Sequence record: OQ708376.1
Strand: one strand, 5' to 3'
Length of the DNA stretch: 64,000 nucleotides
In this document: in pieces, positions 1-64,000 of the stretch
Position numbering within the stretch: the stretch's first letter is position 1
Layout: every line of letters starts with the position of its first letter
The notes under the pieces: model-generated
The model's database searches: none
What the model was told of the DNA's origin: nothing
The model's input: only the letters and a program-made list of their open reading frames with translations
Position numbers and translations under genes: made by a program

Positions 1-3
1 ATA

Positions 4-267
4 ATGGCACTTCGTATCTATGAGTGCCGATCCAATAGATACAATTTTTACCAGTACAGATTTGATAAAGAAGAATTTGATAGCATCAAAATGCTAAAGA
101 ATTTATGTAACAATAAAAAGAATATGCATATATCAGAATTTGTTGCTTTGTATTTTTATTTAAAAAGTTCATTGTATATGAACACGATGCAAAGATTCGA
201 TACTAGAATTAATGTATTCACCGATAAAGAATTTTATATATACGATAAATTCTTAGATAAGGTTTAA
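4..267 (+). CDS. hypothetical protein (may be 5'-truncated by the window edge)
   Basis: 87-aa ORF abutting the next gene; no recognised motif. Confidence 0.5.
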   Translation: MALRIYECRSNRYNFYQYRFDKEEFDSIKMLKNLCNNKKNMHISEFVALYFYLKSSLYMNTMQRFDTRINVFTDKEFYIYDKFLDKV

Positions 268-268
268 T

Positions 269-766
269 ATGACAACTGTTTATATTGATAAACGATTAAA
301 TTTATTGATTACCGATTCTAGAGTTACGTCAACTATACCACGAAACTTATTTGGTTTTTTCCCACTAAGACCAAAATATCAATATGGAGTTGTTAATCAA
401 AAAACTTTATATGTACATGACCGTTTATTCAGTGCTAGTGGGTCAGTAAGTGAAATTGATAAAGTACTGGATTGGTTAATTAATAAAGTACCAGTTATAC
501 CTGACAGAAAGTTAAGTTGCCATTGTGTGCTTCTTTCTAAAGATTATGTTATTCATATGATTTTAACTAAAGGAAAGTTTATTAAAAAACTTGAATATCT
601 ACATGAAGACTACACTTTCTTTATGGGAAGTGGTGGAGAATACATGGTAGATGCTGCTATTCATGAAGAACATACAACTTTATATGATAAAGTGTTTAGT
701 ACTTTCATGGATGTGCATAACCATGATTGCTTCACAGATGATAATATTAATGTATATCGATTTTGA
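269..766 (+). CDS. proteasome-beta/HslV-like Ntn-hydrolase fold protein
   Basis: N-terminal M-T-T, DSRVT motif, later GSGG and C-terminal DxxT, matching the T1/D17/K33/S129 pattern of Ntn proteases. Confidence 0.55.
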   Translation: MTTVYIDKRLNLLITDSRVTSTIPRNLFGFFPLRPKYQYGVVNQKTLYVHDRLFSASGSVSEIDKVLDWLINKVPVIPDRKLSCHCVLLSKDYVIHMILTKGKFIKKLEYLHEDYTFFMGSGGEYMVDAAIHEEHTTLYDKVFSTFMDVHNHDCFTDDNINVYRF

Positions 767-787
767 TTTCGTCATTAGGAGATGTAA

Positions 788-1753
788 GTGAAAAAGCTTG
801 ATTTAAATACAATTGCCGAAGAAGTTCTGGATGAATGTTTTTCTAATGAAGAAGTCAACACACTAGAAGCCTTAGATTTCGTTGAAGATAAAGATGAAAA
901 TGAAGGTAAAGTACAAAGCAGTTTCAAATATAATATTACACTTAAGCGACCACCAAATGTTTCCAATGAAGATCTAATTCGTGATATTCAAGCTGGTATC
1001 AATGTAAAGAAAAACACTGAACTGTTAGTTCGTTACAATTATGGACTTATTATTGATGTAGCAAGTAAATGTACTTGTTATATCCCATTTGAAGATAAGA
1101 TTTCATATGGTGTTGAGGGGTTCATGAGAGCACTAAAAACCTTTGATCTTAATAAGAATGTGAAGTTCATTACCTATGCTTCTTCTAGTATTTACATGAC
1201 AGTTTATAACGAAAGTTCTGACGCTAACTATATGGTACACTTCCCACGTTATATGAGTGTTCATAAGATCAAAGTAAAAAGATTCTGTCAGGAATATATG
1301 CGTAAACATGGTGTTCGCCCAACTCCTGAAATAATCTCAGAGGGTACTGGGATTGAGATTCAGCATGTTAATAACTGTTTGTTATTTCAAAGCGAATACA
1401 CTTCTCTGGATGCACCATTAGACGGTGTTACCGATGGTACACTAGGTGACATTATTCATTCACCTGCTTCTGATTTTAACCTCAATGTTGATAGTATTCG
1501 TGCACCTTTACGTTATGCTATCAATGAACTGACTAACGAATTGAGTACTAAAGAACGTGAGATTATCCAGCGTGTTCATGGTCTAGGTGAATATGAACCT
1601 GAAACGCTTCGTGAGATTGCTGATAATGGTTTTGTTGATGATAATGGAAAATATGTTAAATCCCGTTCATCAATACACCGAAAGTACAGTGAAGCTATGC
1701 AAAAGCTTAAGAAGTTAGTACTTGCAAAAGGGTACGAATACGAAGATTTCTAA
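788..1753 (+). CDS. phage sigma70-family RNA polymerase sigma factor
   Basis: Region 2 (EDKISYGVEGFMRALKTFD...KFITYA) and region 4 (LSTKEREII...ETLREIA) recognisable; GTG start after AGGAGA. Confidence 0.85.
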   Translation: MKKLDLNTIAEEVLDECFSNEEVNTLEALDFVEDKDENEGKVQSSFKYNITLKRPPNVSNEDLIRDIQAGINVKKNTELLVRYNYGLIIDVASKCTCYIPFEDKISYGVEGFMRALKTFDLNKNVKFITYASSSIYMTVYNESSDANYMVHFPRYMSVHKIKVKRFCQEYMRKHGVRPTPEIISEGTGIEIQHVNNCLLFQSEYTSLDAPLDGVTDGTLGDIIHSPASDFNLNVDSIRAPLRYAINELTNELSTKEREIIQRVHGLGEYEPETLREIADNGFVDDNGKYVKSRSSIHRKYSEAMQKLKKLVLAKGYEYEDF

Positions 1754-1761
1754 AGAACAAG

Positions 1762-1787
1762 GGTTGGCTTATGCCAACCTTTTTTTT
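1762..1787 (+). terminator. intrinsic terminator
   Basis: GGTTGGC-TTAT-GCCAACC followed by T8. Confidence 0.85.
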
Positions 1788-1808
1788 ATGGGATGAAGTA
1801 AAAGTTTG

Positions 1809-1817
1809 TGATATAAT
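1809..1817 (+). promoter_or_regulatory. extended -10 promoter ahead of an ORF-less region
   Basis: TGaTATAAT. Confidence 0.5.
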
Positions 1818-2311
1818 TATCTTGTACAATTCTGTTGGCATGATATTCATGTACCTGATCCACTCGAAAACGTAGAGGGCAGTTGAGCAGTCCGACAGTG
1901 CGAACAGCAAAAGAAACCCGTTAGATGTGGGCATAGTTTGAACCCCTCACGGCAATGCGGCTGTATAAAGAACCACGTTAGGATAGCTGGTGGTTCCTTG
2001 ATAGACATATAAGGATAACACCTTACGAATTATCTAAGGGAGAGTTATCGAATTTTGTACAGGAAAGTTGCGTCCAAAATTTGAGTACTCACATTAAGTA
2101 TTTGATTGCATAGATACTTAATGAAGATACACTATGTTTAAAAGTGTAGACCGTCATATGAAACTGAAGTAGAGAGAAACAGGATGACCCGCTTTCGCAC
2201 TCGTTATGAGTAATCTTCAATGCAATAGCTCTGATACCATCAGCGTCAAATTTCCCTCCTTGTGGGGGGAAGAAAAATCCCTTCCTCAAATCCCGTCAAT
2301 ATTAAAAGTCC

Positions 2312-2340
2312 TTGACAGTTATTAATCATTCGCGTAGAAT
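2312..2340 (+). promoter_or_regulatory. sigma70-type promoter
   Basis: TTGACA-N17-TAGAAT. Confidence 0.75.
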
Positions 2341-2404
2341 ACGTAGTATTAGAAGCGAACAGACATCTCGAAGAGATGGATGATTAACCATTAAGGAATA
2401 TCAA

Positions 2405-2614
2405 ATGAATTCAGTAATCTTTTTAGTAGTCGCTTTCTCTGTTAATTCCGGTGTACAAATAACCCCAATGAATTCCATGAATCAATGCATAGCAGTACGT
2501 GATAGTACATACGAACAAGTAAACAAAGATATTTGGATTACAGTTAGTAAAGAACAAATGTGGTGTTACAATAGTAATACTAACACAAAGCTTATTGTAG
2601 GACAAACTCAATGA
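2405..2614 (+). CDS. small hypothetical protein with hydrophobic N-terminus
   Basis: AAGGA RBS, 69 aa. Confidence 0.7.
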   Translation: MNSVIFLVVAFSVNSGVQITPMNSMNQCIAVRDSTYEQVNKDIWITVSKEQMWCYNSNTNTKLIVGQTQ

Positions 2615-2841
2615 GTTATGGCGTTCGTTTTGAGATTCGTTCTATTGTCATCAATGCAGAGAAACAAGTATCGTTGGATGGTGATATACGTGAAATTTAT
2701 CTATCATGTATCCGTGCGAAATCTGAAGCAGATGCCTTAGTACAAATGTATAGTTTTAACTTTTCAAATGGATTCTATTTGGTACGAGTTATTGAAGTGA
2801 AAAAAGTACTTATTGGTTGTAGCATAGAAGGATTAATGTAA
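2611..2841 (+). CDS. hypothetical protein
   Basis: ATGA overlap with the upstream gene, 76 aa. Confidence 0.65.
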   Translation: MSYGVRFEIRSIVINAEKQVSLDGDIREIYLSCIRAKSEADALVQMYSFNFSNGFYLVRVIEVKKVLIGCSIEGLM

Positions 2842-2842
2842 A

Positions 2843-3631
2843 ATGAGCACTATAGATGAACTGATTCGACGGAATTCAAAATATTACCAACCATCAGAAA
2901 TTGTAGGTAACATTACCAAATCAGAGTTTGGTCCAAATACTCGAAAACTCATTCATGTAATGTCACGTGATGGCTTTAAATGTGATTGTTGCGGTGAATC
3001 TAATGTAGTATTCACTTTACACAAGCACAGTACTAAAGATCGTTATAAATTCAGACCTTATGTACTTAAAGGGAAACGCCTTGTACGCATGACGTTAGAC
3101 CATAATGTACTGGACTGTCTTCAGGGCGGTAATGATAAAGAGAACATGACTGCACTGTGTGAAGATTGTAACGCATTACGCCAGCATAAGTTTGCTGAAT
3201 ACAGTGAGTTTAAACACTGGTATAATAACGCGGATCGTTCAATCGAGCCTGACGTTAACTACTGCTTCATTGAGTACATTAAGAATGCCAAAGATACATA
3301 CATTCTTAAATCAATGTCACCTATTACCGTGTTTCCTGAGAACCTATTCACTACATTAAAGAATAGTTTTATTGTAGGTGATATTGATGCATTCAAGTAT
3401 TTTGACAAAGGTGCAAAACATTTTGAAATTCAATGTCTTAGTACTGCACTATGTGAACTCATTAAAATTTACATAAAAGAGTATTTGGGTATTGACAATG
3501 TACGTGTACCAGAGTATACTTTTTCTATTGAATTCGATTGTGAATCAATCAAAGAGTTTGGAATTCTTTTCAATAAACAAATAGAACTTGCAATTCAAAA
3601 CGAAATCAAGTACTATACTACTAACATTTAA
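2843..3631 (+). CDS. HNH endonuclease
   Basis: CDCCG...TLDHN...GGNDKENMTALCEDCN (CxxC-H-N-CxxCN). Confidence 0.8.
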   Translation: MSTIDELIRRNSKYYQPSEIVGNITKSEFGPNTRKLIHVMSRDGFKCDCCGESNVVFTLHKHSTKDRYKFRPYVLKGKRLVRMTLDHNVLDCLQGGNDKENMTALCEDCNALRQHKFAEYSEFKHWYNNADRSIEPDVNYCFIEYIKNAKDTYILKSMSPITVFPENLFTTLKNSFIVGDIDAFKYFDKGAKHFEIQCLSTALCELIKIYIKEYLGIDNVRVPEYTFSIEFDCESIKEFGILFNKQIELAIQNEIKYYTTNI

Positions 3632-3646
3632 TCAGAGGAAATTATC

Positions 3647-3829
3647 ATGCAAATTATCATTCTTATCGTTGGCATCATGCTGGGTGTTTACGGTCACTCC
3701 TGGATGAACGAGAAGTTTCCTAATACGCGTCCTGAGTATTGCAGTTCTAATGTATTCCAGAATGGTGAGAAACCAAAGGAAAGCATTGGTAAAAAGCTGG
3801 ATAAAGTACTTGATGTGATCAATGAATAA
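3647..3829 (+). CDS. small membrane-anchored protein
   Basis: GAGG RBS, N-terminal hydrophobic helix. Confidence 0.65.
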   Translation: MQIIILIVGIMLGVYGHSWMNEKFPNTRPEYCSSNVFQNGEKPKESIGKKLDKVLDVINE

Positions 3830-3839
3830 GGGCCATAAA

Positions 3840-4040
3840 ATGTTTAAACCGAATTCCAATGTTGGTAAGAAAGTTCAATTACTTGAAGATGTATCCACCA
3901 TGAGTGGAATTTTCCCAAGAGGTCACATCATGACTATTATTGCCGAAACATCCCGTGGGTGGGATTTGGAAGATGCTGATGGTAATCGCATCCTTGAGGC
4001 TGGATTCTATGGTCATCGTGAATATAAAATCGTTGATTAA
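3840..4040 (+). CDS. hypothetical protein
   Basis: ORF 3822..4040; start re-called at the ATG after AAGGG. Confidence 0.6.
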   Translation: MFKPNSNVGKKVQLLEDVSTMSGIFPRGHIMTIIAETSRGWDLEDADGNRILEAGFYGHREYKIVD

Positions 4041-4049
4041 GGATACAAC

Positions 4050-4133
4050 ATGACTTTAGAGATTGTCTTTGGTATTGTTAGCTTAGTCGTCTGTGTGGGT
4101 TGGTTTGGGTATCTGATGATTTTTAGTGATTAA
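4050..4133 (+). CDS. 27-aa hydrophobic peptide
   Basis: AAGGA RBS; MTLEIVFGIVSLVVCVGWFGYLMIFSD. Confidence 0.5.
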   Translation: MTLEIVFGIVSLVVCVGWFGYLMIFSD

Positions 4134-4136
4134 TAC

Positions 4137-4164
4137 TTGACATAAGATATCAGTACTGTATAAT
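4137..4164 (+). promoter_or_regulatory. sigma70-type promoter, 16-bp spacer containing AGTACT
   Basis: TTGACA-taagatatcagtactg-TATAAT. Confidence 0.8.
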
Positions 4165-4209
4165 GTTTATATCAAACGAAATCCACTTTAACAAATGATA
4201 GGAAATATT

Positions 4210-4488
4210 ATGTCTTTTTCTAAAGAAGAACGTGACCTTATTAAAAAAGCAATCTGGTTTTATGCTAATGAAGGGAAGTGCGATGAAGAAAAAGCACGTG
4301 AACTGTGTAATATCTTTGAGAAGAAACAAGATCTAAAAGTGTATCGTATCCGTGATTTGGATGAAGGGGATCGTATTGTCCTAGCTGAAACAAAAGAAGA
4401 AGCAGAACAAATCTTCACTGATAAAAACGAAAATCCACATTGGATGGAAGAAGTCTGTGATGTTAAAAAAGGTACTTATATCGATTGA
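4210..4488 (+). CDS. hypothetical protein
   Basis: AGGA RBS; ORF 4195..4488. Confidence 0.7.
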   Translation: MSFSKEERDLIKKAIWFYANEGKCDEEKARELCNIFEKKQDLKVYRIRDLDEGDRIVLAETKEEAEQIFTDKNENPHWMEEVCDVKKGTYID

Positions 4489-4607
4489 CAGTACTGAATA
4501 ATAGCAGTATTATGTTTTATATAAAAGGGAATGCAGTGAAAGGAAAGACAGCATAATCGTACTCGTCACTGCGTTCCCGCCCTTTTAAATTAAATGAGGA
4601 ATTAACT

Positions 4608-4916
4608 ATGTTTCAAACTAACACTCAAGGTTTTGTAATCATCGATTTGAATCAAAACAGCGGTCATTGGATGAAACCTACTGACGCATGTATGCAGTTT
4701 GATTTCTTAGGTTACAAAATTAGTGTAAGTACTGGTGCTTCTGTACTGAGAGGTGGTTGTATCGTTGAACATCTGGTAACTGATCCAGAAGGTCGTGAGT
4801 ATGAAATCGCAGGTTCAGTACAAGATGCCATTATGTTTGTATGTCAGCGTGAAATGAATGGTTCGAATTCAAATGCACTGACTCATGCTCTTTCTCAAGA
4901 AGTGGAGGTTCGTTAA
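4608..4916 (+). CDS. hypothetical protein
   Basis: GAGGA RBS, 102 aa. Confidence 0.75.
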   Translation: MFQTNTQGFVIIDLNQNSGHWMKPTDACMQFDFLGYKISVSTGASVLRGGCIVEHLVTDPEGREYEIAGSVQDAIMFVCQREMNGSNSNALTHALSQEVEVR

Positions 4917-5161
4917 TGAAATACATTGTAGCAGTACTCGTCGCATTTCTACTCACTGCATGTGATGCTTCTACCAAAGAACGTACAAGTGATTTTGTTC
5001 TACCTGCTGAATTAAAAGAAGCAGGGTGTAAGATTTATCGTATGCAACAAGATGGTGCTGGTGCGACTTTATACACTGTGTACTGTCCTAATGCAAATAC
5101 AAGTACTGGATACACTAGCGGTAAAACACGAATCAACACTTCCGTAATTCATGGAGAATAA
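4916..5161 (+). CDS. putative lipoprotein
   Basis: Signal peptide with lipobox L-T-A-C. Confidence 0.7.
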   Translation: MKYIVAVLVAFLLTACDASTKERTSDFVLPAELKEAGCKIYRMQQDGAGATLYTVYCPNANTSTGYTSGKTRINTSVIHGE

Positions 5162-5163
5162 CA

Positions 5164-5532
5164 ATGAGCCTTGATACAACACGTGCAGCAGATTTATTAA
5201 CTCGTCTGAATGATGAAGAATATCTTGCTGAGATAAAGTACAAGCTTGACAAACTTGTTCGAAGTGCTGAAGTAATTGAAGTTGAAGGTCACTTACCGAT
5301 GGATCAATACCATAGGTTCAAGGAAGATATGGTTTATTATCCTAATGAAATTTGGATTGAGTGGCAACATTGGACTAACAAAACTCTTCGCATTGAAGGG
5401 TATTGTGTGAAGTATGAAAGTTCACCTGGTGATGTTACAAAAACTCTATCAATTTGGTGTACAAAAACAAATGAACTCGTTGAGGTGAATTTGAATTATA
5501 TGAATGGATTCCGTTGGGGTGATGTTAAATGA
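5164..5532 (+). CDS. hypothetical protein
   Basis: GGAG RBS, 122 aa. Confidence 0.7.
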   Translation: MSLDTTRAADLLTRLNDEEYLAEIKYKLDKLVRSAEVIEVEGHLPMDQYHRFKEDMVYYPNEIWIEWQHWTNKTLRIEGYCVKYESSPGDVTKTLSIWCTKTNELVEVNLNYMNGFRWGDVK

Positions 5533-5804
5533 TTAAAAAACTCTTGACTGGAATCATTGTGTGCAGTACAATGTTTCTTACAGCATGTAATGATGACGGC
5601 AGGTTTAGTGCAAAAGACTTAGTTCGTCAGGATTGTACATTCACAGGTAAGTCTTTTATTAACGAGTATGAAATATGTACACAATCAGGTCGTATCTGTG
5701 GTGGTTGGGAAAAACGTCAGGAGCGATTGTATGTATATGAATGCCCTGGACATCACAACAAAGTACTAAGCACACACAAACTTGTTTATGATAAGGTTGA
5801 ATAA
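5529..5804 (+). CDS. putative lipoprotein, Cys-rich
   Basis: Lipobox L-T-A-C plus additional Cys residues. Confidence 0.7.
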   Translation: MIKKLLTGIIVCSTMFLTACNDDGRFSAKDLVRQDCTFTGKSFINEYEICTQSGRICGGWEKRQERLYVYECPGHHNKVLSTHKLVYDKVE

Positions 5805-6373
5805 TGACTACCAATGAAATGATGCAGGTTATTTGGGATAAAGGTTGTGATATTAAAATCACTAGTACTGATGTTCGTGTATTCAAAACTGAATATATGG
5901 AGTACTTGGACCTTGATACTTATAATAATATTGTATCAATTGAACACAAAGGTGCAGTACTGGAAACCATTGACGTAGTACTCAAGAAAGCTACCGACCT
6001 ATTAGGAGTGGCAGTGTGAATAACAAAGAGTGGGAAGATTACCGCAAGAAGTGCAGGGAGTTTGATAAAGAACTTACTGGTACAGTGAATGCAGTAATGT
6101 GGGTATCTGTAATTATTGCAGTTCTTGCGTTGGGTGCTATTATTATTAATAAATTATTCTAAGGCGAATATCATGTTTACTTTATATCTCGCAGTAGTTC
6201 TCACCAATGGTGAAATCACTCGTACTATTGGTGAAGGTGTATATAAAACACCAGACCAGTGCTACTCTGCCACTCATTGGCCTCGCGATAGTGGGGATGA
6301 AACTCGCACTGAATTCAAATGCATGAAAGTAAAAGGTGATTTTGTTAACCTTAAGGTTATCGAGGCGAAATAA
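5804..6373 (+). CDS. three small hypothetical genes (5804..6019, 6016..6162, 6173..6373)
   Basis: Translationally coupled ORFs with RBS-like purines. Confidence 0.6.
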
Positions 6374-6891
6374 TGGATATTAATGAGTTGTTGAAATTAG
6401 TGTTTAATCGTGAACGCCGCGATACAAGACCAATTGAATATCAAGATGTGATACGCATTGAAACTGATTTCTGTTATGGTAAAACAACTCATGACCTTTT
6501 GAATCTCTCTGGAAAACGCTATGCTGATGTTTGTTTTTCAGAGAGAAGTGATGGTTCAGAAATAACGAGTACTGATATTGTTTGTTACGCACGCAGTGCT
6601 GATAAATCTTATGAAATAGAACTTATATATTCCCCTAGTTCTAAAACAAATCATCACCGCCATATTTTATATGATGTTTACACACCACCTGGTATTGCTG
6701 AATATTTTGTTATTGATTATAGTACTGAAGAAAATGTGTTTCAACAAAGTTTGATTCATAACTTTGAGGTGAATGATCCATTAGTACCAAAGTTGTTCAA
6801 ACTACTTGACACCATCGATGTTGATTTTGAATTTGTTATGTGCATTAGAACTTCTTTATTCAATGAATTCATGGAACTTTTTAATATATGA
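6373..6891 (+). CDS. hypothetical protein, member of the dispersed ExxFQxS family
   Basis: STEENVFQQSLIH motif. Confidence 0.7.
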   Translation: MDINELLKLVFNRERRDTRPIEYQDVIRIETDFCYGKTTHDLLNLSGKRYADVCFSERSDGSEITSTDIVCYARSADKSYEIELIYSPSSKTNHHRHILYDVYTPPGIAEYFVIDYSTEENVFQQSLIHNFEVNDPLVPKLFKLLDTIDVDFEFVMCIRTSLFNEFMELFNI

Positions 6892-7539
6892 ATAGATACT
6901 ATGTTGTGTATGAACACGTCTCTGAATTTAATAACATACGCGGGTTTTCCAGAGTAGTCACCAAGATGGATGTATTCATTCGTGCTCTTAGTGAAGTAGA
7001 TGCACTGTTTAAATTGTTTGATGAAATTACAAAGTATAACACACCTAAAACACACCGCTATGTGGAAACTGTACATAGCATTATGCTAACTGAAAGTGAT
7101 GAGGAATGATAAATGAATTTATATCTAGTTGAAGGTTTAGTACAAGTCTATAAACCAGAAGGTGAAGGTCAACGTTTTTCACACGTAGAAGAATTTAAGT
7201 ACGTTGTACAGGCTGATGGTCAGTACGATGCGGAAATTCAAGTAGATGAATCATTCCGTAAGAAAAATGAAATTGGTAAATTTCAATACCAGAACTTACA
7301 ATATAAAGTATGGCCTAGTATAAATGACTAAGATGTGGTGGTGTCATGGTGTATATAACGTGTATGTAAATGGTAGATATAAAATGTCTAGTACCTATGC
7401 AAGACGTGTTAATGCGAACAACCAAGTTGATGCTGCTTGTGAGATCATTGAGTGGTATGCTGAGTTCAATGCACCTGACTATATGTACGAAATAGTTACA
7501 ATAAATGTTGTACAAATCGATACATCTTTGATACAATAA
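6888..7539 (+). CDS. three small hypothetical genes (6888..7109, 7113..7331, 7324..7539)
   Basis: Overlapping stop/start ORFs of 71-73 aa. Confidence 0.6.
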
Positions 7540-7646
7540 CCACATCAAAAAAATTGCATCTGAGGATACTTATGTTAGTTAATCTTAATTTCATCACTTC
7601 ACCTGACTGGGCATTACGTGGAGTTTCTTTAAACTTCAAGGAAACT

Positions 7647-8234
7647 ATGTTTGACTACATTGGTGAGTGTACATTGGTAAATGCAACTTTTGATCCAAAT
7701 CATCCGTTTTGGGCTGAAATTCATGATCCAAATGTAAACAACAATACATCTGTTATGACTATTGTCCAGACTAAACATGCAGGTATCCTTGCAGGTTATC
7801 GACCTGCACATGCAATTGAACACTTCACTGATTACGATGTCGTGGATGAATACCCAATGATCCATGAAGATGGAAGTCTATACACATCTGAAGACTTCCG
7901 TGCTATCTTTAATAGTACTGATGATATTCTACCAAGTGGACGTCCACGTCCTGAGTCTTATCTTATGCATCCATCTTATGGTGTAGCAGATACGCTTGAA
8001 CAGATTATGAATAAGTACAAGAACCTAATTGAAGGTCCAGAAGAAATTGTCCTGTGCTATCACCCAGTACTGAAGTCTGAACAACCAAAGGATGGTGGAT
8101 GGCGTTGGCATAAGAATGGTGAGTATATCGGTACTAAACGAAGTAAAGAACGTTTTGAGTACTTGTATGATGAGCCAGATGTTGATGTGGTTTTGTGTTA
8201 TAATTTTATTAAGGTGAAAAAGAAATGTATCTAG
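7647..8234 (+). CDS. hypothetical protein
   Basis: ORF 7554..8234; start re-called at the ATG after AAGGA. Confidence 0.7.
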   Translation: MFDYIGECTLVNATFDPNHPFWAEIHDPNVNNNTSVMTIVQTKHAGILAGYRPAHAIEHFTDYDVVDEYPMIHEDGSLYTSEDFRAIFNSTDDILPSGRPRPESYLMHPSYGVADTLEQIMNKYKNLIEGPEEIVLCYHPVLKSEQPKDGGWRWHKNGEYIGTKRSKERFEYLYDEPDVDVVLCYNFIKVKKKCI

Positions 8235-8467
8235 TACTAAGTTTTGTTGTTGCACTATTGTTTATGTTCTATCCTACACTAGTGGCATTAGCCACTAGAC
8301 GAACGATGGTAGATCTCACTACTGTATTCTTGCTAAACGTGGCATTAGTACTGGTGTCTATTATCATTCCAGTGAGCTTTACAGTTATTGATATTATTTC
8401 GGTATTACTCTTCGTGTTAAGTTATCTTATGCTTATTGAAGAAACAAATGTTGACAAACGTTCGTAG
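8225..8467 (+). CDS. membrane protein
   Basis: Three hydrophobic segments. Confidence 0.65.
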   Translation: MYLVLSFVVALLFMFYPTLVALATRRTMVDLTTVFLLNVALVLVSIIIPVSFTVIDIISVLLFVLSYLMLIEETNVDKRS

Positions 8468-8524
8468 TACTGTATAATGGTTCCTGTAGTCTGAAACTTA
8501 ACACTTAAACTTGAGGTAAAAAAT

Positions 8525-8851
8525 ATGCTATCAGTACTAATTTCAATTCCGTCTTTAATTCTGATTTGGCTTCTGGTTTACGAATGCTTTATTACTGATG
8601 ATAATGATAAAAAAGAGTTCTCTGAGTTGTTTATGCTTGATTCACCGATTGTGCGTATTTTCTATACAGTAGTTGTGGTTTCAGTAATTGTATGGGTTTT
8701 GAGTTTTATCTTCCCACTCGGTGCAGTAGTTAAAACTTTGGATTTAGTTGAGAACTTTGTTGCAATTATGTGGCTAATCAAAGCACTATTTGCAGGAAAT
8801 GTTAAAATTTGGATTGATATTATCAAATTCAAGTTCACGAATAAGATGTAA
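8525..8851 (+). CDS. membrane protein
   Basis: GAGG RBS behind a TTGACA-N16-TATAAT promoter; 3 hydrophobic segments. Confidence 0.7.
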   Translation: MLSVLISIPSLILIWLLVYECFITDDNDKKEFSELFMLDSPIVRIFYTVVVVSVIVWVLSFIFPLGAVVKTLDLVENFVAIMWLIKALFAGNVKIWIDIIKFKFTNKM

Positions 8852-8929
8852 CAGTGAAAATATCTCTATAGTATTAAATACTTCTGTACATATATATAGT
8901 ACAGAAGTATTTCTCGTTAGAGGTTTGTT

Positions 8930-9289
8930 ATGAAGAGTTATATAAAATTAATAGCACTTGTGTGTGCATTATTTTCATGTTTTAGTTATGGTGCAGCAGC
9001 AGAAACATATTGTCGTAGTACTAAGGGAACGTGGCATGTATTGACTAACGACCCTAGAAATGGTAAAAATATAGTTGTTGATGGTGTGATTTATCGTTTT
9101 AAAGTAGAAAGTATTATCGGTAATAAAAAAATCTCGACTTATAGAGATGATTCTGGTACATTAGCAAACGTAATATTAATTGTAGACCCAAGAACTGGTA
9201 ATGGTGATATCTATATAGTAATTTACTTGGACTCATCGGTACGCCGTGACCTAGATATAGATAAATTGAACTTACACTGTGAAATATAG
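8930..9289 (+). CDS. exported protein
   Basis: Signal peptide ending SYG-AAA. Confidence 0.65.
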   Translation: MKSYIKLIALVCALFSCFSYGAAAETYCRSTKGTWHVLTNDPRNGKNIVVDGVIYRFKVESIIGNKKISTYRDDSGTLANVILIVDPRTGNGDIYIVIYLDSSVRRDLDIDKLNLHCEI

Positions 9290-9300
9290 GACTTAAAAAA

Positions 9301-9678
9301 ATGGTAAACACTATTTTACTTTTGTTGTTGAATATTCCAATTATTCTGTCTTTTTTAATTTCTATTTTTATGGCAGGATATTGTTTAGTTGCAGTAATTC
9401 ATTTCATTTTAACAAACAAATATGTCCTAATTTCTAAGCTTGATTCTATTTTTGCTTGCGATTCGATTGCTTATAACTTGTGGTTAATTTGTTCTTGCAT
9501 TATGGGAGTAACTTTCCTTCTGTATGTATTTGATGTCCTTGACCAAAAGTTCGTATACATCAGTACTGGATTGGCTCTTTATCCTGCTACGTGGTACTTG
9601 ATTTACGTTGGTGATATATGGTATAGTACTTATAAAGAATATCAGTACAAGAAATCACTTAACGTTGGAGGAAAATAA
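9301..9678 (+). CDS. membrane protein
   Basis: 3-4 hydrophobic segments. Confidence 0.65.
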   Translation: MVNTILLLLLNIPIILSFLISIFMAGYCLVAVIHFILTNKYVLISKLDSIFACDSIAYNLWLICSCIMGVTFLLYVFDVLDQKFVYISTGLALYPATWYLIYVGDIWYSTYKEYQYKKSLNVGGK

Positions 9679-9680
9679 TC

Positions 9681-10031
9681 ATGAAAATTATTTTATTTTT
9701 TGTATGTATGTTAATGTGTGGATTGTCATATGCTGAACCATTGGAAGGTTTAGTTTGTACAGATGGTAATATTAAACATATCTATCAAGGTGATAGTGAC
9801 GATCGAGATATTGTATATATTGATGGACAATCATATACGTTTGTTAAAGAGCATACAGTAGGCGACATTAGCTTCACTGAGTTTTCTAACGACACAGACC
9901 CTAACTTCTTAGCGTTTATTGAAGTAGATGTATATGAAGATAGTAATGGCACACAATATGCTAAATTAGTTATGATGCGTCGTGGTGCTAAAGAAACTAG
10001 TTTTGGTGGCTTGTGTAAATATAAGGATTGA
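9681..10031 (+). CDS. exported acidic protein
   Basis: Signal peptide ending SYA; GGAGG RBS. Confidence 0.7.
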   Translation: MKIILFFVCMLMCGLSYAEPLEGLVCTDGNIKHIYQGDSDDRDIVYIDGQSYTFVKEHTVGDISFTEFSNDTDPNFLAFIEVDVYEDSNGTQYAKLVMMRRGAKETSFGGLCKYKD

Positions 10032-10035
10032 TATT

Positions 10036-10227
10036 ATGTTGATTTATCAAAGTGATAATATTCGTGTTATGCAGCATCCCTACTTACAAATCTTTGATGT
10101 GCAGCAGTATATGGAAGGTGATGACCCAAGAACCTATGGTCGTAAGTATGATTACTTCACTGTAAAGCAGTGTAAAAATATTAACGAAGTACGACAATTA
10201 GTTCAAGAACTTCAAAACAAAGGTTGA
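10036..10227 (+). CDS. hypothetical protein
   Basis: AAGGA RBS; 3' part of ORF 9982..10227. Confidence 0.6.
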   Translation: MLIYQSDNIRVMQHPYLQIFDVQQYMEGDDPRTYGRKYDYFTVKQCKNINEVRQLVQELQNKG

Positions 10228-10253
10228 CTTCGGTCAGCCTTTTTTGTTATAAT
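10219..10253 (+). terminator. fused terminator/promoter cassette (type copy)
   Basis: GGTTGAC-TTCG-GTCAGCC-T6 whose left arm supplies -35 TTGACT, N18 from TATAAT; further copies near 13461, 13646, 15221, 16305, 20801, 21384 (truncated), 22083, 24041, 52961, 56988, 60258, 62516. Confidence 0.85.
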
Positions 10254-10281
10254 TCTCTTAATAAATTAGAGGATTTTAATT

Positions 10282-10722
10282 ATGTATGTATATCGTTTTG
10301 AACTTAAATTCAGTTACATTGAACCTAACTTAGAACCTGCACGAACTGTAGGTCCGTTTGCACGGTATTCAACCAGATACAGTACTAAAAATGGATTTGA
10401 CCGTTTGCTTATGACTACACCTTCTCAATTCCAACCTGAACCAACTGAGGATGGGATCTATTCAATCAAAAGTGGATGGGTATTTGGCTGTCAAAGTTTG
10501 AAAGATTTGTTCAGATTCTTCACTATGGACTTGGGTAAATTGCATCGTGCTGGGTTTGCTATATCTGTATATGAAGTTCCAGACCACCATGTAGACATTG
10601 GTCGTAATCAGGTTCAGTACTATTGCGGTAGTGCTAAATTAGTTCGTATCATGTCAGTTAAGGAAGCAAAGGATGAGTTCCGACAAAGTAAAAGAGAAAC
10701 ACATGAGGTAATATATGGATAA
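10282..10722 (+). CDS. hypothetical protein
   Basis: GAGGA RBS, 146 aa. Confidence 0.75.
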   Translation: MYVYRFELKFSYIEPNLEPARTVGPFARYSTRYSTKNGFDRLLMTTPSQFQPEPTEDGIYSIKSGWVFGCQSLKDLFRFFTMDLGKLHRAGFAISVYEVPDHHVDIGRNQVQYYCGSAKLVRIMSVKEAKDEFRQSKRETHEVIYG

Positions 10723-11646
10723 AACTCAAATAGAATTAAAGAAATTTGTTTCATTCTATCTTCCTGATGACCCACGTAATTCACAAAAAGATATTGAATA
10801 TTATAATATCCTATCTAAACAGTTAATGAGAAAGTTTCAACAGTGTTTAACTATATTCAATACAGATGGAAGACGTAGATACCGAATCGTTTCAATGAAT
10901 GATGAAAACGCAAATTTCTTTGATTACGATGTAGTTTTTAGAGCATATAATGATGATCGTATAAAATTAAATTATGATCAAATTATACTTGACCTGAATG
11001 TTATATGTGTTATAATCACTCACGTAGCCGAACTTAATGGTTTTAAAGAATGGTATTGAATAGAGGATAACATATGAAGCTTAAATTACAATATAATGGA
11101 TTTACTTTACGTAATGATACTGAATTTATTAATCGTTCTCCTGGTGCTGAACTGTTTTTACGAGAGATGAACATTCCTTTCATCATTACTACAGTGGGCG
11201 ACCGTGAAGTTCTACAATATGCAGAGCATCCGATTATTGATGTTCCTTGGTACTCTGAGCATATGTACATGGATATGGCACGTCGCTACAACTGTAAGTT
11301 CGTAGTTGAAGGTGATAAAATTACAGTCGAATTTAAATAAGGTAAATTAAAAATGATCAGTACTTCAGTTAATGAAAGCATCGTCGCTGACGTAGAAATG
11401 GTTAAAGAATGTGCAGATGAAACTCTTCGTGATATGTACATTAATGATTTAATTACTGAATACGGTAGTCGTGGTGTACACGAATTTATTCGTTTAAGTG
11501 GAGAGTTGATGAAAAATCGAATTCGTATGAAGCTTAACGTACATCCAAAAGCATGGGCATTTACATTAAAATACGCAGAAGATATTGTTAATTTGCGTCG
11601 AACTGAAGTATATGAACGTTTGCACAATGGTATGTTAGATAAATGA
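10715..11646 (+). CDS. three hypothetical genes (10715..11059, 11074..11340, 11353..11646)
   Basis: Each with RBS; co-oriented. Confidence 0.7.
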
Positions 11647-11698
11647 TTGTAAAATAGGAATTCTTAAATGAATTCCTTTTTGTTTATAAGGTATAGTA

Positions 11699-11920
11699 AT
11701 GAAATATATAGTACTTGTACTGATATTATTCAGTACTGTTGTAAGTGCTAAACAAAAAGAATATGTTAAATGTATAAATTATGAAGAGAAATATGTTGAA
11801 ACATATAAAAAAAGTATAATTAAAAACGTTTCGATTACTAACAGAGCAACAATCATTGTACTTAAAAATGGGTTAATTATGCTATATAAACCACACGTTA
11901 AATGTGAAATTATTAATTGA
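11699..11920 (+). CDS. small exported protein
   Basis: Signal peptide ending VSA. Confidence 0.6.
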   Translation: MKYIVLVLILFSTVVSAKQKEYVKCINYEEKYVETYKKSIIKNVSITNRATIIVLKNGLIMLYKPHVKCEIIN

Positions 11921-11927
11921 GGAAATT

Positions 11928-12500
11928 ATGAATCGTAAAGGTCGTTTTAAAGTATCAAAAAAGAACAAAAGTTCTAGGTTTAAACCTATTGTTTTAACAG
12001 TTAAATCTAACAAAGATTTAACTGCACTTAGTAAAAAGATAATTTCATCTAAGATTGAAGTATCATACGTAAATTCATTAAAATATATGAATGTCAAACC
12101 ACTGGACCAACTCATTTCACTTATATTTGAACGTAATGATTTTGAGATATCAGTAGATGATTATAGAGCCTATAATGCTGGTTTCATTAATGTTACTTGT
12201 AATAAAAAACTAACTGAGTTGGAAAATTTGTCATGTATAATAAATCTAGATAAAGGTGTTGTGAAGTACCATTTTGTACATTTCACTAATATCAATAATG
12301 GAATGGGTGTACAATCCAGACCTATAGTGCCTACGTGTGATGTTACTAAATTAGCAAAGCTCAATGATGAAGAATATTTTCAAGAAAGCATTGTAACTGA
12401 GCATTTAGATGATATAATAGCTACTTACAAAGAATGCATATGGGTGTTGAATGCTATAAAACCTAAATTGTGTTTAATGAATATTGTTCGTGATTTATGA
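11928..12500 (+). CDS. hypothetical protein, ExxFQxS family
   Basis: LNDEEYFQESIVTEH; start re-called after GAGGA. Confidence 0.7.
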   Translation: MNRKGRFKVSKKNKSSRFKPIVLTVKSNKDLTALSKKIISSKIEVSYVNSLKYMNVKPLDQLISLIFERNDFEISVDDYRAYNAGFINVTCNKKLTELENLSCIINLDKGVVKYHFVHFTNINNGMGVQSRPIVPTCDVTKLAKLNDEEYFQESIVTEHLDDIIATYKECIWVLNAIKPKLCLMNIVRDL

Positions 12501-12513
12501 ATGGGGAATCGTA

Positions 12514-12957
12514 ATGAGTTGGGTAAATGTTAATAGTATTGAACTTAACGAACAAGATATTTTTGCATTTGTAAATTTAACTAATAACACAGTACTAAAA
12601 GGGCGTTTGTTCAGTGCTAGTGATGGGTACAAATGGATCTCTTTGATGGATGATAGTGGTGTGATTTATAATGTAATGCAATTACCCCAATGGGTATATA
12701 GTAACACTGCTGACGATGTTCTTACCGCAGTTATGCGTGAGTTTGAAAAACTCCCAGGTGGTGATATCAAAAACAAAGTTTTTAATGCAGAACGTAAAAA
12801 TTATACAGCACAGCAATTGGAATCCCTTGCCATTGCTGCTTATCAAGCTGCTATTAAGAAGCCAGAGTGCGTTATTCTTAAGTATGTACCAGACTTAAAA
12901 CTTACGTTGGAAGACATGGATGCATTCATTTTTACATCTGAACTTGAACAGTACTAA
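12514..12957 (+). CDS. hypothetical protein
   Basis: GGGGA RBS; 3' part of ORF 12484..12957. Confidence 0.7.
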   Translation: MSWVNVNSIELNEQDIFAFVNLTNNTVLKGRLFSASDGYKWISLMDDSGVIYNVMQLPQWVYSNTADDVLTAVMREFEKLPGGDIKNKVFNAERKNYTAQQLESLAIAAYQAAIKKPECVILKYVPDLKLTLEDMDAFIFTSELEQY

Positions 12958-13028
12958 TTTAACTTTGGGACAACCATTCTTATTATGATATAATGTTTTA
13001 TGTCATTCGATATAAATGACAACGGAAC

Positions 13029-13036
13029 TATAAATA
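13029..13036 (+). promoter_or_regulatory. putative late promoter TATAAATA
   Basis: Exact T4 late consensus; second exact copy at 13678..13685, TAAATA at 15251. Confidence 0.55.
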
Positions 13037-13072
13037 TTATAGTAAAATTTATCTCTTATAGGAGTTATAAAA

Positions 13073-13456
13073 ATGGTTGATAAATGGAATAAGAAAGATC
13101 CATCACATGATGTTGATATTTCTGGTCTAGACAATGCACATAAGCACAAGTATCTAGATTCACTAGGTCTTCTAAAACCAGACCAAAGTCTTGCACATGA
13201 TCGTCCATCCCGTGAAAAAGCATTTAGCCTAGAATCACTAGGTCATGAGCTTAATCGTGTGTTTGAGGATCACCCAATCTATGTACGTGATATTATCGAG
13301 AAACTTAAAGTAACTCCTAAAGAGCACTTTAAAGCAACTGTACACTCTGCATTCCGTGCATTGCATGATTCTCTAAAGAAAACTCACAATCTTCGTAAAA
13401 TTCATGATGAAATCGTGAATGCAATCGAAAGTGAAAAACATAAGTTCAAGAAGTAA
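13073..13456 (+). CDS. His/Lys-rich protein, possibly virion-internal
   Basis: AGGAG RBS, TATAAATA upstream, own terminator. Confidence 0.75.
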   Translation: MVDKWNKKDPSHDVDISGLDNAHKHKYLDSLGLLKPDQSLAHDRPSREKAFSLESLGHELNRVFEDHPIYVRDIIEKLKVTPKEHFKATVHSAFRALHDSLKKTHNLRKIHDEIVNAIESEKHKFKK

Positions 13457-13525
13457 TAAAAAGGGGTTGACTAAGGTCAGCCCTTTGTTGTATCATAACT
13501 TCTCAATATAACTGAGGTATCATAT

Positions 13526-13639
13526 ATGCAAGGTTTGAAATTTGTAGTTGCTGCACTCATCGCCGCAGTTCTGGTTGGTGGTGTATTCTATGTAGTGGAT
13601 CAAAAAGTAAATCCACCTGCACAAGAACAATCTAAGTAA
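13526..13639 (+). CDS. 37-aa single-pass membrane peptide
   Basis: GAGG RBS; MQGLKFVVAALIAAVLVGGVFYVVDQK. Confidence 0.6.
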   Translation: MQGLKFVVAALIAAVLVGGVFYVVDQKVNPPAQEQSK

Positions 13640-13726
13640 CAAAATAAGGTTGACTTCGGTCAGCCTTTTCTTTATACTATAAATATAGTCATAGAGAAAA
13701 AAATGAAATCTATGGAGAGAAATCAA

Positions 13727-15214
13727 ATGCCAAGTAATTTTACTGATAAAAATGGTGGTAACATGGCTGGTCACTCTGATAAATGGAGTGAACGCAACCG
13801 CCGTCCAAATAGTTATCAAGCAGGTCAAGGTTCACGTGGGTCACGTAACCAAGGAACTGGTCTAGCTGGTAAAGCAAACGCAGAAGCAGGTGAAGTTAAG
13901 AGTACTGAGAACATGACTGAGCTAGAAAAGCTACGTTATGTTAACTCATTAGGTCTTCTTAACGCAACACAAAAACAACGCCTTGCTGATATGGAACGTG
14001 CTGAGAAAGAACAAGCAGTTCCTAAAGAAGAACCAAAAGCAGAAGTACCTAAAGCTGCTAACCCTGTTAAAGAGTTATCAGATAACTTAGGTAAGATCTT
14101 TGCTAACAAACCACAGTTGATTCAGGGTATTGTCAAAGCACTACAGGCAGTTCCTAAAGAAGAACTCAAAGGTAAAGCACAAGCTGTACTTGATGTAATG
14201 AAAGGTAATAAGAGCACTGAACCAACTGAAGTATTCAGTACTATCATGCGTGCACTTGAAGGTACACACAAAGAAGATTCCAAAGAACCTGAACAGGGTG
14301 AAGCAAGTCTTGATGGTATTCTTAAAACTTTTGATAATATTGGTAAAGCAGACCGTGCTAATGCCCAGCAAGTCAAGAATGTACTGGCTAAACTTGAAAA
14401 CCGTTTAGAAGGTAAAGACAATAAGGTTAAGCTCGTATCAGATGCAGTTAACAGTGCACTTAAATCTTATGTACAAGGTGAGAAAAGTCGCTTCGTAACA
14501 GCTATGGATGCTGCATTCAACACTATGAAAAAGTATGAAGCAGAACATGGTGAGAAGGTAACACCAGATGGTTATCTAAAGCGTGCAGATGAAGAGGGTG
14601 CAGTTGAACAGAAAGATGTTGAGCCTGAGCAAGAAGAAATACCTGATACCGTTGATATGGATGGATACATTCATCGTCCTGAGATGGAAGAGTTTGGGTC
14701 AGATAAAGAAGGTTTTGAACATGCAATGGCAGTATATAAAGCATTAGTTAAAAATCCAGATTATGCTAACCGTTTTGTTGACGAGTTTGATAGTGCATGG
14801 AATAACTACAAAGAGAAAGGTTATGACTTCCCTGCTGAAGCTGCATTCTTTGAACTTGGTAAACTATTAGCTAAACATGGAATTGACGTTGGTTCATCTG
14901 ATTCCGAAGGTATGGAAGAAGAACATCTTGAAATGACCGATAAATCAATTCATGAACTTCAAAAGCTAATGATGTGGATATCCGAGATTGGCAAAAAAGC
15001 AGGTGCTGATCGTAAAAGTATCAACAAAAACATTAGTTGGATTAAAGATAATGTTGGTAACAATGCTCGTAAACTTCAAAAGGCGTGGGCTGATTTAGTA
15101 AATGGTGCAGATGATGTTGACATTGAATCACCAGAAGCATATGAGTATGCACTAACTACACTTGATAACTCATTCAAAGAGTACGACAGTGGTGTTGGAA
15201 AGGATAAAAAATAA
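13727..15214 (+). CDS. large charged helical protein, possibly an internal head protein
   Basis: GGAGAG RBS, TATAAATA upstream, low-complexity N-terminus, E/K-rich. Confidence 0.75.
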   Translation: MPSNFTDKNGGNMAGHSDKWSERNRRPNSYQAGQGSRGSRNQGTGLAGKANAEAGEVKSTENMTELEKLRYVNSLGLLNATQKQRLADMERAEKEQAVPKEEPKAEVPKAANPVKELSDNLGKIFANKPQLIQGIVKALQAVPKEELKGKAQAVLDVMKGNKSTEPTEVFSTIMRALEGTHKEDSKEPEQGEASLDGILKTFDNIGKADRANAQQVKNVLAKLENRLEGKDNKVKLVSDAVNSALKSYVQGEKSRFVTAMDAAFNTMKKYEAEHGEKVTPDGYLKRADEEGAVEQKDVEPEQEEIPDTVDMDGYIHRPEMEEFGSDKEGFEHAMAVYKALVKNPDYANRFVDEFDSAWNNYKEKGYDFPAEAAFFELGKLLAKHGIDVGSSDSEGMEEEHLEMTDKSIHELQKLMMWISEIGKKAGADRKSINKNISWIKDNVGNNARKLQKAWADLVNGADDVDIESPEAYEYALTTLDNSFKEYDSGVGKDKK

Positions 15215-15285
15215 ACATTTAAAAGGTTGACTTCGGTCAACCTTTTTTTGTAAATATAAAAGAGGAATTAAGAAGAGGGATTACA

Positions 15286-15871
15286 ATGAAAAAATATATT
15301 ATATTTGGAATTGTATTATTTTCCAGTACTAGTTATGGTGCAGATTATCATTGCTCCGTAGCAAGACAGGATTTCAGAAATGGGGATTTCTATACCACTT
15401 CATACACAAAAGGAATAATACACGACATCGACACAACTATTGGATTTAATGCATTTGATAACAAAGATTCATATACTTCAGGTATACTATCTGAGCGTAA
15501 GACTGATGTAATGGGAATAGAAAAAGAGTTCCGGTGATTCAGTAGCAATGTGCAATGACATTGAAAGTACTAAAACAATTTATTATAATAATGAACGTAA
15601 TTATCGTTTTCATAATTTAACCACAAATAAAAGTTTACTATTTTACAATTGTAAAGAAGTAAAACTCCCACCCGACAATAGCTGTAACCCGACGAACCCA
15701 TCACCAGCACAATGTAATACTCAATCTGAACCTGATAACAATAAAAAAGACAAAGATAAAGATAAAAAAGAAGACAAAAAACCTTTAAAAGATAAAAAGA
15801 AAGATAAAAAACCTAATCCGTTTAAAAATAATAAACCAGCACAACCCGATATGACGTGTAAAATAAAATAA
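15286..15871 (+). pseudogene. exported protein split by a +1 frameshift (ORFs 15286..15537 and 15548..15871)
   Basis: Removing one A from the A5 run at 15521..15525 joins IEK-SSGDSVAMCND in frame; the second ORF has no RBS. Confidence 0.55.
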
Positions 15872-15880
15872 GGATATATA

Positions 15881-16300
15881 ATGAAAAAGATTTTTTTAAG
15901 TATTATTTTAGTACTTTTTAGTTTTAATGTATATGCAGCAGATGCTAAACAGGTTGCAAATACAGTAAAAGATGTTATAGTAGATAATGCTCCTACATTA
16001 GAGGAAATTGGGGTAAAAACTTGTGATATAGTAATATATAATTTAGTTAATGATGAACGAGTTATGTTGAATACGTATGAACAAGTAGTCCCATTGGTTG
16101 AATCTGGTGATGCTTTTAGCTTTACATATAAAGTTAAATTAACAGGAGGGGTTGAAGTTAATCTTGACATTGATACCGCTTCAGTACTAAAAGATAAACT
16201 AGGATATGTGTTCAATCGTATTCGTGAAGAAGGTCATCTTAAGTATGTTTATGAAAGTAAAATACTAAAACGTGCAATAGTTATAGAAAACTGTAAATGA
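15881..16300 (+). CDS. exported protein
   Basis: Signal peptide ending VYA. Confidence 0.7.
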   Translation: MKKIFLSIILVLFSFNVYAADAKQVANTVKDVIVDNAPTLEEIGVKTCDIVIYNLVNDERVMLNTYEQVVPLVESGDAFSFTYKVKLTGGVEVNLDIDTASVLKDKLGYVFNRIREEGHLKYVYESKILKRAIVIENCK

Positions 16301-16369
16301 TAATAAAAGGGTTGACTTCGGTCAGCCTTTTTTGTTATGATGTTGATATTAACTACAGAGGATAAAGTA

Positions 16370-17011
16370 ATGACTAAGCAAGAAATATTCAAAACTTTAA
16401 TTGACATTTTGCGTCCATCAAAAACTCGTTGTGCGATGGAGTTTGATATTCCTTATGCTGAACGCGTAATCTTTCCACAAGTTAAAGCTGCTGGACTTAC
16501 TTTGCTTGGAATGGGGATGTACTCTGTAGTAGTTGAACATAAAAACTATCCTGGACGAGCATTTAAAGTAACCACTTCACGCTGGGATGGTTTTCGTGCT
16601 TATGCAAAGTACTGCATTGAAAACGCAGGAACCAAGTTTCTTCCAGTGATCTACAGTGCCAACGAACAAGGAAACTTTGGATGGTATGAGATGGACAAGT
16701 ACTATCCTATAATTAAACAAAAAAATAATTATGATGACTTTGTTAGTACTAAAATTGGAGATTTGTATTCGTATGCACATGCTGGTCAGTACGCAACTTC
16801 AGTGAATGATATGCGTGGAAATTCTGAAGAGATTGCTATTGCAACGGTCGCTGCTAACATCATGAAAGAGTTTCACGGGCGTTTTGTACCAGACATTCAT
16901 TCAAGTAATGTGATGATGGATAAAGATGGGAATGTATTCATTACTGATCCTCTTTCGTGTGATGTGCGTAGAGAAATACCAATTACTGAAGAAGATCCAG
17001 TTTTTTATTGA
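16370..17011 (+). CDS. T7 gp0.7-like Ser/Thr protein kinase
   Basis: LLGMGMYS, AFKV, DIHSSNVM, ITDP motifs. Confidence 0.8.
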   Translation: MTKQEIFKTLIDILRPSKTRCAMEFDIPYAERVIFPQVKAAGLTLLGMGMYSVVVEHKNYPGRAFKVTTSRWDGFRAYAKYCIENAGTKFLPVIYSANEQGNFGWYEMDKYYPIIKQKNNYDDFVSTKIGDLYSYAHAGQYATSVNDMRGNSEEIAIATVAANIMKEFHGRFVPDIHSSNVMMDKDGNVFITDPLSCDVRREIPITEEDPVFY

Positions 17012-17072
17012 CAGAACTGATGTTCTGATGTATTCTTAATAAACCATAAAAATTGCGGTAAAGGATAAAATC

Positions 17073-17354
17073 ATGCGTTCATTTGAAAACTTAATAGGTA
17101 AGCATCTTTTATCTGAAATTGATGCAGACGTTAAAGAATTATCCAAATCAAAAAGTTACATTCATTTGGATGAACTGTTTGTTAAGTACGGTGAGATTGG
17201 TTTTAAGTCATTATTTGTTTTTACTATGAAAGTACATAGTTTAAAGTACTTCGATTTGAGTGCTAAAGATGGTGAACCGAATCTATATTACATGTATTAC
17301 CTTAAGAACAAAGATGAAGCTAATACATTACTCTCTGAATATATATTGGGGTAA
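17073..17354 (+). CDS. hypothetical protein
   Basis: AAGGA RBS behind a TTGACA-N17-TATTCT promoter. Confidence 0.65.
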   Translation: MRSFENLIGKHLLSEIDADVKELSKSKSYIHLDELFVKYGEIGFKSLFVFTMKVHSLKYFDLSAKDGEPNLYYMYYLKNKDEANTLLSEYILG

Positions 17355-17356
17355 AA

Positions 17357-18392
17357 ATGGAACAATATTTTGAATTAATAAACAAAGTATCATTTTATGT
17401 AGTATCTTTGGTTTGGGTGTATTATATGTTTTGCTATATTATTGCATTCTTCCGATACACTACTTTATATGAACGTATCTACTATGATGCCCCAATTTCA
17501 TTCTTGATGTTTTGTGCCTGTACGTGGGGAATATTAGAAGTACTGATATGTGGGTATAGTACTGATGAATTAAATCTGGTATCGGTGTTGACTGGGTTTT
17601 CATTTGTTGTTATGATAGCTGCCGTTCCAGTATGGTTGTTCTTTGGACTAGTTCATCGCATTGATATATGGCGTTCTAATATCCCTGAAAAGTAAGGATT
17701 GGTAATGATTTATTACACTAACATGTTTGCCTATGCTGTTGCTTGCATTTACATTGTTTACTTCTTATTCGGTGGAGTACTGTGCTTCTTTAAGTACAAA
17801 ACGTTGTTCAACCGAATGTACCCAAATCATCCAATTGTAGTTGTACTTTTGATTCTTTCAGTTTCTCAAATAATCGTTGAAACTACAATGGGTATCAGTA
17901 GTGTACATTATAGTTTTGGTACTATAGTAATTATTACTATGCTTATTGCATACATTTTAGTACTTGGATATGGTATCTTTGGTAATATTGGTATGAAAAT
18001 GTATCATCGAATTAAAACATTACGTGATAATCTACCGGAGCGTTGATATGTATAATTTGAACCTAATCTCATATATTATAACAACACTGTTTACATTCTA
18101 TGCCTTTGTTGGTATAATCCTACTGTACTTTAAATTTTATAAAGTGTTTAACCGTTTCTATCCTTCAATGGAGAATGAGTTTTTCTTTGTGTTGTACGTA
18201 GGTTACACATTAATGGCTACATGTTTCACTGTAGCCGATGGTGTCATCGGCATTAAAACTGATTCCCCAAATGGTAGTACGCTGGTTGCATTTATTCTTA
18301 CTGGATTCCTTGCAACTTATATTGCCTTCATTACAACATGGTCAGTGGTTGAATTTCTCTTGCGACTACGAAAGAATATGCCGAATCGATAG
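17357..18392 (+). CDS. three paralogous ~115-aa 3-TM membrane proteins (17357..17695, 17705..18046, 18048..18392)
   Basis: Shared Y..F....F(K/R)Y..L..R.YP motif and basic R...P C-terminus. Confidence 0.75.
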
Positions 18393-18401
18393 GAGACATA
18401 T

Positions 18402-18656
18402 ATGTTTGCGTTGCGTAATAAAAACACTAAAGAATTATTATGTATTGATACCGTATGGGATTGTGCGGGGTCAACTACAGTTCTTGAAGAAGGAACTGGA
18501 TATTGCGTGTTTGTTGTACATGATAGGAATGAACTCGAATTATTACTTGCTGAGTTCAATGCTGGTGGTAATCCTAACAGTACTGAATACCCTGAGATTA
18601 TCAATCCAGCACCACCAGGCTCTTATGAAATTCTACAACTGTGGGAGTTGAAGTAA
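18402..18656 (+). CDS. hypothetical protein, paralog of 20528..20797
   Basis: M(F/Y)AL.NK...L..LL...YEI..L shared. Confidence 0.7.
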   Translation: MFALRNKNTKELLCIDTVWDCAGSTTVLEEGTGYCVFVVHDRNELELLLAEFNAGGNPNSTEYPEIINPAPPGSYEILQLWELK

Positions 18657-19036
18657 TGCGTCAAATGCACAAAGTAACCGAGCTAAACAAGCGTCTGGTT
18701 AAACAATCAATGTTCGAGGATAAAGAGTCTTATTATAACTTTAAACGTGCAGTAGAGGCTGCTATCCACATTCAGAAGCTTAAAGAACGTGGTTGTATTA
18801 TTCTGGAAAATGGTTCGGAAGTTGTAACGGATGACTTTAGTGTAGCGTTTGATGTTTCACCTGACGGGACGCTATCAATGCCCCGCTTAGGAACTGGAAA
18901 CATGACTGTTTGGGTTGGCTTCACTATGGGGAATGTACCTGGTACTGTGTACGTAGATGATGCAGAATTGAAAGACAGTTTCAAAAACTTATCTTATCTT
19001 GAACCACAATACGCACATGAAATGAATTTATTTTGA
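18656..19036 (+). CDS. hypothetical protein
   Basis: TAATG coupling to the upstream gene. Confidence 0.7.
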   Translation: MRQMHKVTELNKRLVKQSMFEDKESYYNFKRAVEAAIHIQKLKERGCIILENGSEVVTDDFSVAFDVSPDGTLSMPRLGTGNMTVWVGFTMGNVPGTVYVDDAELKDSFKNLSYLEPQYAHEMNLF

Positions 19037-19112
19037 GTTGACAAACACATTCAGTACTGTATAATGCTTATCAAGGGGATGAACTTCTCATCCCTACAAT
19101 CGAGGAACTACC

Positions 19113-19667
19113 ATGATTACTTTTAAGAAAACTGCTAACCACATCCATGAAATCTACATTAACGGTCACAAAGCTGGCCTTCTTCGTTTACTCGCCCATC
19201 ACCCTGATGCTACCGTATCTGATAATGAACCTAAAGATTGGCGTGTCTTTTTCTTTGGAAAGTACAGTGATTTTCAAGTATCAAACCTGAAGAACATTCG
19301 TTCAGTATGCACGTTAAATGAAATTAAAGAAAAGTTAGCACAAGCATTGAAAACTAATCCAGATGGTGTTCTTCCACCTGATAACTTTGTAGAGAAAGGT
19401 TATGCCTTAGCTCATTTCAAAGATGGTACTATTCAATCTATCAGTACTGAATATGAATATCATTGGACTGAGTACTTCACTTATGGTTCGAGTAATACAT
19501 TGATGGATTCACGTAGTAAATTGGAAGAAGTACTGACTCGTATGAATGAACGCGAGCGTCAGTTATATGACAAACCAGAAATGTGGAGTTCAACTTACAT
19601 TGACCGTATTGACTATGTTATTATGACTCCAATCTTTGACACTGCTTACTATGATTCTTTGAAATAA
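19113..19667 (+). CDS. hypothetical protein
   Basis: Own N16 promoter, 5' hairpin and GAGGA RBS. Confidence 0.75.
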   Translation: MITFKKTANHIHEIYINGHKAGLLRLLAHHPDATVSDNEPKDWRVFFFGKYSDFQVSNLKNIRSVCTLNEIKEKLAQALKTNPDGVLPPDNFVEKGYALAHFKDGTIQSISTEYEYHWTEYFTYGSSNTLMDSRSKLEEVLTRMNERERQLYDKPEMWSSTYIDRIDYVIMTPIFDTAYYDSLK

Positions 19668-19678
19668 GGATAACTTAT

Positions 19679-19855
19679 ATGAAACTACGTACTCGTAATC
19701 GACTGATGGATGCACTGTACCATGAACAGCTTTCACTGAATGAAGTGAAGCGTCAGTTAATGTACACATATCAGTTTCCCGCTCGCATTGCAAAACAACG
19801 TGCTAAAGAATTGCTGAAAGAAGCAATCGAGTACTGGGAATCTGATTCGTACTAA
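19679..19855 (+). CDS. 58-aa hypothetical protein
   Basis: AAGGA RBS; below the ORF-track cutoff. Confidence 0.55.
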   Translation: MKLRTRNRLMDALYHEQLSLNEVKRQLMYTYQFPARIAKQRAKELLKEAIEYWESDSY

Positions 19856-19894
19856 TATTACGTGATATGTCACGTTAATTAAGTGAGGCGATAA

Positions 19895-20146
19895 ATGAAA
19901 ATATTATTAGTTCTAATACTACTAATAGTTTTACCATTTACTTTAGTATCCCCTGGACTTGCATGGAATGTATTTGTGTACTTAGTATGTACTATTGTAG
20001 TAAATGGTATCTTGTTCTTAGTTCTATTCATAAATGGAATAGGACACGGTGGAGGATGGACCAGTACTGCTGATATTGTACATAAAACCACTATGTCTTT
20101 ATTTGTAATGTGGAATTTATTCTGGACTTGGTTTGTGTTCTTCTAA
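19895..20146 (+). CDS. membrane protein
   Basis: Three hydrophobic segments. Confidence 0.65.
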   Translation: MKILLVLILLIVLPFTLVSPGLAWNVFVYLVCTIVVNGILFLVLFINGIGHGGGWTSTADIVHKTTMSLFVMWNLFWTWFVFF

Positions 20147-20154
20147 TTAAAAAT

Positions 20155-20526
20155 ATGAATATAGATTTGAAAGGTGCAACACGAACTGTTATCCTCGTTG
20201 GGGAATATGCTATCAAGATTCCAACCTTTAAAAGTTGGAAGCTATTCTTAACAGGGATGATAGCTAACCTCAATGAACGTTCGTGGATGCAGTACTCCAA
20301 TCGTAGTGATAGTAGTATCTGTCCTACGTTGTGGTCATCATGTACTGGACTAGTAACTGTACAGAAACGTTGTAAGCCAGTTCAACATAGGGGTTTATTT
20401 TGGGTGGAGTTGTGTGCTTTAGCATTGAATTCAGAGTTAAGTACTGACTTCTTCTATTCAGATGCGAAGCCAGAAAACTTTGGGTATCTGGGTGGTAAGT
20501 TAGTTAAACTTGATTATGGAGATTAA
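20155..20526 (+). CDS. minimal protein-kinase-like protein
   Basis: KGATR..V, AIKIP, N.NE, DAKPENFG, LDYG in about 123 aa. Confidence 0.7.
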   Translation: MNIDLKGATRTVILVGEYAIKIPTFKSWKLFLTGMIANLNERSWMQYSNRSDSSICPTLWSSCTGLVTVQKRCKPVQHRGLFWVELCALALNSELSTDFFYSDAKPENFGYLGGKLVKLDYGD

Positions 20527-20527
20527 T

Positions 20528-20797
20528 ATGTACGCACTGTATAATAAAGAAAAGAAACGATTTGCTAAGGTTGAAATTTCGATTGATACATTTGATATGT
20601 TGGAGTACTGTATTGTAACTGACCTATATGCTAACTTGTATTACGTTCTTGATGACGTATCAGTACTGCAACGATTGCTTGAGAATTCCAAAAGTCAATG
20701 CCAGGGCATCCATGATGGTTCATCTTATGAAACACCTGAGTGTTCCTACGGCTATCTGGACGGGTATGAGATTGTGAAGTTGGGGATCATTGAATAA
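20528..20797 (+). CDS. hypothetical protein, paralog of 18402..18656
   Basis: GGAG RBS; shared N- and C-terminal motifs. Confidence 0.7.
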   Translation: MYALYNKEKKRFAKVEISIDTFDMLEYCIVTDLYANLYYVLDDVSVLQRLLENSKSQCQGIHDGSSYETPECSYGYLDGYEIVKLGIIE

Positions 20798-20864
20798 AGA
20801 AAAGGGTTGACTTCGGTCAGCCCTTTTTGCTATAATTATTTCATCAAGACGAGAGGATGAATAC

Positions 20865-21380
20865 ATGACACGCATTAACTTAGTACACGTTAAAGAACTT
20901 GCTGACCAACATCTGATGGCTGAATATCGTGAACTCCCACGTGTATTTGGTGCTGTACAAAAACACGTTCAAGCACGTAAGCGTGTACGTGATTTCAAAA
21001 TTAACAGTACTTATCTGTTAGGTTCAGGTCATGTGACATTCTTTTACGACAAGTTGCTGTACTTACAGAAGCGTCATATCGATATTGTTAACGAATGTTT
21101 GCGTCGTGGTATGAAGATTCAAAACACTGAAGTAAACGACATTAGCGGATTCCCTGCTGAGTTTTGTAATGACTACGTACCATCGGAGTCAGAGATTAAA
21201 ATGTCTCGTGACCGTTTGATTGAGAAGCTCCAGATGAAGCCTACGTGGTATAAGTTTACTGATGTTGAATGTCCACAGTACGTTAAAGATATGCAGAACG
21301 TAAGTAGTAAGAACGAATCTAGTACTGATATGTTCGACGAAATTGAAGAACAAATCAAAGATGAAATGAATAATTATTAA
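20865..21380 (+). CDS. denV: pyrimidine dimer DNA glycosylase (T4 endonuclease V) with acidic C-terminal extension
   Basis: MTRINL...[19 protein letters not shown]...[13 protein letters not shown] closely matches T4 DenV. Confidence 0.95.
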
Positions 21381-21418
21381 AGGAAAGGGTTGACTTCGGT
21401 TACACAAAGGAACATAAC

Positions 21419-21613
21419 ATGTTATTAGTATATTCAAAGCGTTTCTGGATTTCTTTTATTGTACTATCGCTAATCGGCTTCGGTTTGAGTATACTCTTTT
21501 CGTGGGATGAATTGGGCACATGGTATTATGAAGTCCCGTGGTACATGAAGATAGCTCCTTGTTATGCGGCATTGTTCGTGTCATTCCTTATTGTTGTCTT
21601 CAGCGAGGATTAG
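21419..21613 (+). CDS. 2-TM membrane protein
   Basis: AAGGA RBS; two hydrophobic helices. Confidence 0.65.
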   Translation: MLLVYSKRFWISFIVLSLIGFGLSILFSWDELGTWYYEVPWYMKIAPCYAALFVSFLIVVFSED

Positions 21614-21719
21614 TTGATGTAGTATGTGCTACACCAAAGTATTTGGATATTTTAGATATAAACATTGACACCTGTTCTATCTTTCTGTATTATGTACATC
21701 ACCAAATGAGGAATACAAC

Positions 21720-22079
21720 ATGGCATCTTTAAGTGAAATCGCAGAATACAACCCACTAACAATCTCAACAATTCAACGTACAAAAACTTTTTATTTCCGT
21801 CCTTCTGATGGATGGAAACGTGGAATGAATGGTGACTATCGAGTACTGGAAGATTCACTAATCGAGCGTATCAACTCTGAACTACAGAAGTATGAAGGTG
21901 TTAAAGTTGTGCGTTCAACTTCTCGTTATTTTGAGTACTACATTGAGTCTTCAACTGTAAATGAAAACTCATCATTCTCGGTGGACAACACTGATATTCT
22001 TCGTAATGCAGTTGGTCTGTTATGCAACATTGCAGAAGAAATGGGCTTAACTATTACTACTATGAGTGAATTAGAATAA
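21720..22079 (+). CDS. hypothetical protein
   Basis: Own TTGACA-N17-TATTAT promoter and GAGGA RBS. Confidence 0.75.
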   Translation: MASLSEIAEYNPLTISTIQRTKTFYFRPSDGWKRGMNGDYRVLEDSLIERINSELQKYEGVKVVRSTSRYFEYYIESSTVNENSSFSVDNTDILRNAVGLLCNIAEEMGLTITTMSELE

Positions 22080-22144
22080 CATAAAGGGTTGACTTCGGTC
22101 AGCCCTTTTTGCTATAATACTTTCATCAACAGAAGAGGTAACAC

Positions 22145-22375
22145 ATGAAACTATCTTTTATACGATTGGCTGAATTCTTTGGTACTGATGTAATTACTCT
22201 ACAACAAATAGCAGATAATACATCATTAACTACGCAAGAAGTACTTGACTTAGATGTAATTCAGTGCAATAATACTTCAATCGATTACAAAGAAGGTCTT
22301 GTCGAAAAAGATAAGATTCAGGCTAAGATTAATGGTGCTGGACGGGTTCAGTACTGGAAAGCTATATTAAGTTGA
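22145..22375 (+). CDS. hypothetical protein
   Basis: Follows the terminator-promoter cassette; GAGG RBS. Confidence 0.7.
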   Translation: MKLSFIRLAEFFGTDVITLQQIADNTSLTTQEVLDLDVIQCNNTSIDYKEGLVEKDKIQAKINGAGRVQYWKAILS

Positions 22376-22390
22376 ATTGGAGATTTGTAT

Positions 22391-24034
22391 ATGATTGGAA
22401 GTTTTTGTTTTATTGACAAAAAAAAACGTTCAAAACCTTATATTATTGCTGAAAAGGTAAGAAATATATTTTCTAATATAAAAGAAATAAATTGTGACTT
22501 TATTGGTTTTGATATTAACTCAATACTTGAATGGGAAGGGGAAAAAACATATATTTTATATGAAATAAATGGTATAACAAAAAAGATTAGATATGATATT
22601 CTAAGACAACATTCTAATAATGGTTCTTTTCCGAATAAAAAACATTTTAATTCTGAAGAATTAAAAAAATGTAGTAAAGAAAAAAAAATATTTGATTATG
22701 ATAAGTCAATGAGATTGTCATCTTATTATTCAACACCAAATATAATAACGGTTGGTGATAAAGATATATCATATTTTACTGCTCTTCAGTTAGAAGCTAT
22801 ATCTCCATATATGCATTTTAACTCTATCACACCCACTGAATATTCGAAAAAAATATTGAATAAGATAAAAGAGTTTAAAAATGTTGAAGTTATTTTTTAT
22901 GGATTTTATGTATCATACTATTCAGAATGGAATAACAAAAAAACAAAAATAGTAATATCTTTTAATGAATATGTTACCTATCATATGACAATTGATGATT
23001 TTTTATATAGTTTAGATAGTAATATAACAGATATTCCTCGTTTTAATTATAATAATGAAAATTTTATTTATCGTATGATGTTTTTTGGATATGCTAATAA
23101 TCATACTTTTGATTTATCAAATTTAAACATTAAAAATTCCAAATCAATAATTAGAAAAAAATGTAAAGTATGTAAAAGTACTGATGTAGTGAGTATTGCA
23201 CAACATATTAGGAATCCTAGTTGCTCTGTATGTTTTTATAATACTGAAAAATTTAATTATAATGAATATGAAGCATGTGAAGAAGTTGTTAATGAGTATA
23301 AGGGATTTCATTATATGAATCATGATAATATAAAATTCATTCCAATTGGATGTTCTTACACACCATTTGAATGGTATGAAATAATAAAATATAAGGGTGG
23401 TGATTCTTTTATTGGTTTTTATATTAACAGTTCTTCAGAGTTTGACGGTAATAAGACGAAAATTTTATTAGATATTAATGGGGTAATATTAACTCCAACA
23501 ATTCTCAATTTTCTTGAGAGATACGAAAATATGTATAAAGACCTAATAAATCCAACAATATCTTTGGAAATTATGTCTAATAATAAATACAAACCCTCGG
23601 TTGCACGTCACAAAAGAATCTTTAGTCAACCTATTTTAACATTAGGAGGGATTATTTCATCAAATGATTTATCATCATATGAAATGATAGTCGCATTGTT
23701 CCTAATCAAAAATAATATTGATTTTCATTTTCAATTCAGAACTGAAGAATCAATAGAATTTATGGGAAATAGAAGATATGATTTTTATGTACCAGATTAT
23801 AATCTAATCATTGAAGTTGATGGTGCACAGCATACAAACTATTGCCCAATATTTCATAGAAGTGAAGAGTGCTTACAAAAACAAATGGAAATTGATGAAA
23901 TAAAACTTGAATTTGCAAAAGAATCAGGATATAATTTTGCTCGCATTAACTATGATGAATCTATTGTTGATGAACTTATTAATGTGATTAAAAAAATATC
24001 ATCTGAAAATAATCAGATTATTAGAACTTATTAA
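22391..24034 (+). CDS. putative homing endonuclease, C-terminal PD-(D/E)xK (DUF559/Vsr-like) domain
   Basis: RYDFYVPDYNLIIEVDGAQH; CxxC...CxxC; very AT-rich. Confidence 0.7.
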   Translation: MIGSFCFIDKKKRSKPYIIAEKVRNIFSNIKEINCDFIGFDINSILEWEGEKTYILYEINGITKKIRYDILRQHSNNGSFPNKKHFNSEELKKCSKEKKIFDYDKSMRLSSYYSTPNIITVGDKDISYFTALQLEAISPYMHFNSITPTEYSKKILNKIKEFKNVEVIFYGFYVSYYSEWNNKKTKIVISFNEYVTYHMTIDDFLYSLDSNITDIPRFNYNNENFIYRMMFFGYANNHTFDLSNLNIKNSKSIIRKKCKVCKSTDVVSIAQHIRNPSCSVCFYNTEKFNYNEYEACEEVVNEYKGFHYMNHDNIKFIPIGCSYTPFEWYEIIKYKGGDSFIGFYINSSSEFDGNKTKILLDINGVILTPTILNFLERYENMYKDLINPTISLEIMSNNKYKPSVARHKRIFSQPILTLGGIISSNDLSSYEMIVALFLIKNNIDFHFQFRTEESIEFMGNRRYDFYVPDYNLIIEVDGAQHTNYCPIFHRSEECLQKQMEIDEIKLEFAKESGYNFARINYDESIVDELINVIKKISSENNQIIRTY

Positions 24035-24104
24035 TAATAAAAAGGGTTGACTTCGGTCGGCCCTTTTTGCTATAATTATTTCATCAACTACAGAGGGTAA
24101 CGAA

Positions 24105-24878
24105 ATGAACCGTACAGAGAAAGCAATCCAAATCGAAAAGAACTTCAACTCCATGATGGCAGCACTGGAATGTCTTCTTGATACACAAACTAACTCTATC
24201 AACTCTCTGATCGTTTCTGGTAAGGGTGGTGTTGGTAAAACTTATAACGTTGACCAACGGTTGCAGAAAGCTGATGATAACTTTGAAATCGACTACAAGA
24301 AAATCAGTGGTAAAGTAACTACTTTGGGTCTGTATGAAGCACTGTATCGTTCACGTCATGCAGCATCTGTACTGTTACTTGATGACGTTGATATCTTCTC
24401 GGACGAGACTAATATTGATTTGCTTAAAGCTGTGTTGGATACGTCAGAGAAGCGTGTAGTTTCTTACGCGACTTCTGCTAAGTACTTGGAACAGCAGGGT
24501 ATCCCTAAGCAGTTTGAATTCCGTGGTAAAGTAATCTTTCTGACTAACAAAAACCTGTCACAGATTGCTAAAGGTAAAAGCAGCTTAGCACCACACATCG
24601 ATGCACTGATCACTCGTAGTATCTTTGTTGACCTGCAACTGTTCACCAACGAAGAAGTGATGATTCACATTGAGAACATCATGAACAAAACTAACATCCT
24701 TGAAAACAATGGTGTTAACAAAAATGGTTGTAAAGCAATCCTGAATTGGATGCTGAGCAATGAAGATCGTCTACGTAGTCCTTCACTGCGTATGCCAGTA
24801 CTGATCGCTGGTCTGTATAATAAATTCCCATACGATTGGGAGTCAATGGCAGAGAATATGTTCCTTGATAAAATTTAA
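24105..24878 (+). CDS. AAA-like P-loop ATPase
   Basis: Walker A SGKGGVGKT, Walker B LLLDDVD, sensor-like FLTN. Confidence 0.85.
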   Translation: MNRTEKAIQIEKNFNSMMAALECLLDTQTNSINSLIVSGKGGVGKTYNVDQRLQKADDNFEIDYKKISGKVTTLGLYEALYRSRHAASVLLLDDVDIFSDETNIDLLKAVLDTSEKRVVSYATSAKYLEQQGIPKQFEFRGKVIFLTNKNLSQIAKGKSSLAPHIDALITRSIFVDLQLFTNEEVMIHIENIMNKTNILENNGVNKNGCKAILNWMLSNEDRLRSPSLRMPVLIAGLYNKFPYDWESMAENMFLDKI

Positions 24879-24945
24879 TTACATGCATTGACAGTACTAA
24901 CAATGTGTAGTACTATAACAAAAGTTTAATCACTGGAGACACCCA

Positions 24946-27726
24946 ATGCGTGAGTTTTTTGAATCTAATATAATGCTTGGTATTACACTGATATACATGT
25001 TTGTATTCTTGTTTTATCATTCAATTGTAATTAGTCTTTGGTATTTTAAAAGGAAAGTTGTTTTTAAATTGTATTCGTATGATAATGTATTCTTAGTTGT
25101 ATATAGCATTATACAAGGTGGGTTTATTTTATTTGGTGTGATGACATATGTGATTTACATGTTACAAATTGATAATACACCACACATTACACAATATGTT
25201 GTGTTTTCAGGACTAATCGTCTGGTTATTGGTGTGTACTATGTATTTTATTATTAAAGCTCGTGATAACTTTAAATGGGGATTCTAATGTTAGAATTTTT
25301 TAAATCAGATACAATGATTAGTATTACTTTGATTTATCTGTTTGGTTTTTTCTTTTATCATGCACTAGTTGTAGTACTATGGTATTTTAAAAAGAAAATT
25401 GTTTTTAAACTGTATCCAGTGAGGAATTCATCACTAGTTCTTTACACACTTGTTCAAGGTTTGTTTGCAATTGTTGGTCTTATGGCACACTTAATTTATT
25501 GTGCTAATCCTCACTTGAACTCAATCTCACAATATATTGTATTCTTTGGGTTGTTCATTTGGTTAGTTGCATACTTAATCCATCTCATTATTCATGGTAG
25601 AGATAAAATTCGCGGAGACTTCTAATGTTTGAAGCTTATCTTGAGTTTTTAAGGAGTAGTCCAGTTGCACATTCACTTGCAGGGATTATTCTAACAACTT
25701 ATGTATCATTTTGGTTAGTTATGTTTCTAGGATGGTATTTTAAACGACAATTCTATAAACGTAATGGTGAAGATTTTATGAATTCTGCCATTAATCAATC
25801 GTTGTTTGCATCAACATTGATTGCATGTATTGTAGCAACACTCACAGGAAAGGTACTACCAGCTTTTTCCGCAGTTTACGGCACACTTGGGATGATATGT
25901 TTAACTTTTATATTGACCATTAAAATTTGTTGTGTTATGATTGAACTTCGAAATAAGATACCGGAGGAATGATGGAGTACTTTATTGATTTACTGCCGTG
26001 GTATATGAAAGTTAGTACTTTGTACTATATTATTAGTGCTGGGTTCTACTTTCTGATGTGGTTCTTCAAACGACCAATTTCAGTATTCATCTCTGATAAC
26101 ATGCTGCAATTAAAATTACACGCATGGTTTGGTATGGCGATGATTATGCCAATTATTCACTACTCAATGATTAGTAGAGGTTTCCGTTCTAATGGTGAAC
26201 CAATTGTATTAGTATTCTATTGGGGTTCAACTATTGCATATGTAAGTTTGTTGTTGTTCCCAGTCGTTCATAAGTTACGTGCTAAAGTTCCTGATGCGAG
26301 GTACTAATGGATATAGTAACATTGATTTACACGTTGTATTCATTCTATTTCATTATGTGTTGGGTTGGATTTTTATTTGTACTCAAGATGTTTGATTATG
26401 TTGAAAAACAGATAAAAGAATTTTGTATTCCTTTTATCGGTTCAACCATTATTAGTGTTTCTTGTGTGTATTTTTTGGTTTTTGATCCACCAGATAACAC
26501 TGCAATGATTGACTTGATGTTACTACCAACAACTGTTACTTTTTTATGTAGTCTGATGCCGCCGATTAGCCGTGGACTAACAGAATTTAGACGCAATCAA
26601 AAGCGTAAACGAGGGATGTAATGGAAATTGCTCTTATTATCTTAACTGCTATGCTGTTTATTAGTACTGTGGTTATAATTGGTAAATTCTTTTGTGTATC
26701 ATTTTTAGAAACGGTATACGATGAAATTGCTGATGATTATGAATTACAAGCCGGATTTTTCATTACGTATTGGCTTAGTTTATTTTGTCTAGTCATTGCT
26801 TGGATTTTACATATCTTTAAATGGGGTATGGTAGACGGTGATCCTATTATGGCAATTATTGTTCTAGTGTTTGGTATCCTTGGTGGTGCAGTGCATAATC
26901 TAATGGTTATCTGGCAAACTGTTCAATATGTTTTGGTTCCCTATTTCGAAAAGATGCACAGTACAATTAAAAAACGTAAACGAGGTTAGTATGAACGGGA
27001 TAGAATTATCTTTCGTTGGTCAATTACTAGTAATGGCGTATACATTTATCTTCTCACTGAATGCATTCGTGTGCATTGGGAAGTACTTCCATAAGCGACC
27101 ATTATCAAATATATATGATGTAATCCAAAAGAGATATAGTCCAGCATATACTGTGTTGGGTACAGTATTCAATTTTGGTTTTATTGTATTAATAATTGGA
27201 CTGTTCACATCCTCTTTGAATACAATAACCTTTGGTCTTATGATATGTTCATTGGTATTAGCCGTAATTATATGTTGTTTAGTACTGCACCTTGTGGTAC
27301 TATTGTATATAAAGATCTCTGAAATCCACCAACGTTTGGGTATGAGGAAATAATATGAGTTACCGTGAGATATTTTCCATTATTTCAATTATTATGTTCA
27401 GTACTGGAACACTGGTATGGTTATTATACTTCTTCTGTATTAATCCAGTGTATAATATGTTATGTAATATTAAATCAAGTGCCGGATATATCACTTTTAT
27501 GGTCTTTATGGGATATTATTGTCTAAGCATTTTAGGTGTTGTTTTGGTTGTTATATTTGATGTGGGACCAAATAGTGATGGTATGGAAATACATGAATTA
27601 ATAACCATGTTTGGATGTATGATACCAACAGCACTACTGTTTGTAGCTACTGGTAGTGGATTGATAAAATTATATAATTATTTAAAATCCATTCATAATT
27701 CCATTCATAATAAGCGTATGTCATAA
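24946..27726 (+). CDS. eight tandem paralogous ~105-125-aa membrane proteins (24946..25287, 25287..25625, 25625..25972, 25969..26307, 26307..26621, 26621..26989, 26991..27353, 27355..27726)
   Basis: Three hydrophobic helices, W/K-Y-F-K motif after helix 1, basic C-terminus; stop/start coupling. Confidence 0.75.
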
Positions 27727-27731
27727 TAAAA

Positions 27732-27755
27732 ATCCAGTACTATTAAGTACTGGAT
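27732..27755. terminator. hairpin with AGTAC(T) in both arms
   Basis: ATCCAGTAC-TATTAA-GTACTGGAT. Confidence 0.5.
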
Positions 27756-27767
27756 GTATAAGGAGTT

Positions 27768-28430
27768 ATGATGAAATCAAAATTAGGTTTGTTTTATAAA
27801 AATTATTTTGTTAAACAACGTAAATTTATAAAAAAATATTTCTCTGGAGAGAAGTCTAGTCCTATAATCTTTAAAAGACCAAGTTATAATACTTACTTAG
27901 CTGGTGCTAAACAGTCTAAGAAATTTATTACTCTTTTACATAAAAACAACATTAAAGCTTCTTATGTTGAAACGAGAAGAAACTCATCAATAACTCCGGG
28001 TGATTTTATTGAGTACGGATGTTTCAATATTAAGTACAATGATAATACATACTTTATGGATATTGATTGTAATACATCCAATCTTTTTAACATTGTAGTA
28101 AATCCATTAAAACAATATAATGTTTATGGTGATTCTATTATCAAATTAATCAAAAACAAAGATGGCTTTGATTTTGAAATAAATGTTTTAGATGATAATT
28201 TTGACGAAGTACCCGTAAACCCTGAAATCTGTGATATTTTAAACAGTTTAAAAGGTAGTACCTACAATATATCATCTGATTTAATGTTTCAGTACTCATT
28301 AATCCATAAAGATATTGAAAAGTATATTGAATGCTCCAGAATTTTGAATTTTCTCTATGATGAATTTAAAAAGAGTTCTAAAATAACTGCATACACTTTG
28401 TACAATATTCCTAAAATGGTGAATCTTTGA
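27768..28430 (+). CDS. hypothetical protein, ExxFQxS family
   Basis: LNSLKGSTYNISSDLMFQYSLIH; AAGGAG RBS. Confidence 0.7.
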   Translation: MMKSKLGLFYKNYFVKQRKFIKKYFSGEKSSPIIFKRPSYNTYLAGAKQSKKFITLLHKNNIKASYVETRRNSSITPGDFIEYGCFNIKYNDNTYFMDIDCNTSNLFNIVVNPLKQYNVYGDSIIKLIKNKDGFDFEINVLDDNFDEVPVNPEICDILNSLKGSTYNISSDLMFQYSLIHKDIEKYIECSRILNFLYDEFKKSSKITAYTLYNIPKMVNL

Positions 28431-29563
28431 CAAATACAGTACTGGCAACTCCACCGTCTGTAATATTTTGTCCAGTACTGTAAATTTGTATACCATCGGT
28501 TAAGTAAGTTCTGTATAAAGTTGCTGTAACATATACGTTATTCATATTCATCTCTGTTGGTAGTACACATTTGGTATAGGCCGACACATCGGTTTGTGTA
28601 CCTATACCTAATTGTCCTGCGTTATCGCCTGTGTTATTACCAGTTGCGTAAACACCCAATGAAGTTATAATATGATTAGAAAAATATGAATAACCTACAC
28701 TGCTTCTTATTATATCGCCAGGTGCTTGTGTTGTTTGTCTTAACGAAATATATGTTTGTGATGTAGAACCATTTGCTAACTGACCAAAGTATTGACCACC
28801 ACCATGATATGCAAATAATTTATTAGTACTATTATTATTTGCTATAGCAAAAGCAAAGTAACTTGAGTTTGTTGTATAATCTTTTACTGTATAGGTATTA
28901 GTTATTTGAGAACATAACGTGTACTTTGAATATAACGTCATGTCGGTTGTACCTACGCCTGATATTGCACCAGTATAATACAATCTTCCATCGGTTCCAA
29001 TAAAACCTTGCATAAGAAAATTTGCCAATATTTTGGATGGTGTAACTCCAGTAGGTACTGTTCCTTGTACAAATGATGAAAGTGAATCAGTACTTCTACC
29101 ATTTCCTAGTTGACCATAACTACCATAGCCTGTATTCCATATAGTGTTGTCTGTGCATAATACGCTCAGTGCTCCTGCACTAACTACAATTTGTTTTATT
29201 GTTTTGCCTAGGGCTGTTATTCTATCAAACACTATCTTTGCAGAAGACCACGTTGTTGACTTATCAGTTGATAAACCGAATGATGCACCATTTCCAGCGT
29301 ACCACATCGTATTATCTTTCTTTTTTATTAAGGTTGACTCATACCCGCACCCATAGATCTTCTACGTTTGTATTGCATAAAACCCATTTCGTTTGTGTTA
29401 TAATATTACCTATACCCATTTGCCCAAACTCTTGAGAGCCTCTACTGTACAACGTACCATCTGACATAAGGGCAAAAACTGTCGTATCAGATGAAGCTAT
29501 TTTTGTAACAGAAGGTTGTATGTTCTTTTTTGATGATGTGATAATTCTTCCAAAGGGTAGCAT
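28411..29563 (-). pseudogene. RCC1/BLIP-II-like propeller paralog 1, +1 frameshift
   Basis: MLPFGRI start at 29563; removing one C at 29350..29352 gives LWCGYESTLIKKKDNTMWY in frame with 28411..29307. Confidence 0.75.
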
Positions 29564-29634
29564 TGTATCCTCCAAATGTAAATCGTTATTATATTTAGGA
29601 CAAAAAAATGCCAGTACAAAATACTGGCTTTATT

Positions 29635-30840
29635 TTATATACCACGACTGGGTATTTTATATAATTGAAATTTAGTGTAATAATCAGAAACTGTTGTACC
29701 TGTCGCTTGTGGGATATAGCCACTCAAATACACATCCCCTTGATTATCCATATACACATTTGTACATTCACTTGGACAGAATAACTCGATGCTGCCAACT
29801 TTAGGTGCATCAACTGGAACTACAAATGTAGTACTTGATGTGGTATTACCGCGACCGAGCCTACCATATGTGTTTATACCACACATATAAAGTGAATTGT
29901 TAGTTTTAACCGTAAGCCCACCATATGTTAATGAATTTGATTTCATTTCCATATTATCTGATATTGGTAGAGTGGAGATTGTAGATAATACTGTCCCTGA
30001 TGAAGCGGCTGAACCATTACCCAAGTTACCTTCCGATTGAATCCCACTTGCACGAACTGTATATGTATTATTCGTGTTGTGTTTAGATACAACCCATGAT
30101 GCACTCCCACCAAGTTCATAATGTATAACAGTATTGTTGGCTAATGCACCCATTTGTGTCCATACTTTAACGTTAGTTTCACCATTACTTATACCAAGTG
30201 AACCCCATGTGTTTTGACCAGTGACCCAAAGTGTTTTATCAATTTTCTGCACAATCACTGCACTTGAACCTGTTTTTACACTATCCACATTCGTATTAAT
30301 TGAAGTAAATGTTGATAATCTTGTGGTTGTGTTATTACCAAAATATCCCTGTGTATTGGCCCCCATTCCATATAGCGTACCATTTTGAAGTAAAACAAAA
30401 ATACCCTCCCCTACAATTTGAATGTCCTTAATTTGCGACAATTGTGTTGCATTGAATACTGATGTAAAATATGAAGTACAATCAGTATAAGTACTGACAG
30501 TACTTAATCCTGTACCAATAGCTCTACCTACGCCACTGTAATAAAATTTATTATCTTCGGTTTGGATTAAATTAAAAGAACCTTGGGCTGTTCTAAAACG
30601 TTTTACATTTTGGTATATTAAAGCCCACTCTTTTACTTTCGCATTAGGTACACCATTTCCGAATCCATAGTTTTGTGAACTAGTTCCACCTATACCCATT
30701 AAGTCTCCATTTTTATATAATAGTAAGAGTGCTGTTGCTGGAATAACTGACGCACTATAACCATTGTAAATAAAGATTTCTTTCACTTCAGGAACTTTCA
30801 TTTTATTTGCGTATTTTATCATCCTTGGAAAAGGTAACAT
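29635..30840 (-). CDS. RCC1/BLIP-II-like propeller paralog 2
   Basis: MLPFPRMIKYAN; G.N..G.LG repeats; 401 aa. Confidence 0.85.
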   Translation of the reverse strand: MLPFPRMIKYANKMKVPEVKEIFIYNGYSASVIPATALLLLYKNGDLMGIGGTSSQNYGFGNGVPNAKVKEWALIYQNVKRFRTAQGSFNLIQTEDNKFYYSGVGRAIGTGLSTVSTYTDCTSYFTSVFNATQLSQIKDIQIVGEGIFVLLQNGTLYGMGANTQGYFGNNTTTRLSTFTSINTNVDSVKTGSSAVIVQKIDKTLWVTGQNTWGSLGISNGETNVKVWTQMGALANNTVIHYELGGSASWVVSKHNTNNTYTVRASGIQSEGNLGNGSAASSGTVLSTISTLPISDNMEMKSNSLTYGGLTVKTNNSLYMCGINTYGRLGRGNTTSSTTFVVPVDAPKVGSIELFCPSECTNVYMDNQGDVYLSGYIPQATGTTVSDYYTKFQLYKIPSRGI

Positions 30841-30915
30841 AAATCCCTCCTTTATTCATTATACTATATTTAATCAAAAAGAAAAGCCAGCACTCTGTAC
30901 TGGCATTTAAAATAA

Positions 30916-32091
30916 TCAAATTGTAGGAAGTAGGAATTCTTTCATAACAGATGAACTGCTTGCAGATACATTATCTGGTGATTTCCCTGCGTAGTATAAT
31001 TTATTATTAATGAACATATACAATGTTGCATCATTTCCTGCAACTAGTGATTCACTTTTCTTAAATTGAACACCACTAGGTAAAATTGCTTCAACAAATG
31101 AACCTGATTCTCTTGTAGTATTATTTGCCAATTGACCATTGTTATTATAACCAGTACTATAAATTTTACCTGAACTATAATATACGAGTCCACGAGTACT
31201 AGTGTTTTCTATTCGAATGAATTCACTATCATCTGGAACTGTAGTTGATAGTACTGGGTTTAACTTATAAGCAGATGTTACATTATTATTACCCAATTGA
31301 CCATAACCTTGAAAGCCTAGAGTGTACATTGGACATGATTCTGGTGTACCTTTTGTTATAATACCAATATAATTCGAACTACAAAAAATATCTATTGCTT
31401 CTGTAATAGGTGTACCCTTATATTGAACCCAAGGGAATACATACGTTTGTTGCTTACTATTTCCCAAAGTACCGGAAGTTGTTGTTCCTGTACGCCACAT
31501 TGTATCATCAAGTTTAATTATCCAGTTAGCTGGCGTTATCGATGAACAGAATTTTTTAACATTATCCACTAAAAATGTAAATTTATTATAATATGATGCA
31601 GTGTTTATTCCAAACTTAGCACCAGTATTATCACCTAACAAATATAAACTATTATCTGTATCTAAAATCAAAGCATAATCATAACCCACGTATATCTCTT
31701 TAATTTTTGAAATACCAAATTGTGCGAAATAGCTTGTACATTCAGTGAATGTTGTCACTGTATTTGTTGTGTTATTACCTAGCCATTTATCTAAACCACT
31801 ATAAAAGAATCTATCATCATTTGTGCGTATTAGACAAAAAGAGTTCATTGTACTGCACCAAAAATCTTTAACATTGCTGTATATTTGTGTCCATTCAGTT
31901 ACTTGATTAGTATGACCTAAACCAAAAATTCCACCATTCTGAAGACCAATAGCCCATATTGAACCATTTTTGTCAAGCATCATCGTGCATGTATATGAAT
32001 AACCACATGACGGGGTAACTAATTTAACAAAATTGGGAATATATGGTAAAACTTTATTTCCATAATCCAACATTCTTACAAAAGGTAACAT
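30916..32091 (-). CDS. RCC1/BLIP-II-like propeller paralog 3
   Basis: MLPFVRMLDYGN; GYNNNGQL repeats; 391 aa. Confidence 0.85.
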   Translation of the reverse strand: MLPFVRMLDYGNKVLPYIPNFVKLVTPSCGYSYTCTMMLDKNGSIWAIGLQNGGIFGLGHTNQVTEWTQIYSNVKDFWCSTMNSFCLIRTNDDRFFYSGLDKWLGNNTTNTVTTFTECTSYFAQFGISKIKEIYVGYDYALILDTDNSLYLLGDNTGAKFGINTASYYNKFTFLVDNVKKFCSSITPANWIIKLDDTMWRTGTTTSGTLGNSKQQTYVFPWVQYKGTPITEAIDIFCSSNYIGIITKGTPESCPMYTLGFQGYGQLGNNNVTSAYKLNPVLSTTVPDDSEFIRIENTSTRGLVYYSSGKIYSTGYNNNGQLANNTTRESGSFVEAILPSGVQFKKSESLVAGNDATLYMFINNKLYYAGKSPDNVSASSSSVMKEFLLPTI

Positions 32092-32162
32092 AAATTCCTC
32101 CTTTATTCATTATACTATATTTAATACAAATAAGAAAGCCAGTACAGAGTACTGGCATAATG

Positions 32163-33314
32163 TCAATAAGCATCCCAAGGTAATGGTGTCTTTCTAAACC
32201 CATACCTAGTTGCGTTCTGCCCATCTCCGGCAATGTATCTACCGGTCCCACACTGATATAATTCAGTACTGCTACATATCGCACCACCAATAGTACCACT
32301 ACACCACTGTGTTATATTAGAATATAATATTGGTAAATCACTACATTTGGTATATACTGCAACCGTGGCAGTCCCGCTCGGACCACCAAACACACTTCGG
32401 TTCGAACCCGTGTAATATATGCCATCTGGACTCATAAATGCAGATGTATAAGTTGTACTGCAATCCACTGGACTTCTTATATTATTAAGATCGCTTGGGT
32501 ATGCTCTAGCACCATATGTGTATACATTACCAGCAGTAGTAATACCATTACCTAACTGACCATCATTTTGTCCACCACATGTAACCAACGATGCAGTACC
32601 GGAAACAATTGCAGTAGCATTATACGAAGTACCTATAGCAATAGAAGCACCCGCCCTTTGGGATGGGGTAGGAACTGCGGCTGCGTTCCCCTGACCTAAT
32701 TCACCATTGACATTTCTTCCCCATCCATATACCGAGGTGGTATCTAATTGACATAGTACTGTACCATAACTAAACGTATATCGTATATCTTTCACAGCCG
32801 ATGGTAAACCACTAACTTTAGTTGCAACACTAATAACTCCAGAAACGCCAGTAACTCCAGCGTTTGCGTTCATATTACGTCCATATGCGTATAAAGAACC
32901 ATCAGCAGTTTTAATATGCATCATGCCATCTGTGCAATATAATGCATCGATGCTATCCACTACAACCGCTCCCATACTAGACGTTATATCGTTCCACCCA
33001 AACGTTGTAGTATTAGAAATTAAGTTATTTCCAGCGTAAAGTATTCTATTATTATTTGTAACTACAACTGTATAATTGGCAGTAACGCCAATTAATCTAA
33101 CATTCTCATATATCTTAGACCACATTCCTATTGAATTTGTGTTAGCATCCAGAAATCCCAACTGACCAGCGGTATTATATCCAATACCCCACACATCACC
33201 TGCACTGTCCAATAACACTTCATGGGAAAAACCAATCTTAAAATCTTTTATCGTTGGTGTTACAGGAACAGGTTTAATATTCCCGTACTGAATCATTCTT
33301 GCAAAAGGTAACAT
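32163..33314 (-). CDS. RCC1/BLIP-II-like propeller paralog 4
   Basis: True start MLPFARMIQYGN after GGAGG; GWGRNVNGELG repeat. Confidence 0.85.
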   Translation of the reverse strand: MLPFARMIQYGNIKPVPVTPTIKDFKIGFSHEVLLDSAGDVWGIGYNTAGQLGFLDANTNSIGMWSKIYENVRLIGVTANYTVVVTNNNRILYAGNNLISNTTTFGWNDITSSMGAVVVDSIDALYCTDGMMHIKTADGSLYAYGRNMNANAGVTGVSGVISVATKVSGLPSAVKDIRYTFSYGTVLCQLDTTSVYGWGRNVNGELGQGNAAAVPTPSQRAGASIAIGTSYNATAIVSGTASLVTCGGQNDGQLGNGITTAGNVYTYGARAYPSDLNNIRSPVDCSTTYTSAFMSPDGIYYTGSNRSVFGGPSGTATVAVYTKCSDLPILYSNITQWCSGTIGGAICSSTELYQCGTGRYIAGDGQNATRYGFRKTPLPWDAY

Positions 33315-33385
33315 AATTCCCTCCTTATTCATTATACTATATTTAATACAAATAAGAAAGCCAGTACAGAGTACTGGCATTGTGT

Positions 33386-34565
33386 TTATCTAAAAGGAAT
33401 GCACTTTTTGAATTTATATATATATCCAGTCTCACCTTGTTCAGTAAAATACCCAGGGTTTCCAGTCCAGTATAAATCCTCACCTATACTAACTACCGAT
33501 ACTGAACCATTACCAATCGTACCAAACCACTCAACATATGATAAGTCAACACTATCATCAAAGAATTCTATTGGTAATATTGAACCATAATTCCCAGAGA
33601 ATGCGTTGCGGCCTAATCCAGCACCATTAGAATTATATCCCTTACCATTCGTATTAATAATGTTAGTACTGGATTTTATTGCATTAACATAGGATACTGG
33701 TGAAAGTTTATCGAATGAATTTGCTGTTATATCGGTATAGGGATTTGTAGTAAATGATGACCTTATTATAGCAGTATTTTCAGAACCACCTATAGTCAAC
33801 TGTGTGTTCCAACCAGCCGCCATTAAAGACAAAGCAGATGTACTACTTTGAACAATCAAACGTGTTACCCATCGTGTAGCTTGTACTGCAATTACATGAG
33901 AACTACCAAGATTCAATGCAGTAAAAGTAGTAATAGGATTATTATCACCGGTTCCTAATTGATAAAAAGTATTCTCACCACAACGATAATATATACCATC
34001 TTTTATATAGTGAAAGTTTCTGCTCATTTCACTAGATGCAATTGCAGATACACTAGTGTCTATTAAGAGTGGAGATGTAATTGGTGTAGTTGCTGTACCC
34101 AATTCACTTGCACCATTCATGCCTATACCATATAACTGACCGTCACTTGTTAGTATTAACATGGAATTGTTAGTACTGGTTGATGATGTTATTTTTATAT
34201 CTTTTATTGAACTCGGAGAAATAGATCCAAAATATGATTCACAACGAGTCCATGTTGAAACAGAAGATGATATACCAAAAACTGAGTTAGTTCCACTATA
34301 GTACAATTCCCCTTGTTTTGTTCTAATTATAGTACAATATAAAGAACTCCAGAAATCATCAACACTATAAGGACATAAAACCCATCTATCTAAAAAAGAT
34401 GAACCAGTAACTCCCATTTTTGATAATTGGTTTCCGTCCACGCATATATAATGACCCATCACTGTATAATACGCTTATTGAATTTTCATCACTATTAATT
34501 TTAACAACAGTATCTTTGCCAGGGGCAATATTCCCATAATTCATCATTCTTCCAAAAGGTAACAT
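33386..34565 (-). pseudogene. RCC1/BLIP-II-like propeller paralog 5, +1 frameshift
   Basis: MLPFGRMMNYGN at 34565; removing one T at 34431..34433 gives LYMRGRNQLSKMG in frame with 33386..34462. Confidence 0.75.
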
Positions 34566-34639
34566 AATTCCCTCCTTTATTCATTATAATATATTTAATA
34601 CAAAAAAGAAAAGCCAGTACTGAAGTACTGGCGAAATTA

Positions 34640-35830
34640 TTACAATTGTCTAGGTGTATCCAGAACATATCTAGTTGTACTAGGACCACCATCATCATAA
34701 GTTCCGGTTGAATATATATTTTTCATATCAGCAGTTAGAAAAGTACGATACGAACCGCGATATATTTTTATTTTATCATACATAGAATATGTTATTTGTG
34801 TAGGCATTGGACATGCAGTAAACTTACCAACAGTTGCACTAGTACCAATACCCAATGAACCAGCATAACTACTGGCATTTAAACCAGTTGCATATACACC
34901 AGTACTCGTAACTAGTATACTAGATTGTGTTGGGTATCCTGTATGAATTGAATACAAAGTTCCAGTTGGTAATGTCGTACTATTGCTCCCTAATACAGCA
35001 AGTGCCGAACTGGTTGTGGTATTGTTACCCCATGCACCATTACTCGCTAAACCACCAACTAGAAACTGACGTGCACCAGAACTTGGATTCTCAACCAAAG
35101 CACTGACTGCACCACTTGAGCATCCAGTGTATTGTAACGTTTTTGTGTATGTTGTACTTGGTTTATATAAAGTATATTCATTAAATGGTGTCCATGTGGT
35201 ACTGGTACTTATACCTGACGTACCACCACCAATATATAAATTATTTTGTGTATCAAAAAACATTACACAGTTATTTGTTGACTGTATTTGTGCAATATCA
35301 ACATTAGGCGTGACAGCTTTTACAAATGATCCATCTGTTATTTGTTGAGTACTACCAGTACCATCAGCGAATTGTCTAGCCCCACTCCAACCAGTACTCC
35401 ATATTGTATTATTATCCATTAATACCGTAAACCACGTAGTACCTCCATACATCTGTTTAATTGAAGTACTTGAACTTTGCGTGTACAAATTTTCAATATA
35501 TTGGTTATAACTTAAAAACGTAGTAGTACTAGTTGGTAAACCAAGATGATCACCATATCCACAATAAAAATAATTTGAGTCATTATCTTTTACTAATAAA
35601 GTTCCTTGTGTAAGCCAGCAATCGTTAACGTTTTCTCTAATTAATGTCCATGATTTTAATGCAGTGTTGTTTCCTCTACCGAATTTCCCAAAACTATTAT
35701 TCCCACGTGCATATAGTTGACCATCCGTATACAGAACCACAACATCTAAATCAGTTGGGATTATTTTCTTAATTTGAAGTGGTACTGGGACAATATTCCC
35801 ATAATTCATCATTCTTGCAAAAGGTAACAT
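34640..35830 (-). CDS. RCC1/BLIP-II-like propeller paralog 6
   Basis: MLPFARMMNYGN; 396 aa. Confidence 0.85.
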   Translation of the reverse strand: MLPFARMMNYGNIVPVPLQIKKIIPTDLDVVVLYTDGQLYARGNNSFGKFGRGNNTALKSWTLIRENVNDCWLTQGTLLVKDNDSNYFYCGYGDHLGLPTSTTTFLSYNQYIENLYTQSSSTSIKQMYGGTTWFTVLMDNNTIWSTGWSGARQFADGTGSTQQITDGSFVKAVTPNVDIAQIQSTNNCVMFFDTQNNLYIGGGTSGISTSTTWTPFNEYTLYKPSTTYTKTLQYTGCSSGAVSALVENPSSGARQFLVGGLASNGAWGNNTTTSSALAVLGSNSTTLPTGTLYSIHTGYPTQSSILVTSTGVYATGLNASSYAGSLGIGTSATVGKFTACPMPTQITYSMYDKIKIYRGSYRTFLTADMKNIYSTGTYDDGGPSTTRYVLDTPRQL

Positions 35831-35901
35831 ATTTCCCTCCTTTATTCATTATACTATATTTAATACAAATAAGAAAGCCAGTACAGTGTACTGGCATTAT
35901 A

Positions 35902-37041
35902 TTATTTCCACGGTAGAAGTGAATCAGGAACCCTTGTTGGTACAGTAGTTGAAGACATTCCAGTAAGATTGGGTACACCACATGTGTATAAATTATTATA
36001 TTCGTCAACTAACATCGTATAAGAATAGCTCTTACAAAAACTACTAAGATTACTACCTTCTAATGCAGTAAGATCCATTTCAGCGAATGATGTTATATAC
36101 ATATCAGTTGTACCAATACCACATTGACCATTTGAATTAAGGCCACATGAAAATAACTTATTATTATTATTAATTATACAGGATGGTCCGGTAAGGTTTG
36201 TCCCAAGCTCACCCACCAACTCCACTTCTCCTTGGAATGATAAATTTGGAATTAATGTACTCATTGGGGCTACTGACCTATTTCCTGTACCTGCTTGTCC
36301 ATAGTCGTTAATAGATGCAACTTTAACATTACCATCATTAAGAAATATATAAGAAGTTTCATTTGTATTGACTGCTTTAATTGCATTACTAATCGAAGTA
36401 TCTTGTGTAAATGTGAGCAAGTTTTGTGTCGTCGTTCCTGATACAAACGTTCTACCTGCATACCAATATGAACCATCATTTAGTACTAATCCAGTACTAT
36501 ATATTGCACAACCAGCACTGATAACATTTTCTATTGTACTATAGGTGAATCGTGAAACGCTTGAAGTTGATCCATTCCCAAAAACACCACCAGTACCAGC
36601 ACCACAGTAGAACCACTTTCCATTTTTTAAAAATACACGCATACACGAAGATATCACAACACTATCAATATCATCTGCACTGACACCGAAATCAGTAAAG
36701 TTCTGTGTTATATCAACCCAAACGCCGTTAGTGTTTGAAGATAGTATTGGAATAACAGTACGTCTACCAGTGTACCAAATAGTACCATCTTTCTTTATAG
36801 CAATTGTTCCTTGTACCCCACCCCAATATCGTGTAACATTTGAGTTGACAAGAGTCCATTCAGTTGAAGAGTCCAATGAACCATTACCACTTTGTCCATA
36901 TGCTGAAGAACCAAACCAATATAGATTACCATTTGTGTGTAAATAAAATTTGGCATCAGCAGAACATTGTAACCTGTTTTTAGGTAGAATCAGTTCAGGT
37001 GCGATATTCCCGTACTTAACCATTCTTGCAAAAGGTAACAT
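35902..37041 (-). CDS. RCC1/BLIP-II-like propeller paralog 7
   Basis: True start MLPFARMVKYGN; CGLNSNGQCGIG repeat. Confidence 0.85.
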   Translation of the reverse strand: MLPFARMVKYGNIAPELILPKNRLQCSADAKFYLHTNGNLYWFGSSAYGQSGNGSLDSSTEWTLVNSNVTRYWGGVQGTIAIKKDGTIWYTGRRTVIPILSSNTNGVWVDITQNFTDFGVSADDIDSVVISSCMRVFLKNGKWFYCGAGTGGVFGNGSTSSVSRFTYSTIENVISAGCAIYSTGLVLNDGSYWYAGRTFVSGTTTQNLLTFTQDTSISNAIKAVNTNETSYIFLNDGNVKVASINDYGQAGTGNRSVAPMSTLIPNLSFQGEVELVGELGTNLTGPSCIINNNNKLFSCGLNSNGQCGIGTTDMYITSFAEMDLTALEGSNLSSFCKSYSYTMLVDEYNNLYTCGVPNLTGMSSTTVPTRVPDSLLPWK

Positions 37042-37111
37042 ATTCCCTCCTTTATTTGTTATACTATATTTAATACAAATAAGAAAGCCAGTACAGAGTA
37101 CTGGCATTATG

Positions 37112-38221
37112 TTATTTTGGTAAATCAATTTTAGTAAAGACTGCAACATCCTCGATTGCACCTGGAATGGCGTAATACGATCCAGTACTATACACATCTC
37201 CATTTTTGGTTAATATCGATGTCAAACCATCACTAAAAAGAACATCCCTAATCTCACTAACTTCAACGGGTAATTGTAAATTGGTAGCACTATATATAGC
37301 ACCAGTTTGAGAATTGTTTAATCCCAAACCACGGTTCGCCCCAACACCCTTCTGATATGTACTAGTAATTACCATTTGTGTAGCAGTATTTAAGGCAGGT
37401 GAATTCGTCATAAACAACGGAGAACTATTAGGCAAAGTACTTAAAGGAACTGCACGGAATGTAGTCGTACCTGAACTAAGAAAGTTTGGAGTTTGACCAC
37501 ATACGAAATATGATGTACCATTATAGTAATTTAATGCATTACCACCAATGGCTGCATCGATTACACCAGAACTACGCAATCCCCAAGTGTTAATTTGTGT
37601 TTGGTTCCCCGTACCATGCTGCCCACTACTATTCCATCCAGAACTATATAGCTTATTATCTAATGTAAGATACATACTATCATTCGCATTGGTCATTACT
37701 TTACGAACGTTCGTAGCACATTGAGTTAATGTGTAAATTGATGATGAACCAATACCCAAAGAACCACGATATCCATTATCTCCTGCACCATAGAGTACTG
37801 AATTAGTGCTAAGTACAAATATTAAACCATTTGTGCATACAATATTAGCAATTTCACTGACTGGTATAGCATTGGTAAACCAACTAGTCCTTTCAACTAA
37901 TACAGTACTGTAAGAAGTAGTTGTAGAAGATGAGAACCAGTACGTTTGACCTGATGTCCATATAGTATTATCATTTTTAATAATAACAAGTGTACGATCA
38001 CCCACGAAAAAATTAGAAACATCTGCACTTACTAATGTCCACGAAGACACCGTGTTGGTATTACCATTTCCAGATTCACCACCTTGATTTCTACCTATGT
38101 AATATAAATCATGTGAATCAGTCAATAAGAATTGACCTTGTGTAGAAGCACCAACTTTAATTATTTTTTTAGGACCAGGGACAATATTTCCATACCTAAT
38201 TATTCTTCCAAAAGGTAACAT
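37112..38221 (-). CDS. RCC1/BLIP-II-like propeller paralog 8
   Basis: True start MLPFGRIIRYGN; SGWNSSGQHG repeat. Confidence 0.85.
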   Translation of the reverse strand: MLPFGRIIRYGNIVPGPKKIIKVGASTQGQFLLTDSHDLYYIGRNQGGESGNGNTNTVSSWTLVSADVSNFFVGDRTLVIIKNDNTIWTSGQTYWFSSSTTTSYSTVLVERTSWFTNAIPVSEIANIVCTNGLIFVLSTNSVLYGAGDNGYRGSLGIGSSSIYTLTQCATNVRKVMTNANDSMYLTLDNKLYSSGWNSSGQHGTGNQTQINTWGLRSSGVIDAAIGGNALNYYNGTSYFVCGQTPNFLSSGTTTFRAVPLSTLPNSSPLFMTNSPALNTATQMVITSTYQKGVGANRGLGLNNSQTGAIYSATNLQLPVEVSEIRDVLFSDGLTSILTKNGDVYSTGSYYAIPGAIEDVAVFTKIDLPK

Positions 38222-38229
38222 ATTCCCTC

Positions 38230-39432
38230 CTATTGTTGCCATAACTGCGTTGGCATTAATGTTAGTGTAGTAATACTATAAGTGCCATCTGGCAATCTAC
38301 CACCATTTCCATTCCAGCCACCACATGCATATAATTTATAATCTTTAGTAATTATTATGGTTCTGCTCCAATCTTTAGATGCCATAAGAACATTTTCATA
38401 ACCACCACTTATTGCACTAAGATTAAAAATATTCCAAGTTCTAACTAATGTATTAGTTCCATTACCTTCTTGACCATATGAGTTAGCACCACTACTTCTA
38501 ACATATGGTGCGTATTGTGCCATAGGTGCACCAATTGATGCATTTCCCATATTACTTGGACAAATAAAAGTACTGTACTTACTTACATCAACCGTGACCG
38601 ATGTGTTCCTAATTGGTGTTAGCTGATTTACCGATGTAGTCGTACCATTACCCGCTTGTCCAGTACTGTTAGCCCCGCTATAATATACAGACCCACCAGT
38701 AGTAAACCACCAAGTAACATCGTATGTAGTACTAATATGTTCTACATTACTAATCACGAATTTGTTCAAATATACAACAGAACTACCACCACATCCACTT
38801 TCACCAAAGTTATCCTTACCACAAAACCATGCATCTTTATTTGATTTGATATAGTGCGTTCCTTGTAATGAACATGCCATATGTGTAACTTCACCCATAT
38901 TAGTCATAACTGTGAGTGTAGGGATGGAATTTTTATTACCAGAGCCACATTCACCATTGGTATTTCTTCCACACGCAATTACTCTACCATCGGTTAATAA
39001 TATTCTAGTACTTTCACCTATATATACACTCTTGATCATATTAGCCATAACACCTATTTTATTAAATGCAACAGTAACATCAGTCCATGTTGTCAAATAA
39101 CCATTAACAGGTGTTGCATCTCCATAATCAGAAAATGCAGCCACAGACCCAGTGTAGTATATTTTATTATCCAAATCAATCATCAACGAACCTTGAACAC
39201 CAAGCCAAAAGGCTGCACAGTTCCTTGCAAGTACTGTAAATGACGAAACTGCTGCTGAATTCCCAAGACCAAATTGATACATGTTATTACTACCATAACC
39301 ATATAAAGTATTAGTTGGGTTATGTAGATACATACAGTTTGTATAATGTTGTTGTAAAACATCTGAGAACTCTACAGGTTCTGGACCTGGTGCAATATTT
39401 GCGTACTTAACCATTCTTCCAAAAGGTAACAT
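38230..39432 (-). CDS. RCC1/BLIP-II-like propeller paralog 9
   Basis: MLPFGRMVKYAN; CGRNTNGECG repeat; 400 aa. Confidence 0.85.
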   Translation of the reverse strand: MLPFGRMVKYANIAPGPEPVEFSDVLQQHYTNCMYLHNPTNTLYGYGSNNMYQFGLGNSAAVSSFTVLARNCAAFWLGVQGSLMIDLDNKIYYTGSVAAFSDYGDATPVNGYLTTWTDVTVAFNKIGVMANMIKSVYIGESTRILLTDGRVIACGRNTNGECGSGNKNSIPTLTVMTNMGEVTHMACSLQGTHYIKSNKDAWFCGKDNFGESGCGGSSVVYLNKFVISNVEHISTTYDVTWWFTTGGSVYYSGANSTGQAGNGTTTSVNQLTPIRNTSVTVDVSKYSTFICPSNMGNASIGAPMAQYAPYVRSSGANSYGQEGNGTNTLVRTWNIFNLSAISGGYENVLMASKDWSRTIIITKDYKLYACGGWNGNGGRLPDGTYSITTLTLMPTQLWQQ

Positions 39433-39480
39433 ATTTCCCTCCTTATTAATTATATCATATTTACCCCATAAAGAAAACCC

Positions 39481-39509
39481 TTGACATCCTTTCAGTACTG
39501 GTGTACTAT
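39481..39509 (+). promoter_or_regulatory. promoter of the small-gene array, divergent from the propeller array
   Basis: TTGACA-N17-TACTAT, AGTACT in the spacer. Confidence 0.7.
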
Positions 39510-39534
39510 AGAAGGAATATAAGGAGAACTACAC

Positions 39535-40972
39535 ATGACAAATACTCTTAAGTACTACCTCAATACTCTAAATGAACTAGAGTACGGGGAATTTCTCGCG
39601 GATAGTTCGTGGCTAATTGAGCTAAAAAATTATAATAGTCCAGGATGCACCCTTATGATGAACAATGCAATTGATACCCTCATTGTGAGTATTTTACACA
39701 GCAACATCTGCGGGGATAGCAATAAACAATTATCAAAAATCTTAGTACTGCTATCTATATGAACATTGAACAGTACTACATCGATGCACTACCAACAAAA
39801 GGTCTACGAGAAAGCCTACTGTATACACAAAATACTTTTATACACTACAAACGTTGTCCTAAACTCCTGAACTCGTACAGGAGTAATATCATAAGAAATG
39901 CTTTACAAGGGGCAGAAAGTATGCAATACTATTATATCCTTGCCCTTTTAATCGAGTACTAATATGAATACTGAACATAAAGAATTCTACACCAAATACC
40001 TTAGCAACGAAGAACAATTGTTTCTAAGGAGTGTATCACCTTTAAGTATAGATACACCACACGCCAGAGATTGCTTTAATAATTGTATACGTAGTACTAT
40101 AGAAGCAATCGAATGTAATAACAAAAATATTATGTACTCAGGTTTAATAGGACTAATATATTTCTATGAATAATCATAAAGATTTCTATTGTAGTAAACT
40201 ACCCAAACAAGAACAGCTATCATTCTCTTTAGCACCACCTATGAGAAAGGATAATCTGTATTATAATTACGATTTCAGGATGGTGACACGTTATGCAATA
40301 GAACATACGTTCCCTGCAACTAAGTACCGCTCTATCCTGAACCTCATCTTTAAGTTCTAAAAGGTACACCAGGGACCGAGTACTTTAACATAGTAAGGCT
40401 AATTACAATGAATCATATAAGCTACTACTACCAACAACTATCCGACAGAGACAAGTACAGTCACAACTCCCATGTGTGGTACTACAAACGCGGCAGTATA
40501 AGAGACAAACAACATTACTTCTGTATTTCTATTAAAGAAGCACTGACAACTAAGTACACGTACCGAGCAGTACTGAAACTTATTGAAATGTAAGGAAGAA
40601 AATGAACATAGAATTCTATTTAACTAAACTACAACACGCCGAAAGATTCAACTTCAATAAGTTCAATATTTTCTACAATTGCGGGAACAAAAAAGATAAA
40701 CACACCTTCCTATATGTCGTCACAAGAGATGCACAAAACGAAAAGTACACATACAGAGAAGTAATGAAACTAATCGCTATTTAAGGAATACTATGCAACA
40801 ATTCTATAGAGAACGTATAACCATAAAAGACCGTTTCATGTACGACACCTTCGTGAAGTACTACAAACTAGGAACAAAAAGTACTAAAAATATTAATCTC
40901 AATAGCTGCATTTATGCTGTACTAACACAAGATAATCCCTACAGGGAAATCCTCGCCCTGGCATCTATATAA
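39535..40972 (+). CDS. seven tandem ~60-75-aa paralogs (39535..39762, 39759..39962, 39964..40173, 40166..40360, 40408..40593, 40602..40784, 40793..40972)
   Basis: N-terminal (K/E)(F/Y)Y...L and C-terminal Y..(I/L)L.LI. Confidence 0.75.
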
Positions 40973-40982
40973 AGGAAACCAA

Positions 40983-41654
40983 ATGAAACTTAATGCACAC
41001 AGCAAACAATACCTTAAGCACTTTAAGTACCTCAATAGTATTCAGGCAGAATCAGTTACATCTGCATATACGTATCACCCGAATGTACTAAAGAAACGAA
41101 ATAAAAAGGAAAAATCCAGTACAAATGGAGTTAACGTATCAAAGAACCTTGAATTGTACATGAAGAAAAATAATATAGCTGTTCATTATATGAATATCTA
41201 TAATACTGATTTAAAAGTATTGAGTACTAATACGAGCACAAAGGTACTAAAGAACGCATCCTTCATCATCAATATGCAGTTGGATAATACCCCGTGCACT
41301 TTAATGCTATACTTCGGGAATACATACTTCTTCGGGAATTGTAACACCTCCCACGATGTCAATACAGCACAATTCCAAATGGGTGGCATATACTCTACTG
41401 ATGCAGAAAAAGTACACGAGAATATGCACTTCTGGCAAGCACAACGTACAGAAGAAACTGATACAGTACTACAATTCCTCAAAGAATTACAAGGCAAAGA
41501 ATTATCCGAGGAAGAACTATTCATGTACAGTACTGTAATCGATAATCCAGCACTCTATAAAAATGCGTACAATCTGACAAAACATGTACAGGAAATTATC
41601 AGTACTAATAAGAAAATGCATCACCTCATTACGTATATTACAAACTATGTATAA
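40983..41654 (+). CDS. hypothetical protein, ExxFQxS family, interrupting the small-gene array
   Basis: LKELQGKELSEEELFMYSTVID. Confidence 0.75.
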   Translation: MKLNAHSKQYLKHFKYLNSIQAESVTSAYTYHPNVLKKRNKKEKSSTNGVNVSKNLELYMKKNNIAVHYMNIYNTDLKVLSTNTSTKVLKNASFIINMQLDNTPCTLMLYFGNTYFFGNCNTSHDVNTAQFQMGGIYSTDAEKVHENMHFWQAQRTEETDTVLQFLKELQGKELSEEELFMYSTVIDNPALYKNAYNLTKHVQEIISTNKKMHHLITYITNYV

Positions 41655-43585
41655 AGAATTCTACATAAAAGAACTACCAAAGTTTCTACAAGGAAATCTA
41701 TTAGAAGATGAACCTCGCGGTATTGACTGTATATATGAAGCTGATTACTTCCGTACATGTACTGAACAAGTACTTAATGAAGAAGCTAATGAAAACAATT
41801 ATCAAGTACAACTGTACCACACCCTGTACCTTGCGTTCCAGTACTAAGGATAATATATGTATAAAGAATACTACATAGAGAAACTCCCAATGTATCTCCA
41901 ACACCTTGTACCAAACGTTGCATTGGGTATAGAAAAAAACTACGAAAAAGACTACTTCATTCAGTGCACTAAATCCTCGATATATATTGAAGACTATAAT
42001 CGAGTACTGTATCATATCCTTTTACTAATATATAGGTACTAATATGCACAAAGAATACTACACACAATTTCTCCCCAGCATTTTTGAACACTACGCCAGA
42101 TATAAAGTCCCTATGGATAACGATTTGGCAGTACTGGGATTCAATAACTGCATAGAACGAAGTATAGAAAATAGTAGTAGTTATGACCAGCTATATAACA
42201 CTATCCTACTTATATTCAGGTACTAACATGCATAAAGAATACTACACAAAACATTTCCCAATGTACCTCAGAACTAATCTATTAGATAAACCTCGCGGTA
42301 TCAATGCACAAAACGATAAAGTGTACTTTACTATGTGCACTAAAGCATGTATACTAGATTTTGACAGCTATCATCGAGTACTGTATCATACCCTGTACCT
42401 AGCTTTCGTATTCTAAGAGAACAATATGCATAAAGAATTCTACTTAAGCCATCTCGATCTAAACTCCCAAATGCTTATACCACAAATCCCAATAGATATC
42501 AAGGATAAGAAAAATACCGAACAATTCATTTACCATACACAGTGTGCGATCACCCCAAATTACATTCCATATGAATTGTACTACATTCTCGCCCTAATAT
42601 ATAGGTACTAATATGCATAGAGAATACTACACACAATTTGTTAAAGGGAACTACAAACATGCCGTACCCAGAACCCCTTTAAATTTTCATGACCCAAGTA
42701 CTATATTCTTGTTCCATGACGCAATACGTACAGTACTCAATACTAAAGATGAAGATGTGCAGTACGTATTCTTACTATTACTTATATACAGACACTAACT
42801 AATATGAATAAAGAACATAAAGAATTCTACTCCAAATACATAAGCCCCTCAGAACAAATGTTTCTAAGGACTACTCCACCTTTAAGTACTAATACATTTT
42901 TCGGCAGAGTATGCTACAATAATTGTATTCAAATGACTTTAAACGCAAACGAAGATGGTAACAGTACTAACCTGTACTCAGGTATCATAGGTATACTATT
43001 CCTGTATGAATAATTACAAAGACTTCTATTTGAATACACTACCTACTGTACTTTCTCTAAGTGCTCAATGTAAAATCCCGCTGGATAATGCTTACGCCAG
43101 ATATAGCTATTCCATAACTGTTAATCGATGTATAGAGAATCATTGCAGTACTAACCAGTACTATAACATAATCCTACTTATATTCAGGTACTAATATGAA
43201 TAAAGAACATAAAGAATTCTATATACGAAAACTAACATTCGTCCCCGTAAGAATATATAAAGAATGCGACCCAAGATTATACCTATGGCACTTCAATGAG
43301 TGCATAAAAGATTCTATATACCCTAAGAACTACAAAGAACAATTGTGCTCAGTACTAACACTAGTACTATCATATTAATTAATAGAGAATACTATGTATA
43401 AAAACTTCTATATAAGTAAACTAAAAGAAAATGAACAAGTATGGATTAGATCTATAATAGTACTGGCATTTAATAGATATGCATTTAACAGATGTACCGA
43501 GATTGCTATAGACCCTTATAATATTAAAGAGAATGTACAGTATAATCAGTACTACTATATCTTAATGCTTATATATAGGAAGTAA
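41647..43585 (+). CDS. ten tandem ~60-69-aa paralogs (41647..41847, 41857..42042, 42044..42226, 42228..42416, 42426..42611, 42613..42798, 42804..43013, 43006..43194, 43196..43378, 43394..43585)
   Basis: M(Y/H)KE(Y/F)Y...LP...F..C(I/T)...I...Y..LY..LLLI(Y/F)RY; recurring junction AGGTACTAATATG. Confidence 0.8.
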
Positions 43586-44611
43586 TTAAACACAAGTAGA
43601 CAGGGGAAGCTCCTAGTGAACAACCTTTATGTACAGGCGAATTGTTAAAATTCAGCCTGGACAAATGCGATCACTAGGATTCTCCCCAGGCTAAACCCCG
43701 TAATCATAGGTAGTCATAAGTAATCATATATAAACATTTATATGAGCACCGTAGAATCACAGAATGATTATATATGATTCAGTACTGATTAGTATAGACA
43801 AGAATTCTCAAGAATGCACGGGAAGGATTCAGTACTGATATGCCACTAAGTAGGCAGAGGAAGTCTGCCGTACTTTGTAGTTTCCAAGCTCCTTTTCCAT
43901 TTTTCAAATTACATCAAATGTAATCAAAAGTAATCACGCAATGATTAGTACTGAATTATTACTTTCACCTTAATTACAATTACCCTTTTACCCTTCGGGG
44001 TAAAATTCAATTACCCCTTGAGGCTCCAGCAAAAAGTTGGTTAGTACTCCATCCTAAATCTCGATCCTAAAAATTTTGGAGTACCTATGAAATAAAAGTT
44101 GGATCTTCGAAAGTTGAAATTTACGTTGGGACGTTTATGATTTGTGGGATATAATGATGTTTGTAGACGGGTAGTTCTCAAGAATATCAGTACTGAAAGA
44201 TGAAAGAAAGTTATTGACTTTATGATTCAGTACTGTATAATGTTCTACATAGGGTGATGAGTTGCTGCGAACAATTCATTTACTCTACCTCCTGTCGTGA
44301 GACAGTACAGAAAAGATAGTTCCTCCTGTGGTGGTACATCTTTTTGAACCTCATATGAAAATCGTAATAACAGTACTGATATTAACAGAATGGTGTCAGT
44401 ACTGATTTTAATCTAAAGCATTATGCCACCAGCACAAGCTGGTGGATTCCCTCTAACAGTATTCAGTACTACATGATGGTCTTCATCCTCCTAGGGTAAC
44501 ATAGTGAGGGCTATGATGGCAGTACTGAATACTCCCTTTCAAAAGATAGATCTATGGTATAGTACTGACGGATTTTGGGCGTAGTTACCCTGGATGGATT
44601 TTGGGCGTAGA

Positions 44612-44755
44612 TATGTCTAGCCCTCCAGAAGTCTGGAAGTAAAGATGGCTATCCATCTAGACGGCTAAACGGCTAGATTTCTGGATGGCTGGATGGCTAG
44701 ACGTTTGGACGGCTAAACGGCTAGATGGTTACACGTCTGGAAGTATAGACGGCTA
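44612..44755 (+). repeat. phased degenerate 8-bp tandem array, consensus GAYGGCTA, 18 units
   Basis: Near-consensus units at 44644, 44660, 44668, 44684, 44692, 44708, 44716, 44724, 44748, all in the same 8-bp register. Confidence 0.85.
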
Positions 44756-45384
44756 AATCAAAATTTTATTTTGTTTTTTCCAATAGTTCCCCTACCGCGT
44801 GGGGATAGTTTCCCCGCAGTATCTGGTGTTAGATTTTTCTGAATCTGGAATCATTATCTTATAAACTGGGGGCAATGTCAACGGCCTGGCCGGATATTTT
44901 TAAAAATTTTTTCAGTACTGAATTTTGGGCGTAACTATGCACCCGGTGGGCTTGAGTCTTTCTCGACTTGATGGAACTATTATACAGTACTGGAAAAATA
45001 AAGCAATACCCTGGAAGCAAAAAAGTTTTAATTAATTTGCTTGCTATCCTGGGCCGGACTATGGTACTATATTTCAGTACTGAGAAAGTGCGTTTACCTG
45101 CTAGGGTGCGGGAGTGTATCCTTTTTTTATATCTTGAATTTTGGACGGATCTTCCCACCCCCTGGGGTATCCGCTTTCTCGCGTCTATGTAGTAATTATA
45201 CGCTTTTTCAGGATCAAGTCAATACCTAAAAACAAAATAATTGAAAATAATTTAACGCGTTTAAACGGCCTGTAAAGCCCTGGAATGATTGGAATGGTGC
45301 AAATGTATAGCTTATGTGTATTAATGCGTTAGAATGCGTCTGAGGACGTTTTACGGGGTATAGGGATGATTTAGTGGATTGATT

Positions 45385-45471
45385 CAGTACTGAATAATAG
45401 TACTCCTATATAGAAAGATAGTTCCCCTGGATGATTGCAGTACTGAATAATAGTACTCCTATATAGAAAGA
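45385..45471 (+). repeat. 34-bp exact direct repeat, two copies
   Basis: CAGTACTGAATAATAGTACTCCTATATAGAAAGA at 45385..45418 and 45438..45471. Confidence 0.9.
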
Positions 45472-45585
45472 AAACTATTTTAAAAGTATTTGTAGAAAGT
45501 ACTTGCACCGTACTGATAAAAGCGTATAATGTTTTACATCGAGAGCGGGAACACTTCCCGCTACACATTAAGAGAGATTAAAACG

Positions 45586-45948
45586 ATGGCGACTCAAATC
45601 AATAAAATCATGCTTAACCTGGTAAACTTCCGCGATGAGATGAAAGGTCTTCCGGCTGAAACTGTAAAAATTCACATTGCAGCTTATCGGGAACTTATTG
45701 CAATGTTGCCGCTTAAGCGTGAACAATACGCCGCTACTTTGATGCTGGATTCAATGATCCATATAATGATCTCAAATGATTTGACGATGGTTTATCAGTA
45801 TATGGGCGAAAATTTCGCGGTGTGTAGTAAGCCAGTACCAGGGATGGCAACAACTGAGGAATTGCACGGCTTAAACTTAAAACAAGATGCATGGGATAAT
45901 ATGCCTCGTTTCCTGGTATGGGCTGACAGTGGCAAAATTTACAAATAA
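45586..45948 (+). CDS. early hypothetical protein
   Basis: Start re-called downstream of the promoter hairpin and RBS. Confidence 0.75.
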   Translation: MATQINKIMLNLVNFRDEMKGLPAETVKIHIAAYRELIAMLPLKREQYAATLMLDSMIHIMISNDLTMVYQYMGENFAVCSKPVPGMATTEELHGLNLKQDAWDNMPRFLVWADSGKIYK

Positions 45949-46041
45949 GTTTAATAAAGTACTTGCAAACTATGTTTAATGGCGTATAATGTTTTACATC
46001 AGGTGGGGAATAGTTCCCCACTATATAAGAGGATTAAAAAA

Positions 46042-46281
46042 ATGGCTAAATCAAAAATGTTCTTAGGTCACAAAAACAAAACTCATTGGAATGTAAGCCT
46101 TTGGATTAATAACGATGAGGGATTGTATCGGTTGGCCCAGGACTTTATTAACGATAGCACTAATCGCAATGATGCGGCCCGTCATATGATGTTATTTTTA
46201 GAACAGACTGGACAAGATAAAACACCGGACGGATTCAAATATAGCACTACTGCGATCCGTGCGGCGATGGTTGGAATGTAA
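46042..46281 (+). CDS. early hypothetical protein
   Basis: GAGGA RBS; WNVSLWINNDEGLY motif. Confidence 0.75.
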   Translation: MAKSKMFLGHKNKTHWNVSLWINNDEGLYRLAQDFINDSTNRNDAARHMMLFLEQTGQDKTPDGFKYSTTAIRAAMVGM

Positions 46282-46367
46282 TAGAATTTATTTAAAGTAC
46301 TATCATTTTTTTGCGATAGTACTTTATAATAGTGTTTTATTCATACACCAACGATAAGGGCAACAGC

Positions 46368-46634
46368 ATGAAAATTAAGTATTTTGCGACGCGTGAACAA
46401 GCTCGGATCGCCGCACGCCAGGACGGGGCAACGTTTAAAGATATGGGCGTACAATCGGAACGTGGTAAACGTTGGGCCATTGTAAAGCGTAGTACCGCCA
46501 GATCATTACAGTACTGGTTAGCGGCCTTAAAAAGTCCCGATAGTGTATCGCGTCGAGTGGTAGAAATAAAGCTCGACCGAAAGGGCAACCGCGTGACCGT
46601 GTACCGTACTAAAAAGATTGCAGTACTTGAATAA
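46368..46634 (+). CDS. basic early protein, paralog of 58345..58740
   Basis: K(Y/F)(F/Y)ATRE.AR..AR..GA.FKDMG and DRKGNRVTVY shared. Confidence 0.75.
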   Translation: MKIKYFATREQARIAARQDGATFKDMGVQSERGKRWAIVKRSTARSLQYWLAALKSPDSVSRRVVEIKLDRKGNRVTVYRTKKIAVLE

Positions 46635-46715
46635 AAAGTACTTGCAAACTATGTTTAATGGCGTATAATGTTTTACATCGAGAGCGGGAACTCTTCCCGC
46701 CTATAACCTGGAGTA

Positions 46716-46952
46716 ATGAAAATGACTAATATGTATATGACTGAAGTTAAAACCGTAAAAGATACTACCACGAATAAAACTACTTACTTACAGCGGATCT
46801 GTGGTGTATGGCAACGTATCAGCAAATCAAAGTACTTTAAATTAACATCATATGCAAACCGTTCGGATTCATTCAGTACTGAAATAAAAGGTAATAAAGT
46901 ACACCAATACGGCACTTATTATTATTATAGCCTGGACGCGATTGCAGTATAA
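46716..46952 (+). CDS. early hypothetical protein
   Basis: Own promoter, GGAG RBS. Confidence 0.7.
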   Translation: MKMTNMYMTEVKTVKDTTTNKTTYLQRICGVWQRISKSKYFKLTSYANRSDSFSTEIKGNKVHQYGTYYYYSLDAIAV

Positions 46953-47020
46953 GCAGTTTACAAATCTTTACAATTGCCGGTATTGACTTATTTTGTCAGT
47001 ACTGGCATAATGTATTCATT

Positions 47021-47125
47021 GGCAGATAAGCCGTAGCCCATAGGGTGCGGGAGTGTATCTATAGAAAAATTAGTTTAGTATAGTTACAATTGTGCACCCG
47101 GTGGGTTAGCTGTTGTCATGGGGTA
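47021..47125. ncRNA. convergent pair of promoter-driven mini-RNAs (CCC-N3-GGG-TGC family)
   Basis: + promoter near 46984 and - promoter near 47153 face each other with no ORF between; 11 family copies in total. Confidence 0.5.
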
Positions 47126-47237
47126 TATTATACCAGTACTTGATAATGCTGTCAATACTTTTTTTTTACTATTCAGTACTGAAAACTATTTTTAAAAAGT
47201 ACTTGCAAACTATGTTTAAAGGCGTATAATGTTTTAC

Positions 47238-47312
47238 ATCAGGACGGGGAACGAAATAAGTAACTTCCCGTTAAGTAGCCCAGGAGTAAGGCACACGAAA
47301 AACTCCCCTGAT
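47238..47312 (+). ncRNA. candidate ~75-nt structured RNA, copy A (B 57150..57222, C 49793..49865)
   Basis: Starts at the promoter TSS; closing stem ATCAGG/CCTGAT, two inner hairpins, TAAGTAG linker, covariation among copies. Confidence 0.55.
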
Positions 47313-47380
47313 AAAATAGTTTGACAAATGTTTTTAAAAGCGTATAATACTTACATCAACTACTGAATGAGGGTTACAAA

Positions 47381-47992
47381 ATGAAAACTATCACTACTAC
47401 TACTTATGTTATGGCTTTTTCTGAATTGAACGCAGAACAACAAACGTCAGCTATCGAACTGGTTCGGGAACGTGAAAAAAACTCAAACGACAATTATTTT
47501 TCTGAAAGTGAAATTGAATACTATAAAGAAACAGTACTACCGGAATATGGCATTAATGACGCTGAAATACAATTCAGTGGTTTTTGGTCCCAGGGTGACG
47601 GTGCATCAATCAGTACTGACCACGTTGACGCAGTGAAGTTTTTACGCAAGGTAAGAGCATTAACTAAGTATCGCTCAATCCGTCACTTGCTGAATGAAGA
47701 TGATTTGGCGATGAGTGTAAAACGTTCGCACTCCCACTACTCGCATGAGAATACTGTAAGCGGGTACATTGAATCGGCTTACACTGATTTAACCGCAAAA
47801 CAAGAAACGTTAGTTAATGAGCTTGAGGAACTACTCACTGAAACTATTCGTGAATTGTCCCGCAAGTTGTACCGTGATTTAGAGAATGCATATGAGGATC
47901 AATTCACTACTGAAAACATTACGGCACTGATTGAGGGTAACGAATATCAATTCAATGTTATTGATGGCGTAGTAGAATCAATCGAATATTAA
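47381..47992 (+). CDS. acidic early protein with FSGFWSQGDGA motif
   Basis: GAGG RBS, own promoter, 203 aa. Confidence 0.8.
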   Translation: MKTITTTTYVMAFSELNAEQQTSAIELVREREKNSNDNYFSESEIEYYKETVLPEYGINDAEIQFSGFWSQGDGASISTDHVDAVKFLRKVRALTKYRSIRHLLNEDDLAMSVKRSHSHYSHENTVSGYIESAYTDLTAKQETLVNELEELLTETIRELSRKLYRDLENAYEDQFTTENITALIEGNEYQFNVIDGVVESIEY

Positions 47993-48084
47993 TTTAAAAA
48001 GTACTTGCAAACTAAGTTTAAAAGCGTATAATACTTTATATCGAGAGCGGGAATAGTTCCCGCTACTAATGAGGAATACTACAA

Positions 48085-49675
48085 ATGAATACTTTTACCT
48101 TCGCTCAATTGAACGCCCTGGATGTATTGTCTGATGCTTTGCGGGATGCAACTGAAAGCGGTTTATTTGACAATGTTGACATTCACCCTGATGTAATTAA
48201 TAATTTTTGTGATGCTATCGCAGAAGTACTGGAAGATCTAAAAAAATAATAGAAAGTACTTGCAATTAGTTTTCAGTACTGTATAATGGTTTACATCAAA
48301 GGGAGAAATGGTTCTCCCTGGTAATGAGGAAAATACAATGGCTAATATCACTACTCTTTCCCAACTGGAAGCACTGGTTAAATCTATGCGGGAACATGCT
48401 GACAAAATCGGCGTACAAGATCCAGCCGTTTGCTTCTGCGACGAATTGAATGATGATACCCTGGTAATAGCAGAAGTCCAGGACGTTTCTAACTATTCCT
48501 CGCGTTACACTGGCGGCGTAGCAAATAAAGGTGACTTCTGTTTATACCTTACAAAATAACAACGCGGGGAGATAATAACTCCCCGTTACTTTTTCAGTAC
48601 TGAATCATTTAATAGACGGATCTCGGCACCCGGTGGGTTAGTGACTGTTTCGTCTTGATGTAGTAATTATGCCAGTACTGGATGCACTTGTCAACAATTA
48701 TTTTCCAAATACTTTTTATTAAAATACTTGCAATTAGTTTTTAAACGCGTATAATGTTTTGCATAGGGGGAGCGGTTCCCCTGGTAACTAAGGAATAATA
48801 AAATGCTTGAACAAATCAAATCAACGTCTTCGAATGTAACGGGAACGGTAGCACACTTTACTAGTGATGAATCGCGGGGCGTTCCCTATTGTGCTGTACA
48901 TGTAAACACTGAGGGTAACTACTGGTTTACGGTTTACGGATCATATTCATTTGGACGGCCTGGACATCAAAAAATTCTGGATAAAGTACAACCAACGGGT
49001 AAAAATATCACTGCCGAAATGTTTTATAAAAAATCATAAAGTACTTGCAATTAGTTTTTAGTACTGTATAATATTTTACATCGCAAGGGGAAACGGTTTC
49101 CCCTGGTAACTAAGGATAATCAAATGAAAATTGCAATCATCGCCCTGGCTTTATCTGTTTCCTCTTTCGCTGTTAATGCGTCATTAGATGTAAGTAGTGA
49201 AAAATTCATTCAGTGCACTGTTGCAATGACCGATGAAAGAACTGGCGAGATTGTATTAAAGGATTTAGAGATCCAGCCGGAAGCATTTAAAAACGGCCCG
49301 TTCCATGAAGAAGACGAAAACGGTAGCACGACAATTTATTATGATGCCAGTACTAAACGCGGTTCGGTCACTGTAATGGATACCGAGAAAGTAACTCATA
49401 CCGGCGTTATTAATTGCCGTTGATAGATACTACGGGGTAACATCATGACTAAGCGAATTGTTTTACTTAACGAAAGCAGTACTACACAACTACTTAACGC
49501 CGTGCATTATGATATTGAAACGAGCGTTAATCTTATCAGTACTGTAGTTCTGTTGGACACTGGAAAGGTAGCCAATGATAAAGCGATTGCAGGTATACTA
49601 ACGGATCTTGTGCCTGGTAGCAGTGCACCAATAACGTTAAATGGTAAAGTGTTTAATATTTTACTCACTGATTAA
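48085..49675 (+). CDS. five early genes (48085..48249, 48338..48559, 48803..49039, 49124..49423 with signal peptide, 49445..49675)
   Basis: Most have their own promoter-hairpin-RBS; terminator AGCCCACC-T-GGTGGGCT-T run at 49682. Confidence 0.7.
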
Positions 49676-49908
49676 GTACATAGCCCACCTGGTGGGCTTT
49701 TTTGTTTTTGTAGTATCGTAGTACTGAGATACTTTGAAAATAGTTTTAAAAAAGTAGTTGACATTACCACAGAAAAGCGTAGAATGTATTACATCAAGAC
49801 GGGGAGCACTAAGTAGACCGCCAGTAAGTCGAACGAAAAACTGGACACGTCGAGAAAACTTTGATACACTAATAAACGTAAACTAAACTTTAATTGAGGA
49901 TTTATAAA

Positions 49909-50391
49909 ATGGCTAATGTAAAATCATTCATCAAAGCACTGGTAGCAAATGAAACTAACGTCGCGGCTGAGATCCTGGCTGAACTGGATAACGATACCAT
50001 GAAAGCGGTACGCAACAATTTTAACATTGCGTACAGTGAAGCTAAAGAACTGCAAGCCAAAAAGGTAGCAGAACTGGAAGAACAGAAAAAAGCCCGTGAA
50101 GCAGAACTACAAGCAACAATTGAAAGTATTCAGGCGGCAGTGTCTGGATTGGATCTGGAAGTGGTTGTAGAAATGGCACATAAAGCCCTGGCGGTTAAGT
50201 ACGGTGAAGATAAGCCGGAATCTAAACCTAAAAAATGGATTCAAGAACGTGTTACTGTAGTACTTGATAACGGTGAAGAACATTTGATTCCTGTACGCGG
50301 TAACTGCATTGCGGTAGTACTGGACGCTATCAAAGAAAGCGGTATGACTCGCGAGGAATGGATCGAAGCTCATCGCAAAGTTGAAGCATAA
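49909..50391 (+). CDS. H-NS-like protein with a degenerate DNA-binding motif
   Basis: N-terminal coiled coil, K/P linker, C-terminal DNGE...RG..AVV.DAI.E.G...EEW aligning by eye to H-NS ENGE...QGR.PAVI..AM.E.G...DDF. Confidence 0.5.
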   Translation: MANVKSFIKALVANETNVAAEILAELDNDTMKAVRNNFNIAYSEAKELQAKKVAELEEQKKAREAELQATIESIQAAVSGLDLEVVVEMAHKALAVKYGEDKPESKPKKWIQERVTVVLDNGEEHLIPVRGNCIAVVLDAIKESGMTREEWIEAHRKVEA

Positions 50392-50676
50392 CAATTAAAG
50401 TACTGAATCACTAGCCCACCTTAAACAGTGGGCTTTTTTGTGTCTGTAGTATTCCAGTCCACCAGCACCGCCTAGAATCGATTCTAACGCATTAAACTGA
50501 TTATCTGATACATCGCCCTAGCTGGTGGCGTTAAGGTCGTTAGAATGCGATTGAGAGCGTTTAAAGTATTTTGCAAAAAGTAATAAAAAGTACTTGCACG
50601 ATTAAGAGATTAGCGTATAATGTTTTACATCGAGAGGGGGAAACGGTTCTCCTTCCAAATCAAAGGAATCAAAACA

Positions 50677-51203
50677 ATGGCTATTATCATTACTCGCGTA
50701 TCTGGTACTACTGGCAACGAACAAGTAGTTGCAGTCATTACTAACAAGGCAGGTGCGGAATTGCAAAATGCAATGAATACCTGGGCCGTTAATGAGTTCG
50801 GTCAGTGGGCAAGTGTAGCATACATTGAAACCTATCAAGTGCCGTCGATTAGTTTAACTGATTTGGGCGTTGAGCGTATCCTTTGCCTGGATGAATTAAA
50901 TTAAAAAAAGTACTTGCAAAGTAAATCGAATAAAGTATAATACATTACATCAAGGGGAGAAATGATTCTCCCCACTACAAGGAAACTAAAATGGCTATCA
51001 TTACTAAAATCAAAGTTAACAAGACTATCGTTAAACTGGCAGAAGTGAAAGAAGGTTATAAAGTATCTTGGTGCGGTATGTATCGGACGTTCGCAGATAT
51101 AGATGATGCGATCAATTATTACAGTGACACGGTTAAAAACTTTGTTCGTGCTGATGTGGTTATGGCAGTGGCAACATATAAAGCAGCGAAAGAAAGTAAG
51201 TAA
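50677..51203 (+). CDS. two early hypothetical genes (50677..50904, 50991..51203)
   Basis: Own promoter cassettes and RBS. Confidence 0.7.
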
Positions 51204-51294
51204 AAATATTATCACAGTACTATTGACATAGTTTGATAGTACTGGCATAATAGATTTTATCAAGACGACACATATTAATTTAAGGAATACTAAA

Positions 51295-51618
51295 ATGGCT
51301 AAAACTATCATCAACACCGTTTCCCTGGCTGCAATCCATGCAATCAATGTTGACGGTAAACGTTGGACTGATTCATATGGCAATACTTATCATTCTTGTC
51401 ATGTAAGCGTTGAACTGGATAACGGCTTGAATGATCTGGCGGTTGAATCATTTACTTATGGCTATGAGGATGCATATCAACAAACGGCGGTATCACTCTT
51501 AAAGGAATCAGTAGACGGGCTTGATACTGTTGAAACCTCCCTCTATCGTTTGTGCAATGATCTTAATATCCCGTTGCATTGTACTGTACAGGATGTAAAA
51601 CGTAAAAAAGATCTTTAA
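51295..51618 (+). CDS. early protein, paralog of 57926..58249
   Basis: RWTD..GNTYHSC.VS...FTYGY...DVKRKKD shared. Confidence 0.8.
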   Translation: MAKTIINTVSLAAIHAINVDGKRWTDSYGNTYHSCHVSVELDNGLNDLAVESFTYGYEDAYQQTAVSLLKESVDGLDTVETSLYRLCNDLNIPLHCTVQDVKRKKDL

Positions 51619-51698
51619 TTAGCTTTACTTTATGCAGATACTTTGATATAGTGTCTGCATAGGGGAAAGAAATTAAATCAACTTAAGAGGAAAGTAAA

Positions 51699-52728
51699 AT
51701 GAAAAATATCAGTACTTTAATCGATGCAGGTACACATGTTCGTCGGTCTATGGTTGCAACCAGTTCTACAAAACAAGTAGCGAGCGGTTATCTTGTATTT
51801 GTGCACGATGGAAAACTCCTGGAACGTTCAATCAATTTTGATGTTAAAAACAATTGCCGTTTTATTATCTTTCGCCGTGAACAATATAAAATTGATTTGC
51901 CAGCGAAGCCCATTAGCGGGGCGTACAACGTGCAATCATTGTTTGAGCGTCAACCTTACACCTATTAATCAAAACATCGTTAGCGGTCGATTTAGGCCGC
52001 TTATATTGGGGATTATACCATGAACGTTAATCAAGTACTGAATGAGATCGAAAGCATCATTAAACCGATGAAGCGTACTGATGCTATGTTAACACCGGAA
52101 GAATGCCGCCTTTATGAGCGTTACAGCGTCGAACAAGTCCAGGCAATGGCTATGGCTACCCCAGCCGTTTCACCGCCTGAGAATGCGTTACAGGACGTTA
52201 CAGGGGATTATATCATTAATCCAGTACTAGGGAAGATGACTGCAATCACCGAAGATCAAAAAGACTACTTAAGCCAGTACTTAAAAGGTTAATTAATATG
52301 CTTACTGTACAGGATAAGATCGACATCTTAAAGGTTAATATGTATGTGATTGATGCCGTACCTGGTAAAGTATTTGCATACGATGATAGTACTGTAAGCG
52401 ATTTCTACTATAGCCAGGACGTGGGGGATCTTTCTGTACAGTCGGTTATTGAAAACGTAGTTAATGCAGCGTATGAGCATTTACTTTCAAATAGTACTTG
52501 CAATTAGTTTTTAAACGCGTATAATGTTTTACATGAAGGGGAGAAATGATTCTCCCCAATAACAGGAGAAACAAAATGAAACAATACAACGCTCGGTTTG
52601 ATGTTACTATCGGTAACGGCAAAGGTCAATTCTCTTTCAGTACTCGCCGCAGTTATACAGAAAACTTCCTGCGTAATTGTGCACTGACCGCCGCTCAAAT
52701 TAAACACTATTTTCAGGCTAAAAAATGA
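51699..52728 (+). CDS. four early hypothetical genes (51699..51968, 52020..52292, 52298..52507, 52576..52728)
   Basis: RBS and co-orientation. Confidence 0.65.
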
Positions 52729-53168
52729 AATCATTAGCTTATTACAGTTCGGCCCTGGTCGGTGCATTGATCGCGGCATTGTTAGTAACCTATCTATTCT
52801 TTATGGTGATTTAAATGAATCCAACAGGTTTAAACTATAAAAGTTGTTCTGCATTTACGAAAGCAAATAAAGCGAATGCACGTAAAGCGAAAGTACAGGA
52901 ATACATCAAGCAAGGCATGACGCGAAAAGCGGCGATTATAAAAGCTAAAAATAAATGAAAAAAGTGGTTGACTTCGGTCAGCCATTTTGTTATTATATAT
53001 TCATTGAGAGATAGCTCACTAGCCCACAGGGTGCAGGAGTGTATCTATTGTATGAGTATTGAGTACTGAAAACTATTTTTAAAAAGTACTTGCAAACTAT
53101 CTCAATAAGCGTATAATGTTTTACATCGAAAGGGGAAACGGTTTCCCCTGGTAATAAGGAAACAAATC

Positions 53169-53819
53169 ATGACTATCTCAATTGCTCAATCTAACTTTGA
53201 AAATGAAATCATCGCCCAGGCACTGCGTTTAAATGATGGTCGGGCCGAAATTAATTACGGTTTCAATTCAGGCGGTTGCGAAAAATATCAGTACTTTGTA
53301 ACGGCTGATGGCGGTGTCCTGGGTATCAATACAGTTATTGTAAACATCCAAAAAATTAATTTCAATGATCCAGACGATAGCCAGTTTTACATCACTGGCG
53401 TAGACGTGAACTATGAGGATGACTCACTAACTGATGATCACACTGGCGAGCGGTTAGAAAGTGCATACGGTGAAGATGATTATCAGTCCGGTCCAGAAGA
53501 TTTCGAATAATATAAAAAAATAGTTTGACAATAGATTATAGTACTGTATAATAGTTTACATCAAGGGGAGAAAAACTTCTCCCCACTAACAGAGAGAGAA
53601 AACAAAATGGCTAATATCCGGTCGAAATTAAAAAATGCAAAACAAGTTTTATTTTCAGATCATGAATACTTTAATAAAGATATTACAGGAGTTACAAGTA
53701 TCAAGGAAGTAAAAGAAAAAACCGGCGTTTTGTGTGATGTGCGATTAGTTGGAACATTTGGGAATAACGTGCTATATCGCTGCGGTGATTACAATTTTAC
53801 ACTGACTATCATTAACTAA
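53169..53819 (+). CDS. two early genes (53169..53510 acidic; 53607..53819)
   Basis: Own promoter cassettes and RBS. Confidence 0.7.
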
Positions 53820-54958
53820 AAATATTATCACAGTACTATTGACATAGTTTGATAGTACTGACATAATAACTTTTATCAACTACACTATTAAGGAATTAAA
53901 AATGGCTATCATCGCAAAAACTGAAATCGTTGGTCTGGATTCTATCATCATGACGTTTGAAGATCAAAAAGGTATGTATGTAGTTTCATATGGTGATTAT
54001 GTTCGGGAGTATGAAACGGTAGACGAAGCCTTTGAAAGTTACATTCGCCAGGTGAATAAAGCATACGACGATTACCGCTAAAATATATTACCAGTACTAT
54101 TAAAGATATTGACAACGTTTGATAGTACTGTATAATAAGTTTTATCAACAGTAGTTAACTTAACCTAAGAGAGAAATAAAATGATCGCACTGGATTCATT
54201 CATCGACGCAGTACTGGCAAAAACTGGCGAGGATCTGACCGCAGAACAATACGCAATGATCGAGCAATGCCAGCAAGACGGTAAATCGGTGAAAGATACT
54301 GTTAAGATTATCCGCAAGATGTAAGATTATAGCCCACTGGTTAACGCTGGTGGGCTTTAATTCATTACCCTATACAATGCCAGTACTAAACCGTTTATCT
54401 CGTTAGAATGCGTTACAGGACGTTTAACAATGATTAGCATGAAATCAGTACAAAAACAAATAGAAACATTATCAAAAATTAAACGTAAACAGTACTCCTT
54501 AGAATATACAATCAATGGTAACTATCATCTAATGAAAGAGAATAATTTTATAGTCATTGATGAATCATTGCAAATCATTAGTATAGTACTGAAAGCATTA
54601 ATCAATGACAGAAAAAAATTAAAATAAACTATTGACAATATCATCAAGTACTGGCATAATACTTACATCAAGACGAGAACGTCACTAACCCATAGGGTGC
54701 ACAAATGTAACTGTATAATATTGATCAAAAAATGATCTGATCAATACTTGATCAATTTGCGTAAAGTAGTATAATTCTATGCAGTTGGTTAGACGAAAGG
54801 TTATGATTAGTAGTGCAAGTGTATAAAAATTTTCATGGTGTATCGTTTCGCACATATGGGGATGAATATGTGGTATCATGTGGATTGGAAAAAGTAAGAA
54901 CAAGTAATATTATTGTCGCATTACAGTACTATAGTATTTTTATAATGAGGTTAAAATA

Positions 54959-55216
54959 ATGGCTGTAGGATTCGCGAAAGATGGGGCCGAACAAGACGAG
55001 ATTAACGCAGTGATTCAGGCCGCCGTTAACCACGCTAGAAAGCAAATTAACGCACAAATAGAATCACTGATACATTGCCTCGACTGCGGCGATATAATCC
55101 CTGAGAATCGACGCCAGGCCGTTAAGGGATGTAAGTACTGCATAACTTGCCAGGAGGATCATGATAGTACTTTTAAACGTCCCCCGCGTAATTGTTGGCA
55201 TAGATCTATGAGATAA
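54959..55216 (+). CDS. DksA/TraR C4 zinc-finger protein (YbiI-like)
   Basis: MAVGFAKDGA N-terminus; CxxC-G..IPE.RR.A..G-CxxC..CQ. Confidence 0.85.
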   Translation: MAVGFAKDGAEQDEINAVIQAAVNHARKQINAQIESLIHCLDCGDIIPENRRQAVKGCKYCITCQEDHDSTFKRPPRNCWHRSMR

Positions 55217-55279
55217 AAAGTATTGACAGTACTGAAAGATAGTGTATAATGTTTTATATCTTAACTGAGGATAGAAATC

Positions 55280-55636
55280 ATGGGAATACAACATATCACG
55301 CGTACTACTGACAATGGCGAGATCACTGGTTATCAAGTACAGGGCAAAGTAGCACAATTGCAGTACTGGTTTGTTAAACGTGGAATCATTGCACCGGATC
55401 TTGATTATGACCGTGTAGCGTTTATTGATTCTCTTTATGTTGATCCTGATAGTCGGGGCAATGGTGAAGGTAACGAATTAATGAATGCCTTTATTGATGC
55501 CGCCGATGATTCAGATTGTATCATTTTAGAATGCGATACGGGAGAAGATAACGCCTTTAATCTTAAAGAATGGTACGAAGGTTTCGGATTCGAGGTACTG
55601 ATCGATAGTGAATATCCTATCATGATTTTATCATAG
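55280..55636 (+). CDS. GNAT-family acetyltransferase
   Basis: IDSLYVDPDSRGNGEG (motif A) and WYEGFGF (motif B). Confidence 0.8.
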   Translation: MGIQHITRTTDNGEITGYQVQGKVAQLQYWFVKRGIIAPDLDYDRVAFIDSLYVDPDSRGNGEGNELMNAFIDAADDSDCIILECDTGEDNAFNLKEWYEGFGFEVLIDSEYPIMILS

Positions 55637-55708
55637 TACTTGCATTTAGTTTTCAGTAGTGTTATAGTACTTACATCAAGGGGAAACATCTTCCCCTACT
55701 AAGAGGAA

Positions 55709-56550
55709 ATGAAAATGGAAAACTTATCAAGTATTTTAGTACAAGATGATTTCGGTAATCCTGGAAGTGCTATCATTGTTCGGGGTAATAAAGCAACATT
55801 TGTTATTGCTGGTGGACCTGTACAGCGTAGCATTAAAAACAATGCCGTTACTATTAATAATGTACGCTATCGCTTAGATAAAGAATTGATTCATAAACTG
55901 TAATATTAATTTAATAGAGGATAACAATAAATGTACATTCATACTACTATCACAAAGGAAGTCCGTTGCCAGTTCGAAAGTATTCCGGGCGTATGTTTCA
56001 TCACTGGTACGTTTTCCCCTGGTGATCGTGATAATCCAGTACTGTTACAATTACGCCATCCATCATGGGATAAAGCATTTGATCTACCGTTGAATGAATT
56101 CGCAACTACTGCTGAAAAGTACATTAAAAATATTCGCGAGAATGATCGACTATTCATTAATGCTTTTAGTGATTCCGCGTTAAGCGAGATCCACGGTGTA
56201 TTGGTTGCAATCATGGAATCAATGGAGAAAACTAAATTCAAACAAGGTGAATAAAAACTATTGACAAGATAATCTAGTACTGTATAATAAGTTACATGAA
56301 GGGGAGAAATGATTCTCCCCACTGAGAGGAAAGAAAAATGCAAGGTCAACTAATCGTTCGTAAATGGTCTGATACTAACGCTAAACCGTGGGATGTACAA
56401 TACATCGGACCGGATGGGGTATCACGTTATCAGCCTGGCGTAACGCATAGTACTGAGCAATATGCCGCCGCTCACCGCGAACGCCTGTTAGAATCCATGA
56501 AACAGGGATACGGTGAAAAATTCATTCAAGATCATTGGCTGAAAGATTAA
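55709..56550 (+). CDS. three early hypothetical genes (55709..55903, 55931..56254, 56338..56550)
   Basis: GAGGA RBS; promoter cassettes. Confidence 0.7.
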
Positions 56551-57291
56551 TATAAGGAGTACAGCTTATGCAAATGAATCCGATGATTATTGTTTTAGCT
56601 GTACTTATGATCATTCATGCAATAGTAGAAGTATTAACGCAATCAGGAGTAATAAAATGATTCAAGTAGAATTATCAGTACTGAAAGATCTGTTTTATCG
56701 GTTAGGTACTACTGGCGAGTATCCTAAAAGTGATACCGCAAAACTTTTTGTATCACTCGACTTATGGCAACGCGAACAATTAGTAATGTCCTGGCGTAAA
56801 GGTAAAGCAGATAGCGAGGTGAAAGCATGAAAGAATTCTTATTCGAAGTAGTGTTTCAAGGTGTCGGTAGTAACCAACTGATTCGCTCAAGTGGTTACAA
56901 TGTTAACCAGGCATGGAATAACATTAAACAAATGTACCCGAACGCTATCACCTATCGCAACCCGAAACAAGTTTAAAAATAATTGAAAAAGGGATTGACT
57001 CCGGTCAGTCCCTTTGCTATTATATACGCATAGAAACAAATCAGCCCACAGGGTGCATAAATGTATCTATTGTTTGCTGGTGGCTAGTACTGAAAACTAT
57101 TTTTAAAAAAGTACTTGCATTGTACTTAGAATCAAGTATAATGTTTTACATCAGGACGGGGAACGAAACAAGTAACCCCGTTAAGTAGTCCAGGAGTAAG
57201 ACATAAGAAAACCTCCCCTGATAAAATAGTTTGACAATAGAAAGTAAACGAGTATAATACTTACATCAACCACTGATAAGGAAACATTAAA

Positions 57292-57567
57292 ATGCGGATT
57301 CTACTGACAGCTAACGAAATCGAACAAGTACTGACTACTAACCTGGAAGACTGGAAACGTGAAGCAGATATCCAGGCGGTTCAACGGCTTAACGATGAGT
57401 TAACGCCGGATGACTTAAGCAAGATTGTAGATCCTCAATTCTACGAAGATATCCACGACACCGCGTTAAGCGTCGAGGATGTACTAGATAAGCACTACAT
57501 TGATATTGATTTGCAGGTTTACGGTCGTAAAAACTTTATCACTATTCACGACATTTACAATAATTAA
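57292..57567 (+). CDS. small highly acidic early protein
   Basis: About 20 D/E versus 8 K/R in 91 aa. Confidence 0.75.
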   Translation: MRILLTANEIEQVLTTNLEDWKREADIQAVQRLNDELTPDDLSKIVDPQFYEDIHDTALSVEDVLDKHYIDIDLQVYGRKNFITIHDIYNN

Positions 57568-57653
57568 GTATTGACAAAGTATCTTAGTACTGTATAATAG
57601 TTTACATCGAGAGGGGGAATGGTTCCCCTCCTAACAAAGAGAGAGAAATAAAA

Positions 57654-57836
57654 ATGGCTAAATGCACTATCTGTAAGAAAGAAATCGTATTAGTTCCAAG
57701 TGCCCGTGAACGTGCCGCTCGGTTCGGTGGCAAAGCGTCAGACTATACAAAAATGTTTACTACCCATGCAGCTTGCCAGGTAGCAAAACGTTCACAAGAA
57801 AGCGTAGAATTAATGCGTAAACTTTCCAAAAAATAA
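57654..57836 (+). CDS. small Zn-binding early protein
   Basis: CxxC...HxxC. Confidence 0.7.
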   Translation: MAKCTICKKEIVLVPSARERAARFGGKASDYTKMFTTHAACQVAKRSQESVELMRKLSKK

Positions 57837-57925
57837 GTATTGACAAAGTATCTTAGTACTGTATAATAGTTTACATCAAGCGAGGGGAATGGTTCCCCTC
57901 CTAACTAAAAGAGAGAGAAATAAAA

Positions 57926-58249
57926 ATGGCTATGATCCTTACCCAGAAAGTAGAACTGAAAATTGTAACCTCCTTTGACATTAAAGTTAATCGCTGGACT
58001 GATCGGAACGGTAACACTTACCACTCTTGCTACGTGTCCGCGTTAATTGGCGACCGCTGGGAAGACTTGGGACATGAAACCTTTACTTACGGTTACGGTA
58101 CACAAGGAGAATACACGGGCTTGGAGATCATTAAAGAAACCGTTATAGGTTTCAACCCGAAAGAAAAAGTTATTCACCGCATCGAAAAAGAGATTAACAA
58201 AGAAATAACAGTTCGCTACTACGATGTAAAACGTAAGAAAGACATGTAA
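57926..58249 (+). CDS. early protein, paralog of 51295..51618
   Basis: Shared motifs listed under 51295. Confidence 0.8.
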   Translation: MAMILTQKVELKIVTSFDIKVNRWTDRNGNTYHSCYVSALIGDRWEDLGHETFTYGYGTQGEYTGLEIIKETVIGFNPKEKVIHRIEKEINKEITVRYYDVKRKKDM

Positions 58250-58344
58250 TAGAATCCATTTAAAGTACTATTTGACATTGCCCAGATAGTACTTTATAAT
58301 AGACTCTAACTTGTAGTACTAACTCAACTAATAGGATGTATACC

Positions 58345-58740
58345 ATGATTACTAAATTCTACGCTACCCGTGAAGCTGCCCGTATTGTTGCACGCGAGGA
58401 AGGAGCAGCATTTAAAGACATGGGCAAAGATGCACCGAAAGGTCAACGCTGGGCCGTACAGTTCAAAGAAATCTCTGATATCGTGAATTCACCGGAGCCA
58501 GTACTAACAGCAGCAGAACTAAAACGAGCGGATTTACTGGCGGCAGTACTTAACGCACAAGATGAATTTATCGCTGATTCTGATATCAAAGTACAGACAA
58601 ACCATACCGCTTGGACTCACGCGGATCACCTGGCAAACCTTAAGCGTCCAAGTGAACTGGTTCGCAACCAGAAAGAGATCCGACACGACCGTAAGGGTAA
58701 TCGTGTAACAGTATACAGTAAACGCCGCCAGGTTATCTAA
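58345..58740 (+). CDS. early protein, paralog of 46368..46634 with a longer middle segment
   Basis: Shared N- and C-terminal motifs. Confidence 0.8.
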   Translation: MITKFYATREAARIVAREEGAAFKDMGKDAPKGQRWAVQFKEISDIVNSPEPVLTAAELKRADLLAAVLNAQDEFIADSDIKVQTNHTAWTHADHLANLKRPSELVRNQKEIRHDRKGNRVTVYSKRRQVI

Positions 58741-58802
58741 TAACTTGCAGTACTAACAACACGGCGGGATCAGTTCCCGCCTTTTTTATAGGATAAACTA
58801 AA

Positions 58803-59057
58803 ATGATTAAGGTACAACTATCTAAAGATAATATCTTGCGGGTACACTATAAAGCACCACAGAGAATCATCACAAAGGCCGTACAGCTTGCTAATGAGTT
58901 TATTAATGGTAACCTATTACCAAGGAAGTTAAGCAACGGAAAACTGCGTGTAATCGATGTAGACACTAACAACAGAATAGTAATTGAGAACACAGGAAAG
59001 ATAAACCTATATGAACACCAACAATATAATAAGAAAATAAAACTAATATCACGTTGA
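58803..59057 (+). CDS. possible ParE/RelE-like fold protein
   Basis: P.RI..KAV.L...F..G...R.L...I.V...R.V...H..YNK pattern. Confidence 0.35.
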   Translation: MIKVQLSKDNILRVHYKAPQRIITKAVQLANEFINGNLLPRKLSNGKLRVIDVDTNNRIVIENTGKINLYEHQQYNKKIKLISR

Positions 59058-59110
59058 CAGTACTCAATTGTTTTAGTACTATGTACATATACCAACACGG
59101 GAGAAACAAA

Positions 59111-59630
59111 ATGAAATTATCTAAAATCGAAAAGAAAACTATTGATGAAGCAGTTAAGCACGGTTATACCTTTCGTAATGATTCACATTTTACCAATTTT
59201 CAACAAGGGTATCGTACTATTAAAAAACTCATTGACAAAGGTTTATTAGTTGAAGTCAATAACGGCAATGGTATTGAGTATCAACCAACACAAGACGCAT
59301 TTTATTTTAAGAAATATAATATTATCTAATTGACAGTACTCAAATGTTTTAGTACTATATGTACATACCAACACGGGGAAAAACAAAATGATTACTTTAG
59401 AAAAACGTATCAAAGAAACTACATCGCTGGTGGAACTGTTAACAGTACTGAAATGCCGTACTACTCGGTTTAGTACACCGGACTTTATTAATATGGTTGA
59501 TGTTAATGGTCGCTATCGTATCACGGTCGAACAAGGAGCGGCGAAAGTATTCAGTACTAAAAACACTAAGGAAGTGATTCACGCTGTAAGTGTTAAAAAA
59601 GTAGTTGCCATTGATAGTAAAGTACTGTAA
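59111..59630 (+). CDS. two small basic early genes (59111..59329, possible wHTH; 59388..59630)
   Basis: Near-duplicate upstream promoters; TIKKLIDKGLL in the first. Confidence 0.65.
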
Positions 59631-59661
59631 GATAGTTTCATTAACTCAAGGAGAACATGCA

Positions 59662-60246
59662 ATGCGTAATTATACTAAATTCATCCGTACCCTGTCAGAA
59701 ATGGAAACCAACAAAGAGATCCTTTCAGCTTGTCGGTTAGCTGGTCTGGAGATCATCGGTGCGGGTTCTTCCCGTATTGTATTCGCTTTAAATGATCGGT
59801 TAGTGATTAAGGTCGCGAATTGTGATGCGGGTGTAGAACAAAATGAAACTGAATGTAAGGTATGGAATTTTTTAGATTATGACCGCCCTCAATTGAAACA
59901 GTACTTTGCAAAGGTGCATATGCATTTATGCGATCCTGATAATATGTTTATCGTTATGGATCGGTTGAGTACTGCAAGTAAAGGCAGTGTAAAGCACGTA
60001 AACGCGTGCAATGAATTAAAGTACAATATTAAACGTAATGCCATTGAACGCCAGCACCGCTTTGCTGATGCACTACAACACGTTGATGATACATTATCAA
60101 CACTAACGATAAGAGATATCAGAAAACAGAATATCGGCCAGGATCGTAATGGCCTTATTAAAGTACTTGATTACGGTTTAACCCGCAATATCTGGAATCA
60201 GTACTATAAAAAGCGTGATGTAGAAGCAAGTAAGGTAACACGATAA
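59662..60246 (+). CDS. Ser/Thr protein kinase-like
   Basis: IGAGSSR.V, VIKVA, QNETE, DIRKQNIG, LDYG. Confidence 0.8.
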   Translation: MRNYTKFIRTLSEMETNKEILSACRLAGLEIIGAGSSRIVFALNDRLVIKVANCDAGVEQNETECKVWNFLDYDRPQLKQYFAKVHMHLCDPDNMFIVMDRLSTASKGSVKHVNACNELKYNIKRNAIERQHRFADALQHVDDTLSTLTIRDIRKQNIGQDRNGLIKVLDYGLTRNIWNQYYKKRDVEASKVTR

Positions 60247-60467
60247 AAAAGATTAAAAAAGGGATTGACTCCGGTCAGTCCCTTTGCTATTATATATTCA
60301 TTGAGAGATAACTCACTGACCCATAGGGTGCGGAAGTGTATCTATTATATAAGTATTCAGTACTGAAAACTATTTTTAAAAAAGTACTTGCATTGTACTT
60401 AGAATCAAGTATAATGTTTTACATAGAGAGGGGGAAATGGTTCTCCCTGGTAATAAGGAATAAAATC

Positions 60468-62500
60468 ATGACTACAATGACTTGCATTTACGCTTCCAAT
60501 CTTCTGAATGATGCGGCCTTTAATGTTGATTCAGAATATCAATGTTATCGGGATGAAAATAAAAAAGTTTTTGTAGTTGATAATAATGGTTTCCATATTG
60601 AATTACAATCCGGTTTCACTGGTGTTGATGGTAAATCAGTGTGGGGCGTACAGGATGATAAAGGCACATATCATTTTAAACGTAATTAAGTATTGACAAA
60701 GTATATCAGTACTGTATAATAGTTTACATCAAGGGGAGAATAGTTCTCCCCGATACTAAAAGGAAACAAAATTATGTCCAGCTACTCCGCTACTATGATC
60801 ATTAAAGATATGAACGGTAATCCTACTTCTGCTGGTGGATCATTTGGAAACATTAATTTAGATGGTCGGTTATCCATGCAATCAGCCATCGATGCAGCGA
60901 AAGAAGTTTTTAAGAATGAATGTACTGTTAGTAAGATGGATTATATGGGATTCGCTATCGAGAAAACTAATCGTTTTGTGAACTACAAAAATCCACTGAT
61001 GATTGATACTAACCTGAAAGCTAACGAAGTGGGGTACTTATTATGACAGTAGAAGAAGTTAAAAAAGTACTGGCAGTACTACGCTATCATAATCATTGCA
61101 AGGTGAAGAATGATCCTGATTATGTTGATTCATCCCTGGAGGAAGACACATTAAACGCAATAAGCCATATGCAAACATTAGCAAAGCGTATGACCGAAAA
61201 GAATAGACCGGACTATATCGGAAATAAAATTTAAAAAGTACTTGCATTGTAGTTAGATTAACGTATAATGTTTTACATAGAGCGGGGGAATAGTTCTCCC
61301 GCCAGTCCAGGAGATACACCATGAACACTATCGAAATCACTATCAATGCACACGTATACGACAACGTAGTACTGCAAACTACTATGACCGCTAATGATAC
61401 CAGTACTTTGCGGAATACCGTTGTAAGTGCTGTATGTGCTGCAATCGGTGATGTAGCCCTGGAAAATGCAGAACACATCAACAACGGTTTCACTATGTGC
61501 AAACGTGATAACGCAAAACATATCATCTTAGAAGGTTACGGCGGTGTAGAATATAATCTTTATATGAAAAAAGTACTTGCATAATAACTAAAACAAAGTA
61601 TAATGTTTTGCATAGGGGGAGATATCCTCCCCCACTAAAAGGAGTAATAAAATGGCTAACTTTGATGAACTGATGCGGGAAGTAGCTAACCTGGCAGAAG
61701 AGAAGAAATCATTCGATTCTATCTATAACACCGCTCACCGTGATTCAGTACTGGCATGTACTCAGGATCAAAAAGATGAACTAATCGCCACCTATCATGA
61801 AGCATGGAAGTACTACCGACAATGGGAGAAAGAAGAAAGTGAGTCTACCATTGACGGCCTCAATAATCTAATCTAAAAGTTTTATTTCAGTACTATTGAC
61901 ATAGCTTGATAGTACTGATGTAATAACTTTACTAACTACAAGGGGAAACATAATGGAACAGTTCACACAATATCGGGTAAATCCTCAAGCTATGGCCTAC
62001 GTAGAAGACCATAAAACATTACCAGTACTGCAACCAGTTAAAGGCCATATCTATCGTGCTATGTCGTGGAGTACTGCACAGGATGGATATAAAACCGTTG
62101 CCGTGGGTATGTATTGCGGGAATGGTGAATGGTTTGATCCAAATAATCCGGTAGCCATTGACAGTACTGAAAAAATGAAATGGGCCGACTACATCGAAGA
62201 TATTTCATAAAACTATTTGACAGTACTAACCAGTAATGTATAATGTTTTACATAGAGCGGGGGAATAGTTCTCCCGTCAATAGTTTGGAGTAAAACATTA
62301 TGTCTATCGCTATCGCCCTGGTTGAAGTACTGAAAGAAGCTAAAGCCAACCTTATCGATGTACAGATTAAGGAATTACAAAATGGTTTAATCGGCTGTAC
62401 TTGTACCGCTGGTGGAGCGGCAGACTATCGGGAATTCGAATCACTTGAATCGATGGTCCGTTATCTTACCATGATCGTAGAAGATTGGAGAATCATCTAA
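60468..62500 (+). CDS. seven small early genes (60468..60689, 60774..61046, 61043..61234, 61321..61584, 61652..61876, 61953..62210, 62300..62500)
   Basis: Nearly all have their own promoter, hairpin and RBS. Confidence 0.7.
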
Positions 62501-62746
62501 CAAAAAAGAATAAAAAAAGGGATTGACTCCGGTCAGTCCCTTTGCTATTATATACTCATAGACAAAAACTAGCCCACTGGGTGCAGGAGTGTATCTAAAA
62601 TATATAGTTAATAACGGTGAGTAACTATCTGCTGGTGGGGTGAAAACTATTAATAAAAAAAGTATTGACAAAGTATATCAGTACTGCAATAATGTATCTC
62701 GTAGGGCGGCAATGGTGCGACGGCCCACAAAGTTAGGAGATTCAAA

Positions 62747-63848
62747 ATGAGTACTTCAATCGCTATCGTTAAAGCTTTCATCCGTACCAATGTTTCATCT
62801 GTATTCATCGACGGTCTGGATCGGGAAGTAGAATACTCAATCATTATCGCACAGACTGCAAACGGTGCTCGGTATATCCTTAATGATAGTGAAGCAAATC
62901 ACTACTACTTCACTAAAGCTACTGGCTTTAAACGCATCGATGCTGACGTAGTATACACTAAGATGAATAAGCTGGTAGACAAGATTAACGCGAAAGGTAC
63001 TATCGATTTACAGTACTGGACCGAAACCGATCCAGAATATGGATCTCACCGCTACCTGAATCCAGGTATTAAAATGTAAAAAGTACTTGCATAGTACTTA
63101 GAATCAAGTATAATGTTTTACATAGAGAGGGGGAAATGGTTCTCCCTCCTAAATTAAGGAGTTTTATCATGACCTTCTCAATCAATTCCTTCGCTGACGT
63201 TTTAGTACTGGCTCGGACTTTCGGTAAAGATGCACTGGAGTACGCTGTAAGTAATGGTACTATCCAACCGGAACAGTGCCGCATCATTGGAAACTGCAAA
63301 CGTTGGGCGGTATCCAATACTATTGCACTGGAAAACTTCCACGATGGCAACAATGAATATTCTGTTGATGTAGTATTCGAAGCCGTTGATCTCGGCGGTA
63401 TCTATAATACTAACCTGAATGATGTGCGTATCGTTCGCACGGGGTTCGGTGCTTATGATGTATCTATTCGTGAAGCTATGAACACCGGATACATTAGCAA
63501 GGACTTACTTGCTCACATCATGCAGCTGTGTACGGAACGTAACGAAGCACGCACTATCTTAGGACTGTAAGCGTTACACATCACCAAACATCATAGGCCG
63601 CCTTGTAGCGGCCTTAACTATATCAGGAGGGCATACATATGTTCTATACAGTATACAGCGTTCTAGGTACTATTGCAGGCGTACATGATAACGTCAATGA
63701 TGCTATGCGTACAGTACTGCAACAGGTTCCACTAAAGCCTAAGACCATTAAGCAGATGACAGCACGACTAACCAGGGCGACCGATGGCGTGGAAGTATGG
63801 CAGGACTACGGGGATACACAGATAATCGTTAGCGTAACGAAGGATTAA
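62747..63848 (+). CDS. three early genes (62747..63079, 63169..63570, 63639..63848)
   Basis: AGGAG/GGAGG RBS; promoter cassettes. Confidence 0.7.
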
Positions 63849-64000
63849 TGCGTAAAGGGATCTAGTACTGATTCAGAAAAAAGTCAAGGCGTTTTTAAAA
63901 TTATGCGTTAAAAAAATGCATAGGTAATCCCTTGACTTTTTTGAAATAAAAGGGATTGGACTATGGCAAAATGCGTAGGGGGCTAAAGGGCGGGTAACCT

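Follow-up and report, generated by a model that had tools for sequence, protein, structure and literature searches.

Organization of the locus

The DNA analyzed here, termed the window below, is the whole 64,000-nt stretch from record OQ708376.1 and derives from a Rak2-like jumbo coliphage. Phages of this group have genomes of ~350 kb, depend on the host RNA polymerase, and carry more than 80% of their genes without known function. Eleven short promoter-linked units are found in the window, all confined to the part that matches the ~21-kb direct terminal repeat (DTR) of Asteriusvirus (Table 1). The left end of this part was inferred from where the records of CRJP21 and fEgEco12 begin (position 1); its right end lies near or past the end of the window. 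A DTR of 20,993 bp has been established by PhageTerm and restriction digests (PMC13070987). Positions 44800-48800 of the window match vB_EcoM_CRJP21 at 100% identity. Annotated terminators are abundant in the early region and in the leftward RCC1-like array, and a search for tRNAs in the window returned none.

A covariance model trained on 12 members of the family, with which both strands of the window were scanned at E<=1, recovered all eleven units of the original prediction at their claimed sites and matched nothing else. Ten units scored 24.7-67.4 bits, and the plus-strand unit at 45.1 kb, the most degenerate of the eleven, gave a partial match only (13 bits, E 0.93). The 17-nt stretch from GGGTGC occurs five times at up to three mismatches, against 0.04 expected. 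The units were described as devoid of open reading frames, and consistent with this the orthologous units of phage G17 are overlapped by no annotated CDS.

Table 1. Coordinates of the units and associated features in the window (core end, last base of the GGGTGC element or its variant; score, covariance-model bits)
Feature	Coordinates	Strand	Core end	Score	Details
DTR-equivalent stretch of close relatives	43849-64000	.			contains all units
Unit 1	44927-45006	-	44939	57.9	-35 at 45006; -10 end 44979; hairpin 1 44968-44955; core 44950-44939; hairpin 3 to 44927
Unit 1, leftward side	44881-44853				second promoter, then leftward genes
Unit 2 (degenerate)	45041-45128	+	45109	13	weak promoter; 13-nt core 45097-45109; convergent with unit 3
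Unit 2, hairpin 3	45104-45121	+			followed by seven T; terminator-like (45103-45122 in scan)
Unit 3	45143-45222	-	45155	30.1	variant 13-nt core 45167-45155 ending GGGTGG; convergent with unit 2
Unit 4	46983-47060	+	47048	47.9	hairpin 1 47020-47033; core 47037-47048; convergent with unit 5
Unit 5 (short form)	47082-47155	-	47094	24.7	hairpin 1 of 2 bp only; core 47105-47094
Bulged hairpin and T run	47135-47167	+			would terminate unit 4 transcript (fold of 47020-47168)
Unit 6	48614-48694	-	48626	63.8	faces 3' end of upstream plus-strand operon
Unit 7	52968-53046	+	53034	63.7	core 53023-53034; -35 box within 12-bp terminator-like hairpin 52961-52988
Unit 7, downstream	53090-53117				second promoter, then ORF 53169-53510
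Unit 8	54632-54712	+	54700	37.5	core 54689-54700
Unit 8, downstream	54748-54775				promoter, then DksA/TraR-type zinc-finger gene
Unit 9 (short form)	56995-57068	+	57056	33.4	-35 box within hairpin 56988-57015; core 57045-57056
Unit 10	60265-60343	+	60331	67.4	-35 box within hairpin 60258-60285; core 60320-60331
Unit 11 (short form)	62523-62596	+	62584	35.2	-35 box within hairpin 62516-62543; core 62573-62584

Architecture of the transcribed module

From its inferred 5' end the module comprises a first hairpin (H1), a linker of 4-5 nt, an almost invariant 12-nt core and a further hairpin (H3), amounting to ~50-55 nt in total. Covariation in H1, which had been noted in the window alone, is significant in a proper alignment. 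The stem of 3-5 bp, which encloses a purine- or A-rich loop, covaries freely, with all four pairs varying on both sides. In the alignment 91% of the cells are paired and the observed score was reached by none of 500 shuffles. An independent per-sequence test recovers a stem of at least 4 bp in 47 of 80 units, as against 20 +/- 3.3 after shuffling. H1 is reduced to 2-3 pairs in the three short-form units, at 57.0 kb, 62.6 kb and 47.1 kb (minus strand).

The last six bases of the core form the 5' strand of H3. Opposite the invariant GGGUG the 3' strand changes only between C/U, A/G, C/U, C/U and C/U, in a pyrimidine-purine-pyrimidine pattern whose changes retain only G-C, G-U or U-A pairs. Pairing in this register is 89%, compared with at most 58% in slid registers. 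Because of its G-U pairs the H3 fold is strand-specific, and this constrained variation together with the covarying H1 argues for an element acting at the RNA level. The hairpin originally proposed within the core (CCC/GGG) competes with H3, an equally well supported hairpin that shares the same GGG; its change to CCT/AGG is real, though rare. RNAalifold predicts the CCC/GGG helix with an additional purine-U closing pair, and the CCU/AGG compensation is seen in at least three copies. In the modeled structures two alternative folds are open to the module: the core's GGGU is engaged either by the CCC with which the core begins or by the 3' strand of H3.

This double pairing duty could by itself be the source of part of the invariance of the core. 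Nevertheless, pairing alone would not demand so strict a sequence: 75 of 80 copies have A as the first loop base, and 77 of 80 have C as the last core base, a position that is paired in only 58%. Hence, we propose a partner that reads the sequence. Among phages with only ~25-30% nucleotide identity (as given in PMC13070987), the core is also better preserved than the promoter hexamers.

Two other readings of the transcribed region were rejected. Single-sequence folding suggested a long-range helix joining the 5' part to the segment past the core, but a unit's own 5' and 3' segments pair no better (-5.09 kcal/mol) than permuted ones (-4.85 +/- 0.21), 272 of 2000 permutations being as good. Likewise, if GGGTG and a following NTG are read as a Shine-Dalgarno sequence and mini-ORF start, no more than 46 of 80 copies have the required G, and there is no conservation of reading frame.

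It is also conceivable that the core is a double-stranded DNA site, namely an operator or roadblock just past the promoter for a DNA-binding protein of the phage or host. Its fixed position at about +15 to +33 from the start would suit such a site, as would the large inverted repeats formed by paired units and the palindrome lying between these in relatives. However, the 3' strand of H3 shows only transitions that preserve G-U, G-C or U-A pairs on one strand, the H1 stems are compensated whatever their sequence, and the orientation to the promoter is strict, being constant in ~80 of ~80 copies. These features favor RNA over a DNA site, which we consider very improbable, and together with the significant covariation they mark the units as a true family at the RNA level.

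Promoters and relationship to early-promoter cassettes

Each of the eleven units follows directly upon a promoter, as had been predicted, with -35 and -10 boxes separated by 16-18 nt. These are near-consensus, host-type sigma-70 promoters (9-12 of 12 matches) with A runs upstream; as a group they are predicted to be very strong, apart from the weak one of unit 2, and that of unit 5 (47155-47127) is a perfect 12/12. Nine are among the matches listed by the promoter scan, and the remaining two (-35 at 45006 and 45041) were found by pattern search only. From the end of the -10 box to the core the spacing is 25-28 nt in eight units and 21 nt in three. In four of the eleven the -35 box lies inside a 12-bp hairpin (starting at 52961, 56988, 60258 and 62516), an arrangement not seen for the others. 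Since the last three of these promoters have identical -35 hairpins and agree in both boxes (-35 and -10) as well as in spacer length, gene conversion is suggested. Expression had been claimed to be early; the consensus sigma-70 promoters within the DTR make it very likely that it would begin immediately at entry (PMC13070987).

The promoter halves of the units resemble PeSLs (promoter-early stem-loops), which are cassettes of T4-type phages in which a stem-loop accompanies a sigma-70 consensus early promoter preceded by an AT-rich tract (PMC2839356, PMC4122927). Both are repeated cassettes situated among small orphan genes expressed early. The stem-loop of a PeSL may cover the -35 box and end transcription arriving from upstream, and the four units with a -35 hairpin could behave likewise. 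The ordinary gene promoters of the window fit the PeSL description too. This raises the possibility that the units are a mere subclass of PeSL-like promoter/terminator cassettes, serving as linkers that isolate small early genes and as recombination points, with no specific RNA function. The sigma-70 consensus, A-rich upstream tract, -35 stem-loops and surrounding small orphan genes (PMC2839356) accord with it, as do the apparent gene conversion among three promoters and a 121Q unit in which H1 has been exchanged as a patch. However, PeSLs finish in a Shine-Dalgarno sequence and start codon, whereas the units have neither, their next gene being behind a second promoter or absent. Instead they bear a conserved ORF-less transcribed module (H1, core and H3), half of them facing no gene. 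Neither a core that outconserves the promoter hexamers among such diverged phages nor compensated stems would be expected of a linker, and we regard this explanation as improbable.

Downstream context

Both convergent pairs that had been noted were confirmed, with exactly 45 nt between the paired GGGTGC ends in each. In a set of 85 distinct copies 30 are in convergent pairs and 14 reach a terminator-like hairpin within 130 nt. Hence, about half of the copies lack a downstream gene and face either a partner across the fixed 45-nt gap or a nearby terminator, and those outside this half have a second promoter and a gene downstream. The window repeats this division: five of the eleven units are without a downstream gene, and six lead to a second promoter 45-80 nt further on and a gene, with no terminator between. 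Discrete mini-RNAs, as claimed, may be made from the former five, but for the other six, where no terminator precedes the next promoter and gene, a pure small-RNA gene is an unfit description and the unit would be a 5' leader.

The features of an intrinsic terminator, a G+C hairpin followed by a U run, are present in unit 2 and a few relatives and absent from the other ten window units. The stem of the hairpin at 47135-47159, beyond unit 4, contains on the opposite strand the -35 box of the unit 5 promoter, and for this reason it is left out of the four -35 hairpins given above. Unit 6 runs into a hairpin at 48564-48586 that is terminator-like on both strands, giving a predicted RNA of ~100 nt. 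Read-through of a convergent pair is predicted to yield a transcript whose core is sequestered within a long hairpin of -41 to -52 kcal/mol. A palindrome lies between the paired units of relatives. As for targets in trans within the window, the top duplex outside the units (27.29 kb, -25.4 kcal/mol) lies inside a continuous tail of scores, without promoter or unit context, and was rejected.

The downstream context bears directly on the main rival explanation, that the units are cis elements of the put type known from phage HK022. put RNA binds the zinc-binding domain of the RNA polymerase beta' subunit and suppresses pausing and termination in cis. No phage protein is needed for its action, and a -10-like hexamer accompanies putL (PMC9378689). 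Under this explanation the nascent two-hairpin RNA would stay on its polymerase and alter pausing or termination with no phage protein, so that immediate-early transcription could pass the numerous terminators in the repeat and in the leftward gene array. The layout is indeed that of putL, with two stem-loops of nascent RNA just past an early promoter and no need for a protein factor (PMC9378689), though the likeness to putL and putR is one of anatomy only. The fixed distance from promoter to core, the immediate-early timing, the wealth of annotated terminators in the early region and RCC1-like array, and the 21 nt after H3 that are free of insertions and deletions across distant phages are all in its favor. 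Moreover, the 3' edge of H3 is enriched in a -10-like hexamer: at this register 20 of 82 copies match at >=5/6, whereas most of the other 37 registers have 0-5 such copies, and there is a second peak (10 copies) five bases further downstream. putL too has such a pause signal (PMC9378689). The enrichment is confounded, as the pairing of H3 also constrains the first base of the hexamer. Against the put-type explanation, put always precedes genes, whereas here 30 of 85 copies face a partner and 14 of 85 a terminator, making about half gene-less downstream, and in one unit H3 is the terminator itself. Furthermore, HK022 has two copies per genome as against eleven per repeat here, and put is ~70 nt long with long stems and a triplex, while the present module has ~50-55 nt and stems of 3-7 bp. 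Overall, we consider it unlikely that the units are put-type elements, though this is the alternative to be taken most seriously.

Distribution and comparison with known RNAs

The units constitute one conserved family of promoter-coupled RNA modules that is restricted to Rak2-like jumbo phages, where it clusters in the DTR. Covariance-model searches gave 89 matches in 18 related sources. About 80 distinct copies are known from Rak2-like phages, and the 55 phage records that carry the motif are all Rak2-like. Their hosts belong to Escherichia, Klebsiella, Salmonella, Cronobacter, Pectobacterium and Yersinia. The original suspicion that the units belong to no described RNA class is borne out by Rfam 15, where the whole window gave no match to any of 4227 families at the gathering score, and by a search of positions 44850-48750 at E<=10, in which no unit there was matched. 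In the literature on 121Q, PBECO4, G17, CBB, fEgEco12 and PA5oct we found no account of the units.

The distant relative PA5oct, a Pseudomonas phage, encodes ncRNA001 and ncRNA002, which are ORF-less, highly transcribed and located in a long DTR (PMC7318152). At 236 and 451 nt they differ from the ~50-55-nt module, and a motif search of their regions gave no match (best score 5.8 bits), which rules out the same motif in these ncRNAs.

RNA anti-CRISPRs are solitary repeat units in phages that mimic the CRISPR repeat of the host. They too are short, structured, multi-copy RNAs with their own promoter and no ORF, but blastn at E<=10 detected no counterpart of the present module in 5,426 E. coli genomes. 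An exact pattern of the core and the commonest H3, with 14 fixed and four two-fold bases, yielded 20 scattered partial matches and none in Enterobacterales among 185,579 species genomes, although short diverged likenesses or other forms of H3 could escape it. With no counterpart in the E. coli or Enterobacterales searches, host mimicry, CRISPR-repeat mimicry and prophage copies were rejected as origins. A linked partner gene was likewise rejected: in L027 a unit directly precedes the gene for a 178-aa protein with a basic N-terminus, but homologues elsewhere and in the window (13727-14188) are not beside units.

Functional interpretation

We favor, at a probability of about 40%, the explanation that the units are transcribed immediately early, as short RNAs or as leaders, and that a conserved partner is bound by their invariant segment. 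On the transcript ends that we infer from sequence alone, the host RNA polymerase would transcribe the units upon entry of the DNA. At about half of the sites this would yield a short stand-alone RNA, ending at its own H3 and U tract, at a converging partner, or at a terminator ~27 nt past H3, and at the remaining sites early mRNAs would carry the module as their 5' leader. The RNA itself would be the product, with the invariant segment as the recognition site for one conserved partner, and the hairpins framing and protecting it. Candidates for the partner are a host protein or RNA common to Enterobacterales or a core phage protein, which the many early copies may capture, titrate or redirect. 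The more specific proposal, that in the first minutes Rak2-like phages produce multi-copy sibling small RNAs from their DTRs and that their shared invariant segment captures or redirects a conserved host factor, is doubtful but worth stating. If true, these would represent an RNA-based host take-over or anti-defense strategy with no described phage counterpart.

A module maintained at ~10 copies per terminal repeat in phages of at least six enterobacterial genera, and conserved above the promoter boxes, almost certainly serves a step of early infection. It is a defined, short and easily assayed RNA that can be sought in early-infection RNA data, and its ~80 distinct sequences, with one covarying helix and two helices in competition, make it a ready candidate for a new Rfam entry. 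Individual units differ between close relatives: unit 8 is missing from the syntenic site in G17, and the orthologues of unit 3 in G17 and 121Q have a core that ends in GGGTGC.

Distribution of the two-hairpin units

The eleven units (numbered 1-11 from left to right), each consisting of hairpin 1, a linker, a core (typically 12 nt, ending in GGGTGC) and a hairpin 3 whose 5' strand is the last six bases of the core, belong to a real family at the RNA level, of which we found no description in the literature. Reading of the region, anchored on GGGTGC, recovered every unit where the original prediction had placed it and, as also predicted, directly behind a promoter, in each case of the sigma-70 type, and free of ORFs; none of the annotated CDSs of phage G17 overlaps an orthologous unit. 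A covariance model built on 12 family members and run on both strands of the 64 kb matched these 11 units and no others, the plus-strand unit at 45.1 kb being matched only in part. The unit promoters mostly combine TTGACT or TTGACA, spaced by 17 nt, with a good -10 box that often has an extended TG. From the end of the -10 box to the core the distance is 25-28 nt, except in three short units, where it is 21 nt. At four of these promoters a 12-bp hairpin encloses the -35 box and, for the genes upstream, scores as a terminator.

Window positions 44800-48800 are 100% identical to Escherichia phage vB_EcoM_CRJP21 (952-4952), 99% identical to fEgEco12 (960-4958) and 87-98% identical to 121Q, G17, phAPEC6 and other Asteriusvirus jumbo phages. 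The direct terminal repeat of fEgEco12 measures 20,993 bp by PhageTerm and restriction digests (PMC13070987), and that of vB_Ec-M-J is annotated at 1-21,525, with the orthologue of the 53.0-kb unit inside it at 10,392. Judging by the match positions and repeat annotations of these relatives, the repeat would start near window position 43,849 and include every unit. Records with both copies of the repeat (366-384 kb) show 8-10 BLAST places per unit as against 4-5 in the 348-kb records, a doubling which implies that the detectable copies are repeat-borne.

The search of other phages suggested with the original prediction established the presence of the family in Rak2-like relatives: a 53-nt unit used as query matched 55 phage records, all Rak2-like, across the genera Escherichia, Klebsiella, Salmonella, Pectobacterium, Cronobacter and Erwinia. 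Scanning viral contigs by pattern turned up 26 loci, and the pattern-scan and query loci together with G17 and 121Q yielded a set of 80 distinct copies, all 80 of which are coupled to a promoter; the covariance model gave 89 matches among 18 sources. E. coli genomes contained no match to the unit, and 185,579 species genomes returned chance partial matches only, with none in Enterobacterales. No Rfam family was matched, the motif is absent from the repeat ncRNAs of PA5oct, and a tRNA search of the window found none.

Conserved structure of the units

The predicted covariation of hairpin 1 holds for all four modelled pairs, which vary on both sides (in one example CG 21, AU 18, GC 18, UA 5 and unpaired 1); 91% of cells are paired versus 25-54% in slid registers, and the covariation score was reached by none of 500 shuffles. 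As this alignment had been fitted to the covariance model, each sequence was also searched singly, giving a stem of 4 bp or more in 47 of 80 copies against 20 +/- 3.3 in shuffled sequences. The loops are rich in purines and A. An unfitted alignment of the core has five of 12 columns invariant and another five with one base at 94% or more, the remaining two being the second and third loop bases.

In hairpin 3 the invariant GGGUG pairs with bases 3' of the core, where the five columns are C/U, A/G, C/U (8 exceptions), C/U (1 exception) and C/U (6 exceptions), with 89% paired versus at most 58% in slid registers. RNAalifold prefers a CCC/GGG helix with a closing purine-U pair (A-U 40, G-U 43, broken 6); its predicted variation to CCT/AGG is seen as CCU/AGG compensation in at least three copies. 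Since both helices use GGGU and differ little in energy, we read the unit as a module that could adopt either of two folds. The analysis rejected a long-range helix within the unit. The G-U-rich pairing and the strict promoter orientation point to an element that acts as RNA and not as duplex DNA, making a DNA site very improbable.

Genomic context and possible function

Among 85 distinct copies with enough flank, in categories that overlap slightly, 30 belong to convergent pairs; 14 run into a terminator-like hairpin no more than 130 nt away, whose start is usually 39-40 nt 3' of the core; about 26 have a second strong promoter 45-90 nt downstream of the core; and 20 match none of these simple patterns. 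The head-to-head arrangement noted earlier is found in the window as units 2/3 (45 kb) and 4/5 (47 kb). Units 7-11 and unit 1 have a second promoter and genes downstream, unit 6 faces a hairpin scored terminator-like on both strands, and unit 2 has a T run on its own hairpin 3. Exactly 45 nt separate the GGGTGC ends in 12 of 17 pair occurrences, with orthologous pairs of closely related phages counted separately; the phages with these 45-nt pairs span several distant lineages, between which the spacer sequence differs. The other five have gaps of 56 or 63 nt with an inserted 13-bp palindrome at mid-gap, of the form AATGAT-n-ATCATT, reminiscent of an iron-regulator (Fur) box. A read-through transcript over a pair is predicted to form a long hairpin with an energy of -41 to -52 kcal/mol (47-kb pair, z of -4.3 and -5.3; 45-kb pair, z of -3.1 and -5.3), which after the plus-strand unit at 47.0 kb is followed by another hairpin and a T run.

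We favor, at a probability of roughly 40%, the reading that the units are RNAs, either stand-alone or leaders, with a conserved partner putatively bound by the invariant segment. None of the nearby genes with recognizable domains indicates such a partner, and a target search within the window gave no convincing target. The next-ranked reading, a put-like cis element, draws on the layout of HK022 putL, which likewise has two stem-loops right behind an early promoter, needs no protein and carries a -10-like hexamer (PMC9378689). The units, too, have an excess of -10-like hexamers at the 3' edge of hairpin 3, but pairing confounds this signal, and in half of the copies there is nothing downstream that could be antiterminated, leaving this reading rather doubtful. 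Both the promoter halves of the units and the ordinary promoters of early genes in this region agree with the PeSL cassettes described for T4-type phages (PMC2839356); however, PeSLs end in a ribosome-binding site and start codon, both absent from the units, and a bare PeSL-type cassette is improbable.

Other features of the repeat and its surroundings

Positions of features in the window and of wide-gap pairs in related phages
Feature	Position	Remark
DksA/TraR C4 zinc finger gene, early	54959-55216	E 5e-11
GNAT acetyltransferase gene, early	55280-55636	E 4e-9
Protein-kinase-like match, early gene	59605-60246	weak, under Pfam's cut-off
ORF-poor stretch (~1.9 kb)	~43600-45530	at left boundary of repeat; contains three units
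36-nt direct repeat	45383-45418, 45436-45471	in ORF-poor stretch
Early gene promoters (positions include)	45963, 46642, 47203, 48005, 48260, 48728, 49045, 50914, 52498, 53090	
GCTGGTGG in repeat part	44438, 50521, 54346, 55808, 57076, 59426, 60831, 62408, 62631	plus strand
RCC1-like paralogue array	~28000-44000	minus strand
Pairs with 56- or 63-nt gap	L003 2803-2860, 8061-8125; L006 317-381; L020 3093-3157; L027 6071-6128	sequences from related phages

The zinc-finger, GNAT and kinase-like neighbors are typical take-over genes. Almost all of the small early genes are preceded by a promoter of their own. At least 10 of these promoters share the TTGCAA/16-nt/TATAAT hexamer pattern, with near-identical sequence in the copies that were read, and each is followed by a G-run/C-run hairpin and then a ribosome-binding site; they are PeSL-like cassettes of the T4-type phage kind. 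In close relatives the physical end of the genome maps to about 43849.

Across the whole window the hexamer AGTACT is present in 280 copies versus about 22 expected from base composition (13-fold). This puts it in the top three hexamers by over-representation, together with its overlapping neighbors GTACTG and CAGTAC. Its density per 4 kb is 20-30 within the repeat part (43849-64000) versus 7-17 outside, and all six copies of the 12-bp palindrome TTCAGTACTGAA lie in the repeat part. Because AGTACT stands in unit-promoter spacers and about 20 nt past many units, it may bind a phage protein. The octamer GCTGGTGG, the E. coli Chi site, has nine plus-strand copies within the 20 kb of the repeat part and two in the remaining 44 kb (chance expectation about 0.3), with two copies just 3' of units; its orientation would presumably face RecBCD coming in from the right genome end. 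The RCC1-like paralogues, named from the annotation of G17 and 121Q, are in G17 mostly followed by an annotated terminator.

Follow-up and report, generated by a model that had tools for sequence, protein, structure and literature searches.

The window analysed here is a stretch of 64,000 nucleotides (record OQ708376.1) from a 121Q/PBECO4-like jumbo coliphage, in which nearly every early gene has its own promoter. It holds exactly three copies of a short element, A, B and C, each of which begins at the +1 position of a strong sigma-70 early promoter (Table 1). The coordinates originally proposed for the copies were reproduced, each copy beginning 7 nt past a -10 box (TATAAT or TAGAAT). This is the spacing of the mapped T7 A1 start, which has the same initial transcribed sequence. 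By analogy with T7 A1 (7 nt past the -10 box, same AUC... start), +1 of copy A would therefore fall at 47238. When the window was scanned with a 30-nt degenerate core pattern, with shuffled sequences as a control, only the three sites were matched, compared with none expected from the shuffles. A covariance model search of the 64 kb gave 56 bits for each of A, B and C and 10 bits for the next best match.

Table 1. Positions of the three copies and of the promoters and genes around them.
Feature	Position	Strand	Description
Early promoter of copy A	47203..47230	+	sigma-70; TTGCAA-N16-TATAAT; upstream stretch A-rich
Copy A	47238..47312	+	three-way junction
Copy A, P1	47238-47243 with 47307-47312	+	
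Copy A, P2	47244-47250 with 47265-47271	+	
Copy A, linker	47272-47278	+	UAAGUAG
Copy A, P3	47283-47287 with 47302-47306	+	loop 47288-47301
Second promoter past copy A	47321..47348	+	TTGACA-N16-TATAAT; 12/12 consensus; drives gene 47381-47992
Gene downstream of copy A	47381..47992	+	203 aa, phrog_5162
Early promoter of copy C	49758..49785	+	TTGACA-N16-TAGAAT
Copy C	49793..49865	+	5' leader of gene 49909-50391; P2 hairpin absent
Copy C, linker	49810-49816	+	
Copy C, P3	49821-49825 with 49840-49844	+	
Copy C, closing helix	49798-49801 with 49848-49851		GACG/CGTC
Copy C, optional closing helix	49793-49798 with 49859-49865		AUCAAG/CUUUGAU
Gene led by copy C	49909..50391	+	160 aa, phrog_27871
Early promoter of copy B	57115..57142	+	
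Copy B	57150..57222	+	three-way junction
Copy B, P1	57150-57155 with 57217-57222	+	
Copy B, P2	57156-57161 with 57176-57181	+	
Copy B, linker	57182-57188	+	
Copy B, P3	57193-57196 with 57213-57216	+	
Second promoter past copy B	57231..57258	+	drives gene 57292-57567 (91 aa, phrog_14947)

Copies A and B are directly followed by a new promoter, as had been noticed originally, with the consensus TTGACA-N16-TATAAT beginning 8 nt past each copy. Both are non-coding, any reading frame being broken by indels between the two; the one candidate, a 31-codon frame in A that starts from an ATG within the -10 box, was rejected, a 2-nt indel giving a stop in B. An intrinsic terminator was also ruled out, there being no U-tract after A, B or C. 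With no terminator after A or B, transcripts from the first promoter should continue through the second and into the gene. Copy C had been described as leading an H-NS-like gene. It is indeed the leader of the 160-aa gene, homologues of which also lie downstream of the module in Klebsiella and Erwinia jumbo phages, but the H-NS label is without profile support: no H-NS match to the product was found in Pfam (Histone_HNS profile), NCBIfam or PDB sequence searches. By eye only, its C-terminal ~40 residues resemble H-NS.

The element was first taken to be a conserved unit of ~75 nt. Only ~40 nt of it, the linker and one hairpin, turned out to be conserved, the remainder consisting of variable helices. 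In this core an unpaired UAAGUAG is followed, after 4 nt, by a hairpin of 5 bp (P3), whose loop of 14-16 nt carries UAAG on its 5' side and GAAA(A) on its 3' side (UAAG-N6-GAAA(A)). The linker is identical in A, B and C, as claimed. P3 is formed by GGAGT/ACTCC in A and by CCAGT/ACTGG in C, whereas B pairs only GGAG/CTCC (4 bp). A second helix, P2, abuts the 5' side of the linker. In all the myovirus and jumbo lineages a further helix, P1, joins the first transcribed nucleotides to the 3' edge, giving a compact domain of ~75 nt. The closing helix ATCAGG/CCTGAT proposed for A and B was found in both, and folding gave minimum free energies of -19.4 kcal/mol for A (z -2.4) and -19.2 kcal/mol for B (z -2.5). 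For C the proposed ATCAAG/CTTTGAT is possible, and EJP2 retains AUCAA/UUGAU there, but the support for an inner helix, GACG/CGTC, is no weaker, since GACGG/CCGTC occupies this position in LTH01. The relatives LTH01, EJP2 and Hallingskeid each keep a closing helix, formed by other sequences. The CTTTGAT of C also overlaps a weak promoter-like site, TTGATA-N17-TAAACT.

The compensatory changes first seen among the three copies extend to a set of 42 distinct sequences, in which P3 is paired at 95.7%. All five of its pairs are changed on both sides, the four inner ones are never broken, and its score was reached by none of 500 shuffles. When the register is slid, pairing falls to 12-45%. The G-U pairs in P3 and P2 fit the transcribed strand only, so that the structure must belong to the sense strand. 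P1 and P2 are found again in all myovirus and jumbo lineages, built from unrelated sequences. Depending on the lineage, P1 is AUCAGG/CCUGAU, GCGGC/GCCG, CGGGG/CCCCG, GACGG/CCGUC or AUCGAA/UUCGGU, and P2 is ACGGGGA/UCCCCGU, GGGAUG/CAUUCC, GAUAAC/GUUAUC or CCGG/CCGG. Added together, the P1 helices have a length of 42, compared with 28.6 for shuffled sequences (0/2000), and between Hallingskeid and L144 a C-G pair of P1 is swapped for G-C. Alignment across lineages (MAFFT and RNAalifold) recovered P3 alone, because P1 and P2 vary in sequence and length; the case for these two helices thus comes from folding each sequence separately and from a crude shuffle test. The T7-like phages are uninformative here, since their P2 and P3 hardly vary; a single CUUG/CAAG variant is the exception. 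Across distant phage families the most conserved positions are the unpaired UAAGUAG and the loop residues, while the stems vary. We conclude, with a probability of roughly 90%, that the three copies represent one conserved RNA module, structured on the sense strand and placed at the 5' end of the early transcripts that host sigma-70 polymerase produces.

The same data bear on a DNA-level explanation, in which the module would serve the downstream promoter as an upstream site, UP-like or for an activator, or would be a palindrome bound by a protein, its hairpin potential being incidental. In T7-like phages P3 ends 2-3 nt ahead of the A2 -35 box, with GAAAAAC at the position of an UP element, and in some records promoter signals are annotated over the module. 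The distance from P3 to the next -35 box varies, however, by lineage (2, 16-17, 21, 35 or 42 nt), and in the L242 lineage no promoter follows. Moreover, the arm sequences change while their complementarity stays, the G-U pairs would be A-C mismatches on the opposite strand, and the orientation to the upstream promoter is invariant. We consider a DNA element improbable.

The element is not confined to this phage: the module is common to at least four unrelated phage groups, T7 included. Its core is present in 45 records of jumbo, rV5-like and phAPEC8-like phages and in 587 of T7-like phages. IMG/VR and metagenomes added further lineages (a first IMG/VR pattern gave mostly chance matches), and a divergent copy occurs in Vibrio phage ICP3. 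No copy was found in Pseudomonas phage gh-1 or Salmonella phage SP6, and that of CMSTMSU is broken, in a record flagged as unverified. The hosts are essentially all Enterobacterales, with the one Vibrio phage in addition. In the window and its relatives every instance is in the sense orientation and no more than ~60 nt past a sigma-70-type -10 box. Each genome has three copies, and those that fall within the terminal repeat are present twice. Among rV5-like and phAPEC8-like phages the distribution is patchy and cassette-like, and in A73 and LTH01 the A-type and C-type versions swap at one locus. The instances in C, EJP2 and the L242 lineage form part of an mRNA leader. BLAST gave no match in 5,426 E. 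coli genomes and the pattern none in 185,579 species genomes, and a host origin or mimic was accordingly rejected.

Consistent with the original prediction of a novel RNA, Rfam 15 gave no match in the window at gathering score, and at E<=10 nothing overlapped the element in the window or in six relatives. According to ARAGORN the window contains no tRNA or tmRNA gene. By-eye checks for CsrA sites, Hfq ARN repeats, sigma-dependent pause (-10-like) elements and loop-E or k-turn motifs gave nothing convincing. A self-cleaving ribozyme, as had also been suggested, or a ligand-sensing riboswitch is very unlikely. The three-way junction with its conserved unpaired purines would suit such an RNA, and small ribozymes are frequent in phage genomes. 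Against this stand the empty Rfam searches, the absence of the hammerhead, twister, pistol and hatchet core sequences, and the lack of an expression platform: no terminator follows A, B or C, nothing sequesters the ribosome-binding site, and either a promoter or a spacer of 45 nt or more precedes that site. The architecture is also lineage-variable, with P2 present or absent and P1 absent in T7-like phages.

Downstream of most early promoters in the window come ACAUC, a GGGGAGAA..UUCUCCCC hairpin and then a ribosome-binding site. The module might be an elaborate variant of this standard 5'-terminal leader that only shields the transcript from decay dependent on the 5' end. P2 of A and B is the same hairpin with an enlarged loop, derived from the phage's GGGGAA..UUCCCC, and P1 would bury the 5' triphosphate end. 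As in ompA-type stabiliser hairpins and the phage's own early leader, the structure starts at +1 to +5 with the 5' end inside a helix. Unlike these, it combines conserved unpaired motifs with a second hairpin that is also conserved; a stabiliser has no need of conserved single-stranded sequence, yet UAAGUAG and the loop are its most conserved positions. The transcripts from the second promoter of A and B, furthermore, have no such hairpin. We regard simple stabilisation as unlikely.

As a tentative model, and one we hold with well under even confidence, we favour a leader domain that folds co-transcriptionally and engages the host elongation machinery or another host factor. The domain would fold on leaving the polymerase and present two purine-rich UAAG motifs to a host component, most plausibly the host RNA polymerase during elongation or the Nus/Rho-related partners of this enzyme. 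Once bound, the module would keep early transcription productive over its first, untranslated stretch, by an anti-pausing or anti-Rho logic like that of put or nut leaders; the module would have no role as a terminator, ribozyme or metabolite switch. The analogy to putL (promoter-proximal start, ~73 nt) and the nut-like boxA layout of podovirus relatives would speak for this model. Against it, the jumbo and myovirus copies, including A, B and C, have no boxA nearby. Since early genes here mostly have promoters of their own, there is also no obvious terminator or long untranslated stretch that needs protection, and the transcripts from the second promoter past A and B do not contain the module, so that the downstream gene is independent of it.

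A trans-acting decoy is nearly as likely as the elongation-machinery model, though it too is doubtful. Here the first promoter would make an abundant, stable RNA of ~75-80 nt that, during the opening minutes of infection, titrates an RNA-binding factor of the host, such as Hfq, RNase E, or a sensor of defence or stress. P1 would close off the 5' end of this RNA, and trimming within the AU-rich spacer would bring the 3' end back to the stem; the second promoter would then express the gene. A self-contained, closed domain with a dedicated strong promoter and, in A, B and many relatives, the next promoter directly after it speaks for such a sponge; the copy number and its doubling in terminal repeats, the cassette-like distribution with replacement of one type by the other, and the narrow host range fit as well. 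On the other hand, no lineage has a terminator or other defined 3' end, and in C, EJP2 and the L242 lineage the module simply belongs to an mRNA. It has no recognisable partner motif, GGA sites for CsrA occurring only in the A type and ARN triplets for Hfq numbering only two, and as no host RNA resembles it, nothing identifiable is mimicked.

The module is apparently uncatalogued, and in hundreds of enterobacterial phages it opens the early transcripts that the host polymerase makes. The unrelated groups that bear it, at least four, have nothing in common but their hosts and a dependence on the host's RNA polymerase to express early genes, and its spread points to a host target that is important in the first minute of infection. 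It is possible, if some way from probable, that it represents a new class of host-takeover RNA of ~40-75 nt, which binds a conserved host component and reprograms it without a phage protein. It would then be the first RNA made after DNA entry, directed at RNA polymerase, Rho/Nus, or an RNA-binding or defence protein, and would have been exchanged horizontally among T7-like podoviruses, rV5- and phAPEC8-like myoviruses and 121Q-like jumbo phages. Any of the mechanisms considered (polymerase modification, Rho/Nus control, decoy) would give phage biology a protein-free device for early takeover, and the module would also be a compact part for synthetic promoters. As T7 and E. coli are fully tractable, its role is directly testable.

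The put RNAs of HK022 act on host RNA polymerase without a phage protein, and putL is an RNA of ~73 nt that begins at +3 relative to its promoter (PMC9378689). The put-like character originally suggested for the element is borne out in its promoter-proximal position, but not in sequence. With R1, the covariance model of the core that was also run on the window, and with filters off, the best match in the whole HK022 genome scored 8.4 bits (E 1.5), and a relationship to put was rejected. Like putL and putR, the module is a promoter-proximal, multi-helix nascent RNA of ~70 nt with more than one copy per genome; put, in contrast, has two long irregular stems and a triplex, whereas the helices of the module are short and its conserved loop is large. 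A put RNA binds the beta' zinc-binding domain and acts in cis to suppress pausing and termination. T7 A1 transcripts, unlike those of put-modified polymerase, stop at the early terminator TE in vitro, which argues against strong put-type suppression of intrinsic terminators.

The resemblance to nut and rrn-type leaders comes from the podovirus relatives, which pair the module with a perfect rrn-type boxA downstream. About 33 of 41 podovirus-type instances have such a boxA, at a distance of 25-385 nt; in one podovirus lineage it is 25-35 nt from the module with no promoter between, the layout of a nut site. No boxA (GCUCUUUAACAA-like) was found near A, B or C in the window, and the other jumbo and myovirus copies are likewise without one nearby. 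The only exact match in the window, at 9841-9853 (-), is antisense within an ORF. The loop of lambda boxB ends in GAAAA, as does that of P3, but the P3 loop has 14-16 nt against a GNRA-like pentaloop, and no N-type protein is common to the module-bearing phages. In T7-like phages the module and boxA may be two independent features of one leader.

The T7 genome is among the best-studied in biology, and ~50 nt of the first RNA made from it appear to form a conserved, structured element. In the literature searched by sequence string and by topic, in which older T7 papers are thinly covered, the T7 A1 region is printed and its function never assigned. The T7 copy occupies nt ~547-597, between the A1 start and the A2 -35 box. 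The T7 leader and its counterparts in T3-, K1F- and KP32-like phages share with the window copies UAAGUAG, the 4 nt and P3 with its loop (A)UAAG-N6-GAAAAA; a CCGG...CCGG hairpin stands ahead of these, and the module is ~50 nt past the first host promoter and directly ahead of the next. They differ in having a separate 5' hairpin, no closing helix P1, and an almost invariant P3 (CCUG/CAGG) that abuts the A2 -35 box, with boxA downstream.

All three predicted copies of the RNA module (A, B and C) were confirmed in the sequence where they had been placed, with TAAGTAG invariant, both versions of the hairpin (GGAGT/ACTCC and CCAGT/ACTGG) and, in A and B, the ATCAGG/CCTGAT closure. The module's core consists of this linker, 4 nt and the hairpin P3. 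A covariance model search, proposed as a check, recovered each copy with 56 bits, the next best match in the 64 kb scoring 10 bits, and a 30-nt degenerate core pattern found only these sites in the window (0 in 100 shuffles). When folded alone, A (-19.4 kcal/mol) and B (-19.2 kcal/mol) form a three-way junction, with z about -2.4, while the stability of C is ordinary (z about 0).

The window belongs to a 121Q/PBECO4-like, Asteriusvirus-like jumbo coliphage, and between ~44 and 63 kb it carries dense early sigma-70 promoters, about one per small gene. The standard leader of most of them is ACAUC plus a GGGGAGAA..UUCUCCCC 5' hairpin, followed by the ribosome-binding site. The predicted transcription start is reasonable, since several promoters share with T7 A1 both the first ten transcribed bases (AUCGAGAGGG) and the 7-nt -10 spacing. 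Copies A and B use this hairpin, with a larger loop, as P2; the linker, P3 and the 3' strand of the closing helix P1 come next, and a perfect TTGACA-N16-TATAAT promoter (promoter 2) begins 8 nt past the module. No terminator was found between the two, so transcripts from promoter 1 should continue into the gene. Copy C, which lacks a good second promoter, serves simply as the 5' leader of the next gene. Where the ends of related records are annotated, the copies are inside the long direct terminal repeat. Across the whole window the palindrome AGTACT is found 280 times, ~13-fold more often than dinucleotide shuffles predict (21 ± 4.6); it is scattered over coding and intergenic DNA and forms part of early promoters (AAAAGTACTTGCA; TAGTACTGTATAAT). 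A 28-nt perfect hairpin (AAAGGGATTGACTCCGGTCAGTCCCTTT), which holds a TTGACT -35-like hexamer, stands directly upstream of early promoters.

Coordinates of the module copies and associated features
Feature	Record	Position	Strand
Copy A	window	47238-47312	+
Copy B	window	57150-57222	+
Copy C	window	49793-49865	+
Gene after C (phrog_27871)	window	49909-50391	
AACUUUAA stretch	window	49885-49908	
AACUUUAA-type stretch, Klebsiella phage	L122	~1630-1657	
About 35 near-consensus sigma-70 promoters	window	45503-63114	+
AAAGGGATTGACTCCGGTCAGTCCCTTT hairpin	window	56988-57015; 60258-60285	
AAAGGGATTGACTCCGGTCAGTCCCTTT hairpin, variant	window	52961-52988	
boxA (TGCTCTTTAACAA)	window	9841-9853	-
ORF containing boxA	window	9681-10031	+
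A73 locus	L004	2440-2640	
LTH01 locus	L156	240-440	
CMSTMSU B-type copy	L159	301-375	
Single promoter, module, boxA; no promoter 2	L242	4060-4200	
Single promoter, module, boxA; no promoter 2	L218	5330-5470	
Single promoter, module, boxA; no promoter 2	L264	800-960	

Among 42 distinct sequences P3 is 95.7% paired, with both-sided changes in 5/5 pairs and the four inner pairs intact in every sequence; its stem appears as CCUG/CAGG, CCAG/CUGG, GGAG/CUCC, CUUG/CAAG, GUCAG/CUGAC and CAAC/GUUG. The covariation score was reached by 0/500 shuffles, and pairing fell to 12-45% when the partner strand was slid out of register. Bias of the model-fitted alignment is limited because the conserved flanks fix the register, and a smaller hand-anchored alignment left the picture unchanged. 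Support for P1 and P2 comes from folding lineage by lineage. P2 adjoins the linker in the A, Kae01 and T7 types and in L193, its sequence unrelated in each; P1 is found in all non-T7 lineages, again with unrelated sequences, and its collective length is 42 versus 28.6 by chance (0/2000). Close relatives show compensatory or wobble changes (Hallingskeid versus L144, C-G to G-C; Kae01 versus L140; L242 versus L264; G-U pairs in P2 of winA and 121Q). That the structure belongs to the transcribed strand follows from G-U pairs and from the orientation, which is fixed. Conservation is highest at unpaired positions, UAAGUAG and the loop UAAG...GAAA, and the six apical loop residues of P3 are variable.

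The A/B type was found at ~90-100% identity in 45 records, including, besides 121Q-like phages, Justusliebigvirus (outra, muut, EmilieFrey) and Vequintavirinae (A73, W70 and others); the promoter-module-promoter layout is kept without exception and the downstream genes differ. The C-type search reached Erwinia phage Hallingskeid, Klebsiella fENko-Kae01, Salmonella 7t3, EJP2, LTH01 and, unexpectedly, T7-like phages. The core is present in 587 Studiervirinae records, from phages of Escherichia, Klebsiella, Salmonella, Yersinia, Enterobacter, Citrobacter, Cronobacter, Pantoea, Serratia and more. T7 itself has it downstream of the A1 start and ahead of the A2 -35 box, where it is certainly transcribed, since the A1 start at nt 498 is textbook knowledge. 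More lineages emerged from scanning IMG/VR and metagenomes with the pattern, and the copy in Vibrio phage ICP3 is divergent. Searches of Pseudomonas phage gh-1, Salmonella phage SP6, E. coli genomes and GTDB genomes gave no copy. At one Vequintavirinae locus, A73 and LTH01 have the upstream gene, terminator and promoter in common, and one carries the A type, the other the C type, which lacks P2. This is allelic replacement, which makes the two architectures interchangeable as alleles. In phage CMSTMSU, P3 and P1 of the copy are disrupted by deletions, probably assembly errors because the record is flagged UNVERIFIED.

In Kae01 and Hallingskeid the module likewise precedes homologues (about 30% identity) of the gene after copy C, so the pairing is old. 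The window gene's product has 160 aa and a charged helical N-terminal half; the H-NS-like label drew no H-NS match in Pfam, NCBIfam or PDB sequence searches, and a likeness to the H-NS DNA-binding domain in the C-terminal ~40 residues (VLDNGEE..IPVRGN..DAIKESGMTREEWI) is visible by eye only. Directly upstream of the gene's ribosome-binding site is a AACUUUAA stretch, with a similar one at the same place before the Klebsiella-phage homologue; both resemble the T7 gene 10 'epsilon' translational enhancer.

The original prediction of a novel structured RNA stands in that the element is structured, strand-specific and without an Rfam family, even at E<=10. Its ribozyme or switch part is unsupported: neither an Rfam match nor a riboswitch platform was found, which leaves a ribozyme or switch very improbable. 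A relationship to HK022 put was rejected for want of similarity. The module also contains no tRNA, conserved ORF or terminator. We found no catalogue entry or paper on the motif; coverage of the classical T7 literature was thin, and an earlier description is possible. A role at the DNA level appears improbable; as a fixed-distance site for the next promoter the module is unlikely, since the next -35 box lies anywhere between 2 and 42 nt after P3 and in one lineage no promoter follows.

Any mechanism would have to explain why the module is strictly promoter-proximal and in sense orientation, forms a compact domain including the 5' end, exposes conserved purines, is restricted to phages using host polymerase early, and has spread over unrelated phages that share hosts. 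Taken together, these features point to a host partner. Pure stabilisation of the 5' end seems to us unlikely. We rank first, at a probability of roughly one in three, a cis-acting role on the elongation complex, because of a nut-like boxA layout in podoviruses and the putL precedent. Termination at the T7 early terminator TE speaks against antitermination of put strength. For the window's own copies the evidence is weak: boxA is missing, every gene has a promoter of its own, and promoter 2 bypasses the module. A perfect 13-nt rrn-type boxA elsewhere in the window (about 0.002 expected by chance) is probably no leader element, since it lies antisense inside an ORF. Nearly as likely as the cis role, if still doubtful, is that a dedicated promoter makes the module as a trans-acting decoy; this would account for the patchy distribution as well as the promoter-module-promoter cassette, but a defined 3' end occurs in no lineage. 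The cis-acting role draws on the podoviruses, where a perfect rrn-type boxA lies downstream of the module in about 33/41 instances. In the L242/L218/L264 lineage (IMG/VR) boxA follows at 25-35 nt with nothing between, an arrangement that resembles a nut-like site, and putL offers a precedent for a +1-proximal RNA acting on polymerase (PMC9378689).
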